From: a phage
Length of the DNA stretch: 64,000 nt
Direction: 5' to 3' (one strand)
Sequence record: PZ386967.1
Part shown: positions 1 through 64,000 of the stretch, piece by piece
Numbering within the stretch: the stretch's first letter is position 1
How the letters are laid out: each line of letters begins with the position of its first letter
The notes under the pieces: model-generated
What the model was told of the DNA's origin: nothing
Databases searched by the model: none
The model's input: only the letters and a program-made list of their open reading frames with translations
Translations under genes and position numbers: made by a program

Positions 1-2211
1 ATGGCGTATCAGAAGCGTGATGTAGAATACGCCCCACTCAAGACGGGGTTTAAGACAGAAGACGTCAGACTGCGTATGGACCAAACGTTCATGCGCAAGC
101 CGTCTGTGCGCGCTCCTCGTGTGGAGTTGATGCTAACAGATGAGCAGGAATCGGAGTTCGTCGAGTGCGCGATGGACGCCCATTACTTCGCCGCCAACTA
201 CTACAAGATCACGACCATCGATAAAGGCTTCATCCTCTTTGACATGCACGATTACCAGAAGCAGTTGTTCCATGACTTCCAGGACTATCGATTCAATGCG
301 GTCGTCCAGGCTCGTCAGTCTGGGAAATGTGTAAAAGGTGACACGCTTGTCACAGTTTACGATACTCTCAGCCAAGAGCAGTTGCTCCTGACCATAGGGG
401 AGCTTCACAGCCGCTTCGAGGACGTCAACCACGCTGTGCCGCTGAATACCATTGGCAACCATGACAAGTTCGTGGACAGCCGCTTCGGCAAACGTTACTT
501 TGTGCAATCCGATAGTGGTTGGGTTCCGGTTATCGCAGCGCATAAGACGAAGAAATATGCGGAATTCGTTATTGTGACTGTTACTGGGCGGCGAATTAAC
601 GTGGCCGACGAACATATATTCTTCACTCCGGAAATGAAGGAGATATTTGCCAAAGACCTGAATTCTGGGTCATACATCATGACGTCAGAAGGTCCAGAAG
701 AAATCCGTGAGATTTGGCAGACTGGTGAGACGCATCACATGTATGACCTACAGGTGAAATCTAGTGATCAGCGCTACTACACCAACGGCTTCCTCAGCCA
801 CAACACGACAGTCGTGGCAGCGTTCCTGCTCTGGTATGCGATGTTCCACTCCGACAAAGAGATCGCAGTACTGGCGAACAAAGAGAAGCAGGCGATTGAA
901 ATCCTAGATCGTATTCGCAAAGCATATCAAGATTTGCCATTCTTCCTCCAACAGGGTTGTGAGAAGTTCGGTTCCACGCTGATCGAGTTCGAAAACGGAT
1001 CAAAGATCTACGCCTATGCGACATCTTCCGACTCCATCCGTGGTCGATCCGTATCGCTCCTGTATGTGGACGAAGTGGCGTTCATTGAAAACGACTTTGA
1101 ATTCTGGGAGTCTACATTCCCGGCGATTGCATCTGCAGAGACTTCACGTTGTATTCTGACCAGTACGCCGAAAGGTCAGCGCGGGTTGTTCTACGACATC
1201 GTCACCAAGGCGAACCCAGAACACCCACAATACAACGACTTCAAACTCACCGAGGTCCCATGGTATCGTGTTCCAACGTACACCAAAGATCCAGACTGGG
1301 AATCCAAACAAAGGGCGAAGCTGGGTGATGCACGTTTCGATCAAGAATTTGGCATTAAGTTCCGTGGTTCTGTGGGATCACTGATACCTGCCAAGTGTCT
1401 GGACAAGATGACCTCGAAGCTGTATCAGGAGCCGAACGAGTTCACCAAGATTTATCACGACTACGATCCTAAGCGCATCTATATGGGTATCGCAGATACA
1501 GGCAAGGGTGTCGAAGGGGATTATTCTGTGCTGACCATTATCGACATCACAGACTATCCTCACAAGATCGCAGCCAAGTATCGAAATAACACGATACCTC
1601 CAATGATGTACGCGTACACAATCGCCGATATGGGCGAGAAGTATGGAACGTGCCCGATGCTAGTCGAGACTAACAACGACGTGGGTGGTCAGGTGATCAC
1701 AATTCTATACCAGGAAATTGAATATCCCGAGATCATCTTCACTACAACAGATACCAAGGGCACAGGCAAGAGAATCGGTGGTCGCCGCCCTGAGCCTGGT
1801 ATCAATACCAACAAGAAGGTGCGCACAAACGGCTGTGCCAACCTGAAAGCCCTGATTGAACGTGAAATGCTGGTGATAGATGACCAGGACACGATAGATG
1901 AACTCAGTACATTCGTATGGACTGGAACAAGGTATGAAGCCGATGATGGTTGTCATGATGACTGTGTAATGCCCCTCGTGTTGTATGCATGGGCGGTGAA
2001 ACAAGAATGGTTTAGTGACCTCACCAACTCCAGTATCTCAGTCGACATGAGAGGACGGTTGTCTGCGATGGAAGAATCACAGATGCTACCATTTGGAGGT
2101 ATGATGTCGACGCCAGATCCTCACTCTGTGGAGAACATCCCAGGGTTCGGTGGAATTCAGGTTTATGACGACCGCTCTGGTATGTCTATGGAAGAATGGC
2201 TGAGACGGTGA
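1..2211 (+). CDS. gp17: Terminase large subunit (gp17-like), interrupted by a mini-intein; may be 5'-partial at window start
   Basis: Exteins match remembered T4 gp17: Walker A reads ARQSGK|TTVVAAF once residues 110-268 are removed; downstream LYVDEVAF and C-terminal nuclease-region similarity. Only ~109 aa precede the P-loop versus ~160 in T4, so the true start may lie upstream. Confidence 0.9.
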   Translation: MAYQKRDVEYAPLKTGFKTEDVRLRMDQTFMRKPSVRAPRVELMLTDEQESEFVECAMDAHYFAANYYKITTIDKGFILFDMHDYQKQLFHDFQDYRFNAVVQARQSGKCVKGDTLVTVYDTLSQEQLLLTIGELHSRFEDVNHAVPLNTIGNHDKFVDSRFGKRYFVQSDSGWVPVIAAHKTKKYAEFVIVTVTGRRINVADEHIFFTPEMKEIFAKDLNSGSYIMTSEGPEEIREIWQTGETHHMYDLQVKSSDQRYYTNGFLSHNTTVVAAFLLWYAMFHSDKEIAVLANKEKQAIEILDRIRKAYQDLPFFLQQGCEKFGSTLIEFENGSKIYAYATSSDSIRGRSVSLLYVDEVAFIENDFEFWESTFPAIASAETSRCILTSTPKGQRGLFYDIVTKANPEHPQYNDFKLTEVPWYRVPTYTKDPDWESKQRAKLGDARFDQEFGIKFRGSVGSLIPAKCLDKMTSKLYQEPNEFTKIYHDYDPKRIYMGIADTGKGVEGDYSVLTIIDITDYPHKIAAKYRNNTIPPMMYAYTIADMGEKYGTCPMLVETNNDVGGQVITILYQEIEYPEIIFTTTDTKGTGKRIGGRRPEPGINTNKKVRTNGCANLKALIEREMLVIDDQDTIDELSTFVWTGTRYEADDGCHDDCVMPLVLYAWAVKQEWFSDLTNSSISVDMRGRLSAMEESQMLPFGGMMSTPDPHSVENIPGFGGIQVYDDRSGMSMEEWLRR
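328..804 (+). other. Mini-intein (Hint domain, 159 aa, no endonuclease domain) inserted in the terminase P-loop
   Basis: Begins with Cys (CVKGDTLVTV, block A), ends MYDLQVKSSDQRYYTNGFLSHN followed by Thr (+1) (blocks F/G); removal restores the Walker A motif GKTT. Confidence 0.8.
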
Positions 2212-2263
2212 TCACTAAATATCTTTCAAATTGAGCGAAACTCTACAGAGAAGGAATAAGATT

Positions 2264-4159
2264 ATGGCAACTCAAAGCTTCAGCGTTGCGCCGTCCGTAC
2301 AGTGGACTGAGCGTGATGCCACGCTTCAGACGTCCCCATCCGTTGTTGTTCAGGGTGCGGCTGTCGGCAAATTCCAATGGGGTGAGGCAGAACTCCCTGT
2401 GTTGGTCACTGGTGGTGAAACTGGTCTGGTGAAGAAATTCTTCAAGCCAAACGATGCAACTGCCACCGACTTCTTAGTGATTGCTGACTTCCTGTCTTAC
2501 AGCTCTGTTGCATGGGTGACCCGTGTGGTCGGTCCGGCGGCACGCAACGCTGTAACCAAAGGTCAGACTGCAATCCTTATCCGCAACAAATTAGACTTCG
2601 AAACTGCGTCCCCATCTGCGTCTATTACCTGGACAGGCCGCTATGCTGGCTCTCTGGGTAACGACATTGCTGTGAACATCTGTGACGCTGCGCTGTTCCC
2701 GACCTGGGAATTCCGTAACAACTTCGCATATGCTCCGCAGGATGGCGAGTACCATATCGCCATCGTTGACAAAGTAGGTCGCATCACCGACTCTTCTGGC
2801 GCTGTTAGTCAGGTTGATCGTATCTCTGTATCCGGTACTGCCACCGCTGCTGGTTCCATCTCTGTTGCTGGTGAAGCCGTGGCGTACACTGACGCTGACA
2901 CCCCGGCGACTCTGGCGACAAAGATCGGAACTGCGCTGACGTCTCTGTCTGAAGTATATTCTTCTGTTGTCGTGAAGTCCAACACCGTCACCGTCACTCA
3001 CAAAGCAATCGGTCCTCAGGCTGCGACTGCGATTGTTCCAGACGCGAATGGCCTGACTGCTACCGCTGCCGTCACCACTGTTGGTGCTTCCGGTACGATC
3101 ATCGAGAAGTATGAACTGGTTCAGACCGCTCAGGGTTCTAAGAAATCTGATGGATCCAATGCATACTTCAAAGACGTGATCAACGGCACCTCAAATTGGG
3201 TGTACACCTTCGCCACTACCCTGGCTGCTGGTGTCATTGAACTCGAAGGTGGTGTAGACGATTACACTGGGAACCGTGTTGCGGCTATCCAGGCACTGAA
3301 CAACGCCGAAGCGTATGATGCCAAGCCAGTGTTCGGTTTCTGTGAAGAACTGATTGAGCAGCAGGCACTGATCGACCTGTCCACCGAGCGTAAAGACACA
3401 GTGTCCTTCGTGTCTCCTCTTCGCGATACGGTCGTCGGAAACCGTGGCCGTGAGATGGATGATGTTGTGGCCTGGCGTGAAAGTCTTGTTCGCGACTCCT
3501 CCTACTTCTTCATGGATGACAACTGGGCGTATGTGTACGACAAGTACAACGACAAAATGCGTTGGATTCCGGCTTGTGGCGGCACCGCAGGTGTTTGGGC
3601 GCGCAGCATTGAAATCGCGGGTATCTACAAATCTCCGGCGTTCCACAACCGTGGTAAATACAACAACTATAATCGAATGGCATGGTCTGCGTCTTCTGAT
3701 GAGCGTGCTGTGCTGTATCGCAACCAGATCAACAGCATTGTCACCTTCTCCAACGAAGGCATCGTGTTGTACGGCGACAAGACTGGCCTGACCCGCCCAT
3801 CTGCGTTCGACCGCATCAACGTTCGTGGTCTGTTCATTATGGCAGAGCAGAACATCGCAGCCATCGCCAAATACTACCTTGGTGAGAACAACGATGCATT
3901 CACTCGTGGGTTGTTCAGCAACGCTGTCCGCCCATATATCCGCCAGTTGGCCAACATGGGCGCGATCTATGACGGGATGGTGAAGTGTGATGAGGACAAC
4001 AACACTGCGGAAGTTATCGCTGCCAACCAGATGGTTGCTGGTATCTGGCTGAAGCCCGAGTACAGCATAAATTGGGTGTATCTCGACTTCGCCGCCGTTC
4101 GCCCGGACATGGAATTCAGTGAGATCGAATCCGGTGGTGGTATCGTAGCCGCTTCTTAA
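2264..4159 (+). CDS. gp18: Tail sheath protein (gp18-like)
   Basis: GKFQWG near N-terminus and C-terminal YGDKT...FDRINVRGLF resemble T4 gp18; ATG at 2264 has RBS GAAGGAA upstream (the track's 2231 start is TTG). Confidence 0.85.
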   Translation: MATQSFSVAPSVQWTERDATLQTSPSVVVQGAAVGKFQWGEAELPVLVTGGETGLVKKFFKPNDATATDFLVIADFLSYSSVAWVTRVVGPAARNAVTKGQTAILIRNKLDFETASPSASITWTGRYAGSLGNDIAVNICDAALFPTWEFRNNFAYAPQDGEYHIAIVDKVGRITDSSGAVSQVDRISVSGTATAAGSISVAGEAVAYTDADTPATLATKIGTALTSLSEVYSSVVVKSNTVTVTHKAIGPQAATAIVPDANGLTATAAVTTVGASGTIIEKYELVQTAQGSKKSDGSNAYFKDVINGTSNWVYTFATTLAAGVIELEGGVDDYTGNRVAAIQALNNAEAYDAKPVFGFCEELIEQQALIDLSTERKDTVSFVSPLRDTVVGNRGREMDDVVAWRESLVRDSSYFFMDDNWAYVYDKYNDKMRWIPACGGTAGVWARSIEIAGIYKSPAFHNRGKYNNYNRMAWSASSDERAVLYRNQINSIVTFSNEGIVLYGDKTGLTRPSAFDRINVRGLFIMAEQNIAAIAKYYLGENNDAFTRGLFSNAVRPYIRQLANMGAIYDGMVKCDEDNNTAEVIAANQMVAGIWLKPEYSINWVYLDFAAVRPDMEFSEIESGGGIVAAS

Positions 4160-4201
4160 TTTACTCCATGCCCTCTTCGGAGGGTACATTGAGGTATTGT
4201 T

Positions 4202-4504
4202 ATGAAAAGTTTTTCTCAATTTTTAGCAGAAGCAGGCCTAAAAGGTGACCTTCAGAAAGTTAAAGACTCCGTGATTGAATGGTTGGAAGACCAAGATGTA
4301 AGGCTCAAAAAGGGTGATATCGAAAATGGAGTATTTGGAGATTTCTTCCGCATAACCATTGATGATTTTGAATATACATATAATGGCAAAGAGATCAAAG
4401 TATTCGACCTGAAGAAAGATAAACAGGTTGTTAGCAAAGCTGCTGGAACTCGAGAAGCCCCAGGTGAACTCGGTAAATTGTTTAAGAAATACAGCAAAGT
4501 GTGA
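4202..4504 (+). CDS. Small basic protein with T4 internal-protein-like capsid targeting sequence
   Basis: N-terminus MKSFSQFLAE|AGL resembles T4 IP targeting sequence MKTYQEFIAE with L-x-E cleavage motif; followed by a terminator. Confidence 0.5.
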   Translation: MKSFSQFLAEAGLKGDLQKVKDSVIEWLEDQDVRLKKGDIENGVFGDFFRITIDDFEYTYNGKEIKVFDLKKDKQVVSKAAGTREAPGELGKLFKKYSKV

Positions 4505-4509
4505 CAAGA

Positions 4510-4537
4510 CCCCGCTTCGGCGGGGTTTTAAATTTTT
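4510..4537 (+). terminator. Rho-independent terminator
   Basis: Hairpin CCCCGC-TTCG-GCGGGG followed by a T-run. Confidence 0.7.
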
Positions 4538-4550
4538 CTAGATTATTTTA

Positions 4551-4578
4551 TTGAATTACTTTACTTCTTCAATAACTC
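4551..4578 (+). promoter_or_regulatory. T4-type early promoter (-35 TTTACT, 16-bp spacer, -10 TATAAT)
   Basis: Matches the repeated cassette; T4 early promoters have a GTTTAC-type -35. Conserved leader and start context follow. Confidence 0.55.
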
Positions 4579-4635
4579 ACGTATAATTCTAAACATAAGC
4601 AGTACGACACCAACTTGAAACGAAGGAACTATATC

Positions 4636-4992
4636 ATGACCAAGACCGAAATTAACGCTATCCTGAAAGAAATCGGCCTCTGCAACCTGAAACGCCGCGT
4701 CAATCCTTACCAGCCCGCAAAGCCAGTACGCGACAGCCAGGGAAAGATGATAAAAGGGATCTACTGTGCAGATGTTGGCCCAATGACTGTGACCAGTCCA
4801 CACATTGACAGATTTAACGCTATTGTTGAGGAGTTTTGTGGTAAGGTTCTGGGTGAACTAGCTAATGATTTATGCTCCCCAGATACCAAAGTTGTAGCTT
4901 TCGGGAGCCACCTCGTCACATTCCACCTCACCAGCTTCCGTGCCCACGGTGATTATCATGTGTATTATGCTCAGGTTAGCATTCGCAAATAG
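4636..4992 (+). CDS. Hypothetical early protein (119 aa)
   Basis: ATG inside the conserved GGAACTATATCATG start context; the track's 4615 start is an upstream TTG. Confidence 0.5.
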   Translation: MTKTEINAILKEIGLCNLKRRVNPYQPAKPVRDSQGKMIKGIYCADVGPMTVTSPHIDRFNAIVEEFCGKVLGELANDLCSPDTKVVAFGSHLVTFHLTSFRAHGDYHVYYAQVSIRK

Positions 4993-4998
4993 CAGTTT

Positions 4999-5025
4999 AC
5001 CCCGCTGAGGCGGGGTTTAGTTTTC
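4999..5025. terminator. Terminator hairpin between convergent genes
   Basis: ACCCCGC-TGAG-GCGGGGT followed by T-rich tract; lies between the + gene ending 4992 and the - gene ending 5017. Confidence 0.6.
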
Positions 5026-6801
5026 CAGTTCATACCGGATAAGACCACACCCCCAGATACGCCCCAACCCGGCTTCCACCGACAGCATATCCTCTGTTTT
5101 GCCTTCTATATCGTATCCAAGTTTAAGGAATTTCTCTTTCCTGAAATTGAATTTGTGTATACGTAAGCTATAGTCTGGTGTCACATATTTGTAATCAGGG
5201 GGAAGGATTTCCTTTTCAACAAATCCGTTATTCAGGTAAACATTTTTCAGACGACTGACAACACAACGATCACCAAAAGAATATACTGTCTCACCCCGAT
5301 GTCGAGCGATATAATATTTCAGCAAGCGTGAGAATGCGCCATGGCAATTGTTAGAAGCAAATCTCACCAATTCAATACCATGCACTCGTTTGGTAAACAA
5401 CATCACCGCCTGGATATTCCCAGTTTTGTCTACAAGGTGTATATAATCTGTCGCCACCACACCACCTTGTATATGGAATCGGTCGAGAAAGTCCTTGGAC
5501 GTCCTATAGGAGCCTTCCAAAATGGTATGTTGGCGAGCGTATGACAATGGTTTCCCTATCCCCAATTTTGCTTTTAGGAGTGATTTAACCACTTCCTGTT
5601 TGTCACGCCACTCATCTTCCCAGATATGGATTAATTGAATACCCTGGGATTCACAGTGCATAGTCTTTTCAAGATGGTAGTCTTTGTATCGATGTTTCTC
5701 CGAATGCCAATACAACCCATTAAATTCTATTGCCAACTTATGTTCTGGGCAGTATATGTCTATCTGGCGTGTGGTCGCCCTCCCGTCGAACATTTTACCT
5801 CTGAGGACGGAGAAATTACCAGATTCATAAACGACACCCAATGAATCCAGGTATGAACATATTTCTATTTCTGGCTGTGTTTGGCTTTGGCTGCTGGGGT
5901 ATGTGAAAGAGTTCCTATATTCTTCAGAAGAGAAATAGTGAGGTACGCCGTATTTTTCTTTTGAAATGATCCTGGTATTGGCCTGGCTTCTATCCCATAT
6001 AGCCTTTACCTTCAACGGATAATCAACCCCATATTTTAAGACGCATGTTTTCTTTCTCTTTTCTATAATGGAATTGAGGAACATTGGATGATCCACACCA
6101 TAGATCTTCCTCCAAGTCTCAATCACCCTTTCCCTCACTTCTGGCATTTTCATGACGTGTGATACGCCATAGCGTTCCATGACAGAAGCAGCCACTCTGT
6201 CCTTTATAACATCAGACTTCATAGGGTGGTCGACCCCATATTTCTTAAGGGCAGTTTCCCGTGACTTTTGTTTTACTTCTTCCAGTTGGAATATGTTGGC
6301 TACGCCATATTTCTCTGTTATGGCGTTTTCTAGGTTGGCCCGTTCTGAGCCTCCCACCTTCATTGATTCTCGTTGGCATTCTTCGGAACAAAACTTTTTG
6401 TATCTGGGCGGTTGGGCTTCCATTTCTAAGCCGACGTCAGCACCGCAAGTGGCACACTGCGACTTCGGAATATCGTACAGCCAAGCAGTTATCGCTTGTG
6501 GTTCTTCTAATAGGTCGTTGTGTGACACCACGTATCCAACAACATCAACCCCAGTATGGGCCGTGAGTAGGGGATGAGAGATAAGTTTGTAGTTCAACGA
6601 ACCATCTTTCTTCCTGAGTTTACTATCAACCCAAGAGCGGCATTCGGTTTCGGTCGTCGGGATGTCATCCAACAAACCCGGATTGCGTTTCATCGTTCCC
6701 AGCATGAATGATTTGCATTCGTCACTACAATACAACGCAGCCTTCCTGGTTGGGGTGAACGGTTTGTGGCAGCATAAACAATTTTTATCGGGGAATGGCA
6801 T
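5017..6801 (-). CDS. Free-standing homing-endonuclease-like protein: N-terminal zinc ribbon, five KYGV repeats, C-terminal PD-(D/E)XK-like nuclease domain
   Basis: CCHKPF...YCSDEC and CATCG...FCSEEC cysteine pairs; repeated ~28-aa units (EKYGVANIF, KKYGVDHPM, ERYGVSHVM, KIYGVDHPM, LKYGVDYPL, EKYGVPHYF); C-terminal IDIYCPEHKLAIEFNGLYWH...IWEDEW resembles Vsr/DUF559-type nucleases. Antisense insertion between gp18 and gp19. Likely ATG at 6801; the track starts at GTG 6816. Confidence 0.6.
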   Translation of the reverse strand: MPFPDKNCLCCHKPFTPTRKAALYCSDECKSFMLGTMKRNPGLLDDIPTTETECRSWVDSKLRKKDGSLNYKLISHPLLTAHTGVDVVGYVVSHNDLLEEPQAITAWLYDIPKSQCATCGADVGLEMEAQPPRYKKFCSEECQRESMKVGGSERANLENAITEKYGVANIFQLEEVKQKSRETALKKYGVDHPMKSDVIKDRVAASVMERYGVSHVMKMPEVRERVIETWRKIYGVDHPMFLNSIIEKRKKTCVLKYGVDYPLKVKAIWDRSQANTRIISKEKYGVPHYFSSEEYRNSFTYPSSQSQTQPEIEICSYLDSLGVVYESGNFSVLRGKMFDGRATTRQIDIYCPEHKLAIEFNGLYWHSEKHRYKDYHLEKTMHCESQGIQLIHIWEDEWRDKQEVVKSLLKAKLGIGKPLSYARQHTILEGSYRTSKDFLDRFHIQGGVVATDYIHLVDKTGNIQAVMLFTKRVHGIELVRFASNNCHGAFSRLLKYYIARHRGETVYSFGDRCVVSRLKNVYLNNGFVEKEILPPDYKYVTPDYSLRIHKFNFRKEKFLKLGYDIEGKTEDMLSVEAGLGRIWGCGLIRYELEN

Positions 6802-6882
6802 AATAAATATCCTCACTTTGGAGTATTTTAACCCCCATTTATTTCAAAACTAAATATTTACACTATTCAGAGGAGAACGACC

Positions 6883-7416
6883 ATGGCTACAGTTAATGAA
6901 TTCAGAGCAGCTATGTCACGCGGGGGTGGCGTTCAGCGCCAACACCGCTGGCGTGTGACTGTTAACTTCCCTTCCTTCGTGGCTGGAAGCGATACCATCC
7001 GTGATGTTTCGCTGTTGGCGGTGACCACAAATACCCCAACAGGCCAGCTCGGGGAGATACTCGTCCCATGGGGTGGTCGTGAACTTCCATTCCCAGGTGA
7101 CCGTCGTTTTGAGGCTCTGCCTGTAACGTTTATCAACGTTGTGGACAACGCCCCGTACAACGCATTCGAAGTCTGGCAGCAGTACATCAACGGCAGCAAC
7201 AACAACCGTGCGTCTGCTAACCCAGATGATTATTTCCGTGATGTAATCATGGAACTGCTGGATGCGAATGACAATGTCACCAAGACCTGGACCCTTCAGG
7301 GCGCCTGGCCTCAGAACCTCGGTCAGCTGGAACTGGACATGTCTGCAATGGACTCTTATACTCAGTTCACTGTTGACCTGCGTTACTTCCAGGCCATTTC
7401 AGACAAGTCTCTCTAA
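6883..7416 (+). CDS. gp19: Tail tube protein (gp19-like)
   Basis: C-terminal LQGAWPQNLGQLELDMSAMDSYTQFTVDL resembles T4 gp19 IKGLWPTNVGELQLDWDSNNEIQTFEVTL; RBS GAGGAG. Confidence 0.8.
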   Translation: MATVNEFRAAMSRGGGVQRQHRWRVTVNFPSFVAGSDTIRDVSLLAVTTNTPTGQLGEILVPWGGRELPFPGDRRFEALPVTFINVVDNAPYNAFEVWQQYINGSNNNRASANPDDYFRDVIMELLDANDNVTKTWTLQGAWPQNLGQLELDMSAMDSYTQFTVDLRYFQAISDKSL

Positions 7417-7482
7417 TGTCCTCAGTGCTGGGGGATCTATATTCCCCCTCACTAATTACAAGAAAATGTTGAGGACTTAATC

Positions 7483-9177
7483 ATGGCATTCGGTAATGGT
7501 GCATTCGGAAATGGGTTCTTCGGCTTGTTCGGCAGAGGCGGCAAAGTAGAAGCGCCGATTGATACCGACAAGATGGTCACGAACCAAGAAGAGAAGTTGC
7601 TTTCAAAAGCGACTGTTGTTGCGCTGGACGATTCTCAGGATGGTTCGATCATCCTCCAGGGCGGCGCGAACACATTCAATTTCGTTGGTGTTGAGAATGA
7701 GTTGCTCAACGTCAAACAGCTGGTCGAAGAGTACCAGTCTATGGCTCAGCAGCCTGAGATTCGTAAGGCTGTGGATATCATTGTCAACGACATCGTCACC
7801 TGTGAAGAGGACGAGACTCCTGTAACCATCAACCTGGAAAAGGTAGATGGCATCACAAACGAAGTCAAAGAGAAGATCACTGAAGCATTCAAAGAGATCA
7901 TGCATCTCCTTGACTTTGACAACACGGCGTATCAGAAGATCCGCAAATGGTATATTGAAGGCCGTCAGGCATTCCACGTTGTAGTGGACCCGAAGAACAA
8001 GAAAGCGGGTATCGCCAAACTCATCATGATGGACTCACGCTGTATCCGCCCAGTGTACATCGTTCAAAAGGCGATGCGCGACGGTATCGAAGTCATCAAT
8101 GACGTAAAACTTCAATACTACTACAACCCGAACTACAACCGCAACCAATTCACTGGCCAGTCCGGTACGTCTCAGAACTTCCAACCGTCACAGCAAGAGC
8201 TGGTGTTCGACGATGAGAGCATCGTGTATCTGGACAGTGGTGAAGAGCCTCTGGCGAATGGGGTTGTACCAAGCCTGCTGAACCCAGCTATCCGTCCCCT
8301 GAACAACCTTGTTACAACTGAAGATGCAACTGTGATCTATGCGATCACACGTGCTCCTGAGAAGCGAGCGTTCTATCTCGACGTGGGTACGCTGGGTAAG
8401 AAGTCGGCCGAAGAATACATGCAAGCCATGATGGGCAAATTCAAGAACCGTCTGGCGTATGATCGCACCACTGGTAAGGTGGCTGGTAACACTCATTTGA
8501 TGGGTATCGCTGAGGACTACTGGCTGCCACGTCGTGAAGGACAGAACGCAACCGAGATCTCCAACGTAGGCGGTGGCGATCAACTGGGTCAAATGGATCA
8601 TGTGGTATACTTCCGCGAGAAGCTCTACGAGGCTCTGATGATCCCTAAGAGCCGCCTGCAAGAGGAAGGTTCCATCAACATCGGTGGTTCCAATCTTGCT
8701 GAAATCACACAGGAAGAATTGCGCTTCAACAAGTTCTGTGCGAGCCTGCGCCGTCGTTATTCTTCTGGTATCTTCCTGGAACTTCTGCGCCGTCAGCTGA
8801 TATTGAAAGGCATTACAGATCAGGCTGACTGGAATGAGAAGATCAAGCCGTTCGTCAAGTTCGAATTCACTTCTGACAGCTTCATCCGTGAACAACAAGA
8901 GAACGAAATCTTGTCACAGCGTATGGCGGCTCTCGGTCAGATCGAACCATATATCGGCACTCTCTTCTCTATCGATTTTGCTCAACGCAATTTGCTGCGT
9001 ATGTCCGATGAAGACATCAAAGACCAGCAAGAGAAGATCGCGAAAGAGAAGAAAGAAGGCAAATACCCTGAAGTGCAGGCAGATGAGTCCGGCGGCTTCG
9101 GCAGCGGGGAAGTCAGTCCACTGAAATTCAGACCTAACGTCATCCCAGCGACTAACCCTCCTGGTGGTGAAGAATAA
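7483..9177 (+). CDS. gp20: Portal protein (gp20-like)
   Basis: 564-aa ORF in the gp19 to gp67/68/21 position of the T4 head module; good RBS. Confidence 0.75.
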   Translation: MAFGNGAFGNGFFGLFGRGGKVEAPIDTDKMVTNQEEKLLSKATVVALDDSQDGSIILQGGANTFNFVGVENELLNVKQLVEEYQSMAQQPEIRKAVDIIVNDIVTCEEDETPVTINLEKVDGITNEVKEKITEAFKEIMHLLDFDNTAYQKIRKWYIEGRQAFHVVVDPKNKKAGIAKLIMMDSRCIRPVYIVQKAMRDGIEVINDVKLQYYYNPNYNRNQFTGQSGTSQNFQPSQQELVFDDESIVYLDSGEEPLANGVVPSLLNPAIRPLNNLVTTEDATVIYAITRAPEKRAFYLDVGTLGKKSAEEYMQAMMGKFKNRLAYDRTTGKVAGNTHLMGIAEDYWLPRREGQNATEISNVGGGDQLGQMDHVVYFREKLYEALMIPKSRLQEEGSINIGGSNLAEITQEELRFNKFCASLRRRYSSGIFLELLRRQLILKGITDQADWNEKIKPFVKFEFTSDSFIREQQENEILSQRMAALGQIEPYIGTLFSIDFAQRNLLRMSDEDIKDQQEKIAKEKKEGKYPEVQADESGGFGSGEVSPLKFRPNVIPATNPPGGEE

Positions 9178-9214
9178 TTCGACTAAGTATAGAAAACATT
9201 TAGAGGATATGAAC

Positions 9215-9385
9215 ATGGCCGCTATCGATCTGGTAAAAGCAATCATCGCTGGTGATACTGATGCCGCTGCTGCTGAATGCGAAATGGAGCTGTCCGCTCG
9301 CGCCCAAGAACTGGTCCAGCAGGGTACTGAATATGTCTTGAACTCCCTGAGCCAAGACATGGGTCCTTTCGGCGACGACCAGTAA
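9215..9385 (+). CDS. gp67: Prohead core protein (gp67-like), small acidic
   Basis: Position between portal and gp68; small Ala/Glu-rich protein; ATG 9215 has the best RBS spacing (GAGGA, 7 nt). Confidence 0.45.
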   Translation: MAAIDLVKAIIAGDTDAAAAECEMELSARAQELVQQGTEYVLNSLSQDMGPFGDDQ

Positions 9386-9397
9386 GAGGAATGTATC

Positions 9398-9703
9398 ATG
9401 GAAATCGAAGAAGTTGCAACGTTCGCTGATTTCCTGGCTTCCCGCATGGATGAGCAGAAAGTCATTGACAAGGTGAACGCAAAAGGCAAACGCCGTCGCC
9501 GTCTGCAGTGTGCTCCTGGTTTCAAACTGTCTGCGGATGGTTCCCGTTGTGAGGTGATGGTCGCCAGTGAGCGCCGTACTCGCAAGCTGGGCAACCGCAA
9601 GGCGATCCGAGCCAAGAAACGCATGGGTATGGGATACCAGCGCAAAATCGAGCGTCGTAAGAAAAAAGCAATGAAGTTCCGTCGTATGATGGGGCTGAGT
9701 TAA
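9398..9703 (+). CDS. gp68: Prohead core protein (gp68-like), highly basic C-terminus
   Basis: Position between gp67 and gp21; KR-rich C-terminus. Confidence 0.45.
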   Translation: MEIEEVATFADFLASRMDEQKVIDKVNAKGKRRRRLQCAPGFKLSADGSRCEVMVASERRTRKLGNRKAIRAKKRMGMGYQRKIERRKKKAMKFRRMMGLS

Positions 9704-9710
9704 GGAGCGA

Positions 9711-10379
9711 ATGATGAAACTGTTGCGTGAGATCACTGCGATAGGGAAAGACCTTCAGATTGGTGAAGCGGCCACGGCTACTGGCGGCAAAGCCATGTAC
9801 ATCGAAGGTCCATTCGTGATGTGTAACCAGGTGAACCGTAATGGTCGCAACTACGATCTCCAAAAGGTGGGTATCCCTGCTGTCGAAGCATACGACAAAG
9901 AGTATATCCAGGATCGTCGTGCAATCGGTGAACTCAAGCATCCGGATTATCCTTTCCCCGATATCGAACACGCTGCACTCAAAACCGAATCTTTGCGCTG
10001 GGAAGGCACCAACGCTATCGGTCGAGCGCGGATCCTGAATACACCGAAAGGTCAGATCATTCGTGCTCTGGCTGAAGCAGACTTCAACCTGGCCGTGTCT
10101 ACACGTGGCCTTGGTGAGACCAAGTCAGTGAACGGCTATGATGACGTTCAACCCGGCTTTATGCTCACTGCTGTTGATGCAGTCGACCGTCCTTCTGGAC
10201 AAGTTTGTTATGTAAAGGCTGTGAGCGAATCTGTGGAATGGCAGCTTGATGAATCTTCAGGAATCTGGGTTCCTAAGGACATTAAGGGGCATGTGGTCGA
10301 TTCATTGGTGAAAACCAATATTCAGTTAGAAGACGACTTCCTGCGCCGCCTCGATATCGCATTGAAACATCTGGGCTGA
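9711..10379 (+). CDS. gp21: Prohead core scaffold/protease (gp21-like)
   Basis: AIGELKHPDYP...GRARIL...VSTRGLGE...LTAVDAV aligns with T4 gp21 ALGELNHPPR...GRARVI...VSSRGLGS...LTVGVDAV. Confidence 0.85.
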   Translation: MMKLLREITAIGKDLQIGEAATATGGKAMYIEGPFVMCNQVNRNGRNYDLQKVGIPAVEAYDKEYIQDRRAIGELKHPDYPFPDIEHAALKTESLRWEGTNAIGRARILNTPKGQIIRALAEADFNLAVSTRGLGETKSVNGYDDVQPGFMLTAVDAVDRPSGQVCYVKAVSESVEWQLDESSGIWVPKDIKGHVVDSLVKTNIQLEDDFLRRLDIALKHLG

Positions 10380-10424
10380 ATTCAGCCTCACTAAATACTG
10401 AAAATCGTTCAGAAGGAAACAATC

Positions 10425-11276
10425 ATGAAACCTGAATTGCAAAAACTGTTTGAGGGCGTTAACGGCCTCAGCACCGACTTCCTGGATAAAGTGTCTGGTC
10501 TGCTGGAATCTAAAGTAGAAGCCGCTCGCCTGACCGCTATTCAAGAAACCGAAAACGCTGCCAATATTGAGCGCCTGCGTCTGGTTGAAGCTCATCAGGC
10601 TGAGATTGCTCAGCTGAAAGAGTCTCACTTGATGGAAATTGCGACCAAAGTCGATGGCTTCCTGAACGCGGTTGTAGAAGAGTGGGCTAACAAGAACGCT
10701 CCTGCCATCGACGCTCAGATCAAACGTGAAGCGGCTGAAAATCTGCTGGCTGGCCTGACTGGTGTTCTGAAAGAAGCTGGTATCAACTTTGCCACCGACG
10801 AAAACGGCCAGATCGCTGCGCTGACTGCCCGCCTGACCGAAGCAGAACGACGTGCTGCGATTGCCGAAAGCGAAAACCGTCAAATCAAAGAAGCCGCGAA
10901 TGCGACTCTGCGTGACTCTGTGATCGCCCGTATCTGTGAAGGTATGGTCGACACCAAGAAAGCAACGGTTGTCAATCTGCTGGAAGCTGTGCAGTTCACC
11001 ACCGAAAGCGAATTCGCTTCCCGCGTACACACCTTCCGCAACCTGGTAGAAGGTAAGTCCGTGAAGAAAGAAGGCGATGACGATGACGATGACTTCCAAG
11101 ACAAAGTCGGCGGAAAAGACGGCGATGACGACAACAAAGATGTTAAAGCCGAAGGCAAAAAGCCTAAGAAAGAAGGCGATGAAGATGACGATGAAGATGA
11201 AACAGACAAAGAGCTGAAAGAATCTATCAAGCGTCAGTTGGCCGACTATAATCGTCGCTTCGGCATCAACGGCTAA
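10425..11276 (+). CDS. gp22: Prohead scaffolding protein (gp22-like), coiled-coil with acidic C-terminus
   Basis: Position between gp21 and gp23; alpha-helical Ala/Glu-rich sequence with poly-Asp/Glu tail. Confidence 0.7.
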   Translation: MKPELQKLFEGVNGLSTDFLDKVSGLLESKVEAARLTAIQETENAANIERLRLVEAHQAEIAQLKESHLMEIATKVDGFLNAVVEEWANKNAPAIDAQIKREAAENLLAGLTGVLKEAGINFATDENGQIAALTARLTEAERRAAIAESENRQIKEAANATLRDSVIARICEGMVDTKKATVVNLLEAVQFTTESEFASRVHTFRNLVEGKSVKKEGDDDDDDFQDKVGGKDGDDDNKDVKAEGKKPKKEGDEDDDEDETDKELKESIKRQLADYNRRFGING

Positions 11277-11358
11277 TTTTAGCAGCCACAGCCCTCGAAA
11301 GGGGGCTTGATTTTGAACTACTAAGTAATTTCAACTTAACTGAATATCAATGTAAGGA

Positions 11359-12693
11359 ATGACCATCATGGCTAAGAAACTTGTTACCGAACAAATGCGC
11401 GAGCAGTGGCTGCCAGTTCTTCAGAAAGAATCTGAAAGCATCCAGCCGCTTTCTGCCGAAAACGTTGCCGTCCGTCTGCTGCAAAACCAGGCTGAGTGGA
11501 ACGCCAAAAACCTGGGCGAATCCGACGCTCCTGGCTCCGTGAACGCCTCTGTGGGCAAATGGCAGCCAGTCCTGATCGACATGGCCAAACGTCTGGCTCC
11601 GGTCAACATCGCGATGGACTTCTTCGGCGTTCAGCCGCTGTCTGGTCCTGACGGTCAGATCTTTGCTCTGCGTGCTCGCCAGGGCATTTCAGACGGCGGA
11701 TCCAACACCCAACATTCCCGTAAAGAACTGTTCATGCAGGAAGCTGATTCTGGCTACTCTGGTGACGACACTGCTCAGGCTGGCGACCCATCTGGCTTTA
11801 CCCAGACTGAGATCGAAGGTTCCGGCGCTGCCACCACCACCATCGGTAAAGGCATGTCAACTTCCGACGCTGAACTGCTGGGCACCACCACTAACCCATG
11901 GGCACGTGTTGGTATCACCGTTCAGAAAGCAACCGTGACTGCGAAGTCTCGCGGCCTGTACGCTGACTACAGCCATGAACTGCGCCAGGACATGATGGCG
12001 ATCCACGGCGAAGACGTTGACAGCATCCTGTCCGACGTGATGGTAACTGAAATTCAGGCAGAGATGAACCGTGAGTTTATCCGCACCATGAACTTCAGCG
12101 CAGTACGCTTCAAAAAATTCGGCACCAACGGTATCGTAGATATCTCCACTGACATCTCCGGTCGTTGGGCGCTGGAAAAATGGAAGTACATGACTTTCAT
12201 GCTGGAAGTCGAAGCGAACGGCATCGGTGTTGACACCCGTCGTGGTAAAGGCAACCGTGTTCTGTGCTCCCCGAACGTAGCATCCGCTCTGGCGATGTCC
12301 GGCATGCTGGATTATGCTCCGGCGCTGCAGGAAAACACCAAGCTGGCGATTGATCCGACTGGCCAGACCTTCGCTGGTGTGCTGTCTAATGGTATGCGTG
12401 TCTACATCGACCCGTATGCAGTAGCAGAGTACATCACCCTGGCATACAAAGGCGCAACCGCGCTGGATGCTGGTATCTTCTTCGCCCCATACGTTCCGCT
12501 GGAGATGTACCGCACCCAGGGTGAAACCACCTTCGCACCGCGTATGGCGTTCAAGACCCGCTACGGGATTTGTGCTAACCCATTCGTTCAGATCCCAGCG
12601 AACCAGGATCCACAGGTCTATGTGACTGCGGATGGTATCGCCAAGGACACCAACGTGTATTTCCGCAAAGGGTTAATTAAGGGACTTTTCTAA
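11359..12693 (+). CDS. gp23: Major capsid protein (gp23-like)
   Basis: MDFFGVQPLSGPDGQIFALRA matches T4 gp23 FDICGVQPMNSPTGQVFALRA; the likely start is ATG 11368 (RBS AAGGA). Confidence 0.9.
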   Translation: MTIMAKKLVTEQMREQWLPVLQKESESIQPLSAENVAVRLLQNQAEWNAKNLGESDAPGSVNASVGKWQPVLIDMAKRLAPVNIAMDFFGVQPLSGPDGQIFALRARQGISDGGSNTQHSRKELFMQEADSGYSGDDTAQAGDPSGFTQTEIEGSGAATTTIGKGMSTSDAELLGTTTNPWARVGITVQKATVTAKSRGLYADYSHELRQDMMAIHGEDVDSILSDVMVTEIQAEMNREFIRTMNFSAVRFKKFGTNGIVDISTDISGRWALEKWKYMTFMLEVEANGIGVDTRRGKGNRVLCSPNVASALAMSGMLDYAPALQENTKLAIDPTGQTFAGVLSNGMRVYIDPYAVAEYITLAYKGATALDAGIFFAPYVPLEMYRTQGETTFAPRMAFKTRYGICANPFVQIPANQDPQVYVTADGIAKDTNVYFRKGLIKGLF

Positions 12694-12720
12694 TCGAATA
12701 GTTGTCCTTAACCCTGACAA

Positions 12721-12748
12721 ACCCCGCTTCGGCGGGGTTTTTCATTTT
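12721..12748 (+). terminator. Rho-independent terminator after gp23
   Basis: ACCCCGC-TTCG-GCGGGGT followed by TTTTTCATTTT. Confidence 0.75.
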
Positions 12749-12794
12749 GGGGATTCGTTATATGATGTGCCAAACTTAACCGGAGATAACGTGT

Positions 12795-12995
12795 ATGAGC
12801 CTGAAAGAAGATTCTGTAAACACCACAGTCGCCAACTCCACTTTCCGTGAGTGGCACGACGTATTGTGCAAAGTCGCGAAAAGCCAGGGCGGTTCAGCCG
12901 CCGACGCCGACGCCTGGCGTGATGATTACGAAGCAGGCAAGACCCCTCGCCAGTCTTGGGAAGATGAATGGGGTTGGGAAGAACAAGAAGGATAA
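12795..12995 (+). CDS. Hypothetical small acidic protein (66 aa)
   Basis: ORF with RBS GGAGA 8 nt upstream. Confidence 0.4.
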   Translation: MSLKEDSVNTTVANSTFREWHDVLCKVAKSQGGSAADADAWRDDYEAGKTPRQSWEDEWGWEEQEG

Positions 12996-13025
12996 CAGTT
13001 TTCAATAACGGGGCGAGAGGTATTA

Positions 13026-13280
13026 TTGCCCCGTCTACTATCCGAGGGTTGTGCCATGTACCTGAAAAAGACTGTGAAGAAGCCGAAAGGCGAAGTGATC
13101 GAAGTGTGCCTTATTGAGGCTTATGTTGACTCCTGGAACAATGAGCAGCGCTACTTCATGGTCAACACATTGGTGTATGTGCCAGCCTCTCACCTGAACC
13201 GTGATTTCATCACAACCGAGAACATCGTCCGCTGGGAGATTGCAACGCAGTCCGATATCGACAAACACATCATTCTTTGA
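13026..13280 (+). CDS. Hypothetical protein (84 aa)
   Basis: ORF in the early-gene array; start uncertain. Confidence 0.35.
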   Translation: MPRLLSEGCAMYLKKTVKKPKGEVIEVCLIEAYVDSWNNEQRYFMVNTLVYVPASHLNRDFITTENIVRWEIATQSDIDKHIIL

Positions 13281-13297
13281 AAGGAAGGAACTATATC

Positions 13298-13741
13298 ATG
13301 TCAAAAGAGAAATACATTTTTATCAGTCCAGCCACGAAGGAGTTCTTCATCTCTGACGTGAAAGACCGTGTTGAGAAGTTCCGCTACATGCGCAGCTATG
13401 GTCTGGCGTCTGGTGAGATCGATTACCAGTCCCTGGATAATGATCGCCAGGATCTGATTGATGACGGCTGGCGTTTGGTCCCATCCCCTCAGTATATCCA
13501 TATCAAGCTGTACTACATGAAGGACAGCGGGAAGTATTATTCTGAAGGTGAACTCGTCCTCAATCGTGGAGAGGCTGAAGCTGAACCTGCTAAGTCCTGG
13601 ATGGACACTATGGATAAAATCCGCTATCTTCTCGACTCAGGCAATTTGCCCGGTTTGGTTAAAGGTGCCCGGTACGAGGTCTTCGTGACCGGAGAAGGGC
13701 ATCCAGGTGGTTATCCACAACTGTTCCGCATTAACAACTGA
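13298..13741 (+). CDS. Hypothetical protein (147 aa)
   Basis: ATG in conserved GGAACTATATCATG context. Confidence 0.5.
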   Translation: MSKEKYIFISPATKEFFISDVKDRVEKFRYMRSYGLASGEIDYQSLDNDRQDLIDDGWRLVPSPQYIHIKLYYMKDSGKYYSEGELVLNRGEAEAEPAKSWMDTMDKIRYLLDSGNLPGLVKGARYEVFVTGEGHPGGYPQLFRINN

Positions 13742-13749
13742 GGTCAAAC

Positions 13750-13986
13750 ATGATTATCAAAAAGATCGGCGCAAGTCCTCTCACTGGTACTATATTCCAG
13801 GGCAGGTTGAACACCAAAACCAGCATGTGGGTTGGTGAGAAGACCGACGTGACAGATGACTGCGTGGCAGCTGTAGCTGAACACTTGCGACACATCAAGA
13901 AAGACTATTGCTTCCCAACGACGGATGGTAAGTTTCTGGTGCTGAGCGCCGAGGTTCACGACACCCTTCCCGACCGCTTCAAATAA
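13750..13986 (+). CDS. Hypothetical protein (78 aa)
   Basis: ORF immediately after the preceding gene with RBS-like GAGG. Confidence 0.4.
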   Translation: MIIKKIGASPLTGTIFQGRLNTKTSMWVGEKTDVTDDCVAAVAEHLRHIKKDYCFPTTDGKFLVLSAEVHDTLPDRFK

Positions 13987-14006
13987 ATTTTAAATTTATT
14001 CAATAT

Positions 14007-14040
14007 ACGGGGTTTAATTCTTCAATAAACCCCGTATACT
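14007..14040 (+). promoter_or_regulatory. Hairpin plus T4-type early promoter (-35 TTTAAT, -10 TATACT)
   Basis: 10-bp perfect stem ACGGGGTTTA/TAAACCCCGT encloses the TTCTTCAATAA box; -10 TATACT at 14035-14040; conserved leader follows. Confidence 0.5.
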
Positions 14041-14089
14041 TCATTCCATAAGCAGCACAACATTGACTCTGAAATGAAGGAAATATATC

Positions 14090-14419
14090 ATGACTTTTAA
14101 AGGCTTTGTAGCATTCGACGCAACCAAAACCAACGTGCTGAGCAACCCGCAGCTGGAAACCATCTCTGAAATGCGCCAGTGGGTGATGGGGATCACTGGC
14201 CATCAAACCCGAAAGGATCTTGAAGCGGAGTTCTATATCGAACCTGCTGAAGTCTTCTTCAATCGCCCTGAAGATGAACCGTTCATCCGTCAAGACTTGG
14301 ATGACAATGATATCACTCTCGCGATCTTCTCTGAAGCAAAAGCGGCTATGATCGTGGACGGCCTGTGTGATGAGTCCTTCACATACGATGAATACTGCGA
14401 TCAGTGTCAGGATCTGTGA
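14090..14419 (+). CDS. Hypothetical acidic protein (109 aa)
   Basis: ATG in conserved start context after the early promoter cassette. Confidence 0.5.
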   Translation: MTFKGFVAFDATKTNVLSNPQLETISEMRQWVMGITGHQTRKDLEAEFYIEPAEVFFNRPEDEPFIRQDLDDNDITLAIFSEAKAAMIVDGLCDESFTYDEYCDQCQDL

Positions 14420-14488
14420 TTTGTTCTAAACCTTTGAACAGGGTATGTTAACCGCATACCCTATCCCCTACAAATAGAGGACTTTACC

Positions 14489-14833
14489 ATGGCAGCAGAC
14501 ACCAAACTGAACAAATCCGTGGAGATCCCCCACATCGTCAAATTCGAAAAGCCGAGTGAGCGCAAGCCACGCAAAACGCGCCGCCTGACCACCAAACTGG
14601 ATATTCTGAAACAGAAGTTCGGCGACCACAGCGTGTTCACTCGCATTCGCAATGCAATAAAGGAAGGGCGAACTGAGCTGGAGCTATATCGACCGAACGG
14701 TTCGACACGCGCGTATCAGACCACTGACGGCTTACTGGAACTGATCCGCCTGAGCGGGATGACGATCGAACCTCGTTCGTCAGGCACTCCTCTGTGCTCC
14801 CTGTACGTAATCGGCAATCTTGGGGCGCTGTGA
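14489..14833 (+). CDS. Hypothetical basic protein (114 aa)
   Basis: RBS GAGGA upstream of ATG. Confidence 0.45.
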   Translation: MAADTKLNKSVEIPHIVKFEKPSERKPRKTRRLTTKLDILKQKFGDHSVFTRIRNAIKEGRTELELYRPNGSTRAYQTTDGLLELIRLSGMTIEPRSSGTPLCSLYVIGNLGAL

Positions 14834-14838
14834 GTTCT

Positions 14839-15261
14839 ATGAAGAAGTATATCGTTCTCATTACGGGTTCCCGCTCAATCACCGAGCGGGATAAGGTATT
14901 CGCCAAGCTGGACGAACTCCTCGATCCTCATGAAGTCTATACGTTGATCGAGGGTGAGGCCACGGGTGTCGACACGATTTGCCGTGATTGGGCTGAAATC
15001 AATTATGTTCATATCACCCCCATGCCGATCCCTCCGAGCTATTATGAAAAGTATGGGAACGGGATGGGTAACAAACGCAATCAGGACATGTTAGACAAGG
15101 CATTGGATCTCGTCAGGCAGACCAAGCTGGAAGTGTATCCGATTGCGATGTGGGATGGTTCGTCCACTGGCACCCTGGACATGATCAACCGTTGCAAGAA
15201 AGCTGGCCTCCCTGTGGATATCACTCTAATGGGTAAGCCGAAGACCAAGCGCCTTTTGTAA
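14839..15261 (+). CDS. SLOG/DprA-like Rossmann-fold protein (DUF2493-like)
   Basis: ITGSRSI...GEATGVDTICRDWA...IAMWDGSSTGT pattern resembles the phage SLOG family; recalled from memory. Confidence 0.4.
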   Translation: MKKYIVLITGSRSITERDKVFAKLDELLDPHEVYTLIEGEATGVDTICRDWAEINYVHITPMPIPPSYYEKYGNGMGNKRNQDMLDKALDLVRQTKLEVYPIAMWDGSSTGTLDMINRCKKAGLPVDITLMGKPKTKRLL

Positions 15262-15302
15262 CATATCATAAATAATTTGAGTACACACAGCGGAGATACA
15301 TC

Positions 15303-15473
15303 ATGTTTGTCGTCATCAATCTGTTCTGCTATATCTTCACGGCGTACTTCTTGGGCGCGGTATGGATCGAGACCTACAATGACCTGAAGGATGGGGAATA
15401 CGCCAACCGAATGGTTTATGTCAAGAAGTTTGTTCGTAAGTTCTGGTCCAACTTCGTTTACAAACTACCATGA
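15303..15473 (+). CDS. Small hydrophobic protein (56 aa)
   Basis: MFVVINLFCYIFTAYFLGAVWI transmembrane-like; stop overlaps the next ATG (ATGA). Confidence 0.3.
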   Translation: MFVVINLFCYIFTAYFLGAVWIETYNDLKDGEYANRMVYVKKFVRKFWSNFVYKLP

Positions 15474-16240
15474 TCCCTAAATACCCCCATCATCCATGGG
15501 GGTATTTTCTTATGAACGCACAGATCTATGACGCCCTATCGCAGGGCAACGCCTTTACCAATCCTCTCCCGTCCCTCAGCAGCGCCTCACAGGGGTTAAT
15601 CACCAGTGGTAAGGCGACTACAGCGTCACTGGCTAACACCGGAAATACGCAGATTCAGGAAGCGCTGACGGCAGGTGGGTTGACTACAGCCAAACTCAAC
15701 GAATCTACGGCGATGTTCGACTCAGCAAACACCAGCATCACCACGCTGATCAACTATGGCGACCAGTCAGTGAACGAGGCATATTCCCGCATCGGTACAT
15801 CTGTGTCGTATAAGTCCGCCCTGAAGTCTATAGGTCGAGAACCGAACAACTGTGATCTGATCAATAATGCATTTGGGGTTATTCAGAACCTCGGCAAACA
15901 GTGGATCAATACCATGCAAAGTGTTCTCACAACTATCACAAACAAGATGAATGAGTTGGCTGAATTGGTAGCTCAGGGTGTCAGTGCTGGTCTTGATGCT
16001 ATTCGGGCACTGGCTGCTGAAGTTACTCAGGCCATCGACACTGCTGTCGCATCAGTAGCCTCTATTGCTCAGGACATCACGAACGGTATTGCAGCAGAGT
16101 TAGCCCATATCCAAGACATGGTTGGTAAGTGTCTTAACTTCTCTTTTGCCAACGTGATCTCAGAGTGGGCGAAAGATATCTGCGCCGGAGGTGTCATCAA
16201 CAGCATTGGTTCCGATAATCTGAAGAACGCACTGAAGTAA
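15470..16240 (+). CDS. Hypothetical protein (256 aa), Ser/Thr/Ala-rich; function unknown
   Basis: Long ORF, start coupled to the preceding small ORF. Confidence 0.45.
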   Translation: MIPKYPHHPWGYFLMNAQIYDALSQGNAFTNPLPSLSSASQGLITSGKATTASLANTGNTQIQEALTAGGLTTAKLNESTAMFDSANTSITTLINYGDQSVNEAYSRIGTSVSYKSALKSIGREPNNCDLINNAFGVIQNLGKQWINTMQSVLTTITNKMNELAELVAQGVSAGLDAIRALAAEVTQAIDTAVASVASIAQDITNGIAAELAHIQDMVGKCLNFSFANVISEWAKDICAGGVINSIGSDNLKNALK

Positions 16241-16648
16241 TCAGTGCTCCCGCGCCGGAAGAACTCCCACTGGTTCGATGCCATCCAACAGCAGGGAGTT
16301 CACACCCACATTACTCAGTCTGATCAAGATCGTTCCCCCTGGGTTAACTTCAAAGATACTCATCCCATTTCCAACCGCGTCGTTGTTAACGAACACACCC
16401 TGAGTTGCGATTCGTACTGGTTTATCTGAGTCATTCATGATCTTGAACGTCACGATTATATCCGATGTTGTACCCAGTCGTCCAACCATGCGTTGCTTCA
16501 GCTTGGCATAGAATGATGGATTAAAAGTGATAATGATGCTGTTGTTCTGAGAGTAATAAATACTGGCTGAAAGGTATGGAATCTTCCCTTCATCGCCACG
16601 CCGCAGGAGAGGAATTGTGGTCTTCCAGTATGGCTTGAGGGTGCTCAT
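16241..16648 (-). CDS. Hypothetical protein (~135 aa), convergent with upstream gene
   Basis: Protein-like C-terminal part of the 16241..17056 minus ORF; internal ATG at 16648 avoids overlap with the + gene at 16920. Confidence 0.3.
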   Translation of the reverse strand: MSTLKPYWKTTIPLLRRGDEGKIPYLSASIYYSQNNSIIITFNPSFYAKLKQRMVGRLGTTSDIIVTFKIMNDSDKPVRIATQGVFVNNDAVGNGMSIFEVNPGGTILIRLSNVGVNSLLLDGIEPVGVLPAREH

Positions 16649-16919
16649 GTTCTCATCAAAGCAACCTAAAGGTACGAGCTTCTGGAAGGGCTGGAACTCT
16701 TGCACGATGATGTCCAGCATACCCTTGTTACAAGTGGGAACGCTGGCCGACAACATCACAGGTACGGTGCGCACTTCCGGGGTCCAGAGTTCGGAAACAG
16801 AAATTATTGGCGTGACAAAGATACGACAGCTCGTAAACAAGAGCATCGAGCATGCCAACAACAATCTACTGATCCCGCGCATCAGGGTCACAAAATATCT
16901 CCACAGCAAAGGTGCTATT

Positions 16920-17420
16920 ATGTCCAACGTACAATTCAAGAACGAAAACCCTAATTTCGCGGCGTCCGATAAGTGGCGTCTGACTATCGGAGACCTTGTA
17001 CTCCTAACCCGTAACATCCACGACTTCAGTATACCAGGGGTGTACTCCGAAGGCATCGATGGTCCGTCGCCAGGAGACGTACTGGTTTCTATTCCTTCAG
17101 AACGTTTAACCTATGATCCCGTCGTATTTACTTTCGTTATAGACGAGGACTGGAAATCATGGTTACAGATCCACCAATGGATTACCAGCAACGTCGGCAA
17201 GGATTTGCCTGTCAGCAAGGACATTACCATTGAATTGCTGGATAACCTCAACCGACCGATTGGCCTCACTCTAGTGCTGGAGGAAGCCCGCCCGACTGCT
17301 TTGGACAACGTACTGGTGGACGTAGACGCGGCTGTACCTCAGCTGGTGACGACAGTGACCTTCAAGTTCCAACAACTGGTTCCACTATCTGGTGGGAAGG
17401 CGATTGATTCTAATCAGTGA
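16920..17420 (+). CDS. Hypothetical protein (166 aa)
   Basis: Internal ATG of track ORF 16617..17420 with RBS AAAGG 8 nt upstream. Confidence 0.4.
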   Translation: MSNVQFKNENPNFAASDKWRLTIGDLVLLTRNIHDFSIPGVYSEGIDGPSPGDVLVSIPSERLTYDPVVFTFVIDEDWKSWLQIHQWITSNVGKDLPVSKDITIELLDNLNRPIGLTLVLEEARPTALDNVLVDVDAAVPQLVTTVTFKFQQLVPLSGGKAIDSNQ

Positions 17421-17464
17421 AATGCGGTATAATTCTCTATGACATTGACAAGCTGGGATATTTT

Positions 17465-17917
17465 ATGAAAGAACAACTACAGACAATGGCTACCGAGGAC
17501 ATCATGAACGAACTGGAGCCACTGATCACAGTGGACCCAGAAGACATGAACCTTGACCAGATCTCGCTGAAAATCGGGCGCTCTTGGATGGCTGTACAGC
17601 GGCATTATCTGCGCGAGGGGCGTTATCTTGAATTCCTCAATGGGCGCTTCCGTCAGATAGATCTCTATTTGCGCCGCTACTATGCAGGGGAGTTACCCCC
17701 GAACATCTACGCAGAGCGCCCCCTGAAGGTTCGCCCCCTGAAGTCTGACCTGGATACATGGGTCAAAGCAGACGATGACTATGTGGAGTTGTCTGTTCTG
17801 TTACAAGAACAAAAAGCAAAAGTCAAGTTCATAGAGACTTGTTTGGATCGCCTGAACAAACTGGGATACGAAGTGAAAAATGCTATTGAATGGAGAAAGT
17901 ATCTCGATGGTGTATAA
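17465..17917 (+). CDS. uvsY: Recombination mediator UvsY-like
   Basis: YLRRYYAGE...LDTWVKADDDYVEL...IETCLDRLNKLGYEVKNAIEWRKYLDG parallels T4 UvsY LDYYSG...DTSLQYWGILLDFCSGALDAIKSRGFAIKHIQDMRAFEAG. Confidence 0.65.
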   Translation: MKEQLQTMATEDIMNELEPLITVDPEDMNLDQISLKIGRSWMAVQRHYLREGRYLEFLNGRFRQIDLYLRRYYAGELPPNIYAERPLKVRPLKSDLDTWVKADDDYVELSVLLQEQKAKVKFIETCLDRLNKLGYEVKNAIEWRKYLDGV

Positions 17918-17932
17918 CAAGGATCACACATA

Positions 17933-18679
17933 ATGGCATCTCTCCAGGATCTACGCAAGCTGAATGACTTCGAAAACCGCCATTACACATTCCAGCAGTA
18001 CGAACTTCCTTACAAGGAACTGGAGTGTGTGACGACGGAAAACGGTCGTCATTATGTATCGCCGACTGGCGTCAAGCTGACATCCGTCACGACTATGCTG
18101 GGGCGTACTGGTGATCATGAATGGCTTGAGGCTTGGAGGAAGAAGCTAGGTGCAGAGGCCGCCGACCTTGAGACCATGCGTTGCGCTGACCGAGGGGAGA
18201 AGCTGCACCTTGCATGCGAACTGTATTTGAAGAACCGCCCAATGAAAGAAGTGTTGGAAGCGGCTGGCGAATACATGTTCATGTTCAAGCAGCTGTTCCC
18301 CTATCTGAACAAGATGACAAAGATCTATGCTCAGGAGATCCCATTATACAGCGAGGTGCTTGGTCTTGCAGGTCGAGTGGACCTTATTGGGATTTATGAG
18401 GGTAAACCTGCTATCATCGACTTCAAGACATCGAACATTATGAAGACGCGGGGAATGATCGAGGACTACAGTATCCAGCTGTGCTTATATTCGGTCATGT
18501 TCCAGCAGATGTTCGGTGTCAAGATCACCCGCCTCATCAATGTGATCGCCAACGAGTCTTCCCCTCTACCAACCGTCATTGAGTTCAACCGTGATGACAT
18601 CCTGACAAAGATGTTTGAGCGTGTTCGTCTGTACCATCGCATGGATAAAGAACAGAACGGAGTCTGGCCAGATCACTAA
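17933..18679 (+). CDS. Putative PD-(D/E)XK-family nuclease
   Basis: GRVDLIGIYEGKPAIIDFKTS resembles the D...E-x-K core of RecB/Cas4-like nucleases; between uvsY and uvsW. Confidence 0.4.
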   Translation: MASLQDLRKLNDFENRHYTFQQYELPYKELECVTTENGRHYVSPTGVKLTSVTTMLGRTGDHEWLEAWRKKLGAEAADLETMRCADRGEKLHLACELYLKNRPMKEVLEAAGEYMFMFKQLFPYLNKMTKIYAQEIPLYSEVLGLAGRVDLIGIYEGKPAIIDFKTSNIMKTRGMIEDYSIQLCLYSVMFQQMFGVKITRLINVIANESSPLPTVIEFNRDDILTKMFERVRLYHRMDKEQNGVWPDH

Positions 18680-18707
18680 ATACCCCATAATTCTTGGGAG
18701 ATTTTGT

Positions 18708-20216
18708 ATGGCAGACATCCAGATTGTTAAGGTTAACGAAGTCCGCATGCGTTGCATCGCAGATCTTTCTATCAGGGAAGAACTGAATGACTACTTCAAA
18801 TTCGAAGACCCGAACTTCGTTCCCAACCCCTTCTCTAAATGGGACGGGGTTGTTCGCTTGTTCACCAAGTCATCCGGCCTGATTGATATCGGCCTACTGT
18901 TTGAGGTGTTCAAGTTCTGCAAGAACAACAACTACACCATTGAACTGGATCCGGCTCTGAAGTACATTCAGGACATCCCAGACCAAGAAATCCATGACTT
19001 CATCAACAGTCTGCATCCAAAGATCCGCACCGAAAATCACGAATATATCGATGCCGAGACTCGTGACTACCAGTACGACACCATCGCCAAGGCTATGCGT
19101 CAAACCAGATGCGTCTGTGAACTGGCTACGAGTGCCGGTAAGTCCTTTATTCTGTATGTCATGGCGCGGTACTACAGGCAGCGCAGAGAAGCTCTCGAAA
19201 GTCCTCTGAAGACGCTTATCGTGGTTCCGTCAATTCACCTGGTCACTCAGCTGTACGACAACTTTGAAGAGTACGCACACGGCAGTGATTGGAAGCCCGT
19301 TGTCAACACTCAATTGATCTTTGAGGGCGCGACAAAGGAAATCAGCAAACCAATCGTCATCAGTACATGGCAGGGTATTCAAGACCAGCCGAAGGAATGG
19401 TTCCACCAGTTCGGTGATATCGTGGTGGATGAAGTGCACACCTCCAAGTCTGAGAAACTGTCTTACATCCTAAACAACTGCATCTATGCCGACCAGCGCC
19501 TGGGGGTTACAGGTACGCTGGCGAATACCAAAGTTGCCGGGCTTCAGGTGGTGGCTCACTTCGGGGCGTACCATAAGATCATCACGGCTCGCGATCTTAT
19601 CAATCTCGGGTACGCCACTGACATCAAAGTGAAGATGATTCAGCTGAAGCACACTCCGGCGGATGCTGTTGGTCTAGACGGGGATTATTCCAAGGAAATA
19701 GAATACCTTATCACACACCAGTCCCGCAACGAACTGATCGCCAAGATGGCACTGAATCTGAAAGGAAACGTGGCCATCATGTTCGAACGTATTGATGGTC
19801 ACATGATGGTCGTGTATGATATGCTGAGCGCAGTCAAGCCCAACGTGTTTGTCATCAACGGGGAAGTGAAGATCGAAGACCGCCGCCGCATACAGAAAGC
19901 GATGGAGGATGGAGAGGACATCACCCTGTTGGCATCATACGGGACAATGCAGCAGGGAGTGTCGATCAAGAAGCTACACCACCTTGTACTGGCACACCCG
20001 AGCAAGTCATATATCCGCGTCATACAGACATTGGGTCGTCTGATGCGTCAGCACTCCTCTAAGGACGTCGCGTGGATATGGGACTTAGTGGATGATGCAT
20101 CGTACAACGCCAGCACGAACCACGCTCTTAGGCACTCTCACGAGCGTTACAAGTTTTACCTGGCAGAGCGCCACCCTGTGGAATTCATGAAGGTGGCGCT
20201 GGGTAATCACGATTAA
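18708..20216 (+). CDS. uvsW: UvsW-like SF2 helicase
   Basis: ATSAGKS, IVVDEVH, GVSIKKLHHLVLAHPSKSYIRVIQTLGRLMR and WIWDLVDDA match T4 UvsW; RBS GGGAG. Confidence 0.85.
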   Translation: MADIQIVKVNEVRMRCIADLSIREELNDYFKFEDPNFVPNPFSKWDGVVRLFTKSSGLIDIGLLFEVFKFCKNNNYTIELDPALKYIQDIPDQEIHDFINSLHPKIRTENHEYIDAETRDYQYDTIAKAMRQTRCVCELATSAGKSFILYVMARYYRQRREALESPLKTLIVVPSIHLVTQLYDNFEEYAHGSDWKPVVNTQLIFEGATKEISKPIVISTWQGIQDQPKEWFHQFGDIVVDEVHTSKSEKLSYILNNCIYADQRLGVTGTLANTKVAGLQVVAHFGAYHKIITARDLINLGYATDIKVKMIQLKHTPADAVGLDGDYSKEIEYLITHQSRNELIAKMALNLKGNVAIMFERIDGHMMVVYDMLSAVKPNVFVINGEVKIEDRRRIQKAMEDGEDITLLASYGTMQQGVSIKKLHHLVLAHPSKSYIRVIQTLGRLMRQHSSKDVAWIWDLVDDASYNASTNHALRHSHERYKFYLAERHPVEFMKVALGNHD

Positions 20217-20584
20217 TCTTGATTCACATAGGCGGGGGTGGCCTCGCCTTCATCAGATACTACGCCGAACAATTTGTCCAGAGAAGCCAGACATTGTGAG
20301 TTCAGGTGTTCACTGATCGTATCCTTCAGCATTTGTTCGCTGCCCATTTTGAATGGTAGAACCTTCGCTTCGATGCCGTTTTCAAACGTCACAACACCGA
20401 CATACAGACCAACTTTCAGGCCTGTCATCAAGCCAAGAGGGACAAATCGCGGCTCCGATGGTAAGTTCTTGTCTGACGCCAGCTGTGCCAGATAAACTGG
20501 GGTGCCTGTGACAAATTGCCCTGCGGTGAGGATGGCGTCTGGCTTACTGCATCCGACCGCATATAATCCTACGAACTGTTTCAT
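20213..20584 (-). CDS. Hypothetical protein (123 aa)
   Basis: Minus-strand ORF convergent with uvsW, divergent from the AT-rich control region. Confidence 0.4.
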   Translation of the reverse strand: MKQFVGLYAVGCSKPDAILTAGQFVTGTPVYLAQLASDKNLPSEPRFVPLGLMTGLKVGLYVGVVTFENGIEAKVLPFKMGSEQMLKDTISEHLNSQCLASLDKLFGVVSDEGEATPAYVNQD

Positions 20585-20947
20585 ATATTACTCTCGTGTG
20601 TTGGTTAACCTGACATACATATTATTTCGCATGCATGTTTAGACCAAATTAAATTAATTTTGCTGTTGAATAAAAAATTGCTTTCCTGTTGAACAATGGC
20701 GTGGTATTATACGAGTTGTGAGTGTTAACGAACAACGAGTATTTGTTTTATGAGCGAAGCGAATAGGATTAATAAAGATTATTATCTTTAATAAAGGTTA
20801 TTATCTTTAATAAAGTCCATAAATGCCGAAGGCATTTATTAATAACGCGTAGCGCAATTTGCCACTTGTTCTATAAACAAAACACAGCGATACTAGATTG
20901 CGTCAAACATGACTTGAACCCCCACTATATTTTGAGGATACATACAA
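20585..20947. promoter_or_regulatory. AT-rich 360-bp divergent intergenic region with tandem repeat and hairpin
   Basis: Longest non-coding stretch in the window; 19-bp tandem repeat (A/G)TTATTATCTTTAATAAAG x2 at 20777-20814 and hairpin AAATGCC-GAA-GGCATTT at 20819-20835. Confidence 0.45.
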
Positions 20948-21616
20948 ATGCAAGAGATCACTCTCTCCGAACGTACACTTCAGTTGCTGGCCAACTTTGA
21001 GACCATCAACCCATCTATCGTCCTGACACCGGGTAAGATGCTGCGCAGCATTAACGATTCGTCTACTGTTATCGCCGTGGCACAGATCGAAGAAGACTTC
21101 CCGTTTGAGTTCCCTATCCTGGACCTGACCAAACTTCTGGCCATCCAGCGCCTGCCTTCCTTCAAAGGTGGTAAAGCCGAATTCCATCAGGACTACATCC
21201 TGTTGAAAGGCGAAAACTCTCAGCTGCAATTCTGGCGTTCTGCTAAAGAACTCACTGTTGTTCCGGCTGACACCATTGAACTGCCGTCTGTCGACTTTGA
21301 AGCGATCATCACTCCAGAGAAGATGAAAGAACTGACCCGCGCCTGTTCTACCCTCGGACACAAGACTGTGCGCCTGGTTGCTCAGGGTGGCAAAACTCGC
21401 CTGGTTGCAACCACCACTACCCTGGACAACTCCAACAACTACACTGTTGAGCTGGGCGAAACCGCGCTGCCGGACTTCGTAATGCCGCTGGATGTTGCCA
21501 ACCTGAAAATGATCGAAGGCAACTACACTCTGCGTGCCTGTGCTGATCTACAGATGGTGAACTTCCAATCATCCGACGCGACGATCAATTACTTCGTCGG
21601 CGCACAGATTGAGTAA
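20948..21616 (+). CDS. gp45: Sliding clamp (gp45-like)
   Basis: N-terminus LQLLANFETINPSIVL matches T4 gp45 ALLKNFATINSGIML; size 222 aa versus 228. Confidence 0.8.
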   Translation: MQEITLSERTLQLLANFETINPSIVLTPGKMLRSINDSSTVIAVAQIEEDFPFEFPILDLTKLLAIQRLPSFKGGKAEFHQDYILLKGENSQLQFWRSAKELTVVPADTIELPSVDFEAIITPEKMKELTRACSTLGHKTVRLVAQGGKTRLVATTTTLDNSNNYTVELGETALPDFVMPLDVANLKMIEGNYTLRACADLQMVNFQSSDATINYFVGAQIE

Positions 21617-21634
21617 TCAATCTCCAGCCTGATG

Positions 21635-21673
21635 CTATAATGTGTGGGCGGGGCGTTCCCCGCCTATTTGAAA
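21635..21673 (+). promoter_or_regulatory. Promoter -10 (TATAAT) followed by 5'-leader stem-loop
   Basis: TATAAT at 21635-21640, then GGCGGGG-CGTT-CCCCGCC hairpin and CTATTTGAAATG, the same hairpin-leader arrangement seen at 33273 and 33832. Confidence 0.4.
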
Positions 21674-21696
21674 TGATTCTTCTACACGAGGCTGAA

Positions 21697-22686
21697 ATGT
21701 CTAATATCACTATCGTTTCCGACCAGTACGCATGGGAAAACAAGTACCGCCCTGACAACCTGGACGAGATTATCATCCCTCAAGACGTCCGCGCTAAAAT
21801 CCATGGCTACATCACCAGCGGCAACGGCAACATCCCGTCTATGCTGTTCTACTCCCCTCAGCCTGGTACTGGCAAGACTACCTCCGCCCTGGCCGTGTGT
21901 AATGAAATCGGTTGTAAGCAACCACTGATGATCAACGCATCCCTGGACAACAGCATCGACGTTATCCGTGACCGCGTGATTCAGTACTCTACTGGTGTGA
22001 GCGTATTCGGTGGTCGCAAAGTCGTTATCCTCGACGAAGTAGAGCGTCTGTCTATGGCGGCACAGGAGTCGCTGAAGGGTATTGTGGAGAAGGTCTCCAA
22101 GAACTGTTCATTCATCCTGACCACCAACGCCAAGCAACGTGTGAACGAACCTCTGCGCTCTCGTTGCCGTGAAATCGACTTTATCTGGAATGAGGCTGAG
22201 GCTGATGAGGTAAAACTTCAGTTCATGCGCCGCTGTGCTGAAATCCTTCGCTGCGAAGGTGTTGAGTATGACCCTCCTGTGTTGGCTGCTATTGTCAAGC
22301 GCCATTTCCCTGATAACCGCCGCATCATGGGTGTTCTACAGGATAACGTCACCACTTACGGCAAGATCGACGAACGTGCACTGGCTGTGTTAAAATCGGC
22401 CGATATGGGCATGTTGGTGAATATGTTGAAGGATAATGACTGGGCTGGGATGAAGCAGTGGGTGACCGACAACCAGAACTATATCACTGAAGACTTCTAT
22501 TCCCGCTTCTTCCAGTTCTGTGTACCACAGGATAAAGAGAAGCAAATGTTGGTTCAGAATGAGTCTATCCCTGATCTGGTATGCGTGTGTGGTCAGTCTC
22601 AGATTGAACACCGTCAGGTCGGCGATGTCTGGCTGCATGCTGTGTATTTCCTGACCAACGTCATGCTCAACATCAAGTGGAAGTGA
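21697..22686 (+). CDS. gp44: Clamp loader large subunit (gp44-like AAA+ ATPase)
   Basis: YRPDNLDE, SPQPGTGKTT (Walker A), VVILDEVERL, SRCREIDF (SRC motif) align with T4 gp44. Confidence 0.85.
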   Translation: MSNITIVSDQYAWENKYRPDNLDEIIIPQDVRAKIHGYITSGNGNIPSMLFYSPQPGTGKTTSALAVCNEIGCKQPLMINASLDNSIDVIRDRVIQYSTGVSVFGGRKVVILDEVERLSMAAQESLKGIVEKVSKNCSFILTTNAKQRVNEPLRSRCREIDFIWNEAEADEVKLQFMRRCAEILRCEGVEYDPPVLAAIVKRHFPDNRRIMGVLQDNVTTYGKIDERALAVLKSADMGMLVNMLKDNDWAGMKQWVTDNQNYITEDFYSRFFQFCVPQDKEKQMLVQNESIPDLVCVCGQSQIEHRQVGDVWLHAVYFLTNVMLNIKWK

Positions 22687-22690
22687 TACT

Positions 22691-23113
22691 ATGGCCGCCC
22701 TTGGATTGTTCGATTACCTGTCTGCTCTGAACAGCAGCAAAGAAAACCTTCTGCGGACTGATGACCCAGAAGTGTTGAAAGGATTCGACCCGTTTATGAC
22801 GCGGCGTGGTTTAGCTCAGAGCAAAGACACTCTAGTGACCGCTCAGCAGATGAACAAACTGCATGCTGTTACTCCATGGATGCAATGGTCATATGCCTTT
22901 CACACCATTCCGGCGCGGAAACGCTACGACAAATGGTCTAAGAAAGGTCCGATTGATCCTGACGTGAAGTTACTCTCCGAGTACTTCTACATCAGCATGG
23001 AGAAGGCATCCGAGTACGTCCGTTTCTTGCCGAAGGAAGTCCTGGCCGAAATACGCGAGAAGATGAGACGCACTGAGCTGAACGCCAAAGCGAAACCGCG
23101 CAAGGCTAAGTAG
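22691..23113 (+). CDS. gp62: Clamp loader small subunit (gp62-like)
   Basis: Follows gp44; PARKRYDKWSKK resembles T4 gp62 PRGKRYGKWAK. Confidence 0.6.
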   Translation: MAALGLFDYLSALNSSKENLLRTDDPEVLKGFDPFMTRRGLAQSKDTLVTAQQMNKLHAVTPWMQWSYAFHTIPARKRYDKWSKKGPIDPDVKLLSEYFYISMEKASEYVRFLPKEVLAEIREKMRRTELNAKAKPRKAK

Positions 23114-23142
23114 TTCAAACTATTGTGAAAGGAGAATGAGTC

Positions 23143-23607
23143 ATGGCGCGCAATACGCTAGACATATTGAACATTTCAGCCGTCAACGATGAGGCCAGCA
23201 TCGTTGATTGTATGGTTGAAGTTCAATTGAACCAAGATCGGCCAGGAATATTCCTGGGGATCAAGGAAACACTGAGCCGGATTGGGGTAAACACGCGCCA
23301 AGAGCCGAATACTCTGTATCAGACTTGCCATATTCTTCATAAGTGTGGTAAGTATTATATCGTCCACTTTAAGCATCTATTCATGCTGGACGGGCATTAC
23401 AACGGATTTAACCGCGAAGATGTCCTGAGGATGAACCGCATCATCAAGCTGCTGGAGCAGTGGAACATGGTGAAGGTCATTCATCCCGAGCAGGTCACCG
23501 AAGCCGCCGATATGTCACGCATTAAAGTGGTTAAACACGATCAGGTTCCTGAATGGAAGCTGGTCCCAAAATACATTATCCGGCCTACGAAGGCCAAGAG
23601 CGAATAA
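23143..23607 (+). CDS. regA: Translational repressor RegA-like
   Basis: KETLSRIGV...LYQTCHILHKCGKYYIVHFKHLFMLDG and EWKLVPKYI match T4 RegA; about 23 extra N-terminal residues, alternative start 23212. Confidence 0.75.
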   Translation: MARNTLDILNISAVNDEASIVDCMVEVQLNQDRPGIFLGIKETLSRIGVNTRQEPNTLYQTCHILHKCGKYYIVHFKHLFMLDGHYNGFNREDVLRMNRIIKLLEQWNMVKVIHPEQVTEAADMSRIKVVKHDQVPEWKLVPKYIIRPTKAKSE

Positions 23608-23623
23608 CTGGAGTCGCTAAATC

Positions 23624-24496
23624 ATGACAACTACATTTTCTAAGAACGTGAATCTGAATCTGGCTTTCGGTAATGCAAAGGGCGACGTCACATCGCCTGA
23701 CTTTGGTAAGATCCGCAATCAGGCGAAACTGGTGCTGGAAGAGACCCGCGAACTGCTGGAAGCGGTGTTCTTTGACCATGATGTGAAGGTGGAATTCACT
23801 GCAACTCCACGAGTCCTGAAAGAACCTGCCGTTGTGGACATCAAAGGCATCATGCGCCAGATCATGGATGCCCAGGGCGACATCACAACAGTCAACGACG
23901 GTTTGGCTCATATTGCTGGTTTCGACGGCGACGAATGCCTACAGCGCGTGTATGCGTCTAACATGAGCAAGTTCATTCGCAATGAAGGTGAAGTTGTGCC
24001 TGCACTGGATTACTACTACAACAAAGGCTTCCCACGCGAAAGTCTGCGCATCGAAGGGGAATTCCCTCAGGCGTGCATCAAAGTGGTAGACACCATCACC
24101 GTCGACGGCAAAGAATACCCGGCTGGCAAGTTCCTGAAGAACATGGCAACCTTCAAAGAGCCTGACTTCTCTGATATGCTGACTGCCGAGCCTAAGCGCC
24201 AGATCACTGAAATCATTCTGACGGGTACGGCCATTCCAGGCCAGCTCGGCTCTAACGAACACGCTGGTGTTGCCTTCGCTCCGTTCGATTTTATTGACGA
24301 GATCATGGGATACACCAAGATGGGCTTCCAGGCGTTCTCTGGCGAAACAGTCGAGAGCTACATTCCCGTGTTTGTTTTCAATGAAGACAACTTCCCAACT
24401 CTACCGTTGATCTGGGGTGAATGGAAAGCCAACGTCCGTATCTATGTGGCCAGCCCAGTGCAATCATCTATCACCCAACTGACCCGTATCGATTAA
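23624..24496 (+). CDS. Hypothetical protein (290 aa); possible MazG-like NTP pyrophosphohydrolase N-terminal domain
   Basis: VLEETRELLEAV resembles the EExxE metal-binding helix of MazG/HisE-type enzymes; weak. Confidence 0.35.
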   Translation: MTTTFSKNVNLNLAFGNAKGDVTSPDFGKIRNQAKLVLEETRELLEAVFFDHDVKVEFTATPRVLKEPAVVDIKGIMRQIMDAQGDITTVNDGLAHIAGFDGDECLQRVYASNMSKFIRNEGEVVPALDYYYNKGFPRESLRIEGEFPQACIKVVDTITVDGKEYPAGKFLKNMATFKEPDFSDMLTAEPKRQITEIILTGTAIPGQLGSNEHAGVAFAPFDFIDEIMGYTKMGFQAFSGETVESYIPVFVFNEDNFPTLPLIWGEWKANVRIYVASPVQSSITQLTRID

Positions 24497-24564
24497 GATA
24501 TACGGTTATTCACTAAACAACAGAGGCTATAATGGCCTCTGTTTTCGTATTCTAAGAGGATACC

Positions 24565-25788
24565 ATGAAAGATAAACCATATGACATCCCATATTGCGGT
24601 GTCCGTGAAACCAAAATCAAATCAGCCCATCCTATGTTAAGTTCATTCCACCGTCAGCTGGCATATGAATGGATGAGGGATCGTTATGCGATACATGTCA
24701 AGAAGGACGTGCAATGCCTTCCAGCGCCATGGACGGATAATCCGGTATTACGCCAAGTCAAGTTTTGTAACGTGCGGAGAGAGCACGATAGACAGTCTCG
24801 AAATTTGATCAATAATATCATCCTCAATCAGGATCTCACGCTATCTGACAAAATGTTCAACTGTGTATTGTTCCGCATGTACAACATGTGGGAACCTATA
24901 CAGGCTTTGGGTGGTCCATGGACGATCGAAGAATTCGGAAACATAAATCTTGAATGGTGTCGAAGTGTTCTTCAGGAATTCGAATCTAAAGGTGGCAAAG
25001 TTTTCACCAATGCGTTTAATACAGGCGGTCTGAAACAATGCCTGGCTTTCCCCGAACTAGTTGTCAACCACAAGGAGCAGCGCTTCGGTGGGATGATGGT
25101 GAATCTGATCTGTAAAGACGGTTCAACCCAGAACATGGATTACAAGGAAGCCAAGGCCATCGCTGAAGCAGAGCCGGACTTCTACACCATCGAAGGTTGG
25201 GAACCGTACATGCCAATGCGTGTCATCCGCTCCCTGAAGGCATTCGTCAACAAACACCCTCATTACTTTGATCGCCTCAGGGAATTTAGCCGTCCCGACT
25301 CTGTTTACCAGGCGATGTATGACGACATTGAGGGGCTTGGACCATTCTTGGCATACCAGATTTGGGTTGATTTTACATACATCGATGAATATCCATTCAG
25401 TGAAAACCACTTCACTATCGCTGGTCCAGGTTGCCGTGCTGGTATCGATCTGTTATTTTTGGACAAGGACGGCATGACGCATGAAGAATGCATATTCTGG
25501 GTTCGTGATCATCAAGATCAATTGTTCGCTCAGTATGGGTATAAACGTAATGAATTTTGGTCGGCAGAAGAACCGGAAGATCGTTGCATGAATGTTATGC
25601 AGCTGGAGAACATGTTCTGTGAACTTCAGAAATATACCCGCTGTGTTGAGGCAGTGATGCGCGGGGAGAAACCTCGAGGAAAGGTGGGGTATGACGGGAA
25701 TGGTAGTGCGTATAAGCAACGTTGTGATGAAGTCGTGCTCAAACGTGGTTCCGTCAATTTGCTGGACCGTTTGAAGAAACCTGAATAA
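24565..25788 (+). CDS. Hypothetical protein (407 aa), function unknown
   Basis: Long ORF with RBS; no motif recognised by eye. Confidence 0.5.
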   Translation: MKDKPYDIPYCGVRETKIKSAHPMLSSFHRQLAYEWMRDRYAIHVKKDVQCLPAPWTDNPVLRQVKFCNVRREHDRQSRNLINNIILNQDLTLSDKMFNCVLFRMYNMWEPIQALGGPWTIEEFGNINLEWCRSVLQEFESKGGKVFTNAFNTGGLKQCLAFPELVVNHKEQRFGGMMVNLICKDGSTQNMDYKEAKAIAEAEPDFYTIEGWEPYMPMRVIRSLKAFVNKHPHYFDRLREFSRPDSVYQAMYDDIEGLGPFLAYQIWVDFTYIDEYPFSENHFTIAGPGCRAGIDLLFLDKDGMTHEECIFWVRDHQDQLFAQYGYKRNEFWSAEEPEDRCMNVMQLENMFCELQKYTRCVEAVMRGEKPRGKVGYDGNGSAYKQRCDEVVLKRGSVNLLDRLKKPE

Positions 25789-25796
25789 AGATTCCC

Positions 25797-25834
25797 TTTA
25801 CTTCGTTCTTCAATAACTCAATCCAGCGTATATT
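25797..25834 (+). promoter_or_regulatory. Early promoter cassette variant (TTTACT ... TATATT) with 9-bp insertion in the spacer
   Basis: Shares TTTACTTC and CTTCAATAACTCA boxes with the other cassettes but the -35 to -10 spacing is 26 bp. Confidence 0.3.
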
Positions 25835-25902
25835 AACCTCACTTAAACGAAGCGCCCTGGCAAACGGGGCGCACATTTGAACTGAAACAGGAAGATTACA
25901 TC

Positions 25903-27921
25903 ATGTCAGATTTTAAGCCCTTCGCAGTAGCTGTCAACAATAACGTGCTGGCCATGTCAGCAACTGGTCTGTTCATGACCAACATCGATAAAGATGCTCT
26001 GTGGGATCTGTATCTGTCTTCTTTCCCTGCTGGCACTAACCCGCTTTATCGTGAGCGTACCGAGCACGACTGCACCTGCTGTAAACAATTCATCCGTAAT
26101 ATCGGCGGTGTGGTCACCATCGACTCCGACCTGAACGTGATCTCTATCTGGGATAACATTCAGCTGGGTAACGAATACGACGTTGTCGCTGCGGCGCTGT
26201 CAGCATATGTTAAGCAGCACGCAATCGTCGACGTGTACTTCAACGACACCAAGAAAGTTGGTGTTGAGTCGAATCACGAAATGAAAGACGGTATTGTCCG
26301 CACCTACAACCACTTCCACACCGACCTGCTGGGTAGCTATGTTCTGCGGGCAGATACCATCGCTTCTAAGAAGGGCGAAATCCGCCAGGCGATTGAAGTG
26401 TTTGAGCGCGGTCTGCGCGAACTGTCTCTGGAATCGGCTGAAATCGTTCTGGAATTGATTGACCAGAATTCTCTGTATCGCGGTGAAGAGCACAAAGCGG
26501 CAGTGCAGGCGTTCGTGGTGAACAAGACCCTGTACGAACAAACTGCAGAAGAGAAACGCGCTCTGTGGGCTTGGCGCACTGGCTACCGTGCAAACGGTCA
26601 TACCCCTCACGGCATTCGTAATACCGTGATTGGCTCTCTGCTGGTAGACCTCAATGAAGGCCGGGATTTGGAAACCGCCGTGAAGTCCTTTGAAGCCAAA
26701 GTCGCCCCGACGAACTACAAGCGCCCAACCGCGCTGGTCACGAAGTCGATGATTGAAAACGCGCAGAAAGAAGTCGAAGCGCTGGGTCTGACTGATTCAC
26801 TGGGTCGCCGTTATGCCGTGTATGACGATCTGACCATCAACAACGTTCTGTTCGCCGATCTGGCAGCTCAGAAGAAGATGGACCCGTTTGCTCAGCTGGC
26901 GTCTGAAGTGAAGACTCCGACCAAGTCCCTGGACAAGGTTGAAGAGATCACGATCGACGACTTCCTGGCCAACGTGTTGCCAAAGGCGCATTCCCTGGAA
27001 GTGCTGGTCGAAAACTCTCACATTGGCAACCTGATGTCCCTGATCGCTCCGGCTACCGCAGGCGCTCCTAACCTGTTCAAATGGAACAACGGTTTCAGCT
27101 GGTCATACAACGGTGAAGTGGCCGACTCCATCAAAGAGCGCGTGAAGACAGCAGGCGGCAACGTTGACAGCTTCCTCCGGGTGTCACTGGCTTGGCATAA
27201 CAACGACGACCTGGATCTGAGCATGAACGATCCTCTTCACAACCACGTATATTTTCGCAACCGTCGTTCGACAACTGGCGCAACTCTGGACATCGACATG
27301 AACGGTATGGACGGCATTGACCCAAATCGCCGTCCGGTGGAGAACATCTTCTTCAGCGATGAACGCAAGCTACGTGACGGGAATTATGAGTTCTATGTCA
27401 CCAACTTCAACAAGCGTGAAACCTGTGACGTTGGTTTCGAAATCGAAGTCGAATACAAAGGCCAGACCAAGCGCTTCTCACACCCTGGCCTGGGTAACAA
27501 AGATCGCACGTTGGCTGTTGTGGTTCAGGTTCGCGCTGGTCAGGTGGTTGACATCAGTTCTACCCTGAAAGACGACGCTCGCTCTCAGGAAATCTGGGGC
27601 ATCAAGACCTCCGTCTTCCAGAAGGTACAGCTGGTTCTGAACTCACCAAACCATTGGGACGGCGAGCAGACGGGCAACAAGCACGTGTTCTTCATCCTGG
27701 AAGGTTGTGCTAACCCTGTCGGCACCCGTGGTTTCTATAACGAATATCTGAAGCCGGAACTTGATAAACACCGCAAGGTTTTTGAAATGTTAGGTGGTAA
27801 GATTAAAGTACAGCCAAGCAATGAGCAGCTGTCCGGTCTGGGCTTCTCTACCACCCAACGCAACCACGTGTTCGTGAAGGTGAGCGGTTCGTTCAACCGC
27901 ACTGTGAAAGTTGTGTTCTAA
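25903..27921 (+). CDS. Hypothetical large protein (672 aa), function unknown
   Basis: Long ORF after the cassette; N-terminal HDCTCC motif and C-terminal Asp-rich DIDMNGMDGID segment; no confident family assignment. Confidence 0.5.
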   Translation: MSDFKPFAVAVNNNVLAMSATGLFMTNIDKDALWDLYLSSFPAGTNPLYRERTEHDCTCCKQFIRNIGGVVTIDSDLNVISIWDNIQLGNEYDVVAAALSAYVKQHAIVDVYFNDTKKVGVESNHEMKDGIVRTYNHFHTDLLGSYVLRADTIASKKGEIRQAIEVFERGLRELSLESAEIVLELIDQNSLYRGEEHKAAVQAFVVNKTLYEQTAEEKRALWAWRTGYRANGHTPHGIRNTVIGSLLVDLNEGRDLETAVKSFEAKVAPTNYKRPTALVTKSMIENAQKEVEALGLTDSLGRRYAVYDDLTINNVLFADLAAQKKMDPFAQLASEVKTPTKSLDKVEEITIDDFLANVLPKAHSLEVLVENSHIGNLMSLIAPATAGAPNLFKWNNGFSWSYNGEVADSIKERVKTAGGNVDSFLRVSLAWHNNDDLDLSMNDPLHNHVYFRNRRSTTGATLDIDMNGMDGIDPNRRPVENIFFSDERKLRDGNYEFYVTNFNKRETCDVGFEIEVEYKGQTKRFSHPGLGNKDRTLAVVVQVRAGQVVDISSTLKDDARSQEIWGIKTSVFQKVQLVLNSPNHWDGEQTGNKHVFFILEGCANPVGTRGFYNEYLKPELDKHRKVFEMLGGKIKVQPSNEQLSGLGFSTTQRNHVFVKVSGSFNRTVKVVF

Positions 27922-27965
27922 ACCTGATTTGAAATTGTAACCCATTCATCATTGAGGATAGTAAA

Positions 27966-28337
27966 ATGTTTGATAAAGCAACCCGTATGAAACTGCGCTT
28001 CGAGTCTAACAAAGGCCTGTTGTCTGTTGAGCAGGTCTGGGACCTGAGCCTGACTGCCCTGAACGAAATGGCGAAAGGTCTGAGCCGTCAGGTGAAAGCA
28101 GCAGAAACCGATGAAGAAGATTTCATTGGTACCAAAAGCAACGTTGACTCCGAACTGCAGCTGCGCTTCGACGTTGTCAAGCACATCATCGGCGTTAAGC
28201 TGAAAGAACGTGACGACAGCAGAGACGCGGCAGAGCGTAAGGCGAACAACCAGATTATCCTGGAGCTGATCCAGCGTAAGAAACAGCAAGAGCTGGAAAG
28301 CAAATCTGTTGAAGAACTGGAAGCACTCCTGAAATAA
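27966..28337 (+). CDS. Hypothetical coiled-coil protein (123 aa)
   Basis: Charged helical sequence; RBS GAGGA. Confidence 0.45.
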   Translation: MFDKATRMKLRFESNKGLLSVEQVWDLSLTALNEMAKGLSRQVKAAETDEEDFIGTKSNVDSELQLRFDVVKHIIGVKLKERDDSRDAAERKANNQIILELIQRKKQQELESKSVEELEALLK

Positions 28338-28360
28338 TCTGTCTGACCTCAGCCTGAGCA

Positions 28361-28387
28361 ACCCCGCCATGTGCGGGGTTTCTTTTG
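28361..28387 (+). terminator. Rho-independent terminator
   Basis: AACCCCGC-CATGT-GCGGGGTT followed by TCTTTT. Confidence 0.7.
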
Positions 28388-28397
28388 GACAAAGAAT

Positions 28398-28772
28398 ATG
28401 AAACCTGTTATATGCGATTACTGTGGCCTCCCAGCCGAATTCGTCGGTGGTGATGTTCTCTACCCTCATCACCCTGACCTCCGCAATCTGAAGTTCTGGG
28501 TGTGCACTCCATGTGATGCCCGTGTCGGTTGCCATGCCCATGGCGACGGCAGACAACCTTTGGGAAGGATGGCGAATGCCGCTCTCCGTGCTGCTAAGCA
28601 AAAAGCCCATAGATCGTTTGACCCATTATGGAAAAGCGGAGAGAGGAGCAGGAGCGACGCTTACAGTTGGCTGGCGCATAAGCTGGGGATTAAGAAGCGC
28701 GATTGCCATATCGGCTTGTTCGATATCGACATGTGCCGTAAAGTAGTGGAGGTCTGTAAACAAATATCATAG
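28398..28772 (+). CDS. Zinc-ribbon protein (DUF3268-like)
   Basis: CDYCG...CTPCDARVGCH cysteine pattern near N-terminus. Confidence 0.4.
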   Translation: MKPVICDYCGLPAEFVGGDVLYPHHPDLRNLKFWVCTPCDARVGCHAHGDGRQPLGRMANAALRAAKQKAHRSFDPLWKSGERSRSDAYSWLAHKLGIKKRDCHIGLFDIDMCRKVVEVCKQIS

Positions 28773-28780
28773 GAGAACAC

Positions 28781-29653
28781 ATGACAACTCGCACTGGCAT
28801 CAAACTCACTCCTGAAGTCCTGAAGTCACATATCGCTGAGGTGATTTACGAAGACCGCGAAGTCGGCGGTCACCGGGCTATCACTTGTCATTTCAAGATG
28901 GATAACGGCTTCGTCGTTCACGGCACCAAGCCCAGCACATCCATAGACCCGGCCAACTTCGATGAAGCCCTGGGCAAAGAGATTTCCTACAATAACACCT
29001 TCGACCAGCTGTGGCAGCTGGAGGCGTACCGGGCGCTTGTTGAACAAGATCTGTTGGCCAAAGCCACGGAAACGGCAGAGATCCGGATCGATCAATACGC
29101 TGTTGAACGTAGCGCCCTCTGTCCGGCCTATCACCTCGGCTTCAATGTGATGATTCAGGAAGTGATGTTCAGAGCGGAAAATGGCGAGCGCTTCTTGGCG
29201 TCTTTCATTTGTGGGCCGGATGACATGGAACTTGTTGTTGAATCTCACAACGCCAAATCTCGTAAGGCTGTTAGTGATTTCCTGCGCGCCAACTCCAAAC
29301 TCGATCTCACTTATTCGCCATTGGTTCTGCGCATCGCCAAGATTTGTCATGAAGCCAACCGCGCATACTGCAAGTCTATTGGTGACGACTCTCAACTGCC
29401 TTGGGAACAATCTCCGGCCTGGCAGCGTGAGAGCGCTTGCAAAGGTGTTATCTTCCATCTCACTGGTGATCGTAAGCCCAGCGAATCGCATGAGAGATGG
29501 ATGGCGGAGAAGGAGTCTGAGGGATGGGTATATGGCCCAGTCAAAGACCCTCAGACCAAGCAACACCCTTGCATAGTTCCGTATGGAGAACTCCCGGTAC
29601 AACAACGCTCCAAAGATTATATTTTCAAATCCATTGTAGACTCCTTTAAATAA
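28781..29653 (+). CDS. Hypothetical protein with Gp49-like N-terminal domain and C-terminal RyR-like domain
   Basis: N-terminal AITCHFKMDNGFVVHGTKPSTSIDPANFDEALGKEISYNNTFDQLWQLEAYRA and C-terminal ICHEANRAYC...PWEQSPAWQRESACKGV pattern recalled as phage Gp49-like and RyR domains; from memory only. Confidence 0.4.
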   Translation: MTTRTGIKLTPEVLKSHIAEVIYEDREVGGHRAITCHFKMDNGFVVHGTKPSTSIDPANFDEALGKEISYNNTFDQLWQLEAYRALVEQDLLAKATETAEIRIDQYAVERSALCPAYHLGFNVMIQEVMFRAENGERFLASFICGPDDMELVVESHNAKSRKAVSDFLRANSKLDLTYSPLVLRIAKICHEANRAYCKSIGDDSQLPWEQSPAWQRESACKGVIFHLTGDRKPSESHERWMAEKESEGWVYGPVKDPQTKQHPCIVPYGELPVQQRSKDYIFKSIVDSFK

Positions 29654-29687
29654 GCTCTGAATAATATTTCAACCTGTCAATAATATA

Positions 29688-29720
29688 ATGCCCGGTTATA
29701 TTCAATCGGGCATTTTTATT
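29688..29720 (+). terminator. Terminator hairpin within promoter-like region
   Basis: AATGCCCG-(12 nt)-CGGGCATT followed by TTTTATT; flanked by TGTCAATAATATAATG and TGTCGTAATATAATAG boxes. Confidence 0.5.
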
Positions 29721-29804
29721 ATATTAATTGGCATCAATACCGCCTGTCGTAATATAATAGTCCCATGTTAAAATAGTTAGGAAATATAACTCACGAGAGC
29801 CTGA

Positions 29805-29981
29805 TGACCGACAACAAATTAAAACGTGTCGGACTTGATTGTCTTGACAATTCATTCCGCCCCAGTGATGTTCTGGTCGCCCAAATGGAAAACAACCGGG
29901 ATTTCATTGAAACTATGCTGGAGAACGCCGACGCGAACTCCAAACACTCCAAAGCCCAAAAAGGTCAAAACGATGATTGAA
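29805..29981 (+). CDS. Small protein (58 aa), coupled to the downstream vWA gene
   Basis: ATG 29805 to TGA 29979-29981, overlapping the vWA ATG (ATGATTGA); replaces the Pro/Thr-rich N-terminal extension in track ORF 29826. Confidence 0.35.
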
Positions 29982-32174
29982 TCATTAACATTTAAGAATG
30001 CGGTTGCGACCGTTGCGCCGTCTAACCATGTAATCGTTGTGGATATCTCCGGTTCCATGTATCGTTCACTTCCAGAAGTCCGTAAGCATCTGAAGGAGAA
30101 CCTGCCTTCCCTGGTGAAACCCGAAGATACTGTGAGCATCCTTTACTTTTCATCTCGCGGTGATTTCGGAACGGTATTTGCCGGACGCCAGATCGGTGTC
30201 GCATCTGACCTGAGCGAGCTGAATAAGCTGATCGATCGCTTCCTGCAACCGTCCGGATGTACTGGCTTTGTTGAGCCGTTGAAACTGGCGATGGACACTG
30301 CTCGTAGCCTGAAGAAGCCTGGCTATGTCAACAACCTGGCGTTCATGACTGACGGGTATGACAACTGCTGGCGTACCAACGAAATCTTACTGGTTGCTGA
30401 GACCCTGCCATTTGCTTTCGATAACATTACTTTCATCGAATACGGCTGGCACTGTAACCGCGAACTGCTGGCGCAGATGGCCGAACGCTCCGGTGCGACC
30501 CACGTGTTTGCCGAAGGTCAGACCGAATACCAGACCGAACTAGAAAACGTGCTGAAGTCATCAGTGCCGAAGGTGAAAGTTGATGTCCCAGTCATCTACA
30601 CCCATGCCATCTACGTCGAAAACGGTGTGGCAACAGTACTGGCGGTGCAGGACGATGACTCTCACCCGGTCGGCTATGTGAGCATCCCTGAGAGCGTCAC
30701 CAAGCTGTGGGTTGTAAACCCTAACATGATCGACCAGCTTGATGCGCTGGCGGACATCCAGGCGGCATACGTGCTGGCGTTCTACGGCGTACACATCATG
30801 GACGCAGACCTGGTATGGGCTGCGCTGAAGAAGACGGGCGACGTTCGCTTCATCAAACAGTACAGCAACTGCTTTACCAAGCAGGACTACTCCAACATCA
30901 AGAACGATCTGGTACAGGCGATTGTTGACGACCAGCTGCGCGGCGTTGACGGTATTGACTATGACCTGGTTCCGGCTGAAGATGCGACGACCGTCGTTGA
31001 CGTGCTGACGTATCTGGCTGAAGCTGGCGTGTCTGTTGCCACCAAACATCCTATGTTCTCCTACAAGAGCATTGGTCGCGGTACTGTGCAGAAAGCGGAC
31101 GATACCGAAGACAAACTGGCAGAACAGATCGCGAATGCTCAGTCCAAAGAAGAGCGTAAAGCCCTGGCTCTCAAGCTGGCTGAGCACGAAGAATGGACGC
31201 CGTCGTTTGAACCTGCCAACGATCTGGGCGTTATCTCAATCAGCGATCTGGTCTACAACTCTGAGCGCCCGAACATCAGTGTGCGCACTATTCAGCATGG
31301 TACTGTGACTGTCCCTGAGTTCGCACAGAAGAAGTTTGGTCTGCCTGAAGAACTGGATACTTTCCAGTGGCGCAACTACACCATCGTCAAAGATGGTATC
31401 ATCAACGTGAAGACCCTGCCGTTCAAGGCTGATATCGAAGTTGTACAGAAGCTGATCGAAATGGGCGTCCACGTGTTTGGTGGACCGGAAGTGTTTGTCC
31501 TGAACCTGGAAAGCGTACCGCTGGTCAACCGCGCCATGGTCAAGAACATCAGTGCTGCTCAGTTCTTTGCGGATAATGTCCGTTTGGAAGCCCTGAAAGG
31601 CAAGCAGAAGGTGCTGAAGTTCTATCGAGACGCCCTGGTTGGTAAAGGTAACGCCAAAGGCCTGGCAGTACAGTACGGCGCTGAGGCGGCCGAGTTCCTG
31701 TCCTCCTACGGCATCCGCGATTACGGCTTCTCACCGAAGACTGAGACCAAAGAGTCTACCGACTTCTACATGAGCCGGGAGCTGAACGTGAAGATCGCTG
31801 GCGCTTCATCTCTACCGTCTATCGCAGCGGTACAGAAGAAGATTGCCGAGAACAAGAAACTCAATGCTGGTGACTTGTTCATCGCCAATGCTCTGAAAGA
31901 GTACGAAGCATTCGTGAAGTCTCCTATGATCACTGCCGTGCCTGAAGCCTTACAGAAACAGCTGATCGAAAACTGGATCGACGCTGCTGCCAAGGCGGCC
32001 ATCACCGAAGTCCGTGCCCTGAACAAGACACTGTCTAAAGTGGTGTATGGTATCGTTGCTGGCCACGGCTGGTTCACCGACCTCGACCTGGAAGAGTCCA
32101 CCATGGAAGTTGAAGTGGATGGCGTGAAGTACAAGGTCACTGCCGAACTGACAGAGAAAGAAATCAAAATCTAA
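29973..32174 (+). CDS. von Willebrand factor A (vWA) domain protein, 733 aa
   Basis: MIDAS motif DISGSM near N-terminus followed by a vWA-like region (LAFMTDG); long C-terminal extension of unknown function. Confidence 0.6.
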   Translation: MIESLTFKNAVATVAPSNHVIVVDISGSMYRSLPEVRKHLKENLPSLVKPEDTVSILYFSSRGDFGTVFAGRQIGVASDLSELNKLIDRFLQPSGCTGFVEPLKLAMDTARSLKKPGYVNNLAFMTDGYDNCWRTNEILLVAETLPFAFDNITFIEYGWHCNRELLAQMAERSGATHVFAEGQTEYQTELENVLKSSVPKVKVDVPVIYTHAIYVENGVATVLAVQDDDSHPVGYVSIPESVTKLWVVNPNMIDQLDALADIQAAYVLAFYGVHIMDADLVWAALKKTGDVRFIKQYSNCFTKQDYSNIKNDLVQAIVDDQLRGVDGIDYDLVPAEDATTVVDVLTYLAEAGVSVATKHPMFSYKSIGRGTVQKADDTEDKLAEQIANAQSKEERKALALKLAEHEEWTPSFEPANDLGVISISDLVYNSERPNISVRTIQHGTVTVPEFAQKKFGLPEELDTFQWRNYTIVKDGIINVKTLPFKADIEVVQKLIEMGVHVFGGPEVFVLNLESVPLVNRAMVKNISAAQFFADNVRLEALKGKQKVLKFYRDALVGKGNAKGLAVQYGAEAAEFLSSYGIRDYGFSPKTETKESTDFYMSRELNVKIAGASSLPSIAAVQKKIAENKKLNAGDLFIANALKEYEAFVKSPMITAVPEALQKQLIENWIDAAAKAAITEVRALNKTLSKVVYGIVAGHGWFTDLDLEESTMEVEVDGVKYKVTAELTEKEIKI

Positions 32175-32216
32175 TCCAACGGGCGGGGCAACCCGCCTTT
32201 CTTTGGGAGAAGTAGC

Positions 32217-32540
32217 ATGAGCAGTAAACCAACATATGTTGAAGTCATGCGTCATCTGGCTCAGTACGCCACTGACAATCTGAACTTGGATCTGTGGCGT
32301 GACGATGACAAGCGCAAATTGCTGGACGACGTGGCATCTCAGAACGAGGACGCCCTAGACAAGCTGGCTGGCCTCCGCACCAAGAAAGACCTCGGCGGTG
32401 ATGAACTGGACGCTATCGAAATTGTAATGGACCTCGAAGAAGAGTTTCAGGTCGAAATCGACGATGGTTGGCTGGGCAGTAAAGGTGATGACCCGACCAT
32501 GGGTGAACTCGCTGAACTCGTGGTTGCCCTGCGCAAATAA
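32217..32540 (+). CDS. Acyl-carrier-protein-like acidic protein with the phosphopantetheine Ser replaced by Glu
   Basis: DLGGDELDAIEIVMDLEEEFQVEIDD aligns with E. coli ACP [26 protein letters not shown]; the attachment Ser is Glu here. Confidence 0.55.
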   Translation: MSSKPTYVEVMRHLAQYATDNLNLDLWRDDDKRKLLDDVASQNEDALDKLAGLRTKKDLGGDELDAIEIVMDLEEEFQVEIDDGWLGSKGDDPTMGELAELVVALRK

Positions 32541-32544
32541 CAGA

Positions 32545-32609
32545 AGTCCCCAACAAACGTTGGGGATTTTTACTTTTAGGGGTTTACTTCTATAATGTAA
32601 ATGCGTATT
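32545..32609 (+). promoter_or_regulatory. Terminator plus T4-type early promoter cassette (copy A)
   Basis: Hairpin TCCCCAAC-AAAC-GTTGGGGA with T-run, then -35 TTTACT (32581-32586), 17 bp, -10 TATTAT (32604-32609). Confidence 0.55.
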
Positions 32610-32660
32610 ATTGAATTCATAGAGCGGGGCGTTCCTGTTCATTGAAAGAAGGTATACATT

Positions 32661-32885
32661 ATGTCTGCTATATCATGTGTTGTTGATCTCACCCCATTTT
32701 GCCTGAACAATATTGCTAACCCTAAATTGGTCTTGTTTAAGGATCCCTCTAATTTCTGCTGGCTGGCAAGTTGTGATACCAACAACGGGCGTCGTGCTGT
32801 TTGGGAGTTTCCCGCAACTGATGAAGGCAGAATTTCTGCTATAAGAAAATTAGAACTAGAAAATTCAAGCCGAGAAATTAAATAG
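32661..32885 (+). CDS. Hypothetical Cys-containing small protein (74 aa)
   Basis: ORF flanked by near-identical cassette copies; RBS AAGAAGG. Confidence 0.4.
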   Translation: MSAISCVVDLTPFCLNNIANPKLVLFKDPSNFCWLASCDTNNGRRAVWEFPATDEGRISAIRKLELENSSREIK

Positions 32886-32902
32886 GCATAACTTTTATTA
32901 AA

Positions 32903-32968
32903 TCCCCAACAAACGTTGGGGATTTTTAACTTTTAGGGGTTTACTTCCTTTAAGGAATGTCCTATTAT
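32903..32968 (+). promoter_or_regulatory. Terminator plus T4-type early promoter cassette (copy B)
   Basis: Near-identical to copy A (1-bp indel); -35 TTTACT 32940-32945, -10 TATTAT 32963-32968. Confidence 0.55.
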
Positions 32969-33019
32969 TCAATAACTGGCGAACGATGGGTTCACCGGGT
33001 TGAAAGGTAAGATTATATC

Positions 33020-33259
33020 ATGAAGAACAAAATGGTCGAAACTTCAGTAGAGATTGATCGCAATTGGGGATTGCTCCGCGCTAAAGGGTTCCGTCGTGTG
33101 TATGCGACCAAAGAAGTCTACGCACAGCGCCGTGACGTTATCATCAGCAAGAAAGGCAAAGAGTGGGTTGCTGAAGAAGTTGATGTCGAGACAGGCATCG
33201 TAGGAAAGGTAAAGGCCAAGGCCGTGATCCTCTTCGCTCTTCTGAAGCACATCAGTTAA
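33020..33259 (+). CDS. Hypothetical protein (79 aa)
   Basis: ORF after cassette copy B with RBS AAAGG. Confidence 0.4.
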   Translation: MKNKMVETSVEIDRNWGLLRAKGFRRVYATKEVYAQRRDVIISKKGKEWVAEEVDVETGIVGKVKAKAVILFALLKHIS

Positions 33260-33318
33260 TTCTATAACTTTGGGCGGGGTATGATTACCCCGTCTATTTG
33301 AAATGCAGGAACTATACC

Positions 33319-33825
33319 ATGACCGATCAACAAATTCAAGATTTATTTTACCTCGTCCATGATAAGTCCCACATCATGCGCCCCGGTACTGTTTCCCCTG
33401 CCGTCCGTGATCTGGTGCAAGAATTGCGCGAACCACAGACGACCACACTTTATCGCGGGTTGCCTAAAGAGGACGTTGCGCGTTTAGAGATGATGTTTGA
33501 ACGAGGCGACATGTTCCAGACATGGGATTCTTGCCTTAGCTTCAGTGAACTGAAGCATGTGGCCAAAAAATTTTCTAAATCGTACGGAACCCAAGCTGTT
33601 GCCCGCATTTGTTACAAACATCGAAACAGACTCCCGGAGGGGCTTAATGTCTATGGTTCTCTAGAAAAATTTGTGAACAAAGGCGATGAATCAGAAATGG
33701 ATATGCTGGACTTGGCGTCCATGGAGAAAGAATGGATATTCTGCCAGCCTCGCGTCATACCAGTTTCAAGAAAAATGGCAACAGACGGCACGATGGTTTT
33801 TACCGTATCACTTGTTACCCTATAA
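33319..33825 (+). CDS. Hypothetical protein (168 aa)
   Basis: ATG in conserved GGAACTATACCATG context; flanked by identical 31-bp hairpin-leader repeats. Confidence 0.5.
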   Translation: MTDQQIQDLFYLVHDKSHIMRPGTVSPAVRDLVQELREPQTTTLYRGLPKEDVARLEMMFERGDMFQTWDSCLSFSELKHVAKKFSKSYGTQAVARICYKHRNRLPEGLNVYGSLEKFVNKGDESEMDMLDLASMEKEWIFCQPRVIPVSRKMATDGTMVFTVSLVTL

Positions 33826-33877
33826 ACCCACGGCGGGGTATGATTACCCCGTCTATTTGAAACCAAGAGACTATATC

Positions 33878-34255
33878 ATGAAAAAGTTAATCCTCGCTGT
33901 TGCCCTGCTGGGCGCTTCCTTTGCTGCTGTTTCCGCCCCTCCTGTCATCACCGGAGTGTCTACCAACGGTGTTTATGCTTTCAAGGCGTATGGCCAAGAC
34001 CTCGTTCTGTATAAGAACGGGAAGATGATTGAGCGCTGCGTATCAGACGACGTGAATCGTGGGATCGACAATCAGGGTAGCCCATACGTCCTGGACATCT
34101 ATTCCTGCTCCAACGGGACGAAGTCCTTTGGCGTCAAGACCTTTGGCAACGTCGCCGACGGTGGCTGGGGCTTCATGTTCGAAACCCGCAACCACCACCC
34201 GGTCAAGACCATGCAAGAAGAGTTCTTGATCTCTGTCGGGGGTGGAACATTATGA
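33878..34255 (+). CDS. Secreted protein with signal peptide (125 aa)
   Basis: MKKLILAVALLGASFAAVSA|PP signal peptide; conserved start context. Confidence 0.5.
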   Translation: MKKLILAVALLGASFAAVSAPPVITGVSTNGVYAFKAYGQDLVLYKNGKMIERCVSDDVNRGIDNQGSPYVLDIYSCSNGTKSFGVKTFGNVADGGWGFMFETRNHHPVKTMQEEFLISVGGGTL

Positions 34256-34539
34256 CGCCTGAACAACGCCGTTCCGTGAAAGTCATGGTGAAAGGTAAGA
34301 CTCAGCTGAGTTATGTCCAGTCTGCCAATGTTGTCCGCCTGATGGAAGTCAAGAACGACATCGACAACTCCCGATTCCAATCGGCACTCTACGGGCTTCT
34401 CGAGTTCGTTCTTCGCCAGGCTGATCTTGGTCCTGTCTATACTCTTGATGATCTGACCAAGCTGTTGAACACGGGCGGGGAAGGTTTCGACACTGCTCGT
34501 ATCCTGATTGACGGTGGACCTAAAGAAGACGAGGTATAA
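34252..34539 (+). CDS. Hypothetical protein (95 aa)
   Basis: Start overlaps the upstream stop (ATGA). Confidence 0.4.
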   Translation: MTPEQRRSVKVMVKGKTQLSYVQSANVVRLMEVKNDIDNSRFQSALYGLLEFVLRQADLGPVYTLDDLTKLLNTGGEGFDTARILIDGGPKEDEV

Positions 34540-34540
34540 T

Positions 34541-34699
34541 TTGGATAAAGAATTGGTTTGGGAAATTGTGAAGGGTGTCCTAGTAATAATCGCGGTGGTT
34601 TTCATCTTGGGTGGAAACTTCTTCTATTGGTTATTCCGATCCGACCAGAAACGTCGCGAACGCAAGGAGAAAGAGAGAAAGGATCGATGGATGCGCTAA
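34541..34699 (+). CDS. Small membrane protein (~52 aa), single TM helix and basic tail; start uncertain
   Basis: VLVIIAVVFILGGNFFYWLF hydrophobic segment followed by KRRERKEKERK; possible TTG start after GAGG. Confidence 0.25.
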   Translation: MDKELVWEIVKGVLVIIAVVFILGGNFFYWLFRSDQKRRERKEKERKDRWMR

Positions 34700-34731
34700 C
34701 TAAGGGATAACCCTATATCCCGAGGTGTGTC

Positions 34732-35181
34732 ATGTTCCTTACATCCTTTATTGACTGGTTGAACATCATTAACGGCCTGAGGATCCCTGTTGGGAACCTC
34801 GGGCTTTCTCGTTCTTCTATGCCGCAAATCGATGCCGACAAACAAGAAGATTTTCACAAATATCTTGAAGACAACGGCGTGTCCATAGATGCTGTGCAAG
34901 TGCCCATCAAAATGCTTCGTCTCACCCAGAACGAAATCAACAAGATGAAGGTCTGGAAGATCATGAAGCAGATCAGAAATAAGAAACCTATGGGTCGAGT
35001 TTGGGTGTCTTCTGACAATTACGTTGTTGACGGTTCTCACCGATTTGTCGCTGCGTTGAACATGGACGGCAAACAGCGCATGAAGGTCTACAAAGTTGAT
35101 TTGCCAGCGATGGAATTTGTTAAACTCGCTAAACAGTTTCAGGGTGTGCGATACAGAACGGTCAGCGATACCCGTTTCTGA
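34732..35181 (+). CDS. ParB-like nuclease-domain protein
   Basis: YVVDGSHRFVAA resembles the DGxHR motif of ParB/Srx-fold domains. Confidence 0.4.
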   Translation: MFLTSFIDWLNIINGLRIPVGNLGLSRSSMPQIDADKQEDFHKYLEDNGVSIDAVQVPIKMLRLTQNEINKMKVWKIMKQIRNKKPMGRVWVSSDNYVVDGSHRFVAALNMDGKQRMKVYKVDLPAMEFVKLAKQFQGVRYRTVSDTRF

Positions 35182-35260
35182 ATACGATAGTTTATTGAAA
35201 CCCTTTACTCATCATGGTGAGCCGCCTATCATTTCATCCAATGAAATAAGGAGAATCACC

Positions 35261-35947
35261 ATGAAACGTTTAATCCTCGGGGTCGTGCTGTCTGGTCTGG
35301 CATTACCCGCCGCTGCTAAGCTGAACCCCACAGGTGATAAACTGTGGTCCGACCTTTCCTATTGTGCTGGGTTCTCCCAGGCGGTTGCCATCGACAAGTC
35401 TGGTTCCATAGAGAACTTCGCTGAACTCTGGAACACAGGCAACGTCTCCACTGCTGTCGTCAATGCCGGAATTGAGTTCAACCGTTACAAACAGGGAGCC
35501 TATAACCTCAAGGGCTACCTCAATGACGACGAATTTAACCGTGGAGGCATGGAGGCTGGCGATTTGATCATGACTGGGCGTATGGGCACCCAAGGCCGAA
35601 TGACCGTAAGACAGTGCCGTTCGCTCCCTTCTCCGGCATTACAGAAGGGTGTGCAGGTTGGTCGCCGCCACCTGAACCTCATCAACGATGGCAACCAGTG
35701 CGTCAAAGTATTCGAATACAGCGCTACGCAGACCTCTGATCGCGTCCTGAAGAAGGAATGGCGCACCCGCGCTCTTGGTCTCAGAGCCTGGCTGGTTGAG
35801 AACGATTATTACTTTGAAGACAGGGTTCAGAACGGTCTGAAAGACCTGGCCACGAATCTGAGCGTGAACCTTGATGATCCTCGCATGTCGCGCGAACTCC
35901 AGCAGACTCGTGTTGACTGCGACAATATGATGAAGGAGAACGAGTGA
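35261..35947 (+). CDS. Secreted/periplasmic protein (228 aa)
   Basis: MKRLILGVVLSGLALPAAA|K signal peptide; RBS AGGAGA. Confidence 0.5.
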   Translation: MKRLILGVVLSGLALPAAAKLNPTGDKLWSDLSYCAGFSQAVAIDKSGSIENFAELWNTGNVSTAVVNAGIEFNRYKQGAYNLKGYLNDDEFNRGGMEAGDLIMTGRMGTQGRMTVRQCRSLPSPALQKGVQVGRRHLNLINDGNQCVKVFEYSATQTSDRVLKKEWRTRALGLRAWLVENDYYFEDRVQNGLKDLATNLSVNLDDPRMSRELQQTRVDCDNMMKENE

Positions 35948-36273
35948 TGAAATGTAAAATCTTGCTCTTGTTGGTACTGATAGCCGGATGTGTAAACGCC
36001 GCGCCACCGTCCAAACTGAACACATGTGTGGCATGGATGGAGACGTATCAGCAGTTCCACCCAGATGACAAAGACACATCTATCCTCCTGTCTGACTTTG
36101 AGGGAGAGCTGAAGCGCCTTGATCTGTTCAGTGTTGATCAGATAGAGAATGCGCTGGATCTTCCCATGATGCTGACTGCGGCTGATAACAGTCCACAAAC
36201 GAAGAAAGACCTGATGTATTGTCGGGGGATTGCCCAGGACTTTGTCGGATTTCAAAATAAAGTTTCGGGTTAA
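35944..36273 (+). CDS. Lipoprotein (109 aa)
   Basis: Signal peptide with lipobox LIAGC; start overlaps the upstream stop. Confidence 0.5.
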   Translation: MMKCKILLLLVLIAGCVNAAPPSKLNTCVAWMETYQQFHPDDKDTSILLSDFEGELKRLDLFSVDQIENALDLPMMLTAADNSPQTKKDLMYCRGIAQDFVGFQNKVSG

Positions 36274-36309
36274 AATTTAGCCCTACATTGTGAACTGAAG
36301 GAATACACT

Positions 36310-37179
36310 GTGATGCTCCTGACCAAAACAATCGCTGCGGCGATTATCGAAAAGAATAAGGCTTTTGCCCCCAACGTAGCCAAAGTTATGTTGGTACACG
36401 AAGACGCTCGCGTGATCTTCGCCGAGAAGTTCGAGATGGGCGCGAAGTTCTGGTATGCCGACAACTTACGTGAGAGCAAACTTCAGGGTATCATCCACAA
36501 ACTGACTCTGGTCGCCAAGCGTAATGACCAGGGTGACTGGGTCGGCGTTTCTGACTTCAGTACGAAGATCACCCCAAAGGCTCCGCTTTCTCGTCAAGAG
36601 CGCATTCTGGAAGCCCAGGAAAAGCTGCGTGCGGCTCGGAGTACCACAAAGGCGAAGCCAGATGCAAGCCCTGTCATCAAGCCAGCGGTTGTTCCTAAGT
36701 CCAAATACCTCCCGCCCGTGAGTCAAAAGTCTGTGGAGCAATTGGTTGAGAAGCGCAAGGGTGACGTTGTGATGAAGTCTGACTCTTCAGTGGAGTCGTT
36801 CAAGCCGGATCCAGCAGAAGTACAGGCGCTGGCAGAAAAGGTAAAGAATTCACAATTCATTTCCCTGCGCGAACTTGAACCGCCTACTCGCCGTCGTATC
36901 GCCAACGAGCTGTTTGTGTCGTTCAGGTCGGATGGCAAGATCGTCCTGTGCAAAGCCCTGCGCGATGCAATCCCTTGGACAACTCTGAACATGATGGTCA
37001 CTCGCGACTTCAAGCGTTTTGGTATCATGCAAGGCAAGGACTACAACGTCAACCAGAGCGGGACTTATGTTAATCGCGCCATGTGTGACAAACTGACCTT
37101 CCCAGAAGACACCGGAACGATCCGTGTCGTTCTGAATTGGGATGACAAGCTGAACATGTATGTTGGCGATTTCCAATAA
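36310..37179 (+). CDS. Hypothetical protein (289 aa)
   Basis: Long ORF with RBS GAAGGAA; GTG 36310 or ATG 36313 start. Confidence 0.45.
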   Translation: MMLLTKTIAAAIIEKNKAFAPNVAKVMLVHEDARVIFAEKFEMGAKFWYADNLRESKLQGIIHKLTLVAKRNDQGDWVGVSDFSTKITPKAPLSRQERILEAQEKLRAARSTTKAKPDASPVIKPAVVPKSKYLPPVSQKSVEQLVEKRKGDVVMKSDSSVESFKPDPAEVQALAEKVKNSQFISLRELEPPTRRRIANELFVSFRSDGKIVLCKALRDAIPWTTLNMMVTRDFKRFGIMQGKDYNVNQSGTYVNRAMCDKLTFPEDTGTIRVVLNWDDKLNMYVGDFQ

Positions 37180-37235
37180 TCAATAACCTCGGGCGGCTTA
37201 TCATAAAGCTGCCCTTTCATTTGAGAGACTATATC

Positions 37236-37898
37236 ATGGAAAAACTTTATTCTATTATCGTCGGTCCTGATCCTGACGGATTATTCTTCGCCTCGTTGTC
37301 TTATATTGCCCACGCCCGTATCGGTAGCTATTACGCATATTGCACACGTGGCCACGACGGTTCCAATATCCTCCATTATAGCCGCCTGAACGATTTCCTG
37401 GCACTTCAACCAGAAGATGTTGTGCTGGCGCGTCGCGTGTTCATCGACTTCAACGCGATGCACAACAACGAAATCGACGCTCGCTACCATGCCATGCGTT
37501 CTATGGACGGGGGAGATTGCATTTATCGTATCGACCATTTTAGTGAGTTTACCGAATGTATTGATTGGTTTATCTCTGATAAAGTGATGGGTGAAAGAAT
37601 CGTCACAACTCCGTGGGCACATGCGGAACAACTTCGTGTGTCTACCGATGCGTACAAAGAAGTCGACAATCTGTGCAACAAGTTCCGCATCTCGGTGACC
37701 TGTAATCAAGACCTGGGCGAAGAGATACAATGGACAGCTGAGTCTCCTCATTTCAGTGGCCTGGTGATGACGGCCGAAACCCGTTCCCGTGCTGTTGTCC
37801 AGTTAGTACTCTGGGCGTTCTACCAGCGCACCCCGTTCTCGTACATGGGGCAGAAAGAGATTGATGAACTCCTGAAGTCTCACGCGGTGGAGGTGTAA
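37236..37898 (+). CDS. Hypothetical protein (220 aa)
   Basis: ATG in conserved GAGACTATATCATG context after a hairpin. Confidence 0.5.
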   Translation: MEKLYSIIVGPDPDGLFFASLSYIAHARIGSYYAYCTRGHDGSNILHYSRLNDFLALQPEDVVLARRVFIDFNAMHNNEIDARYHAMRSMDGGDCIYRIDHFSEFTECIDWFISDKVMGERIVTTPWAHAEQLRVSTDAYKEVDNLCNKFRISVTCNQDLGEEIQWTAESPHFSGLVMTAETRSRAVVQLVLWAFYQRTPFSYMGQKEIDELLKSHAVEV

Positions 37899-37899
37899 T

Positions 37900-38178
37900 A
37901 TGGCTGGCGTATGGTGTGATGTCTTGCTGGTTCGTTACAGCGTAAATGGGTGTGTCCAAGTGCGTTCCGCCTTCTATCCAGTACCGTTCTCTTCCGGTGG
38001 CCTGACGGTTCAGCGAGTTCTCGATATTGAGGCAGAACTGAACAAAAAGTCTTTTGGTGTACAAGTCCTGGGGTACGATCTTCTGAATGAAATGATGGTT
38101 GAAGAAGACAAAGTTGAGACTGTCATTGGTCGTCAGGAGATGGAATCGTTAATCTCCAAATCGGAGGTCAAATCATGA
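37900..38178 (+). CDS. Hypothetical protein (92 aa)
   Basis: Tightly packed ORF immediately after the preceding stop. Confidence 0.35.
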   Translation: MAGVWCDVLLVRYSVNGCVQVRSAFYPVPFSSGGLTVQRVLDIEAELNKKSFGVQVLGYDLLNEMMVEEDKVETVIGRQEMESLISKSEVKS

Positions 38179-38426
38179 GTCCCAACATGGCAATAATCTG
38201 GGTTGGTGAATCGTCAATGCGTTGTCCTCACAAGACGATCACCTTCTTGGACGATGAGCGCCTGGCCGAACAACGGGTTGAAGTCCGCGAAATGCAGGTT
38301 TCTTCAAAGGTGGTGAACGTTCCTGTGACTAATATTCAGACTTTTAAGCCTTGCGTCAGAGTGATTTGTGAACGCTGTGGATGTTATGGCACGATGACGA
38401 CTGAAGACGTGGCGAAAGGCTATTAA
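38175..38426 (+). CDS. Hypothetical Cys-rich small protein (83 aa)
   Basis: Start overlaps the preceding stop; C-terminal CERCGCYG motif. Confidence 0.35.
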   Translation: MSPNMAIIWVGESSMRCPHKTITFLDDERLAEQRVEVREMQVSSKVVNVPVTNIQTFKPCVRVICERCGCYGTMTTEDVAKGY

Positions 38427-38516
38427 TTCCGCTTTATTCAATAAAATTTGTTAGTTAAACTGTAGTCCTCTTGTAGTGAACATGAAAGTAAACATTAACC
38501 CAACGGAGAAATCCAG

Positions 38517-38795
38517 ATGAATCGTACTGAATTTGTTGCCCACATTGCTTCGACCCAGAACATCACCAAAGGCGAAGCGGAGAAAGTAGTGGCATCCTTT
38601 ATCAACGGTGTTAAGACTGCAGTTGCTGCAGGCGCATCTGTACAGCTGGTCGGCTTCGGTGCGTTCGAAGTGAAACACCAAGAAGCGCGTGAAGGCCGCA
38701 ACCCTCTGGACGGCCAGACCATTCAGATCGCGGCGAAAAACGTTGTGAAATTCAAAGTGGGCGAAGGTCTGAAGAACGCTGCCAACGGCAAGTAA
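38517..38795 (+). CDS. hup: HU/IHF-family DNA-binding protein
   Basis: Canonical HU sequence: MNRTEFV...GFGAFEVKHQEAREGRNP..GQTIQIAAKNVVKFKVGEGLK. Confidence 0.85.
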   Translation: MNRTEFVAHIASTQNITKGEAEKVVASFINGVKTAVAAGASVQLVGFGAFEVKHQEAREGRNPLDGQTIQIAAKNVVKFKVGEGLKNAANGK

Positions 38796-38846
38796 TTCTA
38801 TCTGACGCGCGGCCAGGCTCTGCAATACAGGGCATGGCAAAGAGAA

Positions 38847-38876
38847 AGCCGGAGCATTGTACTCCGGCTTTTTCGT
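38847..38876 (+). terminator. Rho-independent terminator after HU gene
   Basis: AGCCGGAG-CATTGTA-CTCCGGCT followed by TTTTCG. Confidence 0.7.
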
Positions 38877-38923
38877 TCTTGGGGATCGGGTAAACTATAG
38901 GCGAATCCCATAGGAGGAAGAAA

Positions 38924-40642
38924 GTGACAGCATTCAACCAATATACCAAGGCGCTTGACGGCGTCGGACCAGTCAGCATAGACCGCATCAAGTCTCTTGC
39001 CACTGAGTTCTTCCCGTATGACACCGCCAACCCCGGCCAGATGGAATGCATCGTTGAAGCCATTGATGCCCTTGTGAATAAGAAATTCAAACACGTGATC
39101 ATCGAGGCTCCGACTGGTGTAGGTAAATCCCTCATCGGCACTACCATCCATAATGTGCTTCGCCATTTGGTTCTTGAGCACAACCCGTATGGTCAGTTCC
39201 GCACGTCTATCACGACGCCGACCAAAGGTTTACAGGATCAGTATGCAGCAGAGAAAGCCGTGGCGATAGACATCCTGAAGGGCAAGAAGAACTACCGTTG
39301 CCACATCAGTCCCGACCTATACTACAACGCCATTCAGTGCCGTATGGCATGCCGTGATGGCCACTGTAGTAAGAATCGTTGCCCATATGTTCAGGCGCGT
39401 CGACAGTGGACCGACGTCTCCTCCCTGCGCTGCACCAACGCCGCCATGATGGTGGAGATGTGTACGACGATTTGTATGAAGCCGGAAAACCGTGCCGATA
39501 TGCTGATCCTTGACGAGTGTCATAAGATGCCCTCTACGCTCCTAGAGCATACTATCATGGAATACAACATAAAGGCTGTGGAAGGGTTGCTTACGATCCC
39601 CGAGGGAGTGCCTATCGTGGAGACCATCAAGGATATCATCATCCGCACAGAGAACTATGAATTGGGCAAGCTGTATTCCCTGTCTGGTGAGATGCATGCG
39701 ATATTTGATGAACTACACGGCAAGGTTGAAGCCCTGTTGGAAACTCTTGAAGAACTGGTAGAGGATGAGCGCCTGACTGAAGCCCAGGTGATGAAGCTGT
39801 CTGATATTATTGATAATCTTCACAACCTCAGTGACTACTGCGGTATCATGGGGCAGACCAACGCCAGCACTTTCATCGTACAGGAGAAGGACAAGGGTAT
39901 GATTCAGTTCAAGCCTGTCATCGCCTCTGATGTATCCCAGTTCGGTCTGTTCCGCAAGGGTGACTACCACGTTCACATGTCGGCGACCATCTGCGGGATT
40001 GACTCGTACGCCCGGTCACTGGGTATCCGCGAGGGTGAGTACCACAAGATACAGATCGGCAACCCTATCCCGATTGAGAACCGGAAAGTCAACTACATGC
40101 CCATCATGAAGATGACAGCGAACATGGGTGACTACGAGATGAAGAAGCTGGCTGAATACGTGGATGAAATTATCGCGTTCCACCCTGGGCAGTCTGGCAT
40201 CATTCACACAGTCAGTTATGACCGCGCCCTGGCTCTACAAAAGTTCAGTAAGTACCGGAATATGATTCACGTTCCTCGTACTCGTAAGGCTCTGATGGAC
40301 ATCATGGAAAACGCGTTCAGGACGAAGACGCCTTGTGTCATCGCCAGTCCGGCCATGGAAGAGGGGTATGACTTCAAAGGCGATTATAGTCGATTTCAGA
40401 TCTTGATCAAGGTGCCATACGATTACCTTGGTGATCCTCTGGTGGCCCACGTCAACAGTGTGGACCCATCGGCGTACTTCAGGATGGCGGTACTGCGTAT
40501 CGTTCAGATGTGTGGGCGTTCGGTCAGGGGTGTGAATGACTGGGCTGCGACGTACATCCTTGATTCTTCTTTTGAATCACTGATGATGCGCAACCCAGAG
40601 TTCTTCCCCGCTTGGTTCACTGATGCCGTGTTTGAGGTTTAG
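38924..40642 (+). CDS. DinG/Rad3(XPD)-family SF2 helicase with Fe-S cluster cysteines
   Basis: Q-motif PGQ, Walker A APTGVGKS, four Cys between motifs (CHISPDLYYNAIQCRMACRDGHCSKNRC), DEAH box LDECH. Confidence 0.75.
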   Translation: MTAFNQYTKALDGVGPVSIDRIKSLATEFFPYDTANPGQMECIVEAIDALVNKKFKHVIIEAPTGVGKSLIGTTIHNVLRHLVLEHNPYGQFRTSITTPTKGLQDQYAAEKAVAIDILKGKKNYRCHISPDLYYNAIQCRMACRDGHCSKNRCPYVQARRQWTDVSSLRCTNAAMMVEMCTTICMKPENRADMLILDECHKMPSTLLEHTIMEYNIKAVEGLLTIPEGVPIVETIKDIIIRTENYELGKLYSLSGEMHAIFDELHGKVEALLETLEELVEDERLTEAQVMKLSDIIDNLHNLSDYCGIMGQTNASTFIVQEKDKGMIQFKPVIASDVSQFGLFRKGDYHVHMSATICGIDSYARSLGIREGEYHKIQIGNPIPIENRKVNYMPIMKMTANMGDYEMKKLAEYVDEIIAFHPGQSGIIHTVSYDRALALQKFSKYRNMIHVPRTRKALMDIMENAFRTKTPCVIASPAMEEGYDFKGDYSRFQILIKVPYDYLGDPLVAHVNSVDPSAYFRMAVLRIVQMCGRSVRGVNDWAATYILDSSFESLMMRNPEFFPAWFTDAVFEV

Positions 40643-41406
40643 TAACCCGCAACGAAGGACAGATGGCACTTGACATTCGGTTCCAACGACGTCACAGAAA
40701 CCGTCATATTGTCCGTATCTTGGCTGAAGTCAATGGTGGCGAGAGGTTTGGTCTGAATATGGTTGTAAACACTGTAGATCAGATCCTCGCCACGATACCC
40801 TACCTTCCCGTCGGTGTCTTGCCAATGACCCAGTGTCTCATCGTAGACATGCACTCTGAACTCGATCATATGGAAGAGTGCCTTGGGGATGTCCTTGAGT
40901 ACGCTGGTGCCAACCACGGGAATCTCTATGCTGGAATCATTGGAGTTCCCTTCATATACCGAAGCCCATGCAAAGGTGGGATCTCCCCCAGCAACAGGGG
41001 TTCGCTTCCAGTATTGGAATTCTGGGTTGCCTGAAGCGTTCTTCTGAAGTAGAATGACCTCACCACCTTTGAAGTTCGAAGTATCGATGTCGCCTCGCTG
41101 AAGTTCATCTGCTGGAGATCCAATAAATTTCCAGCCTTCGCGATCCAGTAAAGACTTATAATAGTCGGTGAACACGTTGCTGTCTTCTGCATCGTTGATG
41201 GCATCTTTGAGACCTTGGCCTGTCACCATCTCGTTGAGCTTCAACCACATGTTCTTGACAGCAGACGCTGCTGCGACTTGTCCAGCAGTCCCACCTGCAG
41301 CATAATCATAGATGATATCTTCTGACTTGATAGCATCATAGATAGAGAGGAGCAATTGCTCAATCTGCGGGGCGGTGAGACTGAAACGATATGCGCGGGG
41401 TGTCAT
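40639..41406 (-). CDS. Hypothetical late protein (255 aa), possibly structural
   Basis: Minus-strand ORF from internal ATG 41406 with RBS AAGAGGA; canonical T4 late promoter TATAAATA about 36 nt upstream on the same strand. Confidence 0.45.
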   Translation of the reverse strand: MTPRAYRFSLTAPQIEQLLLSIYDAIKSEDIIYDYAAGGTAGQVAAASAVKNMWLKLNEMVTGQGLKDAINDAEDSNVFTDYYKSLLDREGWKFIGSPADELQRGDIDTSNFKGGEVILLQKNASGNPEFQYWKRTPVAGGDPTFAWASVYEGNSNDSSIEIPVVGTSVLKDIPKALFHMIEFRVHVYDETLGHWQDTDGKVGYRGEDLIYSVYNHIQTKPLATIDFSQDTDNMTVSVTSLEPNVKCHLSFVAGY

Positions 41407-41441
41407 AGTTTCATTCCTCTTTCTATAAAACCAGTTTGGGA

Positions 41442-41449
41442 TATTTATA
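41442..41449 (-). promoter_or_regulatory. T4-type late promoter (TATAAATA) on minus strand
   Basis: Exact TATAAATA (plus-strand TATTTATA) upstream of the minus-strand gene. Confidence 0.5.
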
Positions 41450-41451
41450 TC

Positions 41452-41979
41452 ATGATAGAAATTTATTCTGACGGGGGTTCTAACCCGAAGACCAACCAGG
41501 CCGCAGGCTGGGCATTTGTCATCAGGCCAATAACGGGTATGCAATGGAAGGTGTTCTTCGGCCATCTACCTCCCCCGTCCACTAACAATATCGCCGAGTT
41601 GTTGGGTGTGACCAACGCATTGAAGCTACTGTGGGCATTCTCAGGAAAGGGTGAGCGCAGAATACCAAAGGCAACAATTTGGTCTGACAGCCAATATGCC
41701 ATCAAGAGTGTCACCGAATGGCGAGCGAAGTGGGAGTATCAGGGTTTCCCAGAAAAGAACGTTGAACTCATCAAAGATCTGTTCAGAATCTATGATCTCG
41801 TTTGTTCAATTTGTGATGTTGAACTAAAATGGGTTAAGGGTCATGCGGGGCACGAAGGCAACGAACTTGCCGATGACTGGGCCACAGCAGCCAAAAACGA
41901 CAGCAACTTCCTGATTGAGAATGACAAGATCTCAGTGAAGAAGGTTGTTGGATCTTTTGATGAATTTATCGGTATCTGA
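41452..41979 (+). CDS. rnhA: Ribonuclease HI (bacterial-type RNase H)
   Basis: IYSDGGS...GWAFV, TNNIAEL, IWSDSQY, WVKGHAGHEGNELADDWA correspond to RNase HI catalytic motifs. Confidence 0.8.
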   Translation: MIEIYSDGGSNPKTNQAAGWAFVIRPITGMQWKVFFGHLPPPSTNNIAELLGVTNALKLLWAFSGKGERRIPKATIWSDSQYAIKSVTEWRAKWEYQGFPEKNVELIKDLFRIYDLVCSICDVELKWVKGHAGHEGNELADDWATAAKNDSNFLIENDKISVKKVVGSFDEFIGI

Positions 41980-41990
41980 GGGCTTTCATA

Positions 41991-42782
41991 ATGGGAATGA
42001 ACTTCGTGGACAGAGGGGAGAATGTCGTCAAATATTTCACGGACGAAGACAACGAGCGTGTCATTAGTATCCTTCGTGATTGGATCCCCGCCCGCAAGAA
42101 AGCACTTGCTGAGGGCACCAGGCTTCCAAAGATCCCCAACTATGTTGCTCTGCAGGTCCAGCGCATCATCACCAAGATGAGTACCCGCTACAACTATCGC
42201 GACTATCCCTTCCGTGAAGACATGGTCTCTGAAGCAATAGTCAACATCCTGCGCTACCTCCACACCTTTGACGTCGAACACATTGGAAAGAAAGGGAAGA
42301 TCAACTTCTTCTCTTGGGTGACCATGTGCGCTGATCGATCATTCGCTCGTAAACTGAATATCGAAGAAGAACACACGTACATCAAATTGCGCTCATTTGA
42401 AGAGGCGGGTGGGTTCGCAGGCCTGGCAGACGATCCCGACTTCCAACAAGAGATCTTTGTTGACGCGACAGGGATTGGTATGGACTTCCGTGAGCGTATC
42501 GGTAACTTTGAGAACAAAAAGGACGCTCAAAGGCAGAAGGAGCGAGAGAAGGTGGAGGCGGCTCGTCTCGCAGAATCGAATAAAAAGATTGCGAAAGGCA
42601 TACTTCAATACATGGCGCAGGCTAAGAATACGGTAACAGCGCAGGCCGAAGACAATTCAGATCAGGACTTTGGCAAAACCCAATTCAATCTGGAAGATGA
42701 TATCTGTGCGATGGAACCAGATTGGGAAGCCCTCAAACAAAGATTAGAAGAACGGGAGAAAAAGAATAATGGCGATTGCTAA
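41991..42782 (+). CDS. gp55: Late sigma factor (gp55-like) with acidic/coiled C-terminal extension
   Basis: ISILRDWIPARKKALAEG...MVSEAIVNILRYLHTFDVEH...FFSWVTMCADRSFARKL parallels T4 gp55 LQAIIDWKTEL...[20 protein letters not shown]...AYITQACFNAFVQRIKK. Confidence 0.7.
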   Translation: MGMNFVDRGENVVKYFTDEDNERVISILRDWIPARKKALAEGTRLPKIPNYVALQVQRIITKMSTRYNYRDYPFREDMVSEAIVNILRYLHTFDVEHIGKKGKINFFSWVTMCADRSFARKLNIEEEHTYIKLRSFEEAGGFAGLADDPDFQQEIFVDATGIGMDFRERIGNFENKKDAQRQKEREKVEAARLAESNKKIAKGILQYMAQAKNTVTAQAEDNSDQDFGKTQFNLEDDICAMEPDWEALKQRLEEREKKNNGDC

Positions 42783-43884
42783 AATCGGCGATCTGCATAT
42801 CGGGAGCCGTAATGGTTCCCGATACGTTCGCGACTTCATCAAGAACTACCTCATCAATTATTTCATCCCTGAACTTGTCGCCTCCGACATCCATGAGGTC
42901 TGGCAGTTTGGTGACACATTTGACGTCCGCAAATTCATGTACGGGCGTGACAAGGACTGGTTGAAAGATGAGCTGACTCCGGCGCTGAAAGCTGCTGGGA
43001 TCAAGTGGAATGGTATTGTTGGCAACCACGACATCACCCTGGAAGAGTCTAACCGCATCAACTGGCCATCCTACCTGAACGAACTCGACCCAGATGTATA
43101 CTGCTATTATAGCGAACCGACCGAAGTGATGATCGAGGGTGTCAAGACTCTGCTCCTACCGTGGATCAACAAGGAGAACTATGATGCGTCTATTAAGGCG
43201 TTACAAGATACAGACGCCGAGTACTGTTTTGCGCATCTGGAGTTGGCAGGGTTCAAAATGTACCAGTCCTCTACTTGTGATCACGGTCAGATCGACGTTG
43301 CGTTGCTTTCCAAGTTTACCAGGGTCGACACGGGGCATTTCCATACCCGTTCGATGGAAGGTAACATTCAGTATCTTGGGACTCCGTATCACCTGAACTG
43401 GGAAGACTACAAAGATGGCACCAACCGTGGCTTCTATGTGGACGACATGCGCGGCGGTGAGGTATTCATTCCCAACAGCGAGCACCAGACGTTGTTCCGC
43501 TATGTGGAATATGATTACACCAAGTTGTCCTCAGACGATGAGGGTAACTGGATCGACCCGGAATGGTTGAACACAGGCTTGGGTATTGAAGGGCAAATCG
43601 TTAAGGTTATTGTACAGAATCGCGACAATGCTAAGCATTATGAAAAGTTCTGTGATGCAATGAAGCGATGCAAGTGTATTGACTACAACTTCATCGACCG
43701 GACTATTACCGTAGCGGCTGAGAAGGTTGAGGTCACCGAAGAGATGGTGGCAACCGACGCAGTGGAAGTCCTAAAGAAGGATATCCGCGCCGGGAACAAC
43801 ATCCAGCGCCCTGAAAACGTCTGCAAGCTAGCAGAGCACTTCTACAACGCTGCCCAACAACGCCTGAATACACTGGATGCATAA
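42769..43884 (+). CDS. gp47: Recombination endonuclease subunit (gp47-like, Mre11/SbcD family)
   Basis: IGDLHIG, QFGDTFDVRKF, IVGNHD, GHFH and YLGTPYHL match T4 gp47 phosphoesterase motifs. Confidence 0.85.
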   Translation: MAIAKIGDLHIGSRNGSRYVRDFIKNYLINYFIPELVASDIHEVWQFGDTFDVRKFMYGRDKDWLKDELTPALKAAGIKWNGIVGNHDITLEESNRINWPSYLNELDPDVYCYYSEPTEVMIEGVKTLLLPWINKENYDASIKALQDTDAEYCFAHLELAGFKMYQSSTCDHGQIDVALLSKFTRVDTGHFHTRSMEGNIQYLGTPYHLNWEDYKDGTNRGFYVDDMRGGEVFIPNSEHQTLFRYVEYDYTKLSSDDEGNWIDPEWLNTGLGIEGQIVKVIVQNRDNAKHYEKFCDAMKRCKCIDYNFIDRTITVAAEKVEVTEEMVATDAVEVLKKDIRAGNNIQRPENVCKLAEHFYNAAQQRLNTLDA

Positions 43885-46222
43885 CATGACTCAAAGTACA
43901 GATATCCTGGCCAAATTTGGCAATCTTTTGAAGGAAGCTGACACCCCGGTAGAGGTGGAAGTCCCATTTGAAGTGCGTGATAACGTTACGCACAAACTGA
44001 CTTTCCGCAAAGGTCGCGCCAAGAACTTCCGCTCCATCGGCAATCAGTTCATGGAGATTGATTATCAGCGCAACCCAGCCACCCTTGTCACGTCTGATGA
44101 CAACGGCGCGGGTAAATCCACGATGTTGGTATGGCTGCTGTTCTTCGTACTGTACAACACCACGTACAGTAAGAAGGAGAAGAAGGCAGGCCTGGTTAAC
44201 TCACAAAGCCGCAAGGAATGTGTGGGTGAGGTAGAGTTTGCCTGTCGTGGTAGTGAATGGAAAGTTCGCCGGGGTATCAAGCCCGACTTTGTTGAAGTCT
44301 ACCAGATGGTGGACGGTAAGTGGTTGCAGATCGATAACGAAGCAGCCAAGGCCGACATGAACAAGTACATCGTGAACCTCATCGGTGTAGACCAGAAGAT
44401 GTTTGAGAACTCTCTGGTGCTGGGTAAAGAGAAGTTCATTCCGTTTACGGAGATGTACACTGCCGACCGTCGCGCCATGGTGGAGACAATTTGGGACTTG
44501 GGCTTCTTCAGCCTGATGAACGAAGATGTCAAGGCCGCCATCAAAAAGGCAAATACAACTCTGGACTCCATATCTAACGAATGCGCACTGAAGGTTATTG
44601 ACCACACCAACAAGAAGACGCAGCTTCAGCAGATCGAGCAATCCAACGCTCTGATCCAACAGCAGTCGGCCGATATCCTTGTACAGCAACAGGAAGCCCT
44701 GAATTCCCTGGATGCTGACATCGCTTCCCAGAACGAAGAGCGCAGCCGCCTCACTGCGGTTGAGTTCGAAGCCACCCAGGAAATGAAGACGGTAGAAAAT
44801 CGCCTGAATGATGAATCCATGGTGGAGATCGAGGCTATCAAGAAAGACTTTGATGCCAAGATCCAGGCGGTGAAGGATGCCGCTCAGGAAAAGGCCGATG
44901 ATTATGAGCGCATCGAAGTGTCTACTGCGGAGCATGAACTTCAGGTCTTGCGTGACCGTGCCTTTACAGTGGCCGAAAGCAAGAACACCCTGCTCACCGA
45001 GCGCAACACAAACCTGGACGCCCTGAACGCTGCTATTCAGCGCCGCCAGCAGGGTGAGAACTTCCGCATCAAGTTCCAGACCGAAATGGACGGACATCAG
45101 TCGGCCATCAAGCGCTTCCACGACATGGGGACTTGCCCTACCTGTACCCAACTGGTGTCTGATGACACCAAGGCGCGGATTGAGAGTGAGTACAATCCTC
45201 AGATCCAGGAACTACAGTCGAAGTTAGATCAACTAGACAAAGTTACCGCCGATATCAATGTCCTGATCGATGATCACAAGGCTCAGGATGATAAGTTGGT
45301 TGCTGACATTGCTGTGTTGGACACTGAACTGGATGCAATGCGCAAGCAGGCTGACGAAATCGTTGACAACATCAAGCAGCTGCGCCGTGATATTCAAGGT
45401 TTTCATGATGCTGCCACGATTGAGTGTAATTCACTGAACCGTGAATGTCAACAGAAGATCCTTGACATCCGTAAGGCACTGAACGTTCGTTTTGAAGACA
45501 TCACTGCGTCACTACAACAAACTCGAGAGAATGCCGTCAGCGGGATTAAAGCCGTCGATGATAAGATCGCCGAGCTGAAAGCCCGTCGTGCTCCTCTCGT
45601 GGCGTCTATTGCCGATCTGGAGCGTAAACTGGCTGTACAGCCAACACCTACCACCGACCTGGAGAACTCTATCGCTGCGTTGGAAGGTGAACTGGAGTCT
45701 CTGTATGAACTCCGTGAAGATGCAGATGAGGAACTCCAGGACTTACAGCACCTGCTGTTCTTCTTGAAAGATGACCAGACCAAGGCGCGTATCATCGCCC
45801 TGTATCTGCCATTCCTCAATAGCAAGATCAACGAGTATCTTGAAGCCCTCAACATGTTCTTGGATATCGTTGTTGACGATACCTTTGAGATCACCATGAG
45901 CGCAGCAGGCCGCAAGGGGCAGAGTATCTTCTCCCTGTCTACTGGCCAACGCAGTCGTCTGAACCTGGCTGTGACATTAGCTCTGCGCGATGTGGCTAAC
46001 CTCAAGGCATCGGTGCAATGTAACCTGTTTGTCCTGGATGAAATCCTTGAGAACATGAGCGAGCGCGGGGTGCAGGAATCGGTTGAGATGTTGAAGCATA
46101 AGTTCGGCGGGAACAACCTGTTTGTTATTAGCCAGCGCGAACAGGAGTTCCAAGAATACTTCCAACACAACATTCGCTACGGCCTGCGAAACGGCCTGAC
46201 TGAAGTTATCAAGAAGGATTGA
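43877..46222 (+). CDS. gp46: Recombination endonuclease ATPase subunit (gp46-like, Rad50/SbcC family)
   Basis: Walker A DNGAGKST, long coiled-coil with zinc-hook CPTC, signature STGQRSRLNLA, Walker B FVLDEIL. Confidence 0.85.
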   Translation: MHNMTQSTDILAKFGNLLKEADTPVEVEVPFEVRDNVTHKLTFRKGRAKNFRSIGNQFMEIDYQRNPATLVTSDDNGAGKSTMLVWLLFFVLYNTTYSKKEKKAGLVNSQSRKECVGEVEFACRGSEWKVRRGIKPDFVEVYQMVDGKWLQIDNEAAKADMNKYIVNLIGVDQKMFENSLVLGKEKFIPFTEMYTADRRAMVETIWDLGFFSLMNEDVKAAIKKANTTLDSISNECALKVIDHTNKKTQLQQIEQSNALIQQQSADILVQQQEALNSLDADIASQNEERSRLTAVEFEATQEMKTVENRLNDESMVEIEAIKKDFDAKIQAVKDAAQEKADDYERIEVSTAEHELQVLRDRAFTVAESKNTLLTERNTNLDALNAAIQRRQQGENFRIKFQTEMDGHQSAIKRFHDMGTCPTCTQLVSDDTKARIESEYNPQIQELQSKLDQLDKVTADINVLIDDHKAQDDKLVADIAVLDTELDAMRKQADEIVDNIKQLRRDIQGFHDAATIECNSLNRECQQKILDIRKALNVRFEDITASLQQTRENAVSGIKAVDDKIAELKARRAPLVASIADLERKLAVQPTPTTDLENSIAALEGELESLYELREDADEELQDLQHLLFFLKDDQTKARIIALYLPFLNSKINEYLEALNMFLDIVVDDTFEITMSAAGRKGQSIFSLSTGQRSRLNLAVTLALRDVANLKASVQCNLFVLDEILENMSERGVQESVEMLKHKFGGNNLFVISQREQEFQEYFQHNIRYGLRNGLTEVIKKD

Positions 46223-46224
46223 TC

Positions 46225-46389
46225 ATGAACTACGAACAAATTAAACTCGCAATACTGATCTTTGCATGCATCATTGACATCGTTGCGTTTTCTCGTGAAG
46301 TCGAAAGGAAAAACTACCTGAAATCACTGGGGTATCTCGGGTTCTCTGTCTGGTTCTGTTATCTACTTGCAGGTCAAATCCTGAAATGA
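46225..46389 (+). CDS. Small membrane protein (54 aa)
   Basis: Two hydrophobic segments; start 4 nt after the gp46 stop, stop overlaps the next ATG. Confidence 0.3.
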   Translation: MNYEQIKLAILIFACIIDIVAFSREVERKNYLKSLGYLGFSVWFCYLLAGQILK

Positions 46390-46715
46390 AAGTCGTCCAC
46401 TTCAAGAAGGAGCCATATGACGTCTACATTGGTCGGCCTGGTAAATGGGGGAACCCGTTTGAGGTCAAAGACCATGGACGAGGCGTCTGTATCGAGCTGT
46501 TTGAGGACGACCTGTATGTGCGCCTGGTTGAAGGGGATATCACTGAGGATGAACTCCTTGAGCTTGACGGGAAGGTATTGGGGTGCTGGTGTAAGCCACG
46601 CCCCTGCCACGGGGATGTTTACGTCAAAGTCATTGGTCGTATTAAACTATTCCGCAAGCTGGGTAAATCCTTTACTGAACACCTGAGACAAACATATGTC
46701 AGAATCAAAAGATGA
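46386..46715 (+). CDS. DUF4326-like protein
   Basis: YDVYIGRPGKWGNPF...CWCKPRPCHGDV pattern recalled as DUF4326. Confidence 0.45.
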   Translation: MKVVHFKKEPYDVYIGRPGKWGNPFEVKDHGRGVCIELFEDDLYVRLVEGDITEDELLELDGKVLGCWCKPRPCHGDVYVKVIGRIKLFRKLGKSFTEHLRQTYVRIKR

Positions 46716-46980
46716 AATCCAAGACTCCTGTGACATTGCAGTTGAAACCTGGAACCGTCGGAACCCGCATTACCAGGTGACTGTCACTCCGAATCGTTAT
46801 CTTGAGCAGGGCGGCCTGATTGTGGTTGATGCTGTACTCGCTTTCAACAAGTACCAAGATATGCAGATCCTGGACGGCAACTTTACCGTCGCGACCAAGA
46901 CGGCATGGGATGACCCTCTACAGTTCGTCTACGGCTGGCTGGAGTGTATCGAGGAATCCTACCACCTCATCTACGAATGA
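46696..46980 (+). CDS. Hypothetical protein (94 aa)
   Basis: ORF followed by a hairpin plus T-tract at 46987-47016. Confidence 0.4.
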   Translation: MSESKDEIQDSCDIAVETWNRRNPHYQVTVTPNRYLEQGGLIVVDAVLAFNKYQDMQILDGNFTVATKTAWDDPLQFVYGWLECIEESYHLIYE

Positions 46981-47077
46981 GGCTGAAGGGCACTAAATAT
47001 CACGTGCCCTTTATCTTTTAACCCCTGTCAGGAGGCTCAAGCGAGCTGCAAGTCGACAAAACATAAGGAACGCCATC

Positions 47078-47692
47078 ATGACGATGACAACGTTGAAGGC
47101 CATGGCCTTGTCCGTGACCTTTACCATTGCCAGCGGGAATGTGCACGCTTCCCAAAGTACCACCCAATGTGATTATAATTTCTCCGAGCAACAACTCAAT
47201 ACACTGGCAACTGCCTACCATGTAGGCAAGACACAAGACCTTGGTTACACCCTGGCTGCAATATCCTGGCGAGAGAGCCGCGCTGGTGAAGATGTAGTGT
47301 CAATGCGATACGGCCTCAAGGCGGCCAACATGGGAGCCTTTCAGAACAAGGTGAAGACAGTTGGTGATCGCGAAGGTTGTAAGAATCGCAAGTGCTATGC
47401 CAATGTCGCCATAAAGTTGCTGACCGACCAAGAATATGCCGCGCAAGCCGCCCTCGATGAGATGCAGTTCTGGCTGACCTATCACAATCAGAATATCCGC
47501 AAATCCCTCTCCTCTTACAATGCTGGCTTCGCCCGTAATCCTGCATCGAACGCTTATGCTGCCGACGTCGTGAAGAAAGCTAAATATCTTCAGAAATGTG
47601 TGTCTTTCGAAGGCCGGACCATCTCCGAGGTAGATCCTCGGGTGATCGCCATGAACAAGCACACAATAGAGAAACTGAAGAGGACAAGATAA
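47078..47692 (+). CDS. Secreted lytic-transglycosylase-like protein (SLT domain)
   Basis: Signal peptide MTMTTLKAMALSVTFTIASGNVHA|S; AISWRESRAGE (catalytic ES), MGAFQ, SYNAG resemble SLT-domain motifs. Confidence 0.5.
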   Translation: MTMTTLKAMALSVTFTIASGNVHASQSTTQCDYNFSEQQLNTLATAYHVGKTQDLGYTLAAISWRESRAGEDVVSMRYGLKAANMGAFQNKVKTVGDREGCKNRKCYANVAIKLLTDQEYAAQAALDEMQFWLTYHNQNIRKSLSSYNAGFARNPASNAYAADVVKKAKYLQKCVSFEGRTISEVDPRVIAMNKHTIEKLKRTR

Positions 47693-48330
47693 TGAACATC
47701 ACTCCATCTCAGGCCGGATATGAACATATCTTGGTCTTCATTGCTCTACAGGGTGCGAAGGAAGGCATCATCGTATCCGAGTACTCAGGCACGGTTCGCC
47801 TTGCCGATTATGTCGCACCAGAGGCATTTATCAAGAAGTGTATTGACGCATGGTGTCTCTATGCCCTCAGCACATACCCTGCTCCTCCTGAGGGTGAGCT
47901 GTTGTTTACTGTACCGACTCCGGCTGTTGGGGATACGGATGCCATCTTTGCCGATATGCTGGCGAAGGGGTATCTGGTGTATGACATCACCCACGATGTC
48001 TACTCTTTTACTTCGCTGAACACCGTGTTTGGATTCACCATCACATCTGAAGCCAACATCCCTGACTGGGGTATCTTGGCATGGGGTGTTGACGGCCTGG
48101 GTGCAACCTACGCATCGTCTGACGTCGGTGCAGTTCTGATTGATGAGGGTGTCACCATGGAGCAGTACCTTGCCCAGTTCCCTCAGCACAATATCACAGG
48201 CAGCGACATCATTTTGGTCCAGCCTGGCGCTATCGCTCTCCCCCGTTTGGTGGATGGATGGAATCCTCGGCTGAAGGGCATCATCGCAGGTATTCGATCC
48301 CACATTCCGATTGTGAATCCGACGCCGTAA
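47692..48330 (+). CDS. Hypothetical protein (212 aa)
   Basis: Start overlaps the upstream stop (TAATG). Confidence 0.45.
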   Translation: MNITPSQAGYEHILVFIALQGAKEGIIVSEYSGTVRLADYVAPEAFIKKCIDAWCLYALSTYPAPPEGELLFTVPTPAVGDTDAIFADMLAKGYLVYDITHDVYSFTSLNTVFGFTITSEANIPDWGILAWGVDGLGATYASSDVGAVLIDEGVTMEQYLAQFPQHNITGSDIILVQPGAIALPRLVDGWNPRLKGIIAGIRSHIPIVNPTP

Positions 48331-48343
48331 AATAATTCAATAA

Positions 48344-48388
48344 AAGGGGCTTTTGCCCCTTTACTTCTTCAATATCCTTCCCTATACT
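48344..48388 (+). promoter_or_regulatory. Terminator plus T4-type early promoter cassette
   Basis: Hairpin AAGGGGC-TTTT-GCCCCTT, then -35 TTTACT (48360-48365), 17 bp, -10 TATACT (48383-48388); conserved leader. Confidence 0.55.
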
Positions 48389-48436
48389 TCATTCCATAAG
48401 CAACACAACACCAACTTGAAAAGCAGGAACTACACC

Positions 48437-48712
48437 ATGAAAATTATCCTCGACGCATATATCCGCCACGGTCAGAAATACCTGATGGCCAAGGTTTACG
48501 ACGGCGAAGAATTGATCCACGCCCAGACCGCCCCAGCTGCCCAGCTGCGAGAAATCATGTCACGCGACTTCCCTGGTGTTGAAATGGTAGAGCCTACCAA
48601 CCAGGCCGAAGTAGACAAAGAGTGGGAGCGCGAATGGAGTCCAGCGGCTATCGCTCGGGCTGAAAAGAATTGGTCTAACCGCGAAAACGCAAACCGCCCT
48701 TTCCGCCGTTAA
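48437..48712 (+). CDS. Hypothetical protein (91 aa)
   Basis: ATG in conserved GGAACTACACCATG context. Confidence 0.45.
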   Translation: MKIILDAYIRHGQKYLMAKVYDGEELIHAQTAPAAQLREIMSRDFPGVEMVEPTNQAEVDKEWEREWSPAAIARAEKNWSNRENANRPFRR

Positions 48713-48734
48713 TTTGAACCGAAGGAACTATATC

Positions 48735-49070
48735 ATGACACAACTCAAGAACTTCACCGCCGATGACATGTTTGCCTTCCAGGGTGCTGAGCACTTTGCT
48801 GACGGCTCCGTACCTCGCATCTACTACTTCTCCGACGAAGAAATGGAAGATTTCTTCGCCCTGATGGAAAAGGACTACGAACCAGACGACTTCGTTTATA
48901 TCATCCATCACGCCGAAGGACTGACATTGGGCTGGACGGCCAACAATGAACCAGAAGAAGTAAACTTCCCTGAAGGTATCATGTCAGAGCGCGTCGAATA
49001 TCTACTGGAAGCCCTGGACCCCCACACCCTCCCGCTCTGGGCGATGTCTGTAGCCCAAGTTCAAAAATAA
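48735..49070 (+). CDS. Hypothetical acidic protein (111 aa)
   Basis: ATG in conserved GGAACTATATCATG context. Confidence 0.45.
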   Translation: MTQLKNFTADDMFAFQGAEHFADGSVPRIYYFSDEEMEDFFALMEKDYEPDDFVYIIHHAEGLTLGWTANNEPEEVNFPEGIMSERVEYLLEALDPHTLPLWAMSVAQVQK

Positions 49071-49145
49071 GATAAGGGGGCTGACGCTCCCTTTTGGTTT
49101 CGCTAATTAGAAGAAACCGCCGTTAATTCAATCAGGAGATATAAA

Positions 49146-52130
49146 ATGTCAAAGCCAAGTTTCCTCCAGTTCATGCAGGAAAGAGATCAGTTGGACGAAG
49201 CGTTCAACTCCGCTCCGTATGAGCTGACCATGGGTAAGAAGAACGCAGGCGATGTGTTCTTCACCTTCGTCGACGAAGATGATAAGGAATACCGCATTCA
49301 GTTCTATACTCCTCAGGGACTGGGCAAGAGCGTTCGTCAGGTTTTCATCGGCCAGAAGCGCGGCTCCGTCTATCCTGACGCCATCGCTCGCTTCAAGAAC
49401 CCAATGCGCGTTATTGCTTCCATGATCGAAGCGACCAAACAATTCATGGCGACTCCTCTGGGCAAAACTATCGATGGCTATGCTGTCAACTTCTCGAAGA
49501 AAGCGCTGGATCGCGGTATGACCCTGATTCCTAAGATCATCCGCCAGTCCGGTCTGAAGCAGAAACTGAATGTCATGGACCTGACCTACGCGCCTGTCCC
49601 TGACCGTGGTTATGTGTGGCTAGTTCGTAAGGGCAAAGATCCGGCTCAGGTATTCGACGGTCCGAAGATGCAGGGTATCACCTGGGATGATCCAGACAAG
49701 GTCGGTGACGTTCCGGTTCAGAACAATACTCCGGATGTGGGTGTGTCATCTTCTGTTGATAATTCCAACGGATGGAAATTAACTTCAAACGGGGATCAGC
49801 CCATGTTGATATGGGCTGGTAAGGAGAGAGGCCGCACGAATACGGCAAATATCGCTCCCCACTACAATGAGCCGGGCGTGTATGTTGGCGCATACATGAA
49901 TGAGAAACCTGTGCGTGGGCAAAGTGCTGATTTCATTGCTCGTCAGTTGAAATTACCACAAGTCCCTATCAGTATCCTGAATGATTTCACCACGGCGTCC
50001 ACAAAATTTTGGAAAGGTTCTCAACAGAAATCTGCGCCTGTTGTGCCGGCAGGTTCGGACAGAAATAACCCAGCCAACATTATCGGTTCTGGAACTGCTG
50101 TTATTGATGCCAAACGGCTTGGTGCTCAGGAAGTAAACGTGGAACGATTCAAAAACGGCGTTCGCATGCGTTCTCGAAACGGTGACGTCGACATCAGTAT
50201 TTCTGACCCAGACTTTTCAAATGCAGCAAGTGCGGCTGATGCTGCCACAGCCTCTGTTGTGGTCAAGAACGGGCGTTACGAAGGTGCCATCAATTCAAAG
50301 CGCAAGATTGCCCGCACCTCGAACGAGCAGGGTACTGAATGGGATATCATCGGTGTCAACGGGGAAACCCTTGTCTCTATCAAGTTGAACAAAGTGTCTA
50401 AATCCACATCAGATTCGACCGAGGGTGCAACCAGTGTTGATCAATTACGTGACAGCGGTTTCATCGCTCGTGTTCTGGGTATCATTGATACCAACGTTGG
50501 GCTGGACACTTCTATTCTTCCTGGTGAAAACATCCGTCGCGTGGGCGCTGGTCGTTACACGACGGCAGGCGGGTTGGTTATCGTTGTCAACTTCACAAAC
50601 GTCCTCGCTGGTTTCGTTCAATACTCAGTTTTCAGCGAAATTGCTGAAGAGGAGAACGTGGCCAAAGGTAGCGCCCGTGACGTCGCCAAGGCGGTAATTG
50701 CGTCCATCTTTGAGGTTGCTAAGACCCAGTACACTGGCAAATGGGAAATTAGCGCAGTGCCAACAAGCGCTCCATATCCTATCAAAGCCATTCGCCGTTC
50801 TCGGGGCTGGGGTTATGTGGAAACCGCAAACTGGACTCTGACAGTGTCCGACGCTGTCCTGAATCGTGTGAAGCCAGGGAACACTGCTCTACTGGAACTC
50901 ATCAAAGAACCTCCGCGTGGCAAGCACCCGCTGGAAATCATCCCAGAGAAGGGCGACAAGACCCTGATGCTGAAAGATCGTATCACCGGGGCCATCTATG
51001 GTTCTATCGACCTGAATGCCCAAGGCGCTGATCTGGTCAACTCTGGAACCCTGAAGATACCAAGCAACGCCATGGTGTTTGGTGAGACTGTCAACGGTAT
51101 GTCCATTCGGTGGGATGTCAATTTCCCCGAAACGGGAAAATACGCCGGTACTTCTATGATAACCAACGTGACCTATTACTACGACAAAGGTAAAGTTGCA
51201 TTCACCCCAATTGTCTCTCAGAAAGGGCGTACCCTGAACAATCCGAAGACATATGAACTTCCTTTAAACAAAGATATGGTCCAGAGTGTGATTGATGAGA
51301 TTTCATCAAAAATGGTATATCTTTCCAGAAACCTCCAACAGTTGAAAAGTCAGTCATACAACCCAAACCAGGTGTTCTTGAACGATATAACCATCACGGA
51401 TAAAGGTGAAGTGATTTGGAATGATTACAACTTGTCTGACGGCAAAGTTACACAAATTATGCTGTCCATGATAAGCGCAGAAAATAAACGCCTGGAGAAA
51501 GTAGCAAACACGCCGGATATCAATATCACATTGCCCAAGAAACAAGCTGAAGTGGTAGAATTTATAAACCGGATGATCGATGTCGATCTCACCCCTTATG
51601 TGAGAACCCCCAAAAAACGTGATGTGGTATTATTTGACTCTTCTGAATTGTCGATAAACCAACTCAACAACATAGAACGCCTGGGAAGAGAAACAGGAAA
51701 ATGGTCTCTTCAGCCAAACGGTGGTATGGGTCATGCACTACTTCTGAAAAGCACGTCGCACAATCCGAAGGACGACCTTGCGGCATACGCCGACTCCATT
51801 CGCGACAACGCACCAAAAGGTCGCGACCTGGATTGGCAGATCTATGCAAGCCGTGATGGTCAGACTCTGAACGTGGACTGGGATATCACCTTCCGCCGCA
51901 ACACAACTGAAGGGGCATATCGCGAGTTCAAAGCTCAGATTGACCGCGCCAACCAGTACCTGCAGACACTGTACCGGGATGCGAAGTCCAAGGGTTACAA
52001 CCCGACTGAACCAAACCTGATGACTCTGGATAGCGCCCAGCAGTCTGACCAGTGGGCACGAGACTACGGGGAAGGCGCATACAGCGAGTACGAGCAGTCC
52101 CTGGGTGGCAACATGCAGATTAAGATCTGA
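49146..52130 (+). CDS. Large (994 aa) protein with internal-protein-like N-terminal capsid targeting sequence; candidate packaged/injected protein
   Basis: N-terminus MSKPSFLQFMQERDQLDE|AF resembles the T4 targeting sequence with L-x-E cleavage motif; RBS AGGAGA; no catalytic family recognised. Confidence 0.55.
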   Translation: MSKPSFLQFMQERDQLDEAFNSAPYELTMGKKNAGDVFFTFVDEDDKEYRIQFYTPQGLGKSVRQVFIGQKRGSVYPDAIARFKNPMRVIASMIEATKQFMATPLGKTIDGYAVNFSKKALDRGMTLIPKIIRQSGLKQKLNVMDLTYAPVPDRGYVWLVRKGKDPAQVFDGPKMQGITWDDPDKVGDVPVQNNTPDVGVSSSVDNSNGWKLTSNGDQPMLIWAGKERGRTNTANIAPHYNEPGVYVGAYMNEKPVRGQSADFIARQLKLPQVPISILNDFTTASTKFWKGSQQKSAPVVPAGSDRNNPANIIGSGTAVIDAKRLGAQEVNVERFKNGVRMRSRNGDVDISISDPDFSNAASAADAATASVVVKNGRYEGAINSKRKIARTSNEQGTEWDIIGVNGETLVSIKLNKVSKSTSDSTEGATSVDQLRDSGFIARVLGIIDTNVGLDTSILPGENIRRVGAGRYTTAGGLVIVVNFTNVLAGFVQYSVFSEIAEEENVAKGSARDVAKAVIASIFEVAKTQYTGKWEISAVPTSAPYPIKAIRRSRGWGYVETANWTLTVSDAVLNRVKPGNTALLELIKEPPRGKHPLEIIPEKGDKTLMLKDRITGAIYGSIDLNAQGADLVNSGTLKIPSNAMVFGETVNGMSIRWDVNFPETGKYAGTSMITNVTYYYDKGKVAFTPIVSQKGRTLNNPKTYELPLNKDMVQSVIDEISSKMVYLSRNLQQLKSQSYNPNQVFLNDITITDKGEVIWNDYNLSDGKVTQIMLSMISAENKRLEKVANTPDINITLPKKQAEVVEFINRMIDVDLTPYVRTPKKRDVVLFDSSELSINQLNNIERLGRETGKWSLQPNGGMGHALLLKSTSHNPKDDLAAYADSIRDNAPKGRDLDWQIYASRDGQTLNVDWDITFRRNTTEGAYREFKAQIDRANQYLQTLYRDAKSKGYNPTEPNLMTLDSAQQSDQWARDYGEGAYSEYEQSLGGNMQIKI

Positions 52131-52154
52131 TCATTGAAAGCCCCTTCGGGGGCT

Positions 52155-52162
52155 TATAAATA
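52155..52162 (+). promoter_or_regulatory. T4-type late promoter (TATAAATA)
   Basis: Exact TATAAATA 26 nt upstream of the ATG at 52188. Confidence 0.5.
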
Positions 52163-52187
52163 ACTGAAATCCCCGAGGAGAGATCCA

Positions 52188-52493
52188 ATGAAACCTTTTA
52201 TCGAATATTTTAAAGAACAAGCCGCTCAACCCCAGACCCATGCTGGTGTCCAGGGTAAGACCGTATCCATCACCAAGCAAGCTGACGGCACCCAGTGGTG
52301 TTCCGGCGCTACCGTGACCCAGATTACCCCTGACAATCAGGCGGATGTATATAACCTGGAGTTAACCAACGGCAACACTATCAAGGTGAAGCTGACCCCA
52401 GACCAGACTCACGGTATCTCCCAAGGTCAGGAAGTCGTTGCTGTTCATGACGGCTTCGAATTCTTCTTTGGCAAGTCTATCGACAAAGACTAA
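52188..52493 (+). CDS. Internal-protein-like small protein with capsid targeting sequence
   Basis: MKPFIEYFKE|QAA resembles T4 IPI/IPII/IPIII N-termini; canonical late promoter and RBS GAGGAGA upstream. Confidence 0.5.
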   Translation: MKPFIEYFKEQAAQPQTHAGVQGKTVSITKQADGTQWCSGATVTQITPDNQADVYNLELTNGNTIKVKLTPDQTHGISQGQEVVAVHDGFEFFFGKSIDKD

Positions 52494-52578
52494 GTGAAAC
52501 CATCAAGATGACTCTTGTCAAGCCATGATCATAATCCCCCTTAAATACAGGGGGATTTCTTTTTCTGAGGACAACATC

Positions 52579-52932
52579 ATGGTCAATGCGAGTATTTTCA
52601 TCAACCGTGGACTGCTTGCTATAGCCCACTCTCATGCCTTGCACTTCGTTACAACATCCTATGCCAAGCACAAGGCACTCGGGGAGTTCTACGGGGAATT
52701 GGAGGGCTTGCTGGACACGTTTACCGAAGCATACATCGGTGCGGGTGGTCAGTATGTTCCATCATTCGAGAATATCAAATTGTACAACCCAGACCCTATC
52801 TCCTATATTAACAGTGTGGTGATAGACGTCGATGGCATCTACAAGCAGTGTGACTCCCACCTTCAGAGCACTCTTGACGATATCAAGACACTGTGCTACC
52901 AGACGATCTACAAACTGAAGCAGCTGTCGTAA
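52579..52932 (+). CDS. Hypothetical protein (117 aa)
   Basis: Internal ATG of the track ORF with RBS GAGGA 8 nt upstream. Confidence 0.4.
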   Translation: MVNASIFINRGLLAIAHSHALHFVTTSYAKHKALGEFYGELEGLLDTFTEAYIGAGGQYVPSFENIKLYNPDPISYINSVVIDVDGIYKQCDSHLQSTLDDIKTLCYQTIYKLKQLS

Positions 52933-53175
52933 GTCAATACGAAATAAAGGCATATAATTTTGCTCATTATTCGCCAAAAGGAAAGGACAATGAGCAAAAT
53001 CTTTACCCCGACACATGCGCAGCTACATGAATCTCTTGGACGGCTTCGCCCACTTCGAGCGCAACACGGCTGATAAACAGAATATATTGTATGGGGCTTG
53101 ACGACAACTGTGTATAGCTCAAAGTCGTGATGTAGACTATACTGTGACCGAAGTGTTCCAGAGGCAGAAGATCTA

Positions 53176-54237
53176 ATGAAATTTCTTGATGAACAATTCA
53201 TAAATTACGTTGCTCCTAGACTCGATAAATTCAAGTGGGAACGTGTTGGGTCTGTCGCAAATTTTAGATGCCCAATTTGTGGAGATTCTCTCAAAAGTGC
53301 TAACAAGCGACGCGGTTATTTTTTCTTCGATCGAGATAATGATTGCTTTCGGTTTAAATGTCATAATTGCCATAACATGAGTGGCTGGGCGTTTGAGTTC
53401 TGGTTGAAGAAGTTTGATGAACGCTTGTCCACTGAGTACAACATGGAGAAGTTCCGTCTGCTGGGTGATTCATCTTCCAAGCCGCTCCCGGCGCTGAAGC
53501 CTTTGCCAAAGCTGACACAATCAGCCCGTATCGGTTCAATGGAGGCTAAACGCGACGAGAGCCTCCTCGGCAATATGCTCCGGCTTGATCTGCTACCGCC
53601 TGACCATAAGGCTCGGCAGTACGTACAGGGCAGGGGAATGCCGGAGAGCACGTTGCCCCTCCTGTATTACACCCAACACTTCCGCCAGGATCTACTCCAG
53701 TTCGAAACGAATCCCGAGAAGCAGCTGAAAATCCCCGATGACGAGCGGCTGGTGATTCCGTTCTGGACTCAGGATGGTCGCATGAAGATCGTCCAGGGAC
53801 GTGCATTTGAAGTGCGTGATGGGGTACTGCGTTACTCTACTGTCAAGCCGCGCGATGAAGACACTAAGGTCTATGGTGAAGACCGGGTGAACTTTCACAA
53901 GACCAAGCTGGTTGTGGAAGGTCCGATTGACAGCCTGTTCCTACCCAACTGTCTTGCATCAGCCGACGCCGATCTACTGAGTGTGAAGGGTGACATCTAT
54001 ATCCCCGACAACCAGTACCGAAACCCGCAGGTATGTGATGGCATTCAGAAGATGATAGATAAAGGTGTCAAGGTCGTCCTCTTCCCGCCGAACATTCCGT
54101 GGAAGGACATCAATGATATGGTCATGCCTTCGAAGGGTAACATGGCCATACGAGACCTCCTGAAGCTGATTGCACAGAACGTCTACCAGGGGATGGCCGC
54201 ATCACTGCAATTTGCTGAACTGAGGAAAGTGAGATGA
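53176..54237 (+). CDS. gp61: DNA primase (gp61-like)
   Basis: Zinc ribbon FRCPICGDS...FKCHNCHN; LVIPFW, QGRAF, VEGPIDSLFL and C-terminal NIPWKDINDM align with T4 gp61. Confidence 0.8.
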   Translation: MKFLDEQFINYVAPRLDKFKWERVGSVANFRCPICGDSLKSANKRRGYFFFDRDNDCFRFKCHNCHNMSGWAFEFWLKKFDERLSTEYNMEKFRLLGDSSSKPLPALKPLPKLTQSARIGSMEAKRDESLLGNMLRLDLLPPDHKARQYVQGRGMPESTLPLLYYTQHFRQDLLQFETNPEKQLKIPDDERLVIPFWTQDGRMKIVQGRAFEVRDGVLRYSTVKPRDEDTKVYGEDRVNFHKTKLVVEGPIDSLFLPNCLASADADLLSVKGDIYIPDNQYRNPQVCDGIQKMIDKGVKVVLFPPNIPWKDINDMVMPSKGNMAIRDLLKLIAQNVYQGMAASLQFAELRKVR

Positions 54238-54440
54238 CATTAGAAGAACTGAACAAACTGGACGACGGAGAGATCTTGCGGGGGTACTTGAAATCTCGTG
54301 AGGGATATGTCCTATCTGGGGAAGAGTCTCCGAGTTTCATCCACGGCTGGAAGAATGGTCAGGTGGACTTCCATGGGGTTCCCATCAGTGCTGAGCAAGC
54401 CGAATTGGCTCGCGAGTTTGTAAGATTTCGCCCGAACTAA
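54234..54440 (+). CDS. Hypothetical protein (68 aa)
   Basis: Start overlaps the primase stop (ATGA). Confidence 0.4.
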   Translation: MTLEELNKLDDGEILRGYLKSREGYVLSGEESPSFIHGWKNGQVDFHGVPISAEQAELAREFVRFRPN

Positions 54441-54468
54441 AACTTTTTACTTCACATTACTTCCATCC

Positions 54469-54563
54469 AGGCCTCATTCGACGAGGCCTTTTAAAATACT
54501 TCAAAAATAATTTTAAAAAATTATTGAAAAAGACTTTACTCTTCAATAATGATGCACTATTAT
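54469..54563 (+). promoter_or_regulatory. Terminator followed by AT-rich region and T4-type early promoter
   Basis: Hairpin AGGCCTC-ATTCGAC-GAGGCCT with T-run; -35 TTTACT 54535-54540, 17 bp, -10 TATTAT 54558-54563. Confidence 0.55.
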
Positions 54564-54636
54564 AGTTCACATAGGGCGGTAACACACCGCCGAATGAAAA
54601 GTGAAATGAACCAACTACATTATGAGGAATTACATC

Positions 54637-55125
54637 ATGGCTACCACCAAAACTCTGATCACCAACGGCACCATCTCTTTCGAACTGAACACCGAAGTTG
54701 CTAAAGTTGAAATGTTCCGCATCGCTCAGGCAGCTGGCTTCACTGGTGGCAAAACTTCCTTCATGAACCTGCTGAACGGTAAAGTGAAAGCGACTAACGG
54801 CTTCACCCTGGTAGAGCAGGTTGTGGTTGATAAAGCTGTGGTTGCTAAGACTGCCGACAAAGTTGGTATGCTGAAAAACCTGGGTCACGACATCCACATT
54901 GTCGAAGCAAGCACCGAAACTTACGGCACCATCGTAGTCGGTAAAGGTCGCATCCAGCTGAACCCGCTGAACAACGGTTCCTTCTCTGTGATGGTCTTCC
55001 CTAAGAAGGGGTACGACAACACCGACATCGTGAAAGCTGTTGGCGGCGAAGCAAAAGCTCAGTACGTCAAAATGGGTAAACTGAGCGCCGACGCAGTTGA
55101 AGCTCTGGTGAACAAACTGGCTTAA
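54637..55125 (+). CDS. Hypothetical protein (162 aa), likely early gene
   Basis: Early promoter cassette and RBS GAGGA upstream; Ala/Val/Lys/Thr-rich composition. Confidence 0.5.
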   Translation: MATTKTLITNGTISFELNTEVAKVEMFRIAQAAGFTGGKTSFMNLLNGKVKATNGFTLVEQVVVDKAVVAKTADKVGMLKNLGHDIHIVEASTETYGTIVVGKGRIQLNPLNNGSFSVMVFPKKGYDNTDIVKAVGGEAKAQYVKMGKLSADAVEALVNKLA

Positions 55126-55307
55126 TCCAGACGTGTAACATAGGGGAGGCAACTCCCCCTATCAGGTCTTTGGAGGAGATCGCAGTCATTCAATCCTCTT
55201 TGGTGCTCTCTGGGTTGCTGACACATCCAGAACAAAGTCTCCCCCAGCTCCTCGAGTAGTTCACTTTCACTTTAAATACCTCTGCATTCATTGTGGAGGT
55301 ATTTCTT

Positions 55308-56102
55308 ATGGCCATTCTAAAACTTGGCAACCGTGGCACTGAAGTGAAGGCACTTCAGAATAGCCTCAACAAAATCGGCTTCACCCTCGTCGCTGATGGT
55401 ATCTTTGGCAAGGCAACAGAGAACGCCGTCAAGACTGTTCAGGCGGGTGCGGGGCTTGTCATTGATGGTATCGTGGGTCCAAAGACCTCCTATGCTATTC
55501 GCAACGCCGGAGACGCCCATCAGGATCATCTAACTGAGTCAGACCTGATTGATGCTGCTAACGATCTGGGTGTTGACCTCGCCTCTGTCAAGGCGGTGAA
55601 TCAGGTTGAGTCGCGCGGCACGGGCTTCACCAAGTCAGGTAAGATCAAGACATTATTTGAGCGCCACATCATGTATAAGAAGCTGATGGCGAAGTTCGGA
55701 CAGGCTCGAGCGAATGCCATGGGACATATGTACCCGACGTTGGTCAGTCCTTCCGCAGGCGGGTACACGGGAGGCGACGCGGAGTTGGATCGACTTCATG
55801 CGGCCATCAACATCGATGAGGATTGTGCGTACGAGAGCGCCTCTTACGGTCTCTTCCAGATCATGGGATTCAACTGCCAGATCTGTGGATATGCCAACGC
55901 CAAGGAGATGTTCAACGACTTCCTGACAGGAGAACGTGCTCATTTGATGGCATTCGTGAAGTTCATCAAGGCTGACGCCAAGCTCTGGCAGGCTCTGAAG
56001 GACAAGAACTGGTCTGAATTTGCACGGCGCTATAATGGTCCGGCGTATGCCAAGAACCAGTACGACAAGAAGCTCGCAGCAGCATACAAGAGTTTCAGTT
56101 AA
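55308..56102 (+). CDS. Endolysin: N-terminal peptidoglycan-binding domain plus C-terminal muramidase-like domain
   Basis: LKLGNRGTEVKALQNSLNKIGF...DGIFGKATENAVKTVQ is a PG_binding_1-type repeat; C-terminal EDCAYESASYGLFQIMGFN...YNGPAY resembles DUF3380-type N-acetylmuramidases; RBS GGAGGT. Confidence 0.7.
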   Translation: MAILKLGNRGTEVKALQNSLNKIGFTLVADGIFGKATENAVKTVQAGAGLVIDGIVGPKTSYAIRNAGDAHQDHLTESDLIDAANDLGVDLASVKAVNQVESRGTGFTKSGKIKTLFERHIMYKKLMAKFGQARANAMGHMYPTLVSPSAGGYTGGDAELDRLHAAINIDEDCAYESASYGLFQIMGFNCQICGYANAKEMFNDFLTGERAHLMAFVKFIKADAKLWQALKDKNWSEFARRYNGPAYAKNQYDKKLAAAYKSFS

Positions 56103-56106
56103 CTCA

Positions 56107-56130
56107 AAGGCCGGAAACGGCCTTTTCTTT
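56107..56130 (+). terminator. Rho-independent terminator after endolysin
   Basis: AAGGCCG-GAAA-CGGCCTT followed by TTCTTT. Confidence 0.65.
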
Positions 56131-56204
56131 ATCCAATCCTCAGGTATGCTGGGGTTGTCACCTTAATTAGAGGTGATGACACCCTGAGATATAGGAAGGT
56201 TCCC

Positions 56205-57047
56205 ATGCAATCTGCCACCAAAGTTGTAAGTAAGAAGCCAGCGGGTAAGACCAAGTCAGCACGTAAGAAAGAGACAATTCAGAAAGAAGATGACTGGATG
56301 AAGTTCTCTAAAGGTGACTTCAGAATCGCTCCATTCAATGGCCTCTCAGAAAATCAGAACCTCGCGTATCAATCTGCTCTTGAAGAAAACCTCACCATCG
56401 CAATCGGTCCGGCAGGCACAGGTAAATCGTATTGTGGTGCCTCAGCCGCCGCCAAGCTCCTGATCGATAAAGTGGTCAGCAAGATCGTCATCACGCGCTC
56501 TCCGCTGCCAACAGGCCAGACTGCAGGCTTCCGCCCTGGCGACACATACGAAAAACTGATGCCATATCTGATGCCCCTGATTCAGACGCTGAAGAAGGTG
56601 CTGAAGACTGACACAGGTAGCGACGGTTTCTTCAACTATCTGTGGGAGAAGCGGATCATTGAGATCCAGGATCTGGAGACCATCAAGGGGATGACCTTCG
56701 ACGACACCTTCCTGATCATTGAAGAAGCGCAGGAATGTGATATGGAGCAGCTGAAGAACCTACTGACCCGCGCATCCGACTCGACTTATATCTTTGTCAA
56801 CGGTGACATCAAACAGTCCAACAAGCGCCTGCGCGACAGCGCCCTTGAAAAGTACGTCAGTTCCTTCCGCGACTTCAACGCCAAGCTGGAGGCCGGAACC
56901 CTGAAGATCGATGGTATTGACGTCGGTGATGAGTACCCTGAATGGGTTCAGCCGTTCAGTATCATCGAGTTCGACAAGTCTGACCGCAACGGGCGCGGCG
57001 ACTTCACCCGCCTGATGCTGGAAGTCAACGATCTGTACGACATTTAA
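56205..57047 (+). CDS. phoH: PhoH-like ATPase
   Basis: Walker A GPAGTGKS, LPTGQTAGFRPGDTYEKLMPYLMPL, Walker B FLIIEEAQE, LTRASDSTYIFVNGD match the PhoH family. Confidence 0.8.
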   Translation: MQSATKVVSKKPAGKTKSARKKETIQKEDDWMKFSKGDFRIAPFNGLSENQNLAYQSALEENLTIAIGPAGTGKSYCGASAAAKLLIDKVVSKIVITRSPLPTGQTAGFRPGDTYEKLMPYLMPLIQTLKKVLKTDTGSDGFFNYLWEKRIIEIQDLETIKGMTFDDTFLIIEEAQECDMEQLKNLLTRASDSTYIFVNGDIKQSNKRLRDSALEKYVSSFRDFNAKLEAGTLKIDGIDVGDEYPEWVQPFSIIEFDKSDRNGRGDFTRLMLEVNDLYDI

Positions 57048-57130
57048 GTAACTCGCCAACCCTCCCCGCCGCCTTCAATCTACGAGGGCGGCGTATAATA
57101 AAACCTGCGTAAACAAACCCGAGGAACACC

Positions 57131-59413
57131 ATGATTAACGTTATAAAACGTGACGGATCTTCTGTCCCATTTGATATTGAGAAACTACACGCAGTCGTAG
57201 ACCGCGCATGTGATGGCCTGTCTGGTGTGTCAATGTCAGAGGTGATCGCTGCATCGAAGATTCAGTTCACCGACAACATGAGAACAGATCGCATTCAGGA
57301 TATCCTCATCCAGGCTGCGGCTTCACTGATCTCTGTAGAGAAACCCAACTACCAGTATGTGGCCGCTCGCCTGAAGTCATATGATCTGCGCAAGGCTGTC
57401 TATGGCCAGTACAAGCCGCCTCACCTGCTGGACATCTTCGTCAAGAACATCAAACAGCGCGTGTATGATCGTGAGTTCCTTGATCTCTACACGACCGAAG
57501 AGTTCAACGAGCTGAACGATGTTATTAACCACAAACGTGACAAGAACTTCACGTGGGCGGCCATGGGCCAGCTGACAGAGAAGTATCTGCTGCGCGACCG
57601 TTCCAAGAAAGACAGCAAGATCTTCTATGAAACTCCACAGGTCATGTACATGGGCATCGCCATGGCGTTGTTCTCCAACTGGGACAAAGCCAGCCGCCTG
57701 GAGATGGTGAAAAAGTTCTATGAATATGCCAGCACAGGCAAGTTCAGTCTTCCCACCCCGATTATGGCAGGTGTTCGTACTCCTACCCGTCAGTTCAGTT
57801 CCTGTGTGTTAATCAAGACGGATGACACCCTGAACTCTATCAACGCAACAGCCAAGACCATCGTTGACTATGTGTCCAAACGTGCGGGTATCGGCTTCGA
57901 TGTCGGGGCAATCCGTGGGATTGGTAGTCCTATTCGCGGCGGAGAGATGGTTCACACAGGCCTGATCCCGTTCATCAAGTATCTCACTGGGGCACTCAAA
58001 TCGTGCTCTCAGGGCGGCATTCGTGGTGGTGCAGCAACAGCGTACATCCCTCTGTGGCATTACCAGTTCGATGACGTCGTTGTTCTGAAGAACAACCGTG
58101 GTACTGAAGAAAACCGCGAACGCCGTATCGACTATGGCATTCAGATCAACCGCGTGATGTTTGAGCGCCTGGTTGCCAAGCAGCCTCTGTATCTGTTCGA
58201 CCCGAAAGACAACCGCGAAATGTATGAAGCATACTTCGCTGACGTTGACAAGTTCCGTACTCTGTATGAGAACATGATCAAGGCCGCTGATGCTGGTTTG
58301 GTTCGTGCTAAAAAGTTGCAGGCAGAAGAGGTGTTCCAGATGCTGTTAGACCAGCGTTCAGACACAGGCCGCATCTACATCGCATTTGTCGATCACATGA
58401 ATGAATACAGTCCATTCAACCTAGACACGATTTATTCTTCAAATCTTTGTTTAGAAATCGCCCTGCCGACCCGTGAGTTTGAGCAGTACAACGATGAAAA
58501 CGGGCGCGTGGCTCTGTGCACCCTGGCTTCCTTCAACCTGACAGCGTTCGAAGATCCTACGGAAATGGAAGACGTGGCGTTCGTGTTGGTGTCTGCGCTG
58601 GACATGCTGTTGGAATATCAGGACTATCCAGCGATTCAGGCTCGCAAGGCTGTTGAAGACTATCGTCCTCTGGGTGTTGGTATCGTGAACGTGGCTCACT
58701 TCCTGGCCAAGAACTTCACGGGCTATGGCTCACCAGCTGGTCTTGAAATGCTGGATGCGTGGATGGCACACCTGCACTTCTATCTGGTCAAGGCGTCCAA
58801 CCGTCTGGCCATGAAGTTCGGGGCGTGTAAACGCAGAACCATCCACAATAATGGGCAGGTCACCGCCGACCTTCAGCCGCTTCCACTTGATATCCTACCA
58901 AATGGCAAGAAGCCAGAAGGGATGGCATACGGGCTGGATTGGGATGAGTTGAAGGATAATCTGAAGACCTATGGTATCCGCAACGCCACTCTGCTGGCAG
59001 TAGCCCCTACCGAAAGCTCCTCACAGGTCCTCAACGCAACGAACGGCATTGAGCCACCGAAGGGCTTGGTGAGCATCAAGGGTAGCAAGGACGGCACTTA
59101 TAAGCAGGTCGTCCCGGACGTTGAGACCCTTGGACCGATGTATGACCTCAAGTGGGACCTGGACTGTATTGAGTACCTGAAGACCGCTGCTGTCATCCAG
59201 CGCTGGGTTGACCAGTCCATCAGTACCAACACGTGGTATGACCCAGAGAAGTACCCTGACAGCAAGATCCCTCGCGCCAAGATGATGCAGGATATCCTGT
59301 CGTTCTATATGTGGGGTGGCAAGACTCTGTATTACAACACAAACAAGGACGCCAAGGAAGACGAAGAGCTGAAGCAGGCTGAGGAAACTCAGTGCGATAG
59401 CTGTGTTGTATAA
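57131..59413 (+). CDS. nrdA: Ribonucleotide reductase large subunit (NrdA, class Ia)
   Basis: N-terminal ATP-cone (VIKRDGSSVPFDIEKL); active-site region SSCVLI; 760 aa like E. coli NrdA; C-terminal Cys pair. Confidence 0.9.
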   Translation: MINVIKRDGSSVPFDIEKLHAVVDRACDGLSGVSMSEVIAASKIQFTDNMRTDRIQDILIQAAASLISVEKPNYQYVAARLKSYDLRKAVYGQYKPPHLLDIFVKNIKQRVYDREFLDLYTTEEFNELNDVINHKRDKNFTWAAMGQLTEKYLLRDRSKKDSKIFYETPQVMYMGIAMALFSNWDKASRLEMVKKFYEYASTGKFSLPTPIMAGVRTPTRQFSSCVLIKTDDTLNSINATAKTIVDYVSKRAGIGFDVGAIRGIGSPIRGGEMVHTGLIPFIKYLTGALKSCSQGGIRGGAATAYIPLWHYQFDDVVVLKNNRGTEENRERRIDYGIQINRVMFERLVAKQPLYLFDPKDNREMYEAYFADVDKFRTLYENMIKAADAGLVRAKKLQAEEVFQMLLDQRSDTGRIYIAFVDHMNEYSPFNLDTIYSSNLCLEIALPTREFEQYNDENGRVALCTLASFNLTAFEDPTEMEDVAFVLVSALDMLLEYQDYPAIQARKAVEDYRPLGVGIVNVAHFLAKNFTGYGSPAGLEMLDAWMAHLHFYLVKASNRLAMKFGACKRRTIHNNGQVTADLQPLPLDILPNGKKPEGMAYGLDWDELKDNLKTYGIRNATLLAVAPTESSSQVLNATNGIEPPKGLVSIKGSKDGTYKQVVPDVETLGPMYDLKWDLDCIEYLKTAAVIQRWVDQSISTNTWYDPEKYPDSKIPRAKMMQDILSFYMWGGKTLYYNTNKDAKEDEELKQAEETQCDSCVV

Positions 59414-59482
59414 ATTGGTCTAAACCTACTACCGTTATATCATCAGGGGTGAGAGATCACCCCTATTCATCAGGAGTTCTAT

Positions 59483-59776
59483 ATGTTCCAAACGTTATTG
59501 TTAGTCCCTGGCCAACCAGGTATCTTGCTCGAACACAACAGCAAAATGGAAGCGGAGAATGTTCTGCGCAACGTGAAGGTGGCCACTGCTTGGCACAACG
59601 GCGGCGAAGTCACGGCTATCCCGTTGAACTACACGGATCCAATGGATACTGTGAACCGTACTCACATCCTTCTAGACCTCAGCAAATTACCTGCAGACAA
59701 ACGCCGGGATTTTGTTGTTAACATCAAGAATTACATTACCACCGAACAGATCAAACTCCACGAAGGCAAGGCATAA
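59483..59776 (+). CDS. Hypothetical protein (97 aa) between nrdA and nrdB
   Basis: RBS AGGAG 5 nt upstream; the alternative-frame ORF 59449..59721 looks non-protein-like. Confidence 0.4.
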   Translation: MFQTLLLVPGQPGILLEHNSKMEAENVLRNVKVATAWHNGGEVTAIPLNYTDPMDTVNRTHILLDLSKLPADKRRDFVVNIKNYITTEQIKLHEGKA

Positions 59777-59777
59777 C

Positions 59778-60881
59778 ATGAGCGAACAGAAACAATTCTC
59801 CGTATTCGACCCAAGCTCCGATAACACTGGTCTGCCGTTCTTCGGTGACCCAGTGAGCATTCAGCGTTACGATGTCGTGGCCTGGCCATTCGTACAGAAG
59901 TGGTATGAGAAAGGTCTCAGTCAATTCTGGCGTCCTGAAGAGGTGGACATCACCAAGGACAAGGCAGACTTCGCTACTCTGAACGAAGCAGAGAAACATG
60001 TCTACTTCAGCAACCTGAAGCGCCAGACCATGCTGGACTCTATCCAGGGTGCGGCTCCGTTCGAGGCGTTTGGTCCATGGGCGTCTACCCCTGAAATGCA
60101 GTTTGCTGTCCTTGAATGGACGCGCCAGGAAGCCATTCACTCTTTATCTTACACCCACATTTTGCGCAATACTGTGAACGATCCAGGTATTGTGTTTGAC
60201 CACGTACTGGATGTTGTGGAGATCGTGGACTGTGCTCACCAGATCAGTGTGTACTACGATGACATGGTACAGTACAGTGGCATGCGTATGGCCGGACGCA
60301 TCTTCACCCGAGAAGATCTGATGAATGCCAAACGCGCATTCTGGCGTGCTCTGTTTGCTGCCAACACACTGGAAGGCATCCGCTTCTACGTGTCCTTTGC
60401 ATGCTCTTGGGCATTCACACAGTTCCAGAAGAAGATGGAAGGCAATGCCAAAATCATTCGACAGATCGCCCGTGATGAGCAGGATCACCTGATCCTGACC
60501 CAGACGCTGCTAAACCGCCTGCCTGGTATGGACCCTGACTTTGCAATCATCCGTGAGGAACTGCGTGGTGAGATGACCCAGATGTTCCTGGACGTGGTTC
60601 ATCAAGAGAAGGAGTGGGCGAACTACCTATTCAAAGACGGTTCCATCCTGGGGCTGAACGCCAAGATCCTTCATCAGATGGTAGACTGGCTGGCAACCCA
60701 CCGAATGGGCGCTATCGGGCATCCATATCCCGGTGAACCTCGCAAGGAGAACCCAGTCCCATGGATTAATGACTGGCTAGATAATAAGGCAATGCAGTAC
60801 GCGTTGCAGGAAGCGGAAGCTCCTGATTATCTGATGGGTGTACTGACTGGTTCGGTATCCGATGGCCTCAAATTCGCTTAA
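59778..60881 (+). CDS. nrdB: Ribonucleotide reductase small subunit (NrdB)
   Basis: Di-iron/tyrosyl radical region (EAIHSLSYTHIL, REDLMNAKRAFWRA), about 367 aa; real start at internal ATG 59778. Confidence 0.85.
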   Translation: MSEQKQFSVFDPSSDNTGLPFFGDPVSIQRYDVVAWPFVQKWYEKGLSQFWRPEEVDITKDKADFATLNEAEKHVYFSNLKRQTMLDSIQGAAPFEAFGPWASTPEMQFAVLEWTRQEAIHSLSYTHILRNTVNDPGIVFDHVLDVVEIVDCAHQISVYYDDMVQYSGMRMAGRIFTREDLMNAKRAFWRALFAANTLEGIRFYVSFACSWAFTQFQKKMEGNAKIIRQIARDEQDHLILTQTLLNRLPGMDPDFAIIREELRGEMTQMFLDVVHQEKEWANYLFKDGSILGLNAKILHQMVDWLATHRMGAIGHPYPGEPRKENPVPWINDWLDNKAMQYALQEAEAPDYLMGVLTGSVSDGLKFA

Positions 60882-60890
60882 AGGTGAGAA

Positions 60891-61115
60891 ATGATTACTA
60901 TCTATTCCAAACAAGGTTGCGCTCAGTGTGTAACAGCCGAAAATCTGTGCAAAATGAAAGGGCTGGAACACAAGATCCTCAAGCTGGACAAAGATTACCG
61001 GCTGGAAGAACTTCAGCAGTTGACGGGTAAGCCGCGCGTGTCGATGCCTGTAATCGTCCTCGCTGACCAGACCGTGACCGACGTTAATGGACTCGCCGCC
61101 AGCCTTAAACGCTGA
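60891..61115 (+). CDS. nrdC: NrdC-like glutaredoxin/thioredoxin
   Basis: IYSKQGCAQCVTAENL redox CxxC motif; immediately downstream of nrdB. Confidence 0.55.
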   Translation: MITIYSKQGCAQCVTAENLCKMKGLEHKILKLDKDYRLEELQQLTGKPRVSMPVIVLADQTVTDVNGLAASLKR

Positions 61116-61123
61116 CAAGCCAA

Positions 61124-61170
61124 AGCCCCTCAATGAGGGGCTTTACTTCTATAATCCCTGCGCTTATACT
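61124..61170 (+). promoter_or_regulatory. Terminator plus T4-type early promoter cassette
   Basis: Hairpin GCCCCTCA-A-TGAGGGGC, then -35 TTTACT (61142-61147), 17 bp, -10 TATACT (61165-61170). Confidence 0.55.
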
Positions 61171-61221
61171 TCCCAGTAATTCATTGGCATTCGCCACAAA
61201 TTGAACAGCAGGAACTATATC

Positions 61222-61461
61222 ATGACCGACTCTGAAGTCTACGACACCTCAATGAAATACCACGCCATGACAGCCAAACGCGGCTGTGCTGCTAACAAGG
61301 CATATTGGATAGGTGAACTCAGAACCCTCCGCGCCGTGGTCAACCACGAAATCATTATGAATCACGACAACAACGGTCAAGGTAAAGACCGAGAAGAATT
61401 GAAGGTTGCTCGTGAACGTCTTCGCTTTGGTCTGACCAAAGCCCTTGAATATGTGAAATAA
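61222..61461 (+). CDS. Hypothetical protein (79 aa)
   Basis: ATG in conserved GGAACTATATCATG context. Confidence 0.45.
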   Translation: MTDSEVYDTSMKYHAMTAKRGCAANKAYWIGELRTLRAVVNHEIIMNHDNNGQGKDREELKVARERLRFGLTKALEYVK

Positions 61462-61472
61462 GGAACTATATC

Positions 61473-61934
61473 ATGACAAACAAAGTACTCACCAACCCAC
61501 TGCACAACTTCGGTTACATTCAACTCCCTCTGGTGATCGACACCCTGTACGCCGACGACAAAGAAGAGATCTGCTGGTCACCCACCGCACTGATTGAACG
61601 CGAAATCTTCAAGTCTGTTGTTGATGTCATGTTCCGTATCGGTCGCAATGGACCTCTGGTCTACCTCGGCAAGGTGACTGAGTTGAAGACAAGCCACAAC
61701 GAACGCTTCCTTCGTATCGATACAACGGGGTGCTCTCATCAGGACTTCAACACATTGCGCAATTATGTTCTGGTCAACCGCCCGGTCAGTCAACACCGCC
61801 CGTATCTGACGTCAATGCACATCGACAATTTCATCACCGACGTACACCTCCGCGCCGAAACCCTCCATGAAGAGGAAACAGGCCGAGCTATCGACACAGT
61901 CTTAAATATGGTTGTGATCACCCTGGCGGAGTAG
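61473..61934 (+). CDS. Hypothetical protein (153 aa)
   Basis: ATG in conserved GGAACTATATCATG context. Confidence 0.45.
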   Translation: MTNKVLTNPLHNFGYIQLPLVIDTLYADDKEEICWSPTALIEREIFKSVVDVMFRIGRNGPLVYLGKVTELKTSHNERFLRIDTTGCSHQDFNTLRNYVLVNRPVSQHRPYLTSMHIDNFITDVHLRAETLHEEETGRAIDTVLNMVVITLAE

Positions 61935-61939
61935 TCCTC

Positions 61940-62290
61940 ATGCAAGATTACAAAGAGTTGAGAATGCAGCTGGCAGTCCCCATACCAGACAAAGGTTTAT
62001 ACCAGAACCTGCATCATCTGATGTCTGAAGGGCATATGCTGCCCTTGCGGTCTGAGGATGGATCTCAGATCGGTTATGCCACCAGTTGCGTGGTCTACGA
62101 CAAACCAGGAGACGAAGAGCGCGGAAAGGTCAGTGTGGGTTCCAGATTTGTGTTGAACAAGAAGCTGGAGGGATCAGTGGTTGACGTCAGGCCGATGATT
62201 ATCCTCTACCAATTCAACGGCAAAGAAATGTTCAGGTTATTGAGCCACTTCATGTTAGTCGTGGCTCCGGCATTCAGGACGAAATTCTAA
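61940..62290 (+). CDS. Hypothetical protein (116 aa)
   Basis: ORF 5 nt after the preceding stop. Confidence 0.4.
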   Translation: MQDYKELRMQLAVPIPDKGLYQNLHHLMSEGHMLPLRSEDGSQIGYATSCVVYDKPGDEERGKVSVGSRFVLNKKLEGSVVDVRPMIILYQFNGKEMFRLLSHFMLVVAPAFRTKF

Positions 62291-62667
62291 TTCGTCCTTT
62301 TCAACCACACGGTGTCTGTTATTGGATCTGGATTGTTGACCACATAGAATGTGATGGTCACGCCCAGAGAGTGGTAATCCTCTGACAGACTCACCGTGAC
62401 TTCTTCTACCTCTGCTCTGGGTTCATACAGGGCGATGGCGTCCTCTACTTTGTTCTTCACATCTACCTGGATAGTCGGTGTCGTGTTTTCACCCAGCAGC
62501 CCATAAAGTCCCGCGCCGATCCCAGGATAAGTGGGCCAGTCCCCGACTGAAGACATGACGATATTCCGCACGGATTGTAAGACAGCATACACACCTGATT
62601 TCATGGTGACATCTTTGGTCACCGGATGCATGCCGAACTTCAGATCGACATCTTTATACTCTTTCAT
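62287..62667 (-). CDS. gp25: Baseplate wedge protein (gp25-like)
   Basis: AIALYEPRAEVEEVTV matches T4 gp25 AVRNYEPRIDKLAVNV; 126 aa versus 132. Confidence 0.75.
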   Translation of the reverse strand: MKEYKDVDLKFGMHPVTKDVTMKSGVYAVLQSVRNIVMSSVGDWPTYPGIGAGLYGLLGENTTPTIQVDVKNKVEDAIALYEPRAEVEEVTVSLSEDYHSLGVTITFYVVNNPDPITDTVWLKRTN

Positions 62668-62740
62668 TTCGCGATCCTCTCAGGATGCCTATAAGGAGCA
62701 GAGAGACGTGCTGTCCCTCTGCCACTAAACTTATACCAAC

Positions 62741-64000
62741 TTACTCTTTGGTGCCGAAATTACCACCATTGTCTTTTAATTCTGCCTTGATGTCAATCTC
62801 ACCCGGACCCGTAGGGGATGCAGGGGTTGCACCTGACAGAGAAGAAGCGCGACCAGCACCTTCGGCATATATGATGTTACCATTGATCGTCTGAGCGACA
62901 GTCAGTTTGTCAGCGATTATCTCAGTCGTTAGAATCTTAGGAACCTTCAATGTCCCACCGACCTCCAGAGTCTCGCAGATAATGCGCAGAATATTCTGCG
63001 CTTGCATTTCCGCTAGGTCACTGAATTTCATCAGCGCTGTGCCCGCAACCACGTTGGAGTAATTGTTGGAATGCAAATGATAGACCTCACCTGTCTTGCG
63101 CTGAACTTCAGTTCCTTTGACCGTCAGGTTGTGGTCCCCGCCGACATAATAACGCTTGTTGAACATCGTCAGGTCATAGTGGTCTTTGACGGACTTGTTG
63201 ACCACATCACCATCCGGCAACATTTGCTTGTAAGACCCAGACTTATGCATCCAGTGAAGACGTTCACCACCAGGGGTGTCGTCCACTTCCATAATATGCC
63301 CAGCTCGGGACACCATGACGTTATTGTACGGGTATTTAGATCCACCCGCAGCCGGAACCATGGTTTCTCCAGTGTTGTCAATATCCTGTACTCGCCCAGT
63401 AGGAGCCGGAGTCGGTTGTTCCTTTGGGGTACGATCTGGGATAGGTTCTGACCATTTACCATTCTGCTGCGCAGGCGCGGCTGTGGCTGTGTTAGCAGGA
63501 CCAGGCCAACGATATCCCAAGACCGAAGAACGTCTGAAACGACTGACCTTCACTGAATCGGATTGGTTGCCACCAATACACCAGACATAGTTTGCATCGA
63601 ACTTCTGCACAAACGCTACGTGTCCAAATGTGGGGTTGTTACCACGCCGGAAGACTACGATAGCGCCATATTGTGGTGCTGACAGTGCAGTACCCCATGT
63701 AAGGTAAGATCGGGCAAGAGCGGAGCGTGTAGACGTGTATCCAGCCTGTATCATAACCCAACCCACGAACGCCGCACACCACGACACTTCATCTTCAGAA
63801 GCACCAAGGGAGGTTGTCTTGTGATATTCTATAATGCGCGGGTTGTTGTTGAACTTTCCGGCATACTCCTTGATACCTAATTCGCCACGAGCGATTGTCA
63901 TCCACTTCTCTGGATCATACCCACCAACAGGTGGTTGTGGATCTGGTTGTGGTTCGTCTTCTTGTTTCACAGGAACGTCAGTGACAGCGTTGTACGCCTG
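62741..64000 (-). CDS. Baseplate hub-like protein with CHAP/NlpC-P60-type peptidase domain; N-terminus beyond window end
   Basis: SWCAAFVGWVMIQAGY...GAIVVF...GHVAFV Cys-His pattern; minus-strand reading frame stays open to position 64000; adjacent to gp25. Confidence 0.55.
   Translation of the reverse strand, partial: QAYNAVTDVPVKQEDEPQPDPQPPVGGYDPEKWMTIARGELGIKEYAGKFNNNPRIIEYHKTTSLGASEDEVSWCAAFVGWVMIQAGYTSTRSALARSYLTWGTALSAPQYGAIVVFRRGNNPTFGHVAFVQKFDANYVWCIGGNQSDSVKVSRFRRSSVLGYRWPGPANTATAAPAQQNGKWSEPIPDRTPKEQPTPAPTGRVQDIDNTGETMVPAAGGSKYPYNNVMVSRAGHIMEVDDTPGGERLHWMHKSGSYKQMLPDGDVVNKSVKDHYDLTMFNKRYYVGGDHNLTVKGTEVQRKTGEVYHLHSNNYSNVVAGTALMKFSDLAEMQAQNILRIICETLEVGGTLKVPKILTTEIIADKLTVAQTINGNIIYAEGAGRASSLSGATPASPTGPGEIDIKAELKDNGGNFGTKE

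What the first reader, a model, noticed from the sequence alone, without database searches (positions are those of the whole stretch)
34732..35181. ParB-like nuclease-domain protein in a T4-like early region
The DGxHR-type motif is the hallmark of ParB/sulfiredoxin-fold domains, which act as CTP-dependent DNA clamps or nucleases and occur in some phage DNA-modification and anti-defence contexts. It has no T4 equivalent.
Basis: partly seen in the sequence, partly recalled or inferred. Interest (0 to 1): 0.4.

Follow-up and report, generated by a model that had tools for sequence, protein, structure and literature searches.

The report
Virion-packaged ParB/sulfiredoxin-fold phage protein
This is a real 149-residue gene of a ViI-like (Ackermannviridae, not T4) phage whose product has the ParB/sulfiredoxin nucleotide-binding fold, has been detected in purified virions of two related phages, and belongs to a very large uncharacterised family of phage proteins that also occurs as a module in giant virion-associated "polyvalent" proteins; the fold call is right, but "nuclease" and "CTP clamp" are unproven.

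The parts
34732..35181 (+). CDS, 149 aa, 17.3 kDa, pI 9.9: stand-alone ParB/sulfiredoxin-fold protein
34722..34727 (+). Shine-Dalgarno-like GAGGTG, 4 nt before the ATG
   Evidence: Read directly from the sequence.
34810..34827 (+). R27-S-S-M30-P31-Q32: family-specific N-terminal 'RxxMPQ' element. It is absent from the core-only second copies in two-copy proteins.
   Evidence: R 148/148, M 146/148, P 148/149, Q 147/149 across distant family members. Second copies often start at profile position ~38.
34924..34950 (+). T65-Q66-N-E68 ... K73 ('TQxE...K'): the Box-I-equivalent region. Q66 aligns with SerK catalytic position 30, and K73 with sulfiredoxin ATP-binding K61.
   Evidence: Q 161/162, E 122/162, K 139/162. 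Alignments to Srx and SerK.
35008..35043 (+). S93-x-D95-x-Y-x-x-D100-G101-S102-H103-R104: strand plus GxxR phosphate-binding P-motif (family consensus SxDxYxLDGHHRW)
   Evidence: S 150/164, D95 157/164, D100 163/164, G 164/164, H103 164/164, R 148/164. Aligns with Srx G98-C99-H100-R101 and SerK DGHHRW. GxxR is the NTP-binding P-motif of the fold (PMC12704722).
32940..32968 (+). Sigma70-like promoter element TTTACT-N17-TATTAT at the head of the transcription unit that ends with the target gene
   Evidence: One of 6 same-strand copies in the window against 0.02 expected. The LIMEstone1 record annotates a 'putative early promoter' at the equivalent place.
35204..35232 (+). Next copy of the same promoter-like element, 23 nt after the target's stop codon and upstream of the i-spanin gene

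Best explanation
The gene encodes a small, basic, single-domain protein of the ParB/sulfiredoxin superfamily. It is incorporated into the virion and, by inference, released into the cell with the DNA, where it acts on its own early in infection. It is the solo form of a module that other phages carry inside giant virion-associated 'polyvalent' proteins, next to kinases, nucleotidyltransferases, RelA/SpoT, ADP-ribosyltransferases and Acb1-like domains. I think the most likely mechanism is binding of a nucleoside triphosphate through the GxxR P-motif (G101-S102-H103-R104) together with K73. Q66, E68, D95 and D100, with the family-specific N-terminal R27/Q32 element, would then complete a catalytic pocket that hydrolyses the nucleotide or transfers its phosphate to a substrate that is still unknown. 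On this view it works like the enzyme members of the fold (sulfiredoxin, SerK/SbnI) and not like a ParB DNA clamp. Shown here or in cited papers: the fold, the motif conservation, the family's size and domain fusions, and virion detection of orthologues. Inferred: ejection, NTP binding, catalysis, and an anti-host or anti-defence role.
Against: No biochemical data exist for any member of this family. Sequence-profile links to characterised ParB/Srx proteins are weak (E 1e-3 to 1e-2), and Pfam ParBc does not hit. The position of the Srx catalytic Cys, which is the first His of the family's DGHHR, is Ser in this clade. SerK's catalytic Glu position is Gln. The chemistry of those enzymes therefore cannot simply be transferred. 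The Sajous1 virion list also contains likely carry-over proteins (RegB 31 spectra, SSB 5 spectra), so 11 spectra is not proof of packaging. The transcription unit has a sigma70-like promoter and no T4-type late promoter, which is unusual for a virion component. The N-terminal 30 residues are modelled with only moderate confidence (pLDDT 63-73). Ejection has not been shown for any orthologue.
Confidence: 0.5

Rival explanations
1. It is an NTP-regulated, sequence-non-specific DNase or nickase. It would be delivered with the phage DNA and would nick or degrade host or competitor DNA, or assist early phage replication. Iyer et al. proposed this for ParB domains of polyvalent proteins.
For: Several ParB/Srx-fold proteins (Osa, ParB-methylase, GmrS-type domains) are reported to have nuclease and/or NTPase activity, as reviewed in PMC5512222. 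The best structural match is deposited as a 'ParB domain protein nuclease' (5k5d). Conserved acidic residues D95, D100 and E68 could bind metal. The protein is basic, pI 9.9.
Confidence: 0.2
2. It is a non-catalytic internal head protein. Either it is a basic DNA-associated packaging or ejection protein, or it is a decoy that binds and blocks host ParB-fold defence proteins (GmrSD, BrxU, SspE). The second option would be analogous to T4 internal proteins IPI, Ip2 and Ip3, which inhibit GmrSD enzymes.
For: Virion detection. Small and basic, like T4 internal proteins. The gene lies between denV and lysis genes in Kuttervirus, as ipII and ipIII do in T4. Injected T4-like internal proteins block specific GmrSD enzymes (PMC12373910). 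In the 5mYOX-ParB system, mutation of the NTP-binding residues had no effect on function (PMC13229309).
Against: About a dozen polar residues clustered in the known active-site motifs are near-invariant across thousands of highly diverged family members. That pattern is typical of an enzyme or ligand pocket and not of a scaffold or a fast-evolving inhibitor. T4 internal proteins are unrelated in sequence and vary greatly between phages, whereas this protein is 84-99% conserved across genera.
Confidence: 0.12
3. It is an accessory factor of thymidine hypermodification. It could be an activator like the ParB proteins required by some phage thymine dioxygenases, or a SerK-like small-molecule kinase feeding the serine-derived modification of ViI-like phages.
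For: ParB-fold proteins activate phage 5mYOX dioxygenases (PMC13229309). Homologs occur in ViI-like phages and PhiW-14; from my own knowledge, both groups hypermodify thymidine. The best PDB sequence hit is a free serine kinase.
Against: No modification gene is adjacent; the neighbours are an ART-like protein, small ORFs, a membrane protein and spanins. The 5mYOX-ParBs belong to PF02195 and need a C-terminal dimerisation domain, and this protein has neither. The family is spread through phages not known to hypermodify DNA and through polyvalent proteins. SerK's C-terminal domain is absent and its catalytic Glu position is Gln. Packaging into virions does not fit a replication-phase biosynthetic role.
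Confidence: 0.06
4. It is a CTP-dependent DNA sliding clamp, partition protein or transcriptional switch of the ParB/Noc/KorB type.
For: Structural matches include CTP/CDP-bound ParB, Noc and KorB N-domains. The GxxR motif is present.
Against: The protein is a single 149-aa domain with no HTH DNA-binding domain and no C-terminal dimerisation domain. The P-motif reads DGSHR and not GERRxR. Pfam ParBc does not hit. No ParA-like annotation appears in the annotated flanks examined in four Ackermannviridae relatives; ParA was not searched for explicitly. The phage is lytic.
Confidence: 0.03

Closest known systems
DdrB-like ParB domain of phage P1 DdrB and polyvalent proteins (Iyer et al. 2017, PMC5512222; Pfam PF18763)
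   Same: Same superfamily (ParB/Srx). Same biological niche: solo or embedded in large polyvalent proteins of phages and prophages, and linked to virion-packaged proteins. It shares an acidic residue at the end of the strand that precedes a GxxR motif (SSDNYVVDGSHR against GEDNAVESGNGR).
   Different: It is a different family. PF18763 hits P1 DdrB at E 2e-39 but only 1 of 33 members of this family, at E 0.07. Profile against single sequence and profile against profile give probabilities of 0.2% and 0.4%. DdrB-ParB has ELQPRDR and ESGNGR motifs; this family has RxxMPQ, TQxE and DGHHRW.
Free serine kinases SerK and SbnI, and sulfiredoxin (enzyme branch of the ParB/Srx fold)
   Different: The Srx catalytic Cys99 position is Ser102. 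The SerK catalytic Glu30 position is Gln66. The SerK/SbnI C-terminal domain is missing. This family has an extra ~50-residue N-terminal extension carrying RxxMPQ. The substrates are surely different.
Pfam ParBc_2 (PF08857, 'putative ParB-like nuclease'; structure Atu1540, PDB 2hwj)
   Different: The window protein itself does not hit PF08857 at E<=10, and most member hits are below the gathering score. From my own knowledge, ParBc_2 is functionally uncharacterised.
Canonical ParB, Noc and KorB CTPase clamps (Pfam PF02195 with HTH and C-terminal domain)
   Same: The N-terminal nucleotide-binding fold and the GxxR P-motif.
   Different: No PF02195 hit, no HTH, no dimerisation domain, no GERR box, and no ParA annotated in the flanks examined.
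T4 internal proteins IPI, IPII, IPIII and Alt (ejected head proteins)
   Same: Small basic virion-associated proteins. The gene position is loosely parallel (between denV and lysis genes). The proposed role at the moment of DNA entry is similar (PMC12373910).
   Different: No sequence or fold relationship. Ejection has not been shown here. This protein is highly conserved, whereas T4 internal proteins are hypervariable.

Membership tests
ParB/sulfiredoxin superfamily (fold level) | The alpha/beta ParB N-domain / Srx fold | tested here: met
ParB/sulfiredoxin superfamily (fold level) | GxxR phosphate-binding P-motif (Box II) after the central strand | tested here: met
   G101-S102-H103-R104. G is 164/164 and R 148/164 in the family. 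It aligns to Srx GCHR and SerK GHHR. The motif definition comes from PMC12704722.
ParB/sulfiredoxin superfamily (fold level) | Binds a nucleoside tri- or diphosphate | not testable with these tools
   Needs DRaCALA, ITC or a co-crystal. The survey paper reports that specificity cannot be predicted from sequence or AlphaFold3.
   No hit at E<=10 for the window protein. PF02195 is not among the families matched at E<=0.1 by any of 33 diverse family members.
Canonical ParB/Noc/KorB CTP-dependent clamp | Central HTH DNA-binding domain and C-terminal dimerisation domain | tested here: not met
   The model shows a 149-aa single domain. No Pfam HTH or ParB C-terminal domain.
Canonical ParB/Noc/KorB CTP-dependent clamp | GERRxR Box II, and a ParA partner with parS | tested here: not met
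   The motif is DGSHRF. No ParA-like gene is annotated in the flanks examined in four relatives. ParA and parS were not searched for explicitly.
DdrB-like ParB (Iyer 2017; PF18763) | Sequence-profile membership (ELQPRDR and ESGNGR motifs) | tested here: not met
   PF18763: no hit for the window protein and 1 of 33 members at E 0.07. hhalign against P1 DdrB gives prob 0.2%, and against a 24-sequence DdrB-ParB alignment prob 0.4%, E 0.15.
DdrB-like ParB (Iyer 2017; PF18763) | Occurs solo or in polyvalent proteins of phages and prophages, linked to virion or ejected proteins | tested here: met
   for the fusions. for virion detection. This is a shared context, not proof of membership.
Pfam ParBc_2 (PF08857) | HMM score at or above the gathering threshold (23.6 bits) | tested here: inconclusive
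   The window protein has no hit. 14 of 33 family members hit at E<=0.1, best 1.7e-5. Polyvalent members score 20.8-22.6 bits, just below the cut-off.
Sulfiredoxin | Catalytic Cys in the FGGCHR motif | tested here: not met
   Ser102 occupies the Cys99 position; most of the family has His there.
SerK/SbnI free serine kinase | Catalytic Glu (SerK E30) and the C-terminal domain of the ~240-aa enzyme | tested here: not met
   Invariant Gln66 aligns at position 30; the E30Q mutant chain scores better than the wild-type chain. The protein ends about 45 residues after the P-motif.
Polyvalent-protein effector module (Iyer 2017 concept) | The same domain is found inside large multidomain phage proteins that carry LPD, MuF/portal or lysozyme modules and other effector domains | tested here: met
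   Claudette gp02 has SLT, this domain, LPD3 and LPD38. 34 of the top 150 representatives are >500 aa, and 13 have two copies. Fusion census.

The most novel reading that the evidence does not exclude
The protein represents a very large, unnamed clade of the ParB/Srx fold (RxxMPQ, TQxE, DGHHRW; >=4,880 50%-identity clusters; no Pfam or NCBIfam model; not detected by the PF02195 model on which the 2025 ParB-CTPase-fold survey was based). Its members would be virion-delivered NTP-dependent enzymes, for example kinases or NTPases that modify or destroy a host molecule or an immune signalling nucleotide at the moment of DNA entry. That would make it a new class of ejected anti-defence effector, used solo by Ackermannviridae and as a module of polyvalent proteins elsewhere.
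Probability: 0.25. Interest if true: 0.6.

Novelty: new member of a known kind. Interest (0 to 1): 0.32.

Why it matters
The fold call itself adds little. UniProt already labels homologs "ParB/Sulfiredoxin domain-containing", and one paper lists the 99%-identical Sajous1 gp192 as a ParB N-terminal domain protein found in virions. What is worth knowing is what the fold call leaves out. This is one of the commonest uncharacterised modules in phage polyvalent proteins. It is distinct from the only described polyvalent ParB family (DdrB-like). Pfam ParBc does not detect it. In Ackermannviridae it exists as a small, soluble-looking, highly conserved stand-alone protein that is apparently packaged. 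That makes it a convenient experimental entry point, at 17 kDa and a single domain, for learning what this module does in many phages. Ackermannviridae are widely used in Salmonella, E. coli and Dickeya biocontrol, so an ejected host-acting enzyme would be relevant to host range.

Tried and rejected
1. Direct sequence routes to ParB failed. This covers Pfam, NCBIfam, and PDB phmmer and hmmsearch with the close-homolog profile. Their top hits (GAD, von Willebrand A1, Protein A repeats) are spurious.

2. Membership in the DdrB-like ParB family was the obvious literature match. I rejected it after three tests.

3. A role as a 5mYOX-type ParB activator was rejected on architecture and context.

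4. I looked for conserved partner genes around solo homologs in PhiW-14 and Aeromonas CC2 and found none.

5. The literature search for Ackermannviridae transcriptomes gave nothing usable, so expression timing stays open.

6. The phiPD10.3/phiPD23.1 and phiD3 proteome papers give gene-level data only in figures, so they could not be used.

7. The AFDB50 fold library was unavailable, and BFVD was used instead.

8. The second 'DGSHR' at 57946 is an out-of-frame chance match inside a 760-aa ORF.

9. I looked by eye for a T4 gp21-type (L/I)xE processing site and saw no convincing one. I did not pursue this.

Full report
**1. Observation**

The window has an ATG-initiated ORF at 34732..35181 (+) that encodes 149 residues. 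A GAGGTG ribosome-binding sequence lies 4 nt upstream. The five-residue pattern alone carries no weight. DG.HR occurs three times in the six-frame translation against 0.77 expected, and one of the other hits is out of frame inside a 760-aa ORF.

The gene is nonetheless real. tblastn finds it in 432 phage records, 403 of them at >=80% coverage. The motif residues are invariant in 20 close homologs. Orthologous proteins have been detected by mass spectrometry (section 4). The product is 17.3 kDa with pI 9.9.

**2. Which genome**

The region is 94-97% identical over 4 kb to Ackermannviridae phages. These include Escherichia phage vB_EcoM-ZQ1, Enterobacter phage fGh-Ecl02 and Salmonella phage vB_CECAV_050, the last classified as Agtrevirus. 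This group used to be called "T4-related" (PMC3296691) but is not T4-like in current taxonomy.

Only 29 Escherichia-phage records contain a homolog. That equals the number sharing this Ackermannviridae region at DNA level, so I infer that T4 and its close relatives lack it. T4-like Aeromonas phages do have distant homologs.

**3. Is it ParB-fold?**

Sequence profiles largely fail:
- Pfam ParBc (PF02195) gives no hit even at E<=10.
- NCBIfam gives nothing.
- PDB sequence searches with the protein, or with a profile of close homologs, give only noise.
- The one strong hit is phrog_2859 (unknown function, E 7e-45), which matches positions 316-467 of a 740-position profile. ParB-like PHROGs appear only at E 1.5e-3 to 2e-2.

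The ParB/Srx superfamily assignment is therefore supported. Membership of the Pfam ParBc family is not.

**4. Virion association**

The LIMEstone1 orthologue (84% identical, syntenic, 149 aa) is annotated "confirmed structural protein". Table 2 of PMC3296691 lists a 17.31-kDa unknown structural protein with 35.57% coverage and 5 unique peptides. The proteins the authors regarded as unexpected had one peptide and <5% coverage. The paper's ORF numbering is offset by one from the GenBank record. The authors also state that all 12 unknown structural proteins have structural counterparts in ViI.

[quoted passage not shown] Sajous1 gp192 is 147/149 identical to the window protein. That dataset also contains probable carry-over proteins such as RegB and SSB, so packaging is likely but not proven. 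Ejection has never been tested.

**5. The family**

An exhaustive profile search found 4,880 50%-identity cluster representatives at E<=1e-3 and 2,309 at E<=1e-10. Among the best 150:
- 67 are solo proteins of <=200 aa.
- 34 are >500 aa, the longest 2,359 aa.
- 13 carry two copies.

Near-invariant residues across 165 domain instances are:
- R27, M30, P31 and Q32 (the "RxxMPQ" element).
- Q66 and E68 ("TQxE") and K73.
- S93 and D95.
- D100, G101, H/S102, H103 and R104.

The majority form of the last motif is "DGHHRW"; the Ackermannviridae clade has Ser at position 102. Second copies often lack the RxxMPQ N-terminal element.

Fusion partners among the 68 longer members scanned are mostly nucleotide-acting or protein-modifying effector domains, plus delivery modules: Zeta_toxin and AAA_33 P-loop kinases, cytidylyltransferase-like and PolyA_pol nucleotidyltransferases, RelA_SpoT, ADP-ribosyltransferases, Acb1, GNATs, Mu portal and PT-HINT. 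In Ralstonia phage Claudette the domain (aa 1084-1198, E 4.5e-26) lies inside the 3,164-aa gp02, which also has SLT, LPD3 and LPD38 domains and sits beside virion structural genes. This is the "polyvalent protein" setting of Iyer et al. 2017 (PMC5512222).

**6. Which known family?**

Iyer et al. defined the "DdrB-like ParB" domain for exactly this niche, so I tested membership.
- Pfam ddrB-ParB (PF18763) hits P1 DdrB at E 2e-39. It hits only 1 of 33 members of this family, at E 0.07.
- hhalign of the family profile against P1 DdrB gives probability 0.2%.
- hhalign against a 24-sequence DdrB-ParB alignment gives 0.4%, E 0.15.
- The DdrB family motifs (ELQPRDR, ESGNGR) differ from those here.

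It is therefore not a member of that family, although it shares the niche.

The nearest Pfam model is ParBc_2 (PF08857): 14 of 33 members hit, best E 1.7e-5, but the window protein itself does not. Among solved structures, the best sequence-level relatives are enzymes. The free serine kinase SerK scores E 0.008, and its "IVDGHHRWAGL" matches the family consensus. The family's invariant Q66 falls on SerK catalytic position 30. Human sulfiredoxin, whose sequence I first verified against PDB 1yzs, aligns at E 1.3e-3. That alignment places K73, H103 and R104 on Srx K61, H100 and R101, and S102 on the catalytic Cys99. That K61, H100 and R101 are the ATP-phosphate ligands of Srx is from my own knowledge of the Srx structures.

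**7. Mechanism**

The 2025 survey of the ParB-CTPase fold showed that the fold is a general CTP/ATP/GTP-binding module that depends on the GxxR arginine. It also reported that specificity cannot be predicted from sequence or AlphaFold3 (PMC12704722). That survey describes the fold by PF02195, which does not detect this family, so I infer it probably missed it.

The protein is a single domain without an HTH or a dimerisation domain. It has DGSHR where ParB has GERR, and no ParA is annotated in the flanks examined. The ParB-clamp mechanism is therefore very unlikely. The dense set of invariant polar residues at the known active-site positions points to a ligand-binding catalytic pocket.

I commit to the following reading: a packaged, probably ejected, NTP-binding enzyme (phosphotransferase or NTPase) that acts early in infection on an unknown host or nucleotide substrate (confidence 0.5). 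The rivals are:
- an NTP-regulated DNase or nickase (0.2);
- a non-catalytic internal protein or decoy (0.12);
- a DNA-hypermodification accessory (0.06);
- a CTP clamp (0.03).

The chemistry of Srx or SerK cannot be transferred directly, because their catalytic Cys and Glu positions are Ser and Gln here.

**8. Context and expression**

The order of genes on the + strand is:
- vWA virion protein (29826-32174);
- acyl carrier protein (32217-32540);
- a terminator-like hairpin (32900-32925);
- a promoter-like element (32940-32968);
- a 79-aa ORF;
- a solo ART-like protein (33319-33825, phrog_832, E 5.8e-15);
- two small ORFs;
- a small membrane protein;
- the target;
- a second promoter-like element (35204-35232);
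- i-spanin and o-spanin.

The element TTTACT-N16-18-TATNAT occurs six times in the window, always on the + strand, against 0.02 expected. LIMEstone1 annotates the equivalent site as a putative early promoter. No T4-type late promoter (TATAAATA, up to 1 mismatch) lies within 2.7 kb upstream. The "early region" label therefore cannot be confirmed or excluded. It sits awkwardly with virion incorporation, and I leave this unresolved.

**9. Novelty and verdict**

The fold annotation already exists in UniProt and in one paper. No member of this clade has been characterised, the clade has no Pfam or NCBIfam model, and it is distinct from the DdrB-like ParB family. I file it as a new member of a known kind (ParB/Srx superfamily, polyvalent-protein effector modules) and score interest at 0.32. 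The most novel reading still open is a large class of virion-delivered NTP-dependent effectors, with probability about 0.25 and interest about 0.6 if true.

Noticed in passing
window 4560, 32569, 32583, 32940, 35204, 54535 (all + strand): The promoter-like element TTTACT-N16-18-TATNAT occurs 6 times, always on the + strand, against 0.02 expected by chance. It is probably a phage promoter class recognised by host sigma70. Two copies bracket the transcription unit that holds the target gene.
   Followed up: partly
window 33319-33825 (+): A 168-aa solo ADP-ribosyltransferase-like protein (phrog_832 'RNA polymerase ADP-ribosylase', E 5.8e-15) matches only positions 1270-1425 of a 1480-position profile and has no Pfam hit. 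It looks like a second solo version of a polyvalent-protein module, about 900 bp upstream of the target in the same unit. In Kuttervirus and LIMEstone1 the same slot holds denV instead.
   Followed up: partly
window 34732-35181 compared with L013 (T4 62500-67500) and L002, L012: T4 places its ejected internal-protein genes ipII and ipIII between denV and the lysozyme gene e. Kuttervirus places this virion ParB/Srx gene between denV and the spanins. Aeromonas phage CC2 places its homolog between hoc and tk/e. This is a loose positional parallel and may be coincidence.
   Followed up: partly
window 32217-32540 (+) and 29826-32174 (+): A phage acyl carrier protein (PP-binding, E 2.7e-5) lies directly downstream of the 782-aa vWA-type protein, whose LIMEstone1 counterpart is a confirmed virion protein. 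This is an unusual pairing and I did not examine it further.
   Followed up: no
window 35261-35947 and 35944-36273 (+): An i-spanin / o-spanin (Rz-like, phrog_3843) pair with overlapping stop and start codons lies immediately downstream of the target. The i-spanin candidate has no Pfam hit.
   Followed up: no
window 57946-57960 (+) and 39040-39054 (+): Two further DG.HR matches occur in the six-frame translation. The one at 57946 is out of frame inside a 760-aa ORF (57131-59413) and is a chance hit. The one at 39040 (DGMHR) lies within the span of the 572-aa ORF 38924-40642, which relatives annotate as a helicase; I did not examine it.
   Followed up: partly
proteins P0051-P0150 (family members): 13 of the top 150 family representatives carry two copies of the domain. 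The second copy usually lacks the N-terminal RxxMPQ element (it starts at profile position ~38), which suggests a catalytic plus degenerate or regulatory pair.
   Followed up: partly

Follow-up and report, generated by a model that had tools for sequence, protein, structure and literature searches.

A phage gene lying within the window, the whole 64,000-nucleotide stretch of DNA that was analysed, was interpreted with moderate confidence as encoding a helicase of a viral XPD/DinG branch with a putative accessory role in replication or recombination, the HU gene upstream of it being separate. The protein was shown or predicted to have two RecA-like motor domains, an Arch-like insertion and, between motifs Ia and II, a compact module of four cysteines. 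The observation is correct but fairly ordinary, as it concerns a conserved and already annotated phage helicase.

38924..40642, + strand: XPD/DinG-family SF2 helicase, 572 aa, GTG start

Source genome and locus

The window is collinear with Escherichia phage A221 (Ackermannviridae) and approximately 90–99% identical to it, and at the helicase locus it is 98–99% identical to Ackermannviridae phages. The DNA is from a Vi01-like Ackermannviridae phage. This identity and the collinearity with A221 ruled out T4 as the origin of the window, and the framing given by the sequence-only reading, of a T4 with added genes, was not borne out. Both the HU and the helicase gene are conserved in the Ackermannviridae and are already annotated, the former as 'DNA binding protein' and the latter as 'DNA helicase' or 'ATP-dependent helicase'. 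The gene order HU, helicase, RNase HI, gp55, gp47/46 is constant across the enterobacterial genera. The genes that surround the helicase, and the other SF2 helicase of the window, are as follows.

40639..41406, - strand: convergent neighbour of the helicase, conserved, function not known (phrog_3833)
41452..41979, + strand: cellular-type RNase HI, neighbour of the helicase, start approximate
41991-42782: gp55, next after RNase HI
42769-43884: gp47, next after gp55
43877-46222: gp46, next after gp47
18615..20216, + strand: UvsW orthologue, the other SF2 helicase of the window (T4 UvsW structure 2oca, E 3.5e-75; phrog_16)

The convergent phrog_3833 gene is labelled as a structural protein in some records.

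Family assignment and fold

The GTG start of the helicase is kept in four genera and is preceded by a ribosome-binding site, AGGAGG, at 38912-38917. The protein matched Pfam Helicase_C_2 (PF13307) with 47 bits, above the gathering cut-off of 25.3, as well as Pfam ResIII and DEAD, and it matched phrog_2488 'DNA helicase' with an E value of 1e-259. The profile of the helicase clade matched E. coli DinG (3e-20), Finegoldia DinG (1.5e-17) and Thermoplasma XPD (4.5e-15). The best NCBIfam matches were DinG, YoaA, dinG_rel and rad3, the scores being below the curated cut-offs for the E. coli DinG equivalog NF008729 (66.3 bits, cut-off 598), for YoaA NF053712, which was the second-best NCBIfam match at 2.4e-15 (56.3 bits, cut-off 680), and for the Rad3/XPD subfamily TIGR00604 (23.2 bits, cut-off 246.95). 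These cut-offs rule out direct orthology to DinG, YoaA or Rad3.

Pfam DEAD_2 (PF06733), which models the N-terminal region of XPD and DinG, gave no match to the helicase at E≤0.01 and was carried by only one homologue (P0062) in the precomputed list. The compact cluster module is probably outside the reach of DEAD_2. This is a diagnostic model and not a property that defines the family. Since the DinG, YoaA and Rad3 cut-offs were not reached and DEAD_2 was not matched, the functions of the cellular enzymes are not simply transferable to the phage helicase.

The AlphaFold model of the helicase had a pLDDT of 88.9 and a pTM of 0.87. When this model was searched with Foldseek the top 41 matches were all DinG, XPD, Rad3 or CasDinG, the best being 6fws with an E value of 1.7e-25, and the top of both fold searches consisted of DinG/XPD/Rad3 structures only. 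The protein is a member of the XPD/DinG (Rad3-like, SF2B) family, within a branch that appears to be virus-restricted; the Pfam, clade-profile, NCBIfam and Foldseek results agree with the DinG/Rad3(XPD) type that had been proposed from the letters. The motifs and domains outside the cysteine module were located as follows.

39107..39130, + strand: motif I / Walker A, APTGVGKS, residues 62-69 (alignment; K68 in 258/258 homologues)
39512..39523, + strand: motif II, DECH, residues 197-200, a DEAH variant (alignment)
39536..39928, + strand: Arch-like insertion between motifs II and III, residues ~205-335 (AlphaFold secondary structure; full-length DinG/XPD fold matches)
40313..40618, + strand: Helicase_C_2 region of motor domain 2, residues 464-565 (Pfam; includes motif VI, Q528-G536)

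The GVGKS of Walker A begins at residue 65. Motifs I (APTGVGKS), Ia (TxTxxLQxQY), II (DECH), III (SAT), V (SP..EG.D) and VI (QxxGRxxRG) are invariant or nearly so, and among 258 homologues D197 is kept in 256, E198 in 257, H200 in 256 and R532 in 257. The box that the earlier reading called DEAH, at 197-200, is in fact DECH. Long helices at 255-279 and 286-311 of the predicted model form part of the Arch-like insertion, so that the model places the Arch domain of the family between motifs II and III and gives the predicted protein a four-domain fold.

The four-cysteine module

39290..39400, + strand: compact four-cysteine module, putative [4Fe-4S], residues 123-159 (alignments)

The position expected for an Fe-S cluster, between Walker A and DECH, holds five cysteines at residues 126, 139, 143, 148 and 153, and the module has the pattern NYRC126-x12-C139-x8-C148-x4-C153PYVQAR. 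In a 32-sequence alignment with identities down to 36%, C126, C139, C148 and C153 were invariant and C143 was variable, which confirmed the four-cysteine insert between Walker A and motif II that the sequence-only reading had described; cysteines 170, 180 and 184 were also variable. Cysteine was present in the full-length homologues (n=258) at C126 in 258, at C153 in 255, at C148 in 233 and at C139 in 214. That reading was to fall if homologues did not conserve the cysteines, and at least four cysteines within a segment of ~40 residues were found in 254/258, so that on this point it was not refuted. The usual spacing in the homologues is C-x11/12-C-x8-C-x4/5-C, with CxxC pairs absent. The cysteines are retained in a Rhizobium phage at 30% identity and in a haloarchaeal virus at 27% identity, and an exception is the YerA41 homologue, annotated as Csf4-like, from which the entire cysteine segment is deleted. 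The first and last cysteines are separated by 27 residues, far fewer than in XPD or DinG, and the module aligns with the C199/C205 'CPFFVARR' region of E. coli DinG. By analogy with XPD and DinG, a [4Fe-4S] cluster would be held by C126, C139, C148 and C153.

The HU gene and the intergenic region

38517..38795, + strand: HU/IHF-family DNA-bending protein, 92 aa (Pfam PF00216; phrog_379)
38454..38465, + strand: promoter-like element upstream of HU, GTTAAACTGTAG, putative -10 TAAACT at 38456-38461
38812..38839, + strand: conserved hairpin right after the HU stop codon (predicted fold; compensatory changes between the window and KpS110)
38845..38880, + strand: intrinsic terminator of HU, AAAGCCGGAG-CATTGTA-CTCCGGCTTT followed by a T-run (fold, covariation, Marshall annotation)
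38889..38900, + strand: promoter-like element upstream of the helicase, GGTAAACTATAG, putative -10 TAAACT at 38891-38896

An HU homologue had been noted upstream of the helicase, and its identity was secured by a match to Pfam Bac_DNA_binding of 100.6 bits against a gathering score of 22.4, covering positions 1-90 of 90. The protein carries the RNP motif found on the arm that intercalates into DNA and is 41% identical to E. coli HU-beta. Searches of the PDB gave HU chains at ~1e-19 to 1e-12, an engineered single-chain IHF at 6e-21, native IHF subunits at ~5e-12 and SPO1 TF1 at 4e-11 (1exe, 1wtu). The scores were below all NCBIfam HU/IHF equivalog cut-offs (HU-beta 69.6/157, HU-alpha 67.3/162, IHF-alpha 71.4/111).

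The terminator ascribed to HU proved to be real. Its stem is formed by 38845-38854 and 38862-38871 with a T-run extending to ~38880, the surrounding intergenic region of 128 nt has a fold z of -4.0, and the stem covaries between genera (GCCGGAG / GCCGAGG / GCCGGGG / CCCCGG). A terminator is annotated at the equivalent place in phage Marshall. A scan of 37800-41800 for consensus terminators found none; this result was discounted because the fold and the cross-genus covariation show a real terminator.

The promoter-like element of HU lies inside a block of ~50 nt that is conserved in four genera. A T4 MotA box was considered for CGCTTTA upstream of HU and rejected, the spacing to the -10 being 19 nt and not the ~12 nt of T4 MotA boxes. 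The 12-mer G[GT]TAA[AG]CT[AG]TA precedes both HU and the helicase, with only these two copies in the window and no other copy in the 153-kb A221 genome. This motif was defined post hoc from its two sites, and the chance of a 10-of-12 match in two short intergenic regions is estimated at ~0.2; a Serratia phage has TACAAT at the site of the putative -10 of the helicase. On these grounds the 12-mer was rejected as proof of co-regulation, and it is probably a -10 hexamer and not proof of a regulon. A search of the literature for an Ackermannviridae transcriptome paper found none.

Only in enterobacterial genera, namely Kuttervirus, Agtrevirus, Limestonevirus, Taipeivirus and Miltonvirus, do the HU and helicase genes lie side by side. 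In the examined flanks of the helicase in Vibrio, Aeromonas, Acinetobacter, Delftia, Pseudomonas and Rhizobium phages and in haloarchaeal viruses no annotated HU was found, and no HU match was reported for the helicase-carrying 157-kb Vibrio phage group. HU is a separate monocistronic gene, and its position beside the helicase reflects synteny within one lineage and not a two-part machine.

Distribution of the helicase clade

The helicase clade comprises at least 4,309 sequence clusters at E≤1e-30. It occurs also in Vibrio, Acinetobacter, Delftia and Rhizobium phages and in haloarchaeal viruses, a distribution much wider than that of the HU pairing. Among 185,579 species genomes only 31 clade loci were found, all on MAG contigs, and from these searches the clade appears to be virus-restricted. 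Records of Escherichia phages contained the helicase in 32 cases and Dda in 740; T4-type phages do not have this helicase, as the earlier reading had said of T4.

The order helicase / RNase HI / gp55 / gp47 / gp46 is conserved. The helicase adjoins exonuclease, primase, ligase and polymerase genes in Acinetobacter and Rhizobium phages and a topoisomerase gene in Pseudomonas phage Cygsa01. Neighbours outside the Ackermannviridae vary, so that the context points to DNA metabolism in general terms only.

Proposed role

Enzymes of the XPD/DinG type pass one strand through a pore, translocate 5'->3' and separate the duplex at the cluster domain. If the phage helicase works like XPD and DinG, one DNA strand would thread a pore bounded by motor domain 1 and by the cluster and Arch domains, and ATP hydrolysis would drive translocation in the 5'->3' direction, with the duplex splitting at the cluster domain. 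Its place in a DNA-metabolism block beside RNase HI, gp55 and the gp47/gp46 nuclease is consistent with an accessory replication/recombination helicase, which would clear R-loops, D-loops or protein blocks at forks and would support recombination-dependent replication. A repair or recombination role is plausible.

The annotated helicase genes of A221, the closest complete genome, are only gp41, a UvsW-like gene and the XPD/DinG-type gene, together with the gp59 loader. When T4 Dda was the tblastn query for the window and for the complete A221 sequence, the best E value was 0.9. By analogy, the helicase would most likely take the niche of Dda as an accessory 5'->3' helicase; the grounds for this proposal are limited to the absence of Dda and the expected polarity. 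A literature search on phage XPD/DinG helicases found nothing specific, and no biochemistry for any member of the clade.

Hundreds of Ackermannviridae records read 'DNA helicase' or 'hypothetical protein', and the annotation is here refined to a compact XPD/DinG-type helicase, probably Fe-S. These phages are widely used for therapy and biocontrol, and their replisome differs from that of T4 by an XPD/DinG-type helicase in place of Dda. With its great size, its apparent restriction to viruses and its 27-residue module, the clade would be a convenient minimal model for the Fe-S domains of XPD-type helicases.

Alternative explanations

The nature of the protein itself could be read in other ways. 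The cysteines might bind zinc or form a structural knot, the protein being a generic SF2 translocase with no redox-active cluster, like the DinG relatives that have lost theirs. The unusual shortness of the module would fit this, as would the existence of cluster-less relatives such as the YerA41 homologue, and CasDinG and S. aureus DinG, neither of which is known to carry an Fe-S cluster, are close structural matches. The explanation is nevertheless unlikely, because CxxC knuckles are absent, the cysteines are near-invariant over a very deep clade, and the contexts of the first ([KR]-N-Y-x-C) and last (C-P-Y-x-x-x-R) cysteines match the cluster ligands of DinG, XPD and FANCJ. The fold and the family resemblance to XPD might also suggest a helicase that verifies damage in nucleotide excision repair (NER), as XPD does within TFIIH. 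This is very improbable, as TFIIH-like or UvrABC-like partners are not annotated in the phage, the score of 23 bits compares with a rad3 subfamily cut-off of 247, and the sequence is nearer to bacterial DinG. An XPD/DinG-type helicase with a putative cluster and an accessory role is preferred to both.

Other readings tie this helicase to a partner. HU and the helicase could form a functional module in which HU, by bending or remodelling the DNA of phage or host, loads or directs the helicase and so adds a capacity for repair or nucleoid remodelling. The genes are adjacent and co-oriented in every enterobacterial Ackermannviridae phage checked, the numbers of helicase and HU records agree by host genus (Salmonella 165/168, Klebsiella 44/44, Dickeya 19/19, Serratia 10/10), and the common 12-mer precedes both genes and is found nowhere else in A221. 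Agreeing counts are, however, expected from vertical inheritance in one family, a conserved and covarying terminator separates the genes, the 12-mer is of the post hoc kind described above and resembles a -10 hexamer, and outside the enterobacterial group the flanks examined contain the helicase without an annotated HU. The module is accordingly quite improbable, and the added repair or nucleoid-remodelling function that the sequence-only reading drew from the two genes together is not supported in view of the terminator, the separate promoter-like elements and the limitation of the pairing to one lineage. The helicase might instead be tied to thymidine hypermodification, opening the duplex for 5-HMUDK and aGPT-Pplase or unwinding bulky, charged DNA, a connection that we consider unlikely. 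The pore beside the cluster domain of XPD is a sensor of bulky adducts, which speaks for such a role. Carriers of the helicase include the known hypermodified phages ViI (5-NeOmdU), PhiW-14 (putrescinyl-thymine) and SH-Ab 15599 (dapT) (PMC5889632; PMC13458397). The helicase of PhiW-14 is gp70 and aGPT-Pplase1 is gp72 (Table 3, PMC5889632), and in SH-Ab 15599 and nACB2 the helicase gene is followed, at a distance of ~400 nt, by one homologous to the gene for kinase gp37 of PhiW-14. Against this, the modification genes in the Ackermannviridae proper are not beside the helicase, those of ViI being gp67, gp160, gp226, gp243 and gp247 and the helicase Vi01_106c, a comparison that is approximate as the numbering schemes may differ; the M6/YuA-like and SP10 groups, which also hypermodify their DNA, are not among the carriers (Pseudomonas records 3, Bacillus outside the ten genera listed); and the modification was reconstituted in vitro without any helicase (PMC13458397). 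Modification genes are reported near replication genes generally, and the co-occurrence may reflect a common replication module of related large myoviruses. A helicase is not mentioned in either of the two hypermodification papers (PMC5889632, PMC13458397). A tblastn search with the SH-Ab 15599 kinase found 6 records only and was too insensitive for a co-occurrence table.

ViI has been shown to make 5-hmdU-derived DNA (PMC5889632), and a broader and speculative scenario can be drawn in which, among large phages and archaeal viruses, a virus-specific minimal Fe-S helicase took the place of Dda in several lineages. In ViI, PhiW-14 and SH-Ab 15599 it would have become suited to thymidines that carry bulky, charged adducts, or linked to the post-replicative step that installs these, with a co-regulated HU acting like TF1 on the modified DNA. 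This scenario is improbable as a whole, and the link to hypermodified DNA is possible as a lead only.

Comparison with known systems

The HU homologue has a full-length Bac_DNA_binding domain in common with bacterial HU and IHF, while its equivalog scores are below the cut-offs. SPO1 TF1 is 99 aa in length compared to 92 aa for the phage protein, and SPO1, like ViI, a member of the lineage of the window phage, has 5-hmdU-derived DNA (ViI: PMC5889632).

When the helicase was compared with known enzymes, E. coli DinG (6fwr/6fws) was the best match both by sequence and by Foldseek. The two share the SF2 motifs, a DEAH-type motif II, an SAT motif III, Helicase_C_2 and the C-x4-C-x5-CP[FY]..AR layout of the last cluster ligands, and both are stand-alone enzymes with no fused nuclease domain. 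They differ in that the identity over the structure is only ~16-17%, the phage helicase is ~140 residues shorter, and the first and second cluster cysteines are separated by ~73 residues in DinG and by 12 in the phage protein. The second ligand of the phage helicase is probably C139 and not the variable C143 that aligns with C194 of DinG. Compared with XPD/Rad3 (2vl7, 3crv, 2vsf, 5fmf), the cluster module of the phage helicase is much shorter and the TFIIH context is absent. E. coli YoaA is described as an accessory Fe-S helicase at damaged replication forks (10.1101/2024.06.21.600097); YoaA is a paralogue of DinG that works with Pol III chi, and a chi-like partner was not identified for the phage helicase. 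CasDinG/Csf4 of CRISPR type IV is a close fold match that works with a CRISPR effector complex, whereas the phage helicase has no CRISPR context and has the cysteines. T4 Dda (SF1B) belongs to a different superfamily and has no sequence similarity to the phage protein (best E value 0.9), and its analogy to the phage helicase is a proposed one, of function only.

A phage helicase of the XPD/DinG family

The gene under study and the motifs of its product are as follows.

38912-38917, + strand: ribosome-binding site AGGAGG of the helicase gene (sequence)
38924-40642, + strand: XPD/DinG-family helicase ORF, 572 aa, GTG start (ORF listing)
Helicase residues 62-69: Walker A, APTGVGKS
Helicase residues 197-200: motif II, DECH and not DEAH

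The GTG start and ribosome-binding site are kept in Vi01, KpS110 and a Serratia phage. Pfam assigned Helicase_C_2 to the protein at 47 bits (cut-off 25.3), with further matches to ResIII and DEAD, and the PHROGs match was phrog_2488, 'DNA helicase' (E 1e-259). When the single sequence was compared with the PDB, E. coli DinG was matched at 2e-6 in an alignment that spans the cysteine region (RMACRDGHCSKNRCPYVQARR vs KASCLNRNCYYYRECPFFVARR). The sequence-only reading had called the protein a DinG/XPD-type helicase and proposed profile searches as a check; these were run with a profile of 32 homologues and upheld the assignment, giving DinG at 3e-20, Finegoldia DinG at 1.5e-17 and Thermoplasma XPD at 4.5e-15, followed by Rad3, XPD, CHL1 and FANCJ. 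The highest NCBIfam ranks were DinG, YoaA, dinG_rel and rad3, all far under the curated cut-offs. The AlphaFold2 model (pLDDT 88.9, pTM 0.87) gave the same family, as its best 41 Foldseek matches were all DinG, XPD, Rad3 or CasDinG. An insertion of approximately 130 residues containing two long helices lies between motifs II and III of the model, the place occupied in XPD and DinG by the Arch domain. The helicase is a member of the XPD/DinG family but the orthologue of no named cellular enzyme; the family is already known and hundreds of genomes already carry an annotation for the gene.

The cysteine module

Five cysteines lie between Walker A and motif II (C126, C139, C143, C148 and C153), with C170, C180 and C184 further on. 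In the 32-sequence alignment, which extends down to 36% identity, every sequence has C126, C139, C148 and C153, whereas C143 varies. The insert of four cysteines between Walker A and a DEAH box described in the sequence-only reading is therefore right as to the four invariant residues, with the corrections that five are in position and that the box is DECH. Conservation of the cysteines was confirmed in 258 profile-aligned full-length homologues, where C126 is present in 258/258, C153 in 255/258, C148 in 233/258 and C139 in 214/258; with small shifts allowed, at least four cysteines fall within a segment of approximately 40 residues in 254 of the 258, the commonest spacing being C-x11/12-C-x8-C-x4/5-C. 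The cysteines are retained in proteins from a Rhizobium phage (30% identity) and a haloarchaeal virus (27% identity).

The contexts of the first (K-N-Y-x-C) and last (C-P-Y-x-x-A-R) cysteines resemble the cluster ligands of DinG, XPD and FANCJ. A zinc knuckle would be expected to show CxxC pairs, which are absent from the four-cysteine module. Because the cysteines are conserved, their contexts resemble known ligands and there are no CxxC pairs, the helicase very likely binds a cluster through this module, whose four putative ligands span 27 residues, making it unusually small. The homologue of Yersinia phage YerA41 (481 aa), labelled Csf4/CasDinG-like in its record, is shorter, and the entire four-cysteine segment is deleted, which points to loss of the putative cluster module within the viral clade.

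Distribution of the clade

The gene was found by tblastn in 498 phage records, including all genera of enterobacterial Ackermannviridae, Vibrio phages of approximately 157 kb, Aeromonas phiA8-29, Acinetobacter SH-Ab 15599 and nACB2, Rhizobium and Sinorhizobium phages, YerA41, some jumbo phages, Lak phages, and tailed viruses of haloarchaea, whose records call it a 'Rad3-related DNA helicase'. The gene is also carried by Delftia PhiW-14 and Pseudomonas Cygsa01. An exhaustive profile search returned 4,309 clusters, defined at 50% identity, at E<=1e-30 and 15,012 at E<=1e-3. When 185,579 species genomes were scanned with clade-specific peptide patterns, which address this clade rather than the family at large, only 31 loci were obtained. 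Isolate genomes contributed none of them: every locus is on a metagenome-assembled contig, in most cases one attributed to Nitrososphaeraceae. The clade, with its minimal cluster module, is large and appears to be restricted to viruses. Homologues at approximately 24-34% identity are encoded on some 20 short contigs that were binned with ammonia-oxidising archaea but are probably from uncharacterised thaumarchaeal viruses.

Genome of origin

Across this region, identity is 98-99% with Escherichia phage A221, Enterobacter phage fGh-Ecl02 and the Salmonella phages Marshall and Maynard; with Shigella phage Ag3 and with SKML-39, a Salmonella phage, it is 93-94%. All of these belong to the Ackermannviridae. 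The whole window (49.5% G+C) is collinear with A221 17387-81521 at 90-99% identity, and these matches rule out a T4 origin. The window is from a Vi01-like phage, a lineage sharing T4-type genes of replication and late transcription (gp45/44/62, regA, gp55, gp47/46, gp61, UvsY and RNR). The A221 alignment is broken at 12749-12795, 14086-14419, 28763-29958, 32616-33832 and 38108-38399, probably by variable islands made up of small genes. Other features of the window are listed below.

5017-6816, - strand: HNH-type homing endonuclease, 599 aa, phrog_3339, flanked by the genes for tail sheath and tail tube; G+C is at its minimum for the window here (43% at 4001-6000), and the gene is likely a mobile insertion
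23624-24496: MazG-like nucleotide pyrophosphatase, phrog_2144, within the replication block; a possible role is removal of canonical dTTP or dUTP, the phage lineage being one that makes 5-hmdU-based DNA
49146-52130: 994-aa ORF, phrog_3867, a short segment of which resembles an internal head protein; 51315-51773, in this region, has no A221 alignment

The HU homologue and the intergenic region

38454-38465 and 38889-38900: shared 12-mer upstream of HU and helicase, G[GT]TAAACT[GA]TAG (also given as G[GT]TAA[AG]CT[AG]TA)
38517-38795, + strand: HU homologue ORF, 92 aa
38812-38839: hairpin immediately after the HU stop codon, 5' of the terminator, with compensatory changes between the window and KpS110
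38845-38854/38862-38871: HU terminator stem, followed by a T-run

The HU homologue has a full Bac_DNA_binding domain and is 41% identical to E. coli HU-beta. Its top two PDB matches (6e-21) were engineered single-chain IHF, and bacterial HU chains were matched at ~1e-19 to 1e-12, native IHF subunits at ~5e-12 and SPO1 TF1 at 4e-11; it falls under every equivalog cut-off. The protein may be adapted to modified DNA in the manner of TF1. The gene forms a monocistronic unit: the block upstream of it is strongly conserved and a terminator of its own follows, an arrangement that would fit high expression. A221 encodes, at 120812-121312, a second and longer 'putative histone-like protein' of 166 aa.

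The 128 nt between HU and helicase contain two predicted hairpins (fold z = -4.0 vs shuffles). The terminator stem differs between genera by compensatory substitutions (GCCGGAG, GCCGAGG, GCCGGGG, CCCCGG) and a terminator is annotated at the same position in phage Marshall; a simple consensus terminator scan did not detect it. Neither the window nor the 153-kb A221 genome has the shared 12-mer anywhere but at these two sites, and Vi01 and KpS110 keep it. In the Serratia phage the helicase site reads TACAAT, so that the 12-mer is most simply, and probably, a -10 element belonging to a promoter class not yet described. Since the motif was defined from the two sites themselves, it argues only weakly for co-regulation.

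Gene context

The order HU, terminator, helicase, convergent gene of unknown function, RNase HI, gp55, gp47 and gp46 is conserved in Marshall (Kuttervirus by record), Vi01, A221, KpS110 (Taipeivirus) and Serratia 2050H1 (Miltonvirus), and the same run is in a published table of Vi01-like conserved genes (PMC10892097). In Marshall a GIY-YIG homing endonuclease lies between RNase H and gp55, which are adjacent in the window (41979-41991). Among enterobacterial phages, HU and the helicase occur in the same sets; outside enterobacterial Ackermannviridae, the helicase flanks examined carry no annotated HU. There the helicase is flanked by dUTPase or unknown genes and by RNase H, gp55 and gp47 (Vibrio K444), follows the clamp loader and a MazG-like gene (Aeromonas phiA8-29) or directly follows a DexA-type exonuclease (Acinetobacter SH-Ab 15599 and nACB2), lies amid ligase, primase, exonuclease, dCMP deaminase and DNA polymerase genes (Rhizobium phage), adjoins a topoisomerase (Cygsa01), or lies amid small unknown genes (halovirus). 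The stable context signal is a DNA replication and recombination module, not the HU partner. The HU homologue upstream with its own terminator had been correctly recognised from the sequence, but its joint action with the helicase is not supported, nor is the view that the two genes are an addition to T4; the genome is of the Ackermannviridae. The observation was correct with small corrections and the interpretation is partly supported.

A functional link between the helicase and thymidine hypermodification of the phage DNA was also considered. The helicase is present in ViI, PhiW-14 and SH-Ab 15599, in each of which hypermodified bases derived from 5-hmdU take the place of part of the thymidine (PMC5889632; PMC13458397). 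Hypermodification genes lie within two to three genes of the helicase in PhiW-14, where the helicase is gp70 and aGPT-Pplase1 is gp72, and in SH-Ab 15599 and nACB2, where a homologue of the PhiW-14 kinase gp37 (5-HMUDK) is approximately 400 nt downstream. However, the gene-product numbers of the modification genes of ViI are far from the helicase locus tag, the hypermodifying M6/YuA-like and SP10 phages are not among the helicase carriers, the modification has been reconstituted without any helicase, and modification genes are reportedly near replication genes in general, so that such a link is of low probability.

Comparison with the helicases of T4

A UvsW orthologue adjoins the sliding-clamp gene.

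18615-20216: UvsW orthologue (E 3.5e-75 to PDB 2oca)

A221 also has the gp41 primase-helicase and its gp59 loader. No homologue of T4 Dda was detectable in the window or the whole A221 genome, the best match (E 0.9) being in a PhoH-annotated region. Among Escherichia-phage records 32 carry the XPD/DinG-type helicase vs 740 with Dda; T4-type phages are without it, as the sequence-only reading had stated for T4. The RNase HI neighbouring the helicase is of the cellular type and DinG acts on R-loops and D-loops, so that clearing of RNA-DNA hybrids or recombination intermediates would be a reasonable specific role. XPD and DinG unwind 5'->3', like Dda. The T4 set consists of gp41, UvsW and Dda; in the present phage gp41 and UvsW are accompanied by the XPD/DinG-type enzyme, which in the simplest functional reading would be a non-orthologous replacement for the accessory 5'->3' helicase Dda.

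Follow-up and report, generated by a model that had tools for sequence, protein, structure and literature searches.

The late promoters of phage T4 carry TATAAATA at -13 to -6 (Nolan 2006), and those of Aeromonas phage Aeh1 carry CTAAATA from -12 (Nolan et al. 2006, PMC1524935). The Ackermannviridae, formerly the ViI-like phages, are distant relatives of T4. For Dickeya phage LIMEstone1, 33 late promoters were called in silico from the T4 consensus, and the record of this phage (HE600015.1) places a 'putative late promoter' before ORF093, on a TAAATA orthologous to the one described below (Adriaenssens et al. 2012, PMC3296691). Mass spectrometry of purified virions detected the product of that gene, ORF93, with 8 peptides and 40.8% coverage. 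Table S2 of the paper on Shigella phage AG3 gives three putative late promoters, with the site treated here not included, and according to the CBA120 paper the ViI-like phages had no late consensus identified as yet. No transcript mapping, 5'-end or time-course data for Ackermannviridae were found in the literature searched. Some promoter coordinates in the LIMEstone1 record look misplaced when the sequence beneath them is read: the 'putative late promoter' at 63130-63135 (12698-12703 of contig L001) reads CTCATC and lies within ORF087. Opposed promoters can also disturb one another, and the pR/pL pair of coliphage 186 is an example of such transcriptional interference.

We analysed a stretch of 64,000 nucleotides of phage DNA (record PZ386967.1; the window), in which a virion gene and an RNase HI gene diverge from a gap of 45 bp. 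Over positions 40000-43000 the identity to Salmonella phage vB_CECAV_050 is 98.7%, and 55 phage records give matches; by its sequence, the source of the window is an Agtrevirus of the family Ackermannviridae. The gap very probably contains a T4-type late promoter for the minus-strand gene, as the earlier note on this DNA had proposed. This is supported by the enrichment of the motif class, the conservation of the site in 23 relatives, the presence of the LIMEstone1 product in virions and the presence of gp55 and gp45 genes in the window. The fuller reading, in which a gp55-dependent late promoter in the gap serves the virion gene and polymerases reading through from upstream transcribe RNase HI and gp55, is in our judgement likely. 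The late promoter at this junction is already known as a prediction and the arrangement is ordinary tight phage packing. What the junction provides is good support for calling one late promoter, that of a virion gene, and it adds little beyond annotation.

The divergent junction and its genes

The features of the region are given below; the gene map of the window was transferred from the nearest annotated relative.

38848-38873, both strands: two-way terminator hairpin (-12.2 kcal/mol on the plus strand, -14.7 kcal/mol on the minus strand)
38924-40642, plus: helicase gene, upstream of the minus-strand gene (gene map, profile matches)
40639-41406, minus: virion structural protein gene, 255 aa, phrog_3833, function unknown (ORF and relatives' annotated start)
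41407-41451: gap of 45 bp separating the divergent start codons (sequence)
41415-41419, minus: GAGGA ribosome-binding site of the structural gene, 8 nt before its ATG (sequence, relatives)
41435-41437, minus: predicted late transcription start at about 41436 (an A), with a leader of about 30 nt (T4 rule, Nolan 2006)
41437-41441, plus: weak UGGGA ribosome-binding site of RNase HI (pairing energy)
41442-41449, minus: TATAAATA, predicted -10-type element of a gp55-dependent late promoter, with its TAAATA core at 41442-41447 (motif class and conservation)
41452-41979, plus: RNase HI gene, 175 aa, type 1 RNase H (PF00075, phrog_531)
41991-42782, plus: gp55-like late sigma factor gene (phrog_234, E 3e-52)

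Judged by its sequence, the plus-strand gene is a genuine RNase HI, and the earlier identification of it holds. The match to Pfam PF00075 scores 88.9 bits against a cut-off of 25.8, and the alignment to E. coli RNase HI extends over residues 2-149, including the segments SDGG, NIAEL, SDSQY and LADD, which correspond to E. coli D10, E48, D70 and D134; D7 is the counterpart of the catalytic D10. Since this alignment supports the start codon from residue 2, the RNase HI start is secure; AG3 annotates a shorter RNase HI of 146 aa. The gp55 gene begins 11 nt past the end of RNase HI and the two are probably co-transcribed, with gp47 and gp46 further downstream. The sliding clamp gp45 is also encoded in the window (phrog_223, E 2e-64). 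A gene for gp33 is absent from the 64 kb of the window and is encoded in the relatives AG3 and CBA120.

The start codon of the minus-strand gene is secure because relatives annotate the same start and GAGGA lies 8 nt upstream. Its product matches phrog_3833 with an E value of 5e-160 and is 92% identical to LIMEstone1 ORF93. Sequence matches to Pfam and the PDB were sought for this protein and none were found, and a single-sequence AlphaFold model had a mean pLDDT of 44, too poor to use. The stop codon of this gene overlaps that of the helicase gene by 4 bp. The same 4-bp overlap between a minus-strand gene lying in a plus-strand cluster and its convergent plus-strand neighbour is seen at 20213-20216 and 27918-27921 as well as at 40639-40642, and no terminator was found between any of these three convergent pairs. 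The minus-strand gene at 27918-28709 is a homologue of a 263-aa hypothetical protein of vB_CECAV_050 with an in-frame stop here, and may be a pseudogene or have differing boundaries. Another minus-strand stretch, 5020-6795, lies between the tail sheath and tail tube genes and resembles a homing endonuclease of 490 aa. With the endonuclease of the nearest relative it shares only 42% identity, suggesting that the mobile insert here is a different one.

The two start codons lie at 41406-41404 (minus) and 41452-41454 (plus), confirming the reported separation of 45 bp between the divergent genes. On the plus strand, 41442-41449 reads TATTTATA, and its minus-strand reading is TATAAATA, which had been described as close to the RNase HI ATG and is in fact separated from it by only 2 nt (TC). 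It stands 35 nt upstream of the minus-strand ATG. The LIMEstone1 gap is identical in sequence to that of the window, and the 6 bp annotated there are the TAAATA core, matching 41442-41447. The two ribosome-binding sites differ in strength, GAGGA pairing with the 3' end of 16S rRNA at -6.0 kcal/mol and UGGGA at -4.0 kcal/mol, which ranks 52 of 67 genes. UGGGA is the complement of the TCCCA that trails the promoter element. The RNase HI initiation region folds less than its shuffles (z = +1.85), and the predicted late leader has no excess structure relative to shuffles (z = 0.07).

We propose that gp55, the phage sigma factor, would direct host RNA polymerase to the gap promoter and into the minus-strand virion gene, with a start near 41436 and a 30-nt leader that contains GAGGA. 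In the plus-strand reading, the same DNA would be the translation start of RNase HI, composed of the weak UGGGA, the A/U-rich and unstructured TATTTATA spacer and the AUG. Both signals fit in 45 bp because a promoter of this type needs about 8 bp and no -35 box, and its upstream side could sit within the RNase HI coding sequence. Upstream of TATAAATA the DNA encodes RNase HI and shows conservation only in that capacity, which is compatible with the lack of a -35 element and not diagnostic of it.

From the overlap of promoter and start codon, the earlier note had gone on to conclude that early and late expression interfere with one another in time. That conclusion does not follow, since a promoter acts at the level of DNA and a start codon at the level of mRNA, and the two are not in competition for one molecule; the timing of RNase HI expression was, moreover, an assumption. 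Interference would be possible only between RNA polymerases, through head-on encounter or occlusion, and would depend on where RNase HI transcription starts.

A different translation start recurs in the window. The near-identical cassette GGAACTATATC-ATG is present in 11 copies with up to two mismatches (0.29 expected), all on the plus strand, at 4625, 13287, 14079, 33308, 33867, 37225, 48426, 48724, 54626, 61211 and 61462. It is mostly found ahead of small genes of unknown function, and at 4625, 14079 and 61211, where no gene is mapped, it may mark unannotated small ORFs.

The motif in the window and in related phages

Across the window the T4 8-mer is not enriched, either exact or with one mismatch. 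Two exact copies of TATAAATA occur in 64 kb, compared with 0.74 expected from whole-window shuffles, 19 of 100 of which reach two, and with 2.3 expected under composition-preserving shuffles of 50-nt blocks; allowing one mismatch gives 23 sites versus 24 expected. Both exact copies are on the sense strand, 25 and 35 nt ahead of start codons, a placement reached in block shuffles by at least one copy with P = 0.10 and by both with P = 0.006. The T4 8-mer alone is weak evidence, and the family motif taken with its conservation is stronger. The other exact copy, at 52155-52162 (plus), lies directly past a terminator-like hairpin and 25 nt before ORF 52188-52493, a phrog_4048 gene cut to 101 aa where the nearest relative has 189 aa.

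Every hexamer on the sense strand between 15 and 60 nt upstream of 68 gene starts was included in a scan, and TAAATA was by far the top-ranked, with 10 of its 21 occurrences within this 2.2% of sequence space (p = 7e-12). The longer TAAATAYC is seen 9 times where 1.9 are expected, and none of 100 shuffles is as high. All 18 sites of the form [ACT]TAAATA are on the strand of the local genes and 11 of them stand 17-42 nt ahead of a start codon, the genes behind them including those for tail sheath, tail tube, scaffold, endolysin, the helicase at 18708 and the junction gene. TAAATA sites before genes precede mostly late genes. The base preceding TAAATA is C in eight of the 18 sites, A in five and T in five, and it is A at the junction, where the sequence reads ATAAATATC, a regular member of the class. 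The major head gene is preceded by CTAAGTA and the portal gene by CTAATTA, and the working late consensus of this phage, as read from its sequence, is therefore (C/A/T)TAA(A/G)TA, often followed by YC and close to the CTAAATA of Aeh1. The minus-strand genes inside plus-strand clusters that end at 16720, 20584 and 28709 have no clear TAAATA upstream.

A few sites of this kind lie in other settings. Good CTAAATACC sites fall within coding sequence at 15477-15485 (plus), at the start of gene 15470-16240, and at 63339-63331 (minus), in the gp5-like ORF 62741-63970; these may be internal late promoters or chance matches. At 46988-47016 (plus), a hairpin followed by a T-rich run closes the gp46 cluster and has CTAAATA in its loop, 78 nt before gene 47078, so that it looks like a terminator with a late-type promoter superimposed.

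The comparison set consisted of 23 related contigs, in which the structural protein is 100% to 60% identical to that of the window and RNase HI is down to 52% identical. All 23 loci share the order helicase, opposite-strand virion gene, RNase HI, gp55, gp47. The distance from RNase HI to gp55 is about 730 bp greater in five of them than in the rest, a shift consistent, at the level of sequence, with an inserted gene, and Salmonella phage Marshall has a homing endonuclease annotated in this stretch. The gap measures 39-47 bp and contains TATAAATA in 14 relatives and TATAAGTA in the other nine, the latter variant matching the CTAAGTA before the major head gene in the window. Throughout the set, TATAA(A/G)TA keeps a distance of -1 to +2 nt to the RNase HI start codon and precedes the structural ATG by 31-38 nt; in two contigs (L022 and L023) the motif and the RNase HI ATG have one base in common. 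When representatives of six clades are compared, the invariant positions of the gap are TATAA, TA, the CCA that follows and one T, with the remainder diverging, so that seven of the eight positions of the promoter element are unchanged. The GAGGA ribosome-binding site is present in all relatives and the GG of UGGGA is invariant. Because the conserved block doubles as the initiation region of RNase HI, translation of that gene could account for some of the conservation.

Plus-strand transcription and alternative explanations

A sigma-70 consensus scan of 38000-44000 returned nothing in the gap and a total not above that of shuffles, and a credible conserved plus-strand promoter was found neither in the gap nor within the opening 240 bp of the minus-strand gene. 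Two plus-strand sigma-70 candidates, 41027-41055 and 41278-41306, were rejected; they are inside the coding sequence of the minus-strand gene, and the -10 box of the second varies with codon drift in relatives. Terminators were sought with our own hairpin-plus-T-run scan. The nearest strong upstream terminator on the plus strand is the hairpin at 38848-38873, which is also the first that the minus-strand late transcript would meet downstream, and the LIMEstone1 record annotates a terminator at the matching place. No plus-strand terminator was found between 38873 and about 47010, and hence none between the helicase gene and RNase HI. Because the gap has no credible promoter and no terminator follows the helicase gene, read-through is the likelier source of RNase HI transcripts. 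RNase HI and gp55 would then be transcribed from upstream of the helicase gene, antisense across the virion gene, and the late transcript of the virion gene may, for its part, continue in antisense across the helicase gene. We regard read-through as probable, on an argument from absent signals, which is weak evidence.

Possible promoters of the plus-strand genes were also seen elsewhere in the window. Several of these genes are preceded by a -10-like CTATAA(T/C/A), a GC-rich hairpin (e.g. gggcggggtatgattaccccgtc), CTATTTGAAA and a ribosome-binding site, at about 21625-21672, 32180-32216, 33270-33318, 33830-33877 and 37190-37235. Promoter-plus-stem-loop cassettes are described in T4-type phages, and these resemble them. 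The sequence TAAACTNTAG, shared before the HU-like and helicase genes, was discarded as a candidate element, having two exact copies and, with one mismatch, 8 copies versus 6.8 expected, which is not an enrichment.

Plus-strand transcripts probably must cross the late-promoter site, and the promoter might also act as a brake, with gp55-driven polymerases colliding with or occluding transcription of RNase HI and gp55 and lowering their late expression. The footprint of a promoter-bound polymerase, roughly -30 to +20, would extend over 41416-41466 and take in the first RNase HI codons, and the order late promoter, RNase HI, gp55 is constant in 23 of 23 relatives; such conservation of gene order is, however, expected anyway among genomes so closely related. 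Opposite-strand late genes in early regions are common in T4-like phages and we know of no brake function for them, and other ways of shutting down early genes late in infection are known. We consider a braking role unlikely. A brake on gp55, if true, would be modestly interesting.

We give slightly less credence to the idea that RNase HI has its own sigma-70 promoter in the gap, mutually exclusive with the late promoter, with TATAAA at 41424-41429 as its -10 box and the -35-like GTGTCA at 41400-41405. The sequence does offer GTGTCA, 18 nt and TATAAA, and the clade of L008-L015 with L021 offers CTGACA, 16 nt and GATAAA at the same place. However, TATAAA is without the key final T of a -10 box and went unreported by the consensus scan, the -10 hexamers vary in other clades (GATAAA, AAATAT, TTTATA, CATTAC), and the -35-like letters are largely dictated by the ATG-ACA/TCA start of the minus-strand gene. 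An overlapping opposed promoter on the other strand was not found in the gap by consensus scan, the candidates being weak and unconserved.

More doubtful again is the suggestion that the junction promoter is a conserved feedback device, in which gp55 would fire head-on against the transcription of RNase HI and gp55 and so limit its own synthesis, with antisense RNA running across the helicase gene to 38848-38873. Finally, it is very improbable that there is no promoter at all, and that TATTTATA is an A/U-rich spacer aiding the RNase HI translation start and matching T4 by chance: one exact copy so placed does occur in about 10% of shuffled windows, and the RNase HI initiation region is unusually unstructured, but the sequence of an A/U-rich spacer need not be fixed, yet in 6 clades 7 of the 8 positions do not vary, the junction sequence matches the top-ranked pre-gene motif of the window and stands as far from a virion gene as is usual for that motif, and without it the virion gene has no visible promoter.

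Comparison with described promoters

The late promoter call can be set beside the systems named at the outset. As at pR/pL of coliphage 186, the putative minus-strand start would be in the path of plus-strand transcription; unlike 186, the junction has no credible second promoter, and repression here is putative only. The site before LIMEstone1 ORF093 is orthologous to the junction site, and its annotation as a putative late promoter was likewise made in silico only.

The match to the T4 late promoters, which are read by gp55 with gp33 and the gp45 clamp, is exact over all eight bases of the junction site. As in T4, the predicted promoter would need no -35 box, it stands before a virion gene, and homologues of gp55 and gp45 are encoded nearby. 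The phage differs from T4 in that the core shared by its sites is shorter, (C/A/T)TAA(A/G)TA, while the full 8-mer, present only twice in 64 kb, is rare. Late-type sites in this family are better described by the shorter consensus than by the T4 8-mer, and this consensus should aid promoter annotation in the Ackermannviridae, phages that are used for biocontrol of Salmonella, E. coli O157 and Dickeya. Most late-gene sites in the window, such as those before the tail sheath, tail tube and scaffold genes, read CTAAATA and so resemble the late promoters of Aeh1, whereas the junction site, in common with four other sites in the window, reads ATAAATA, with A in place of the C of Aeh1.
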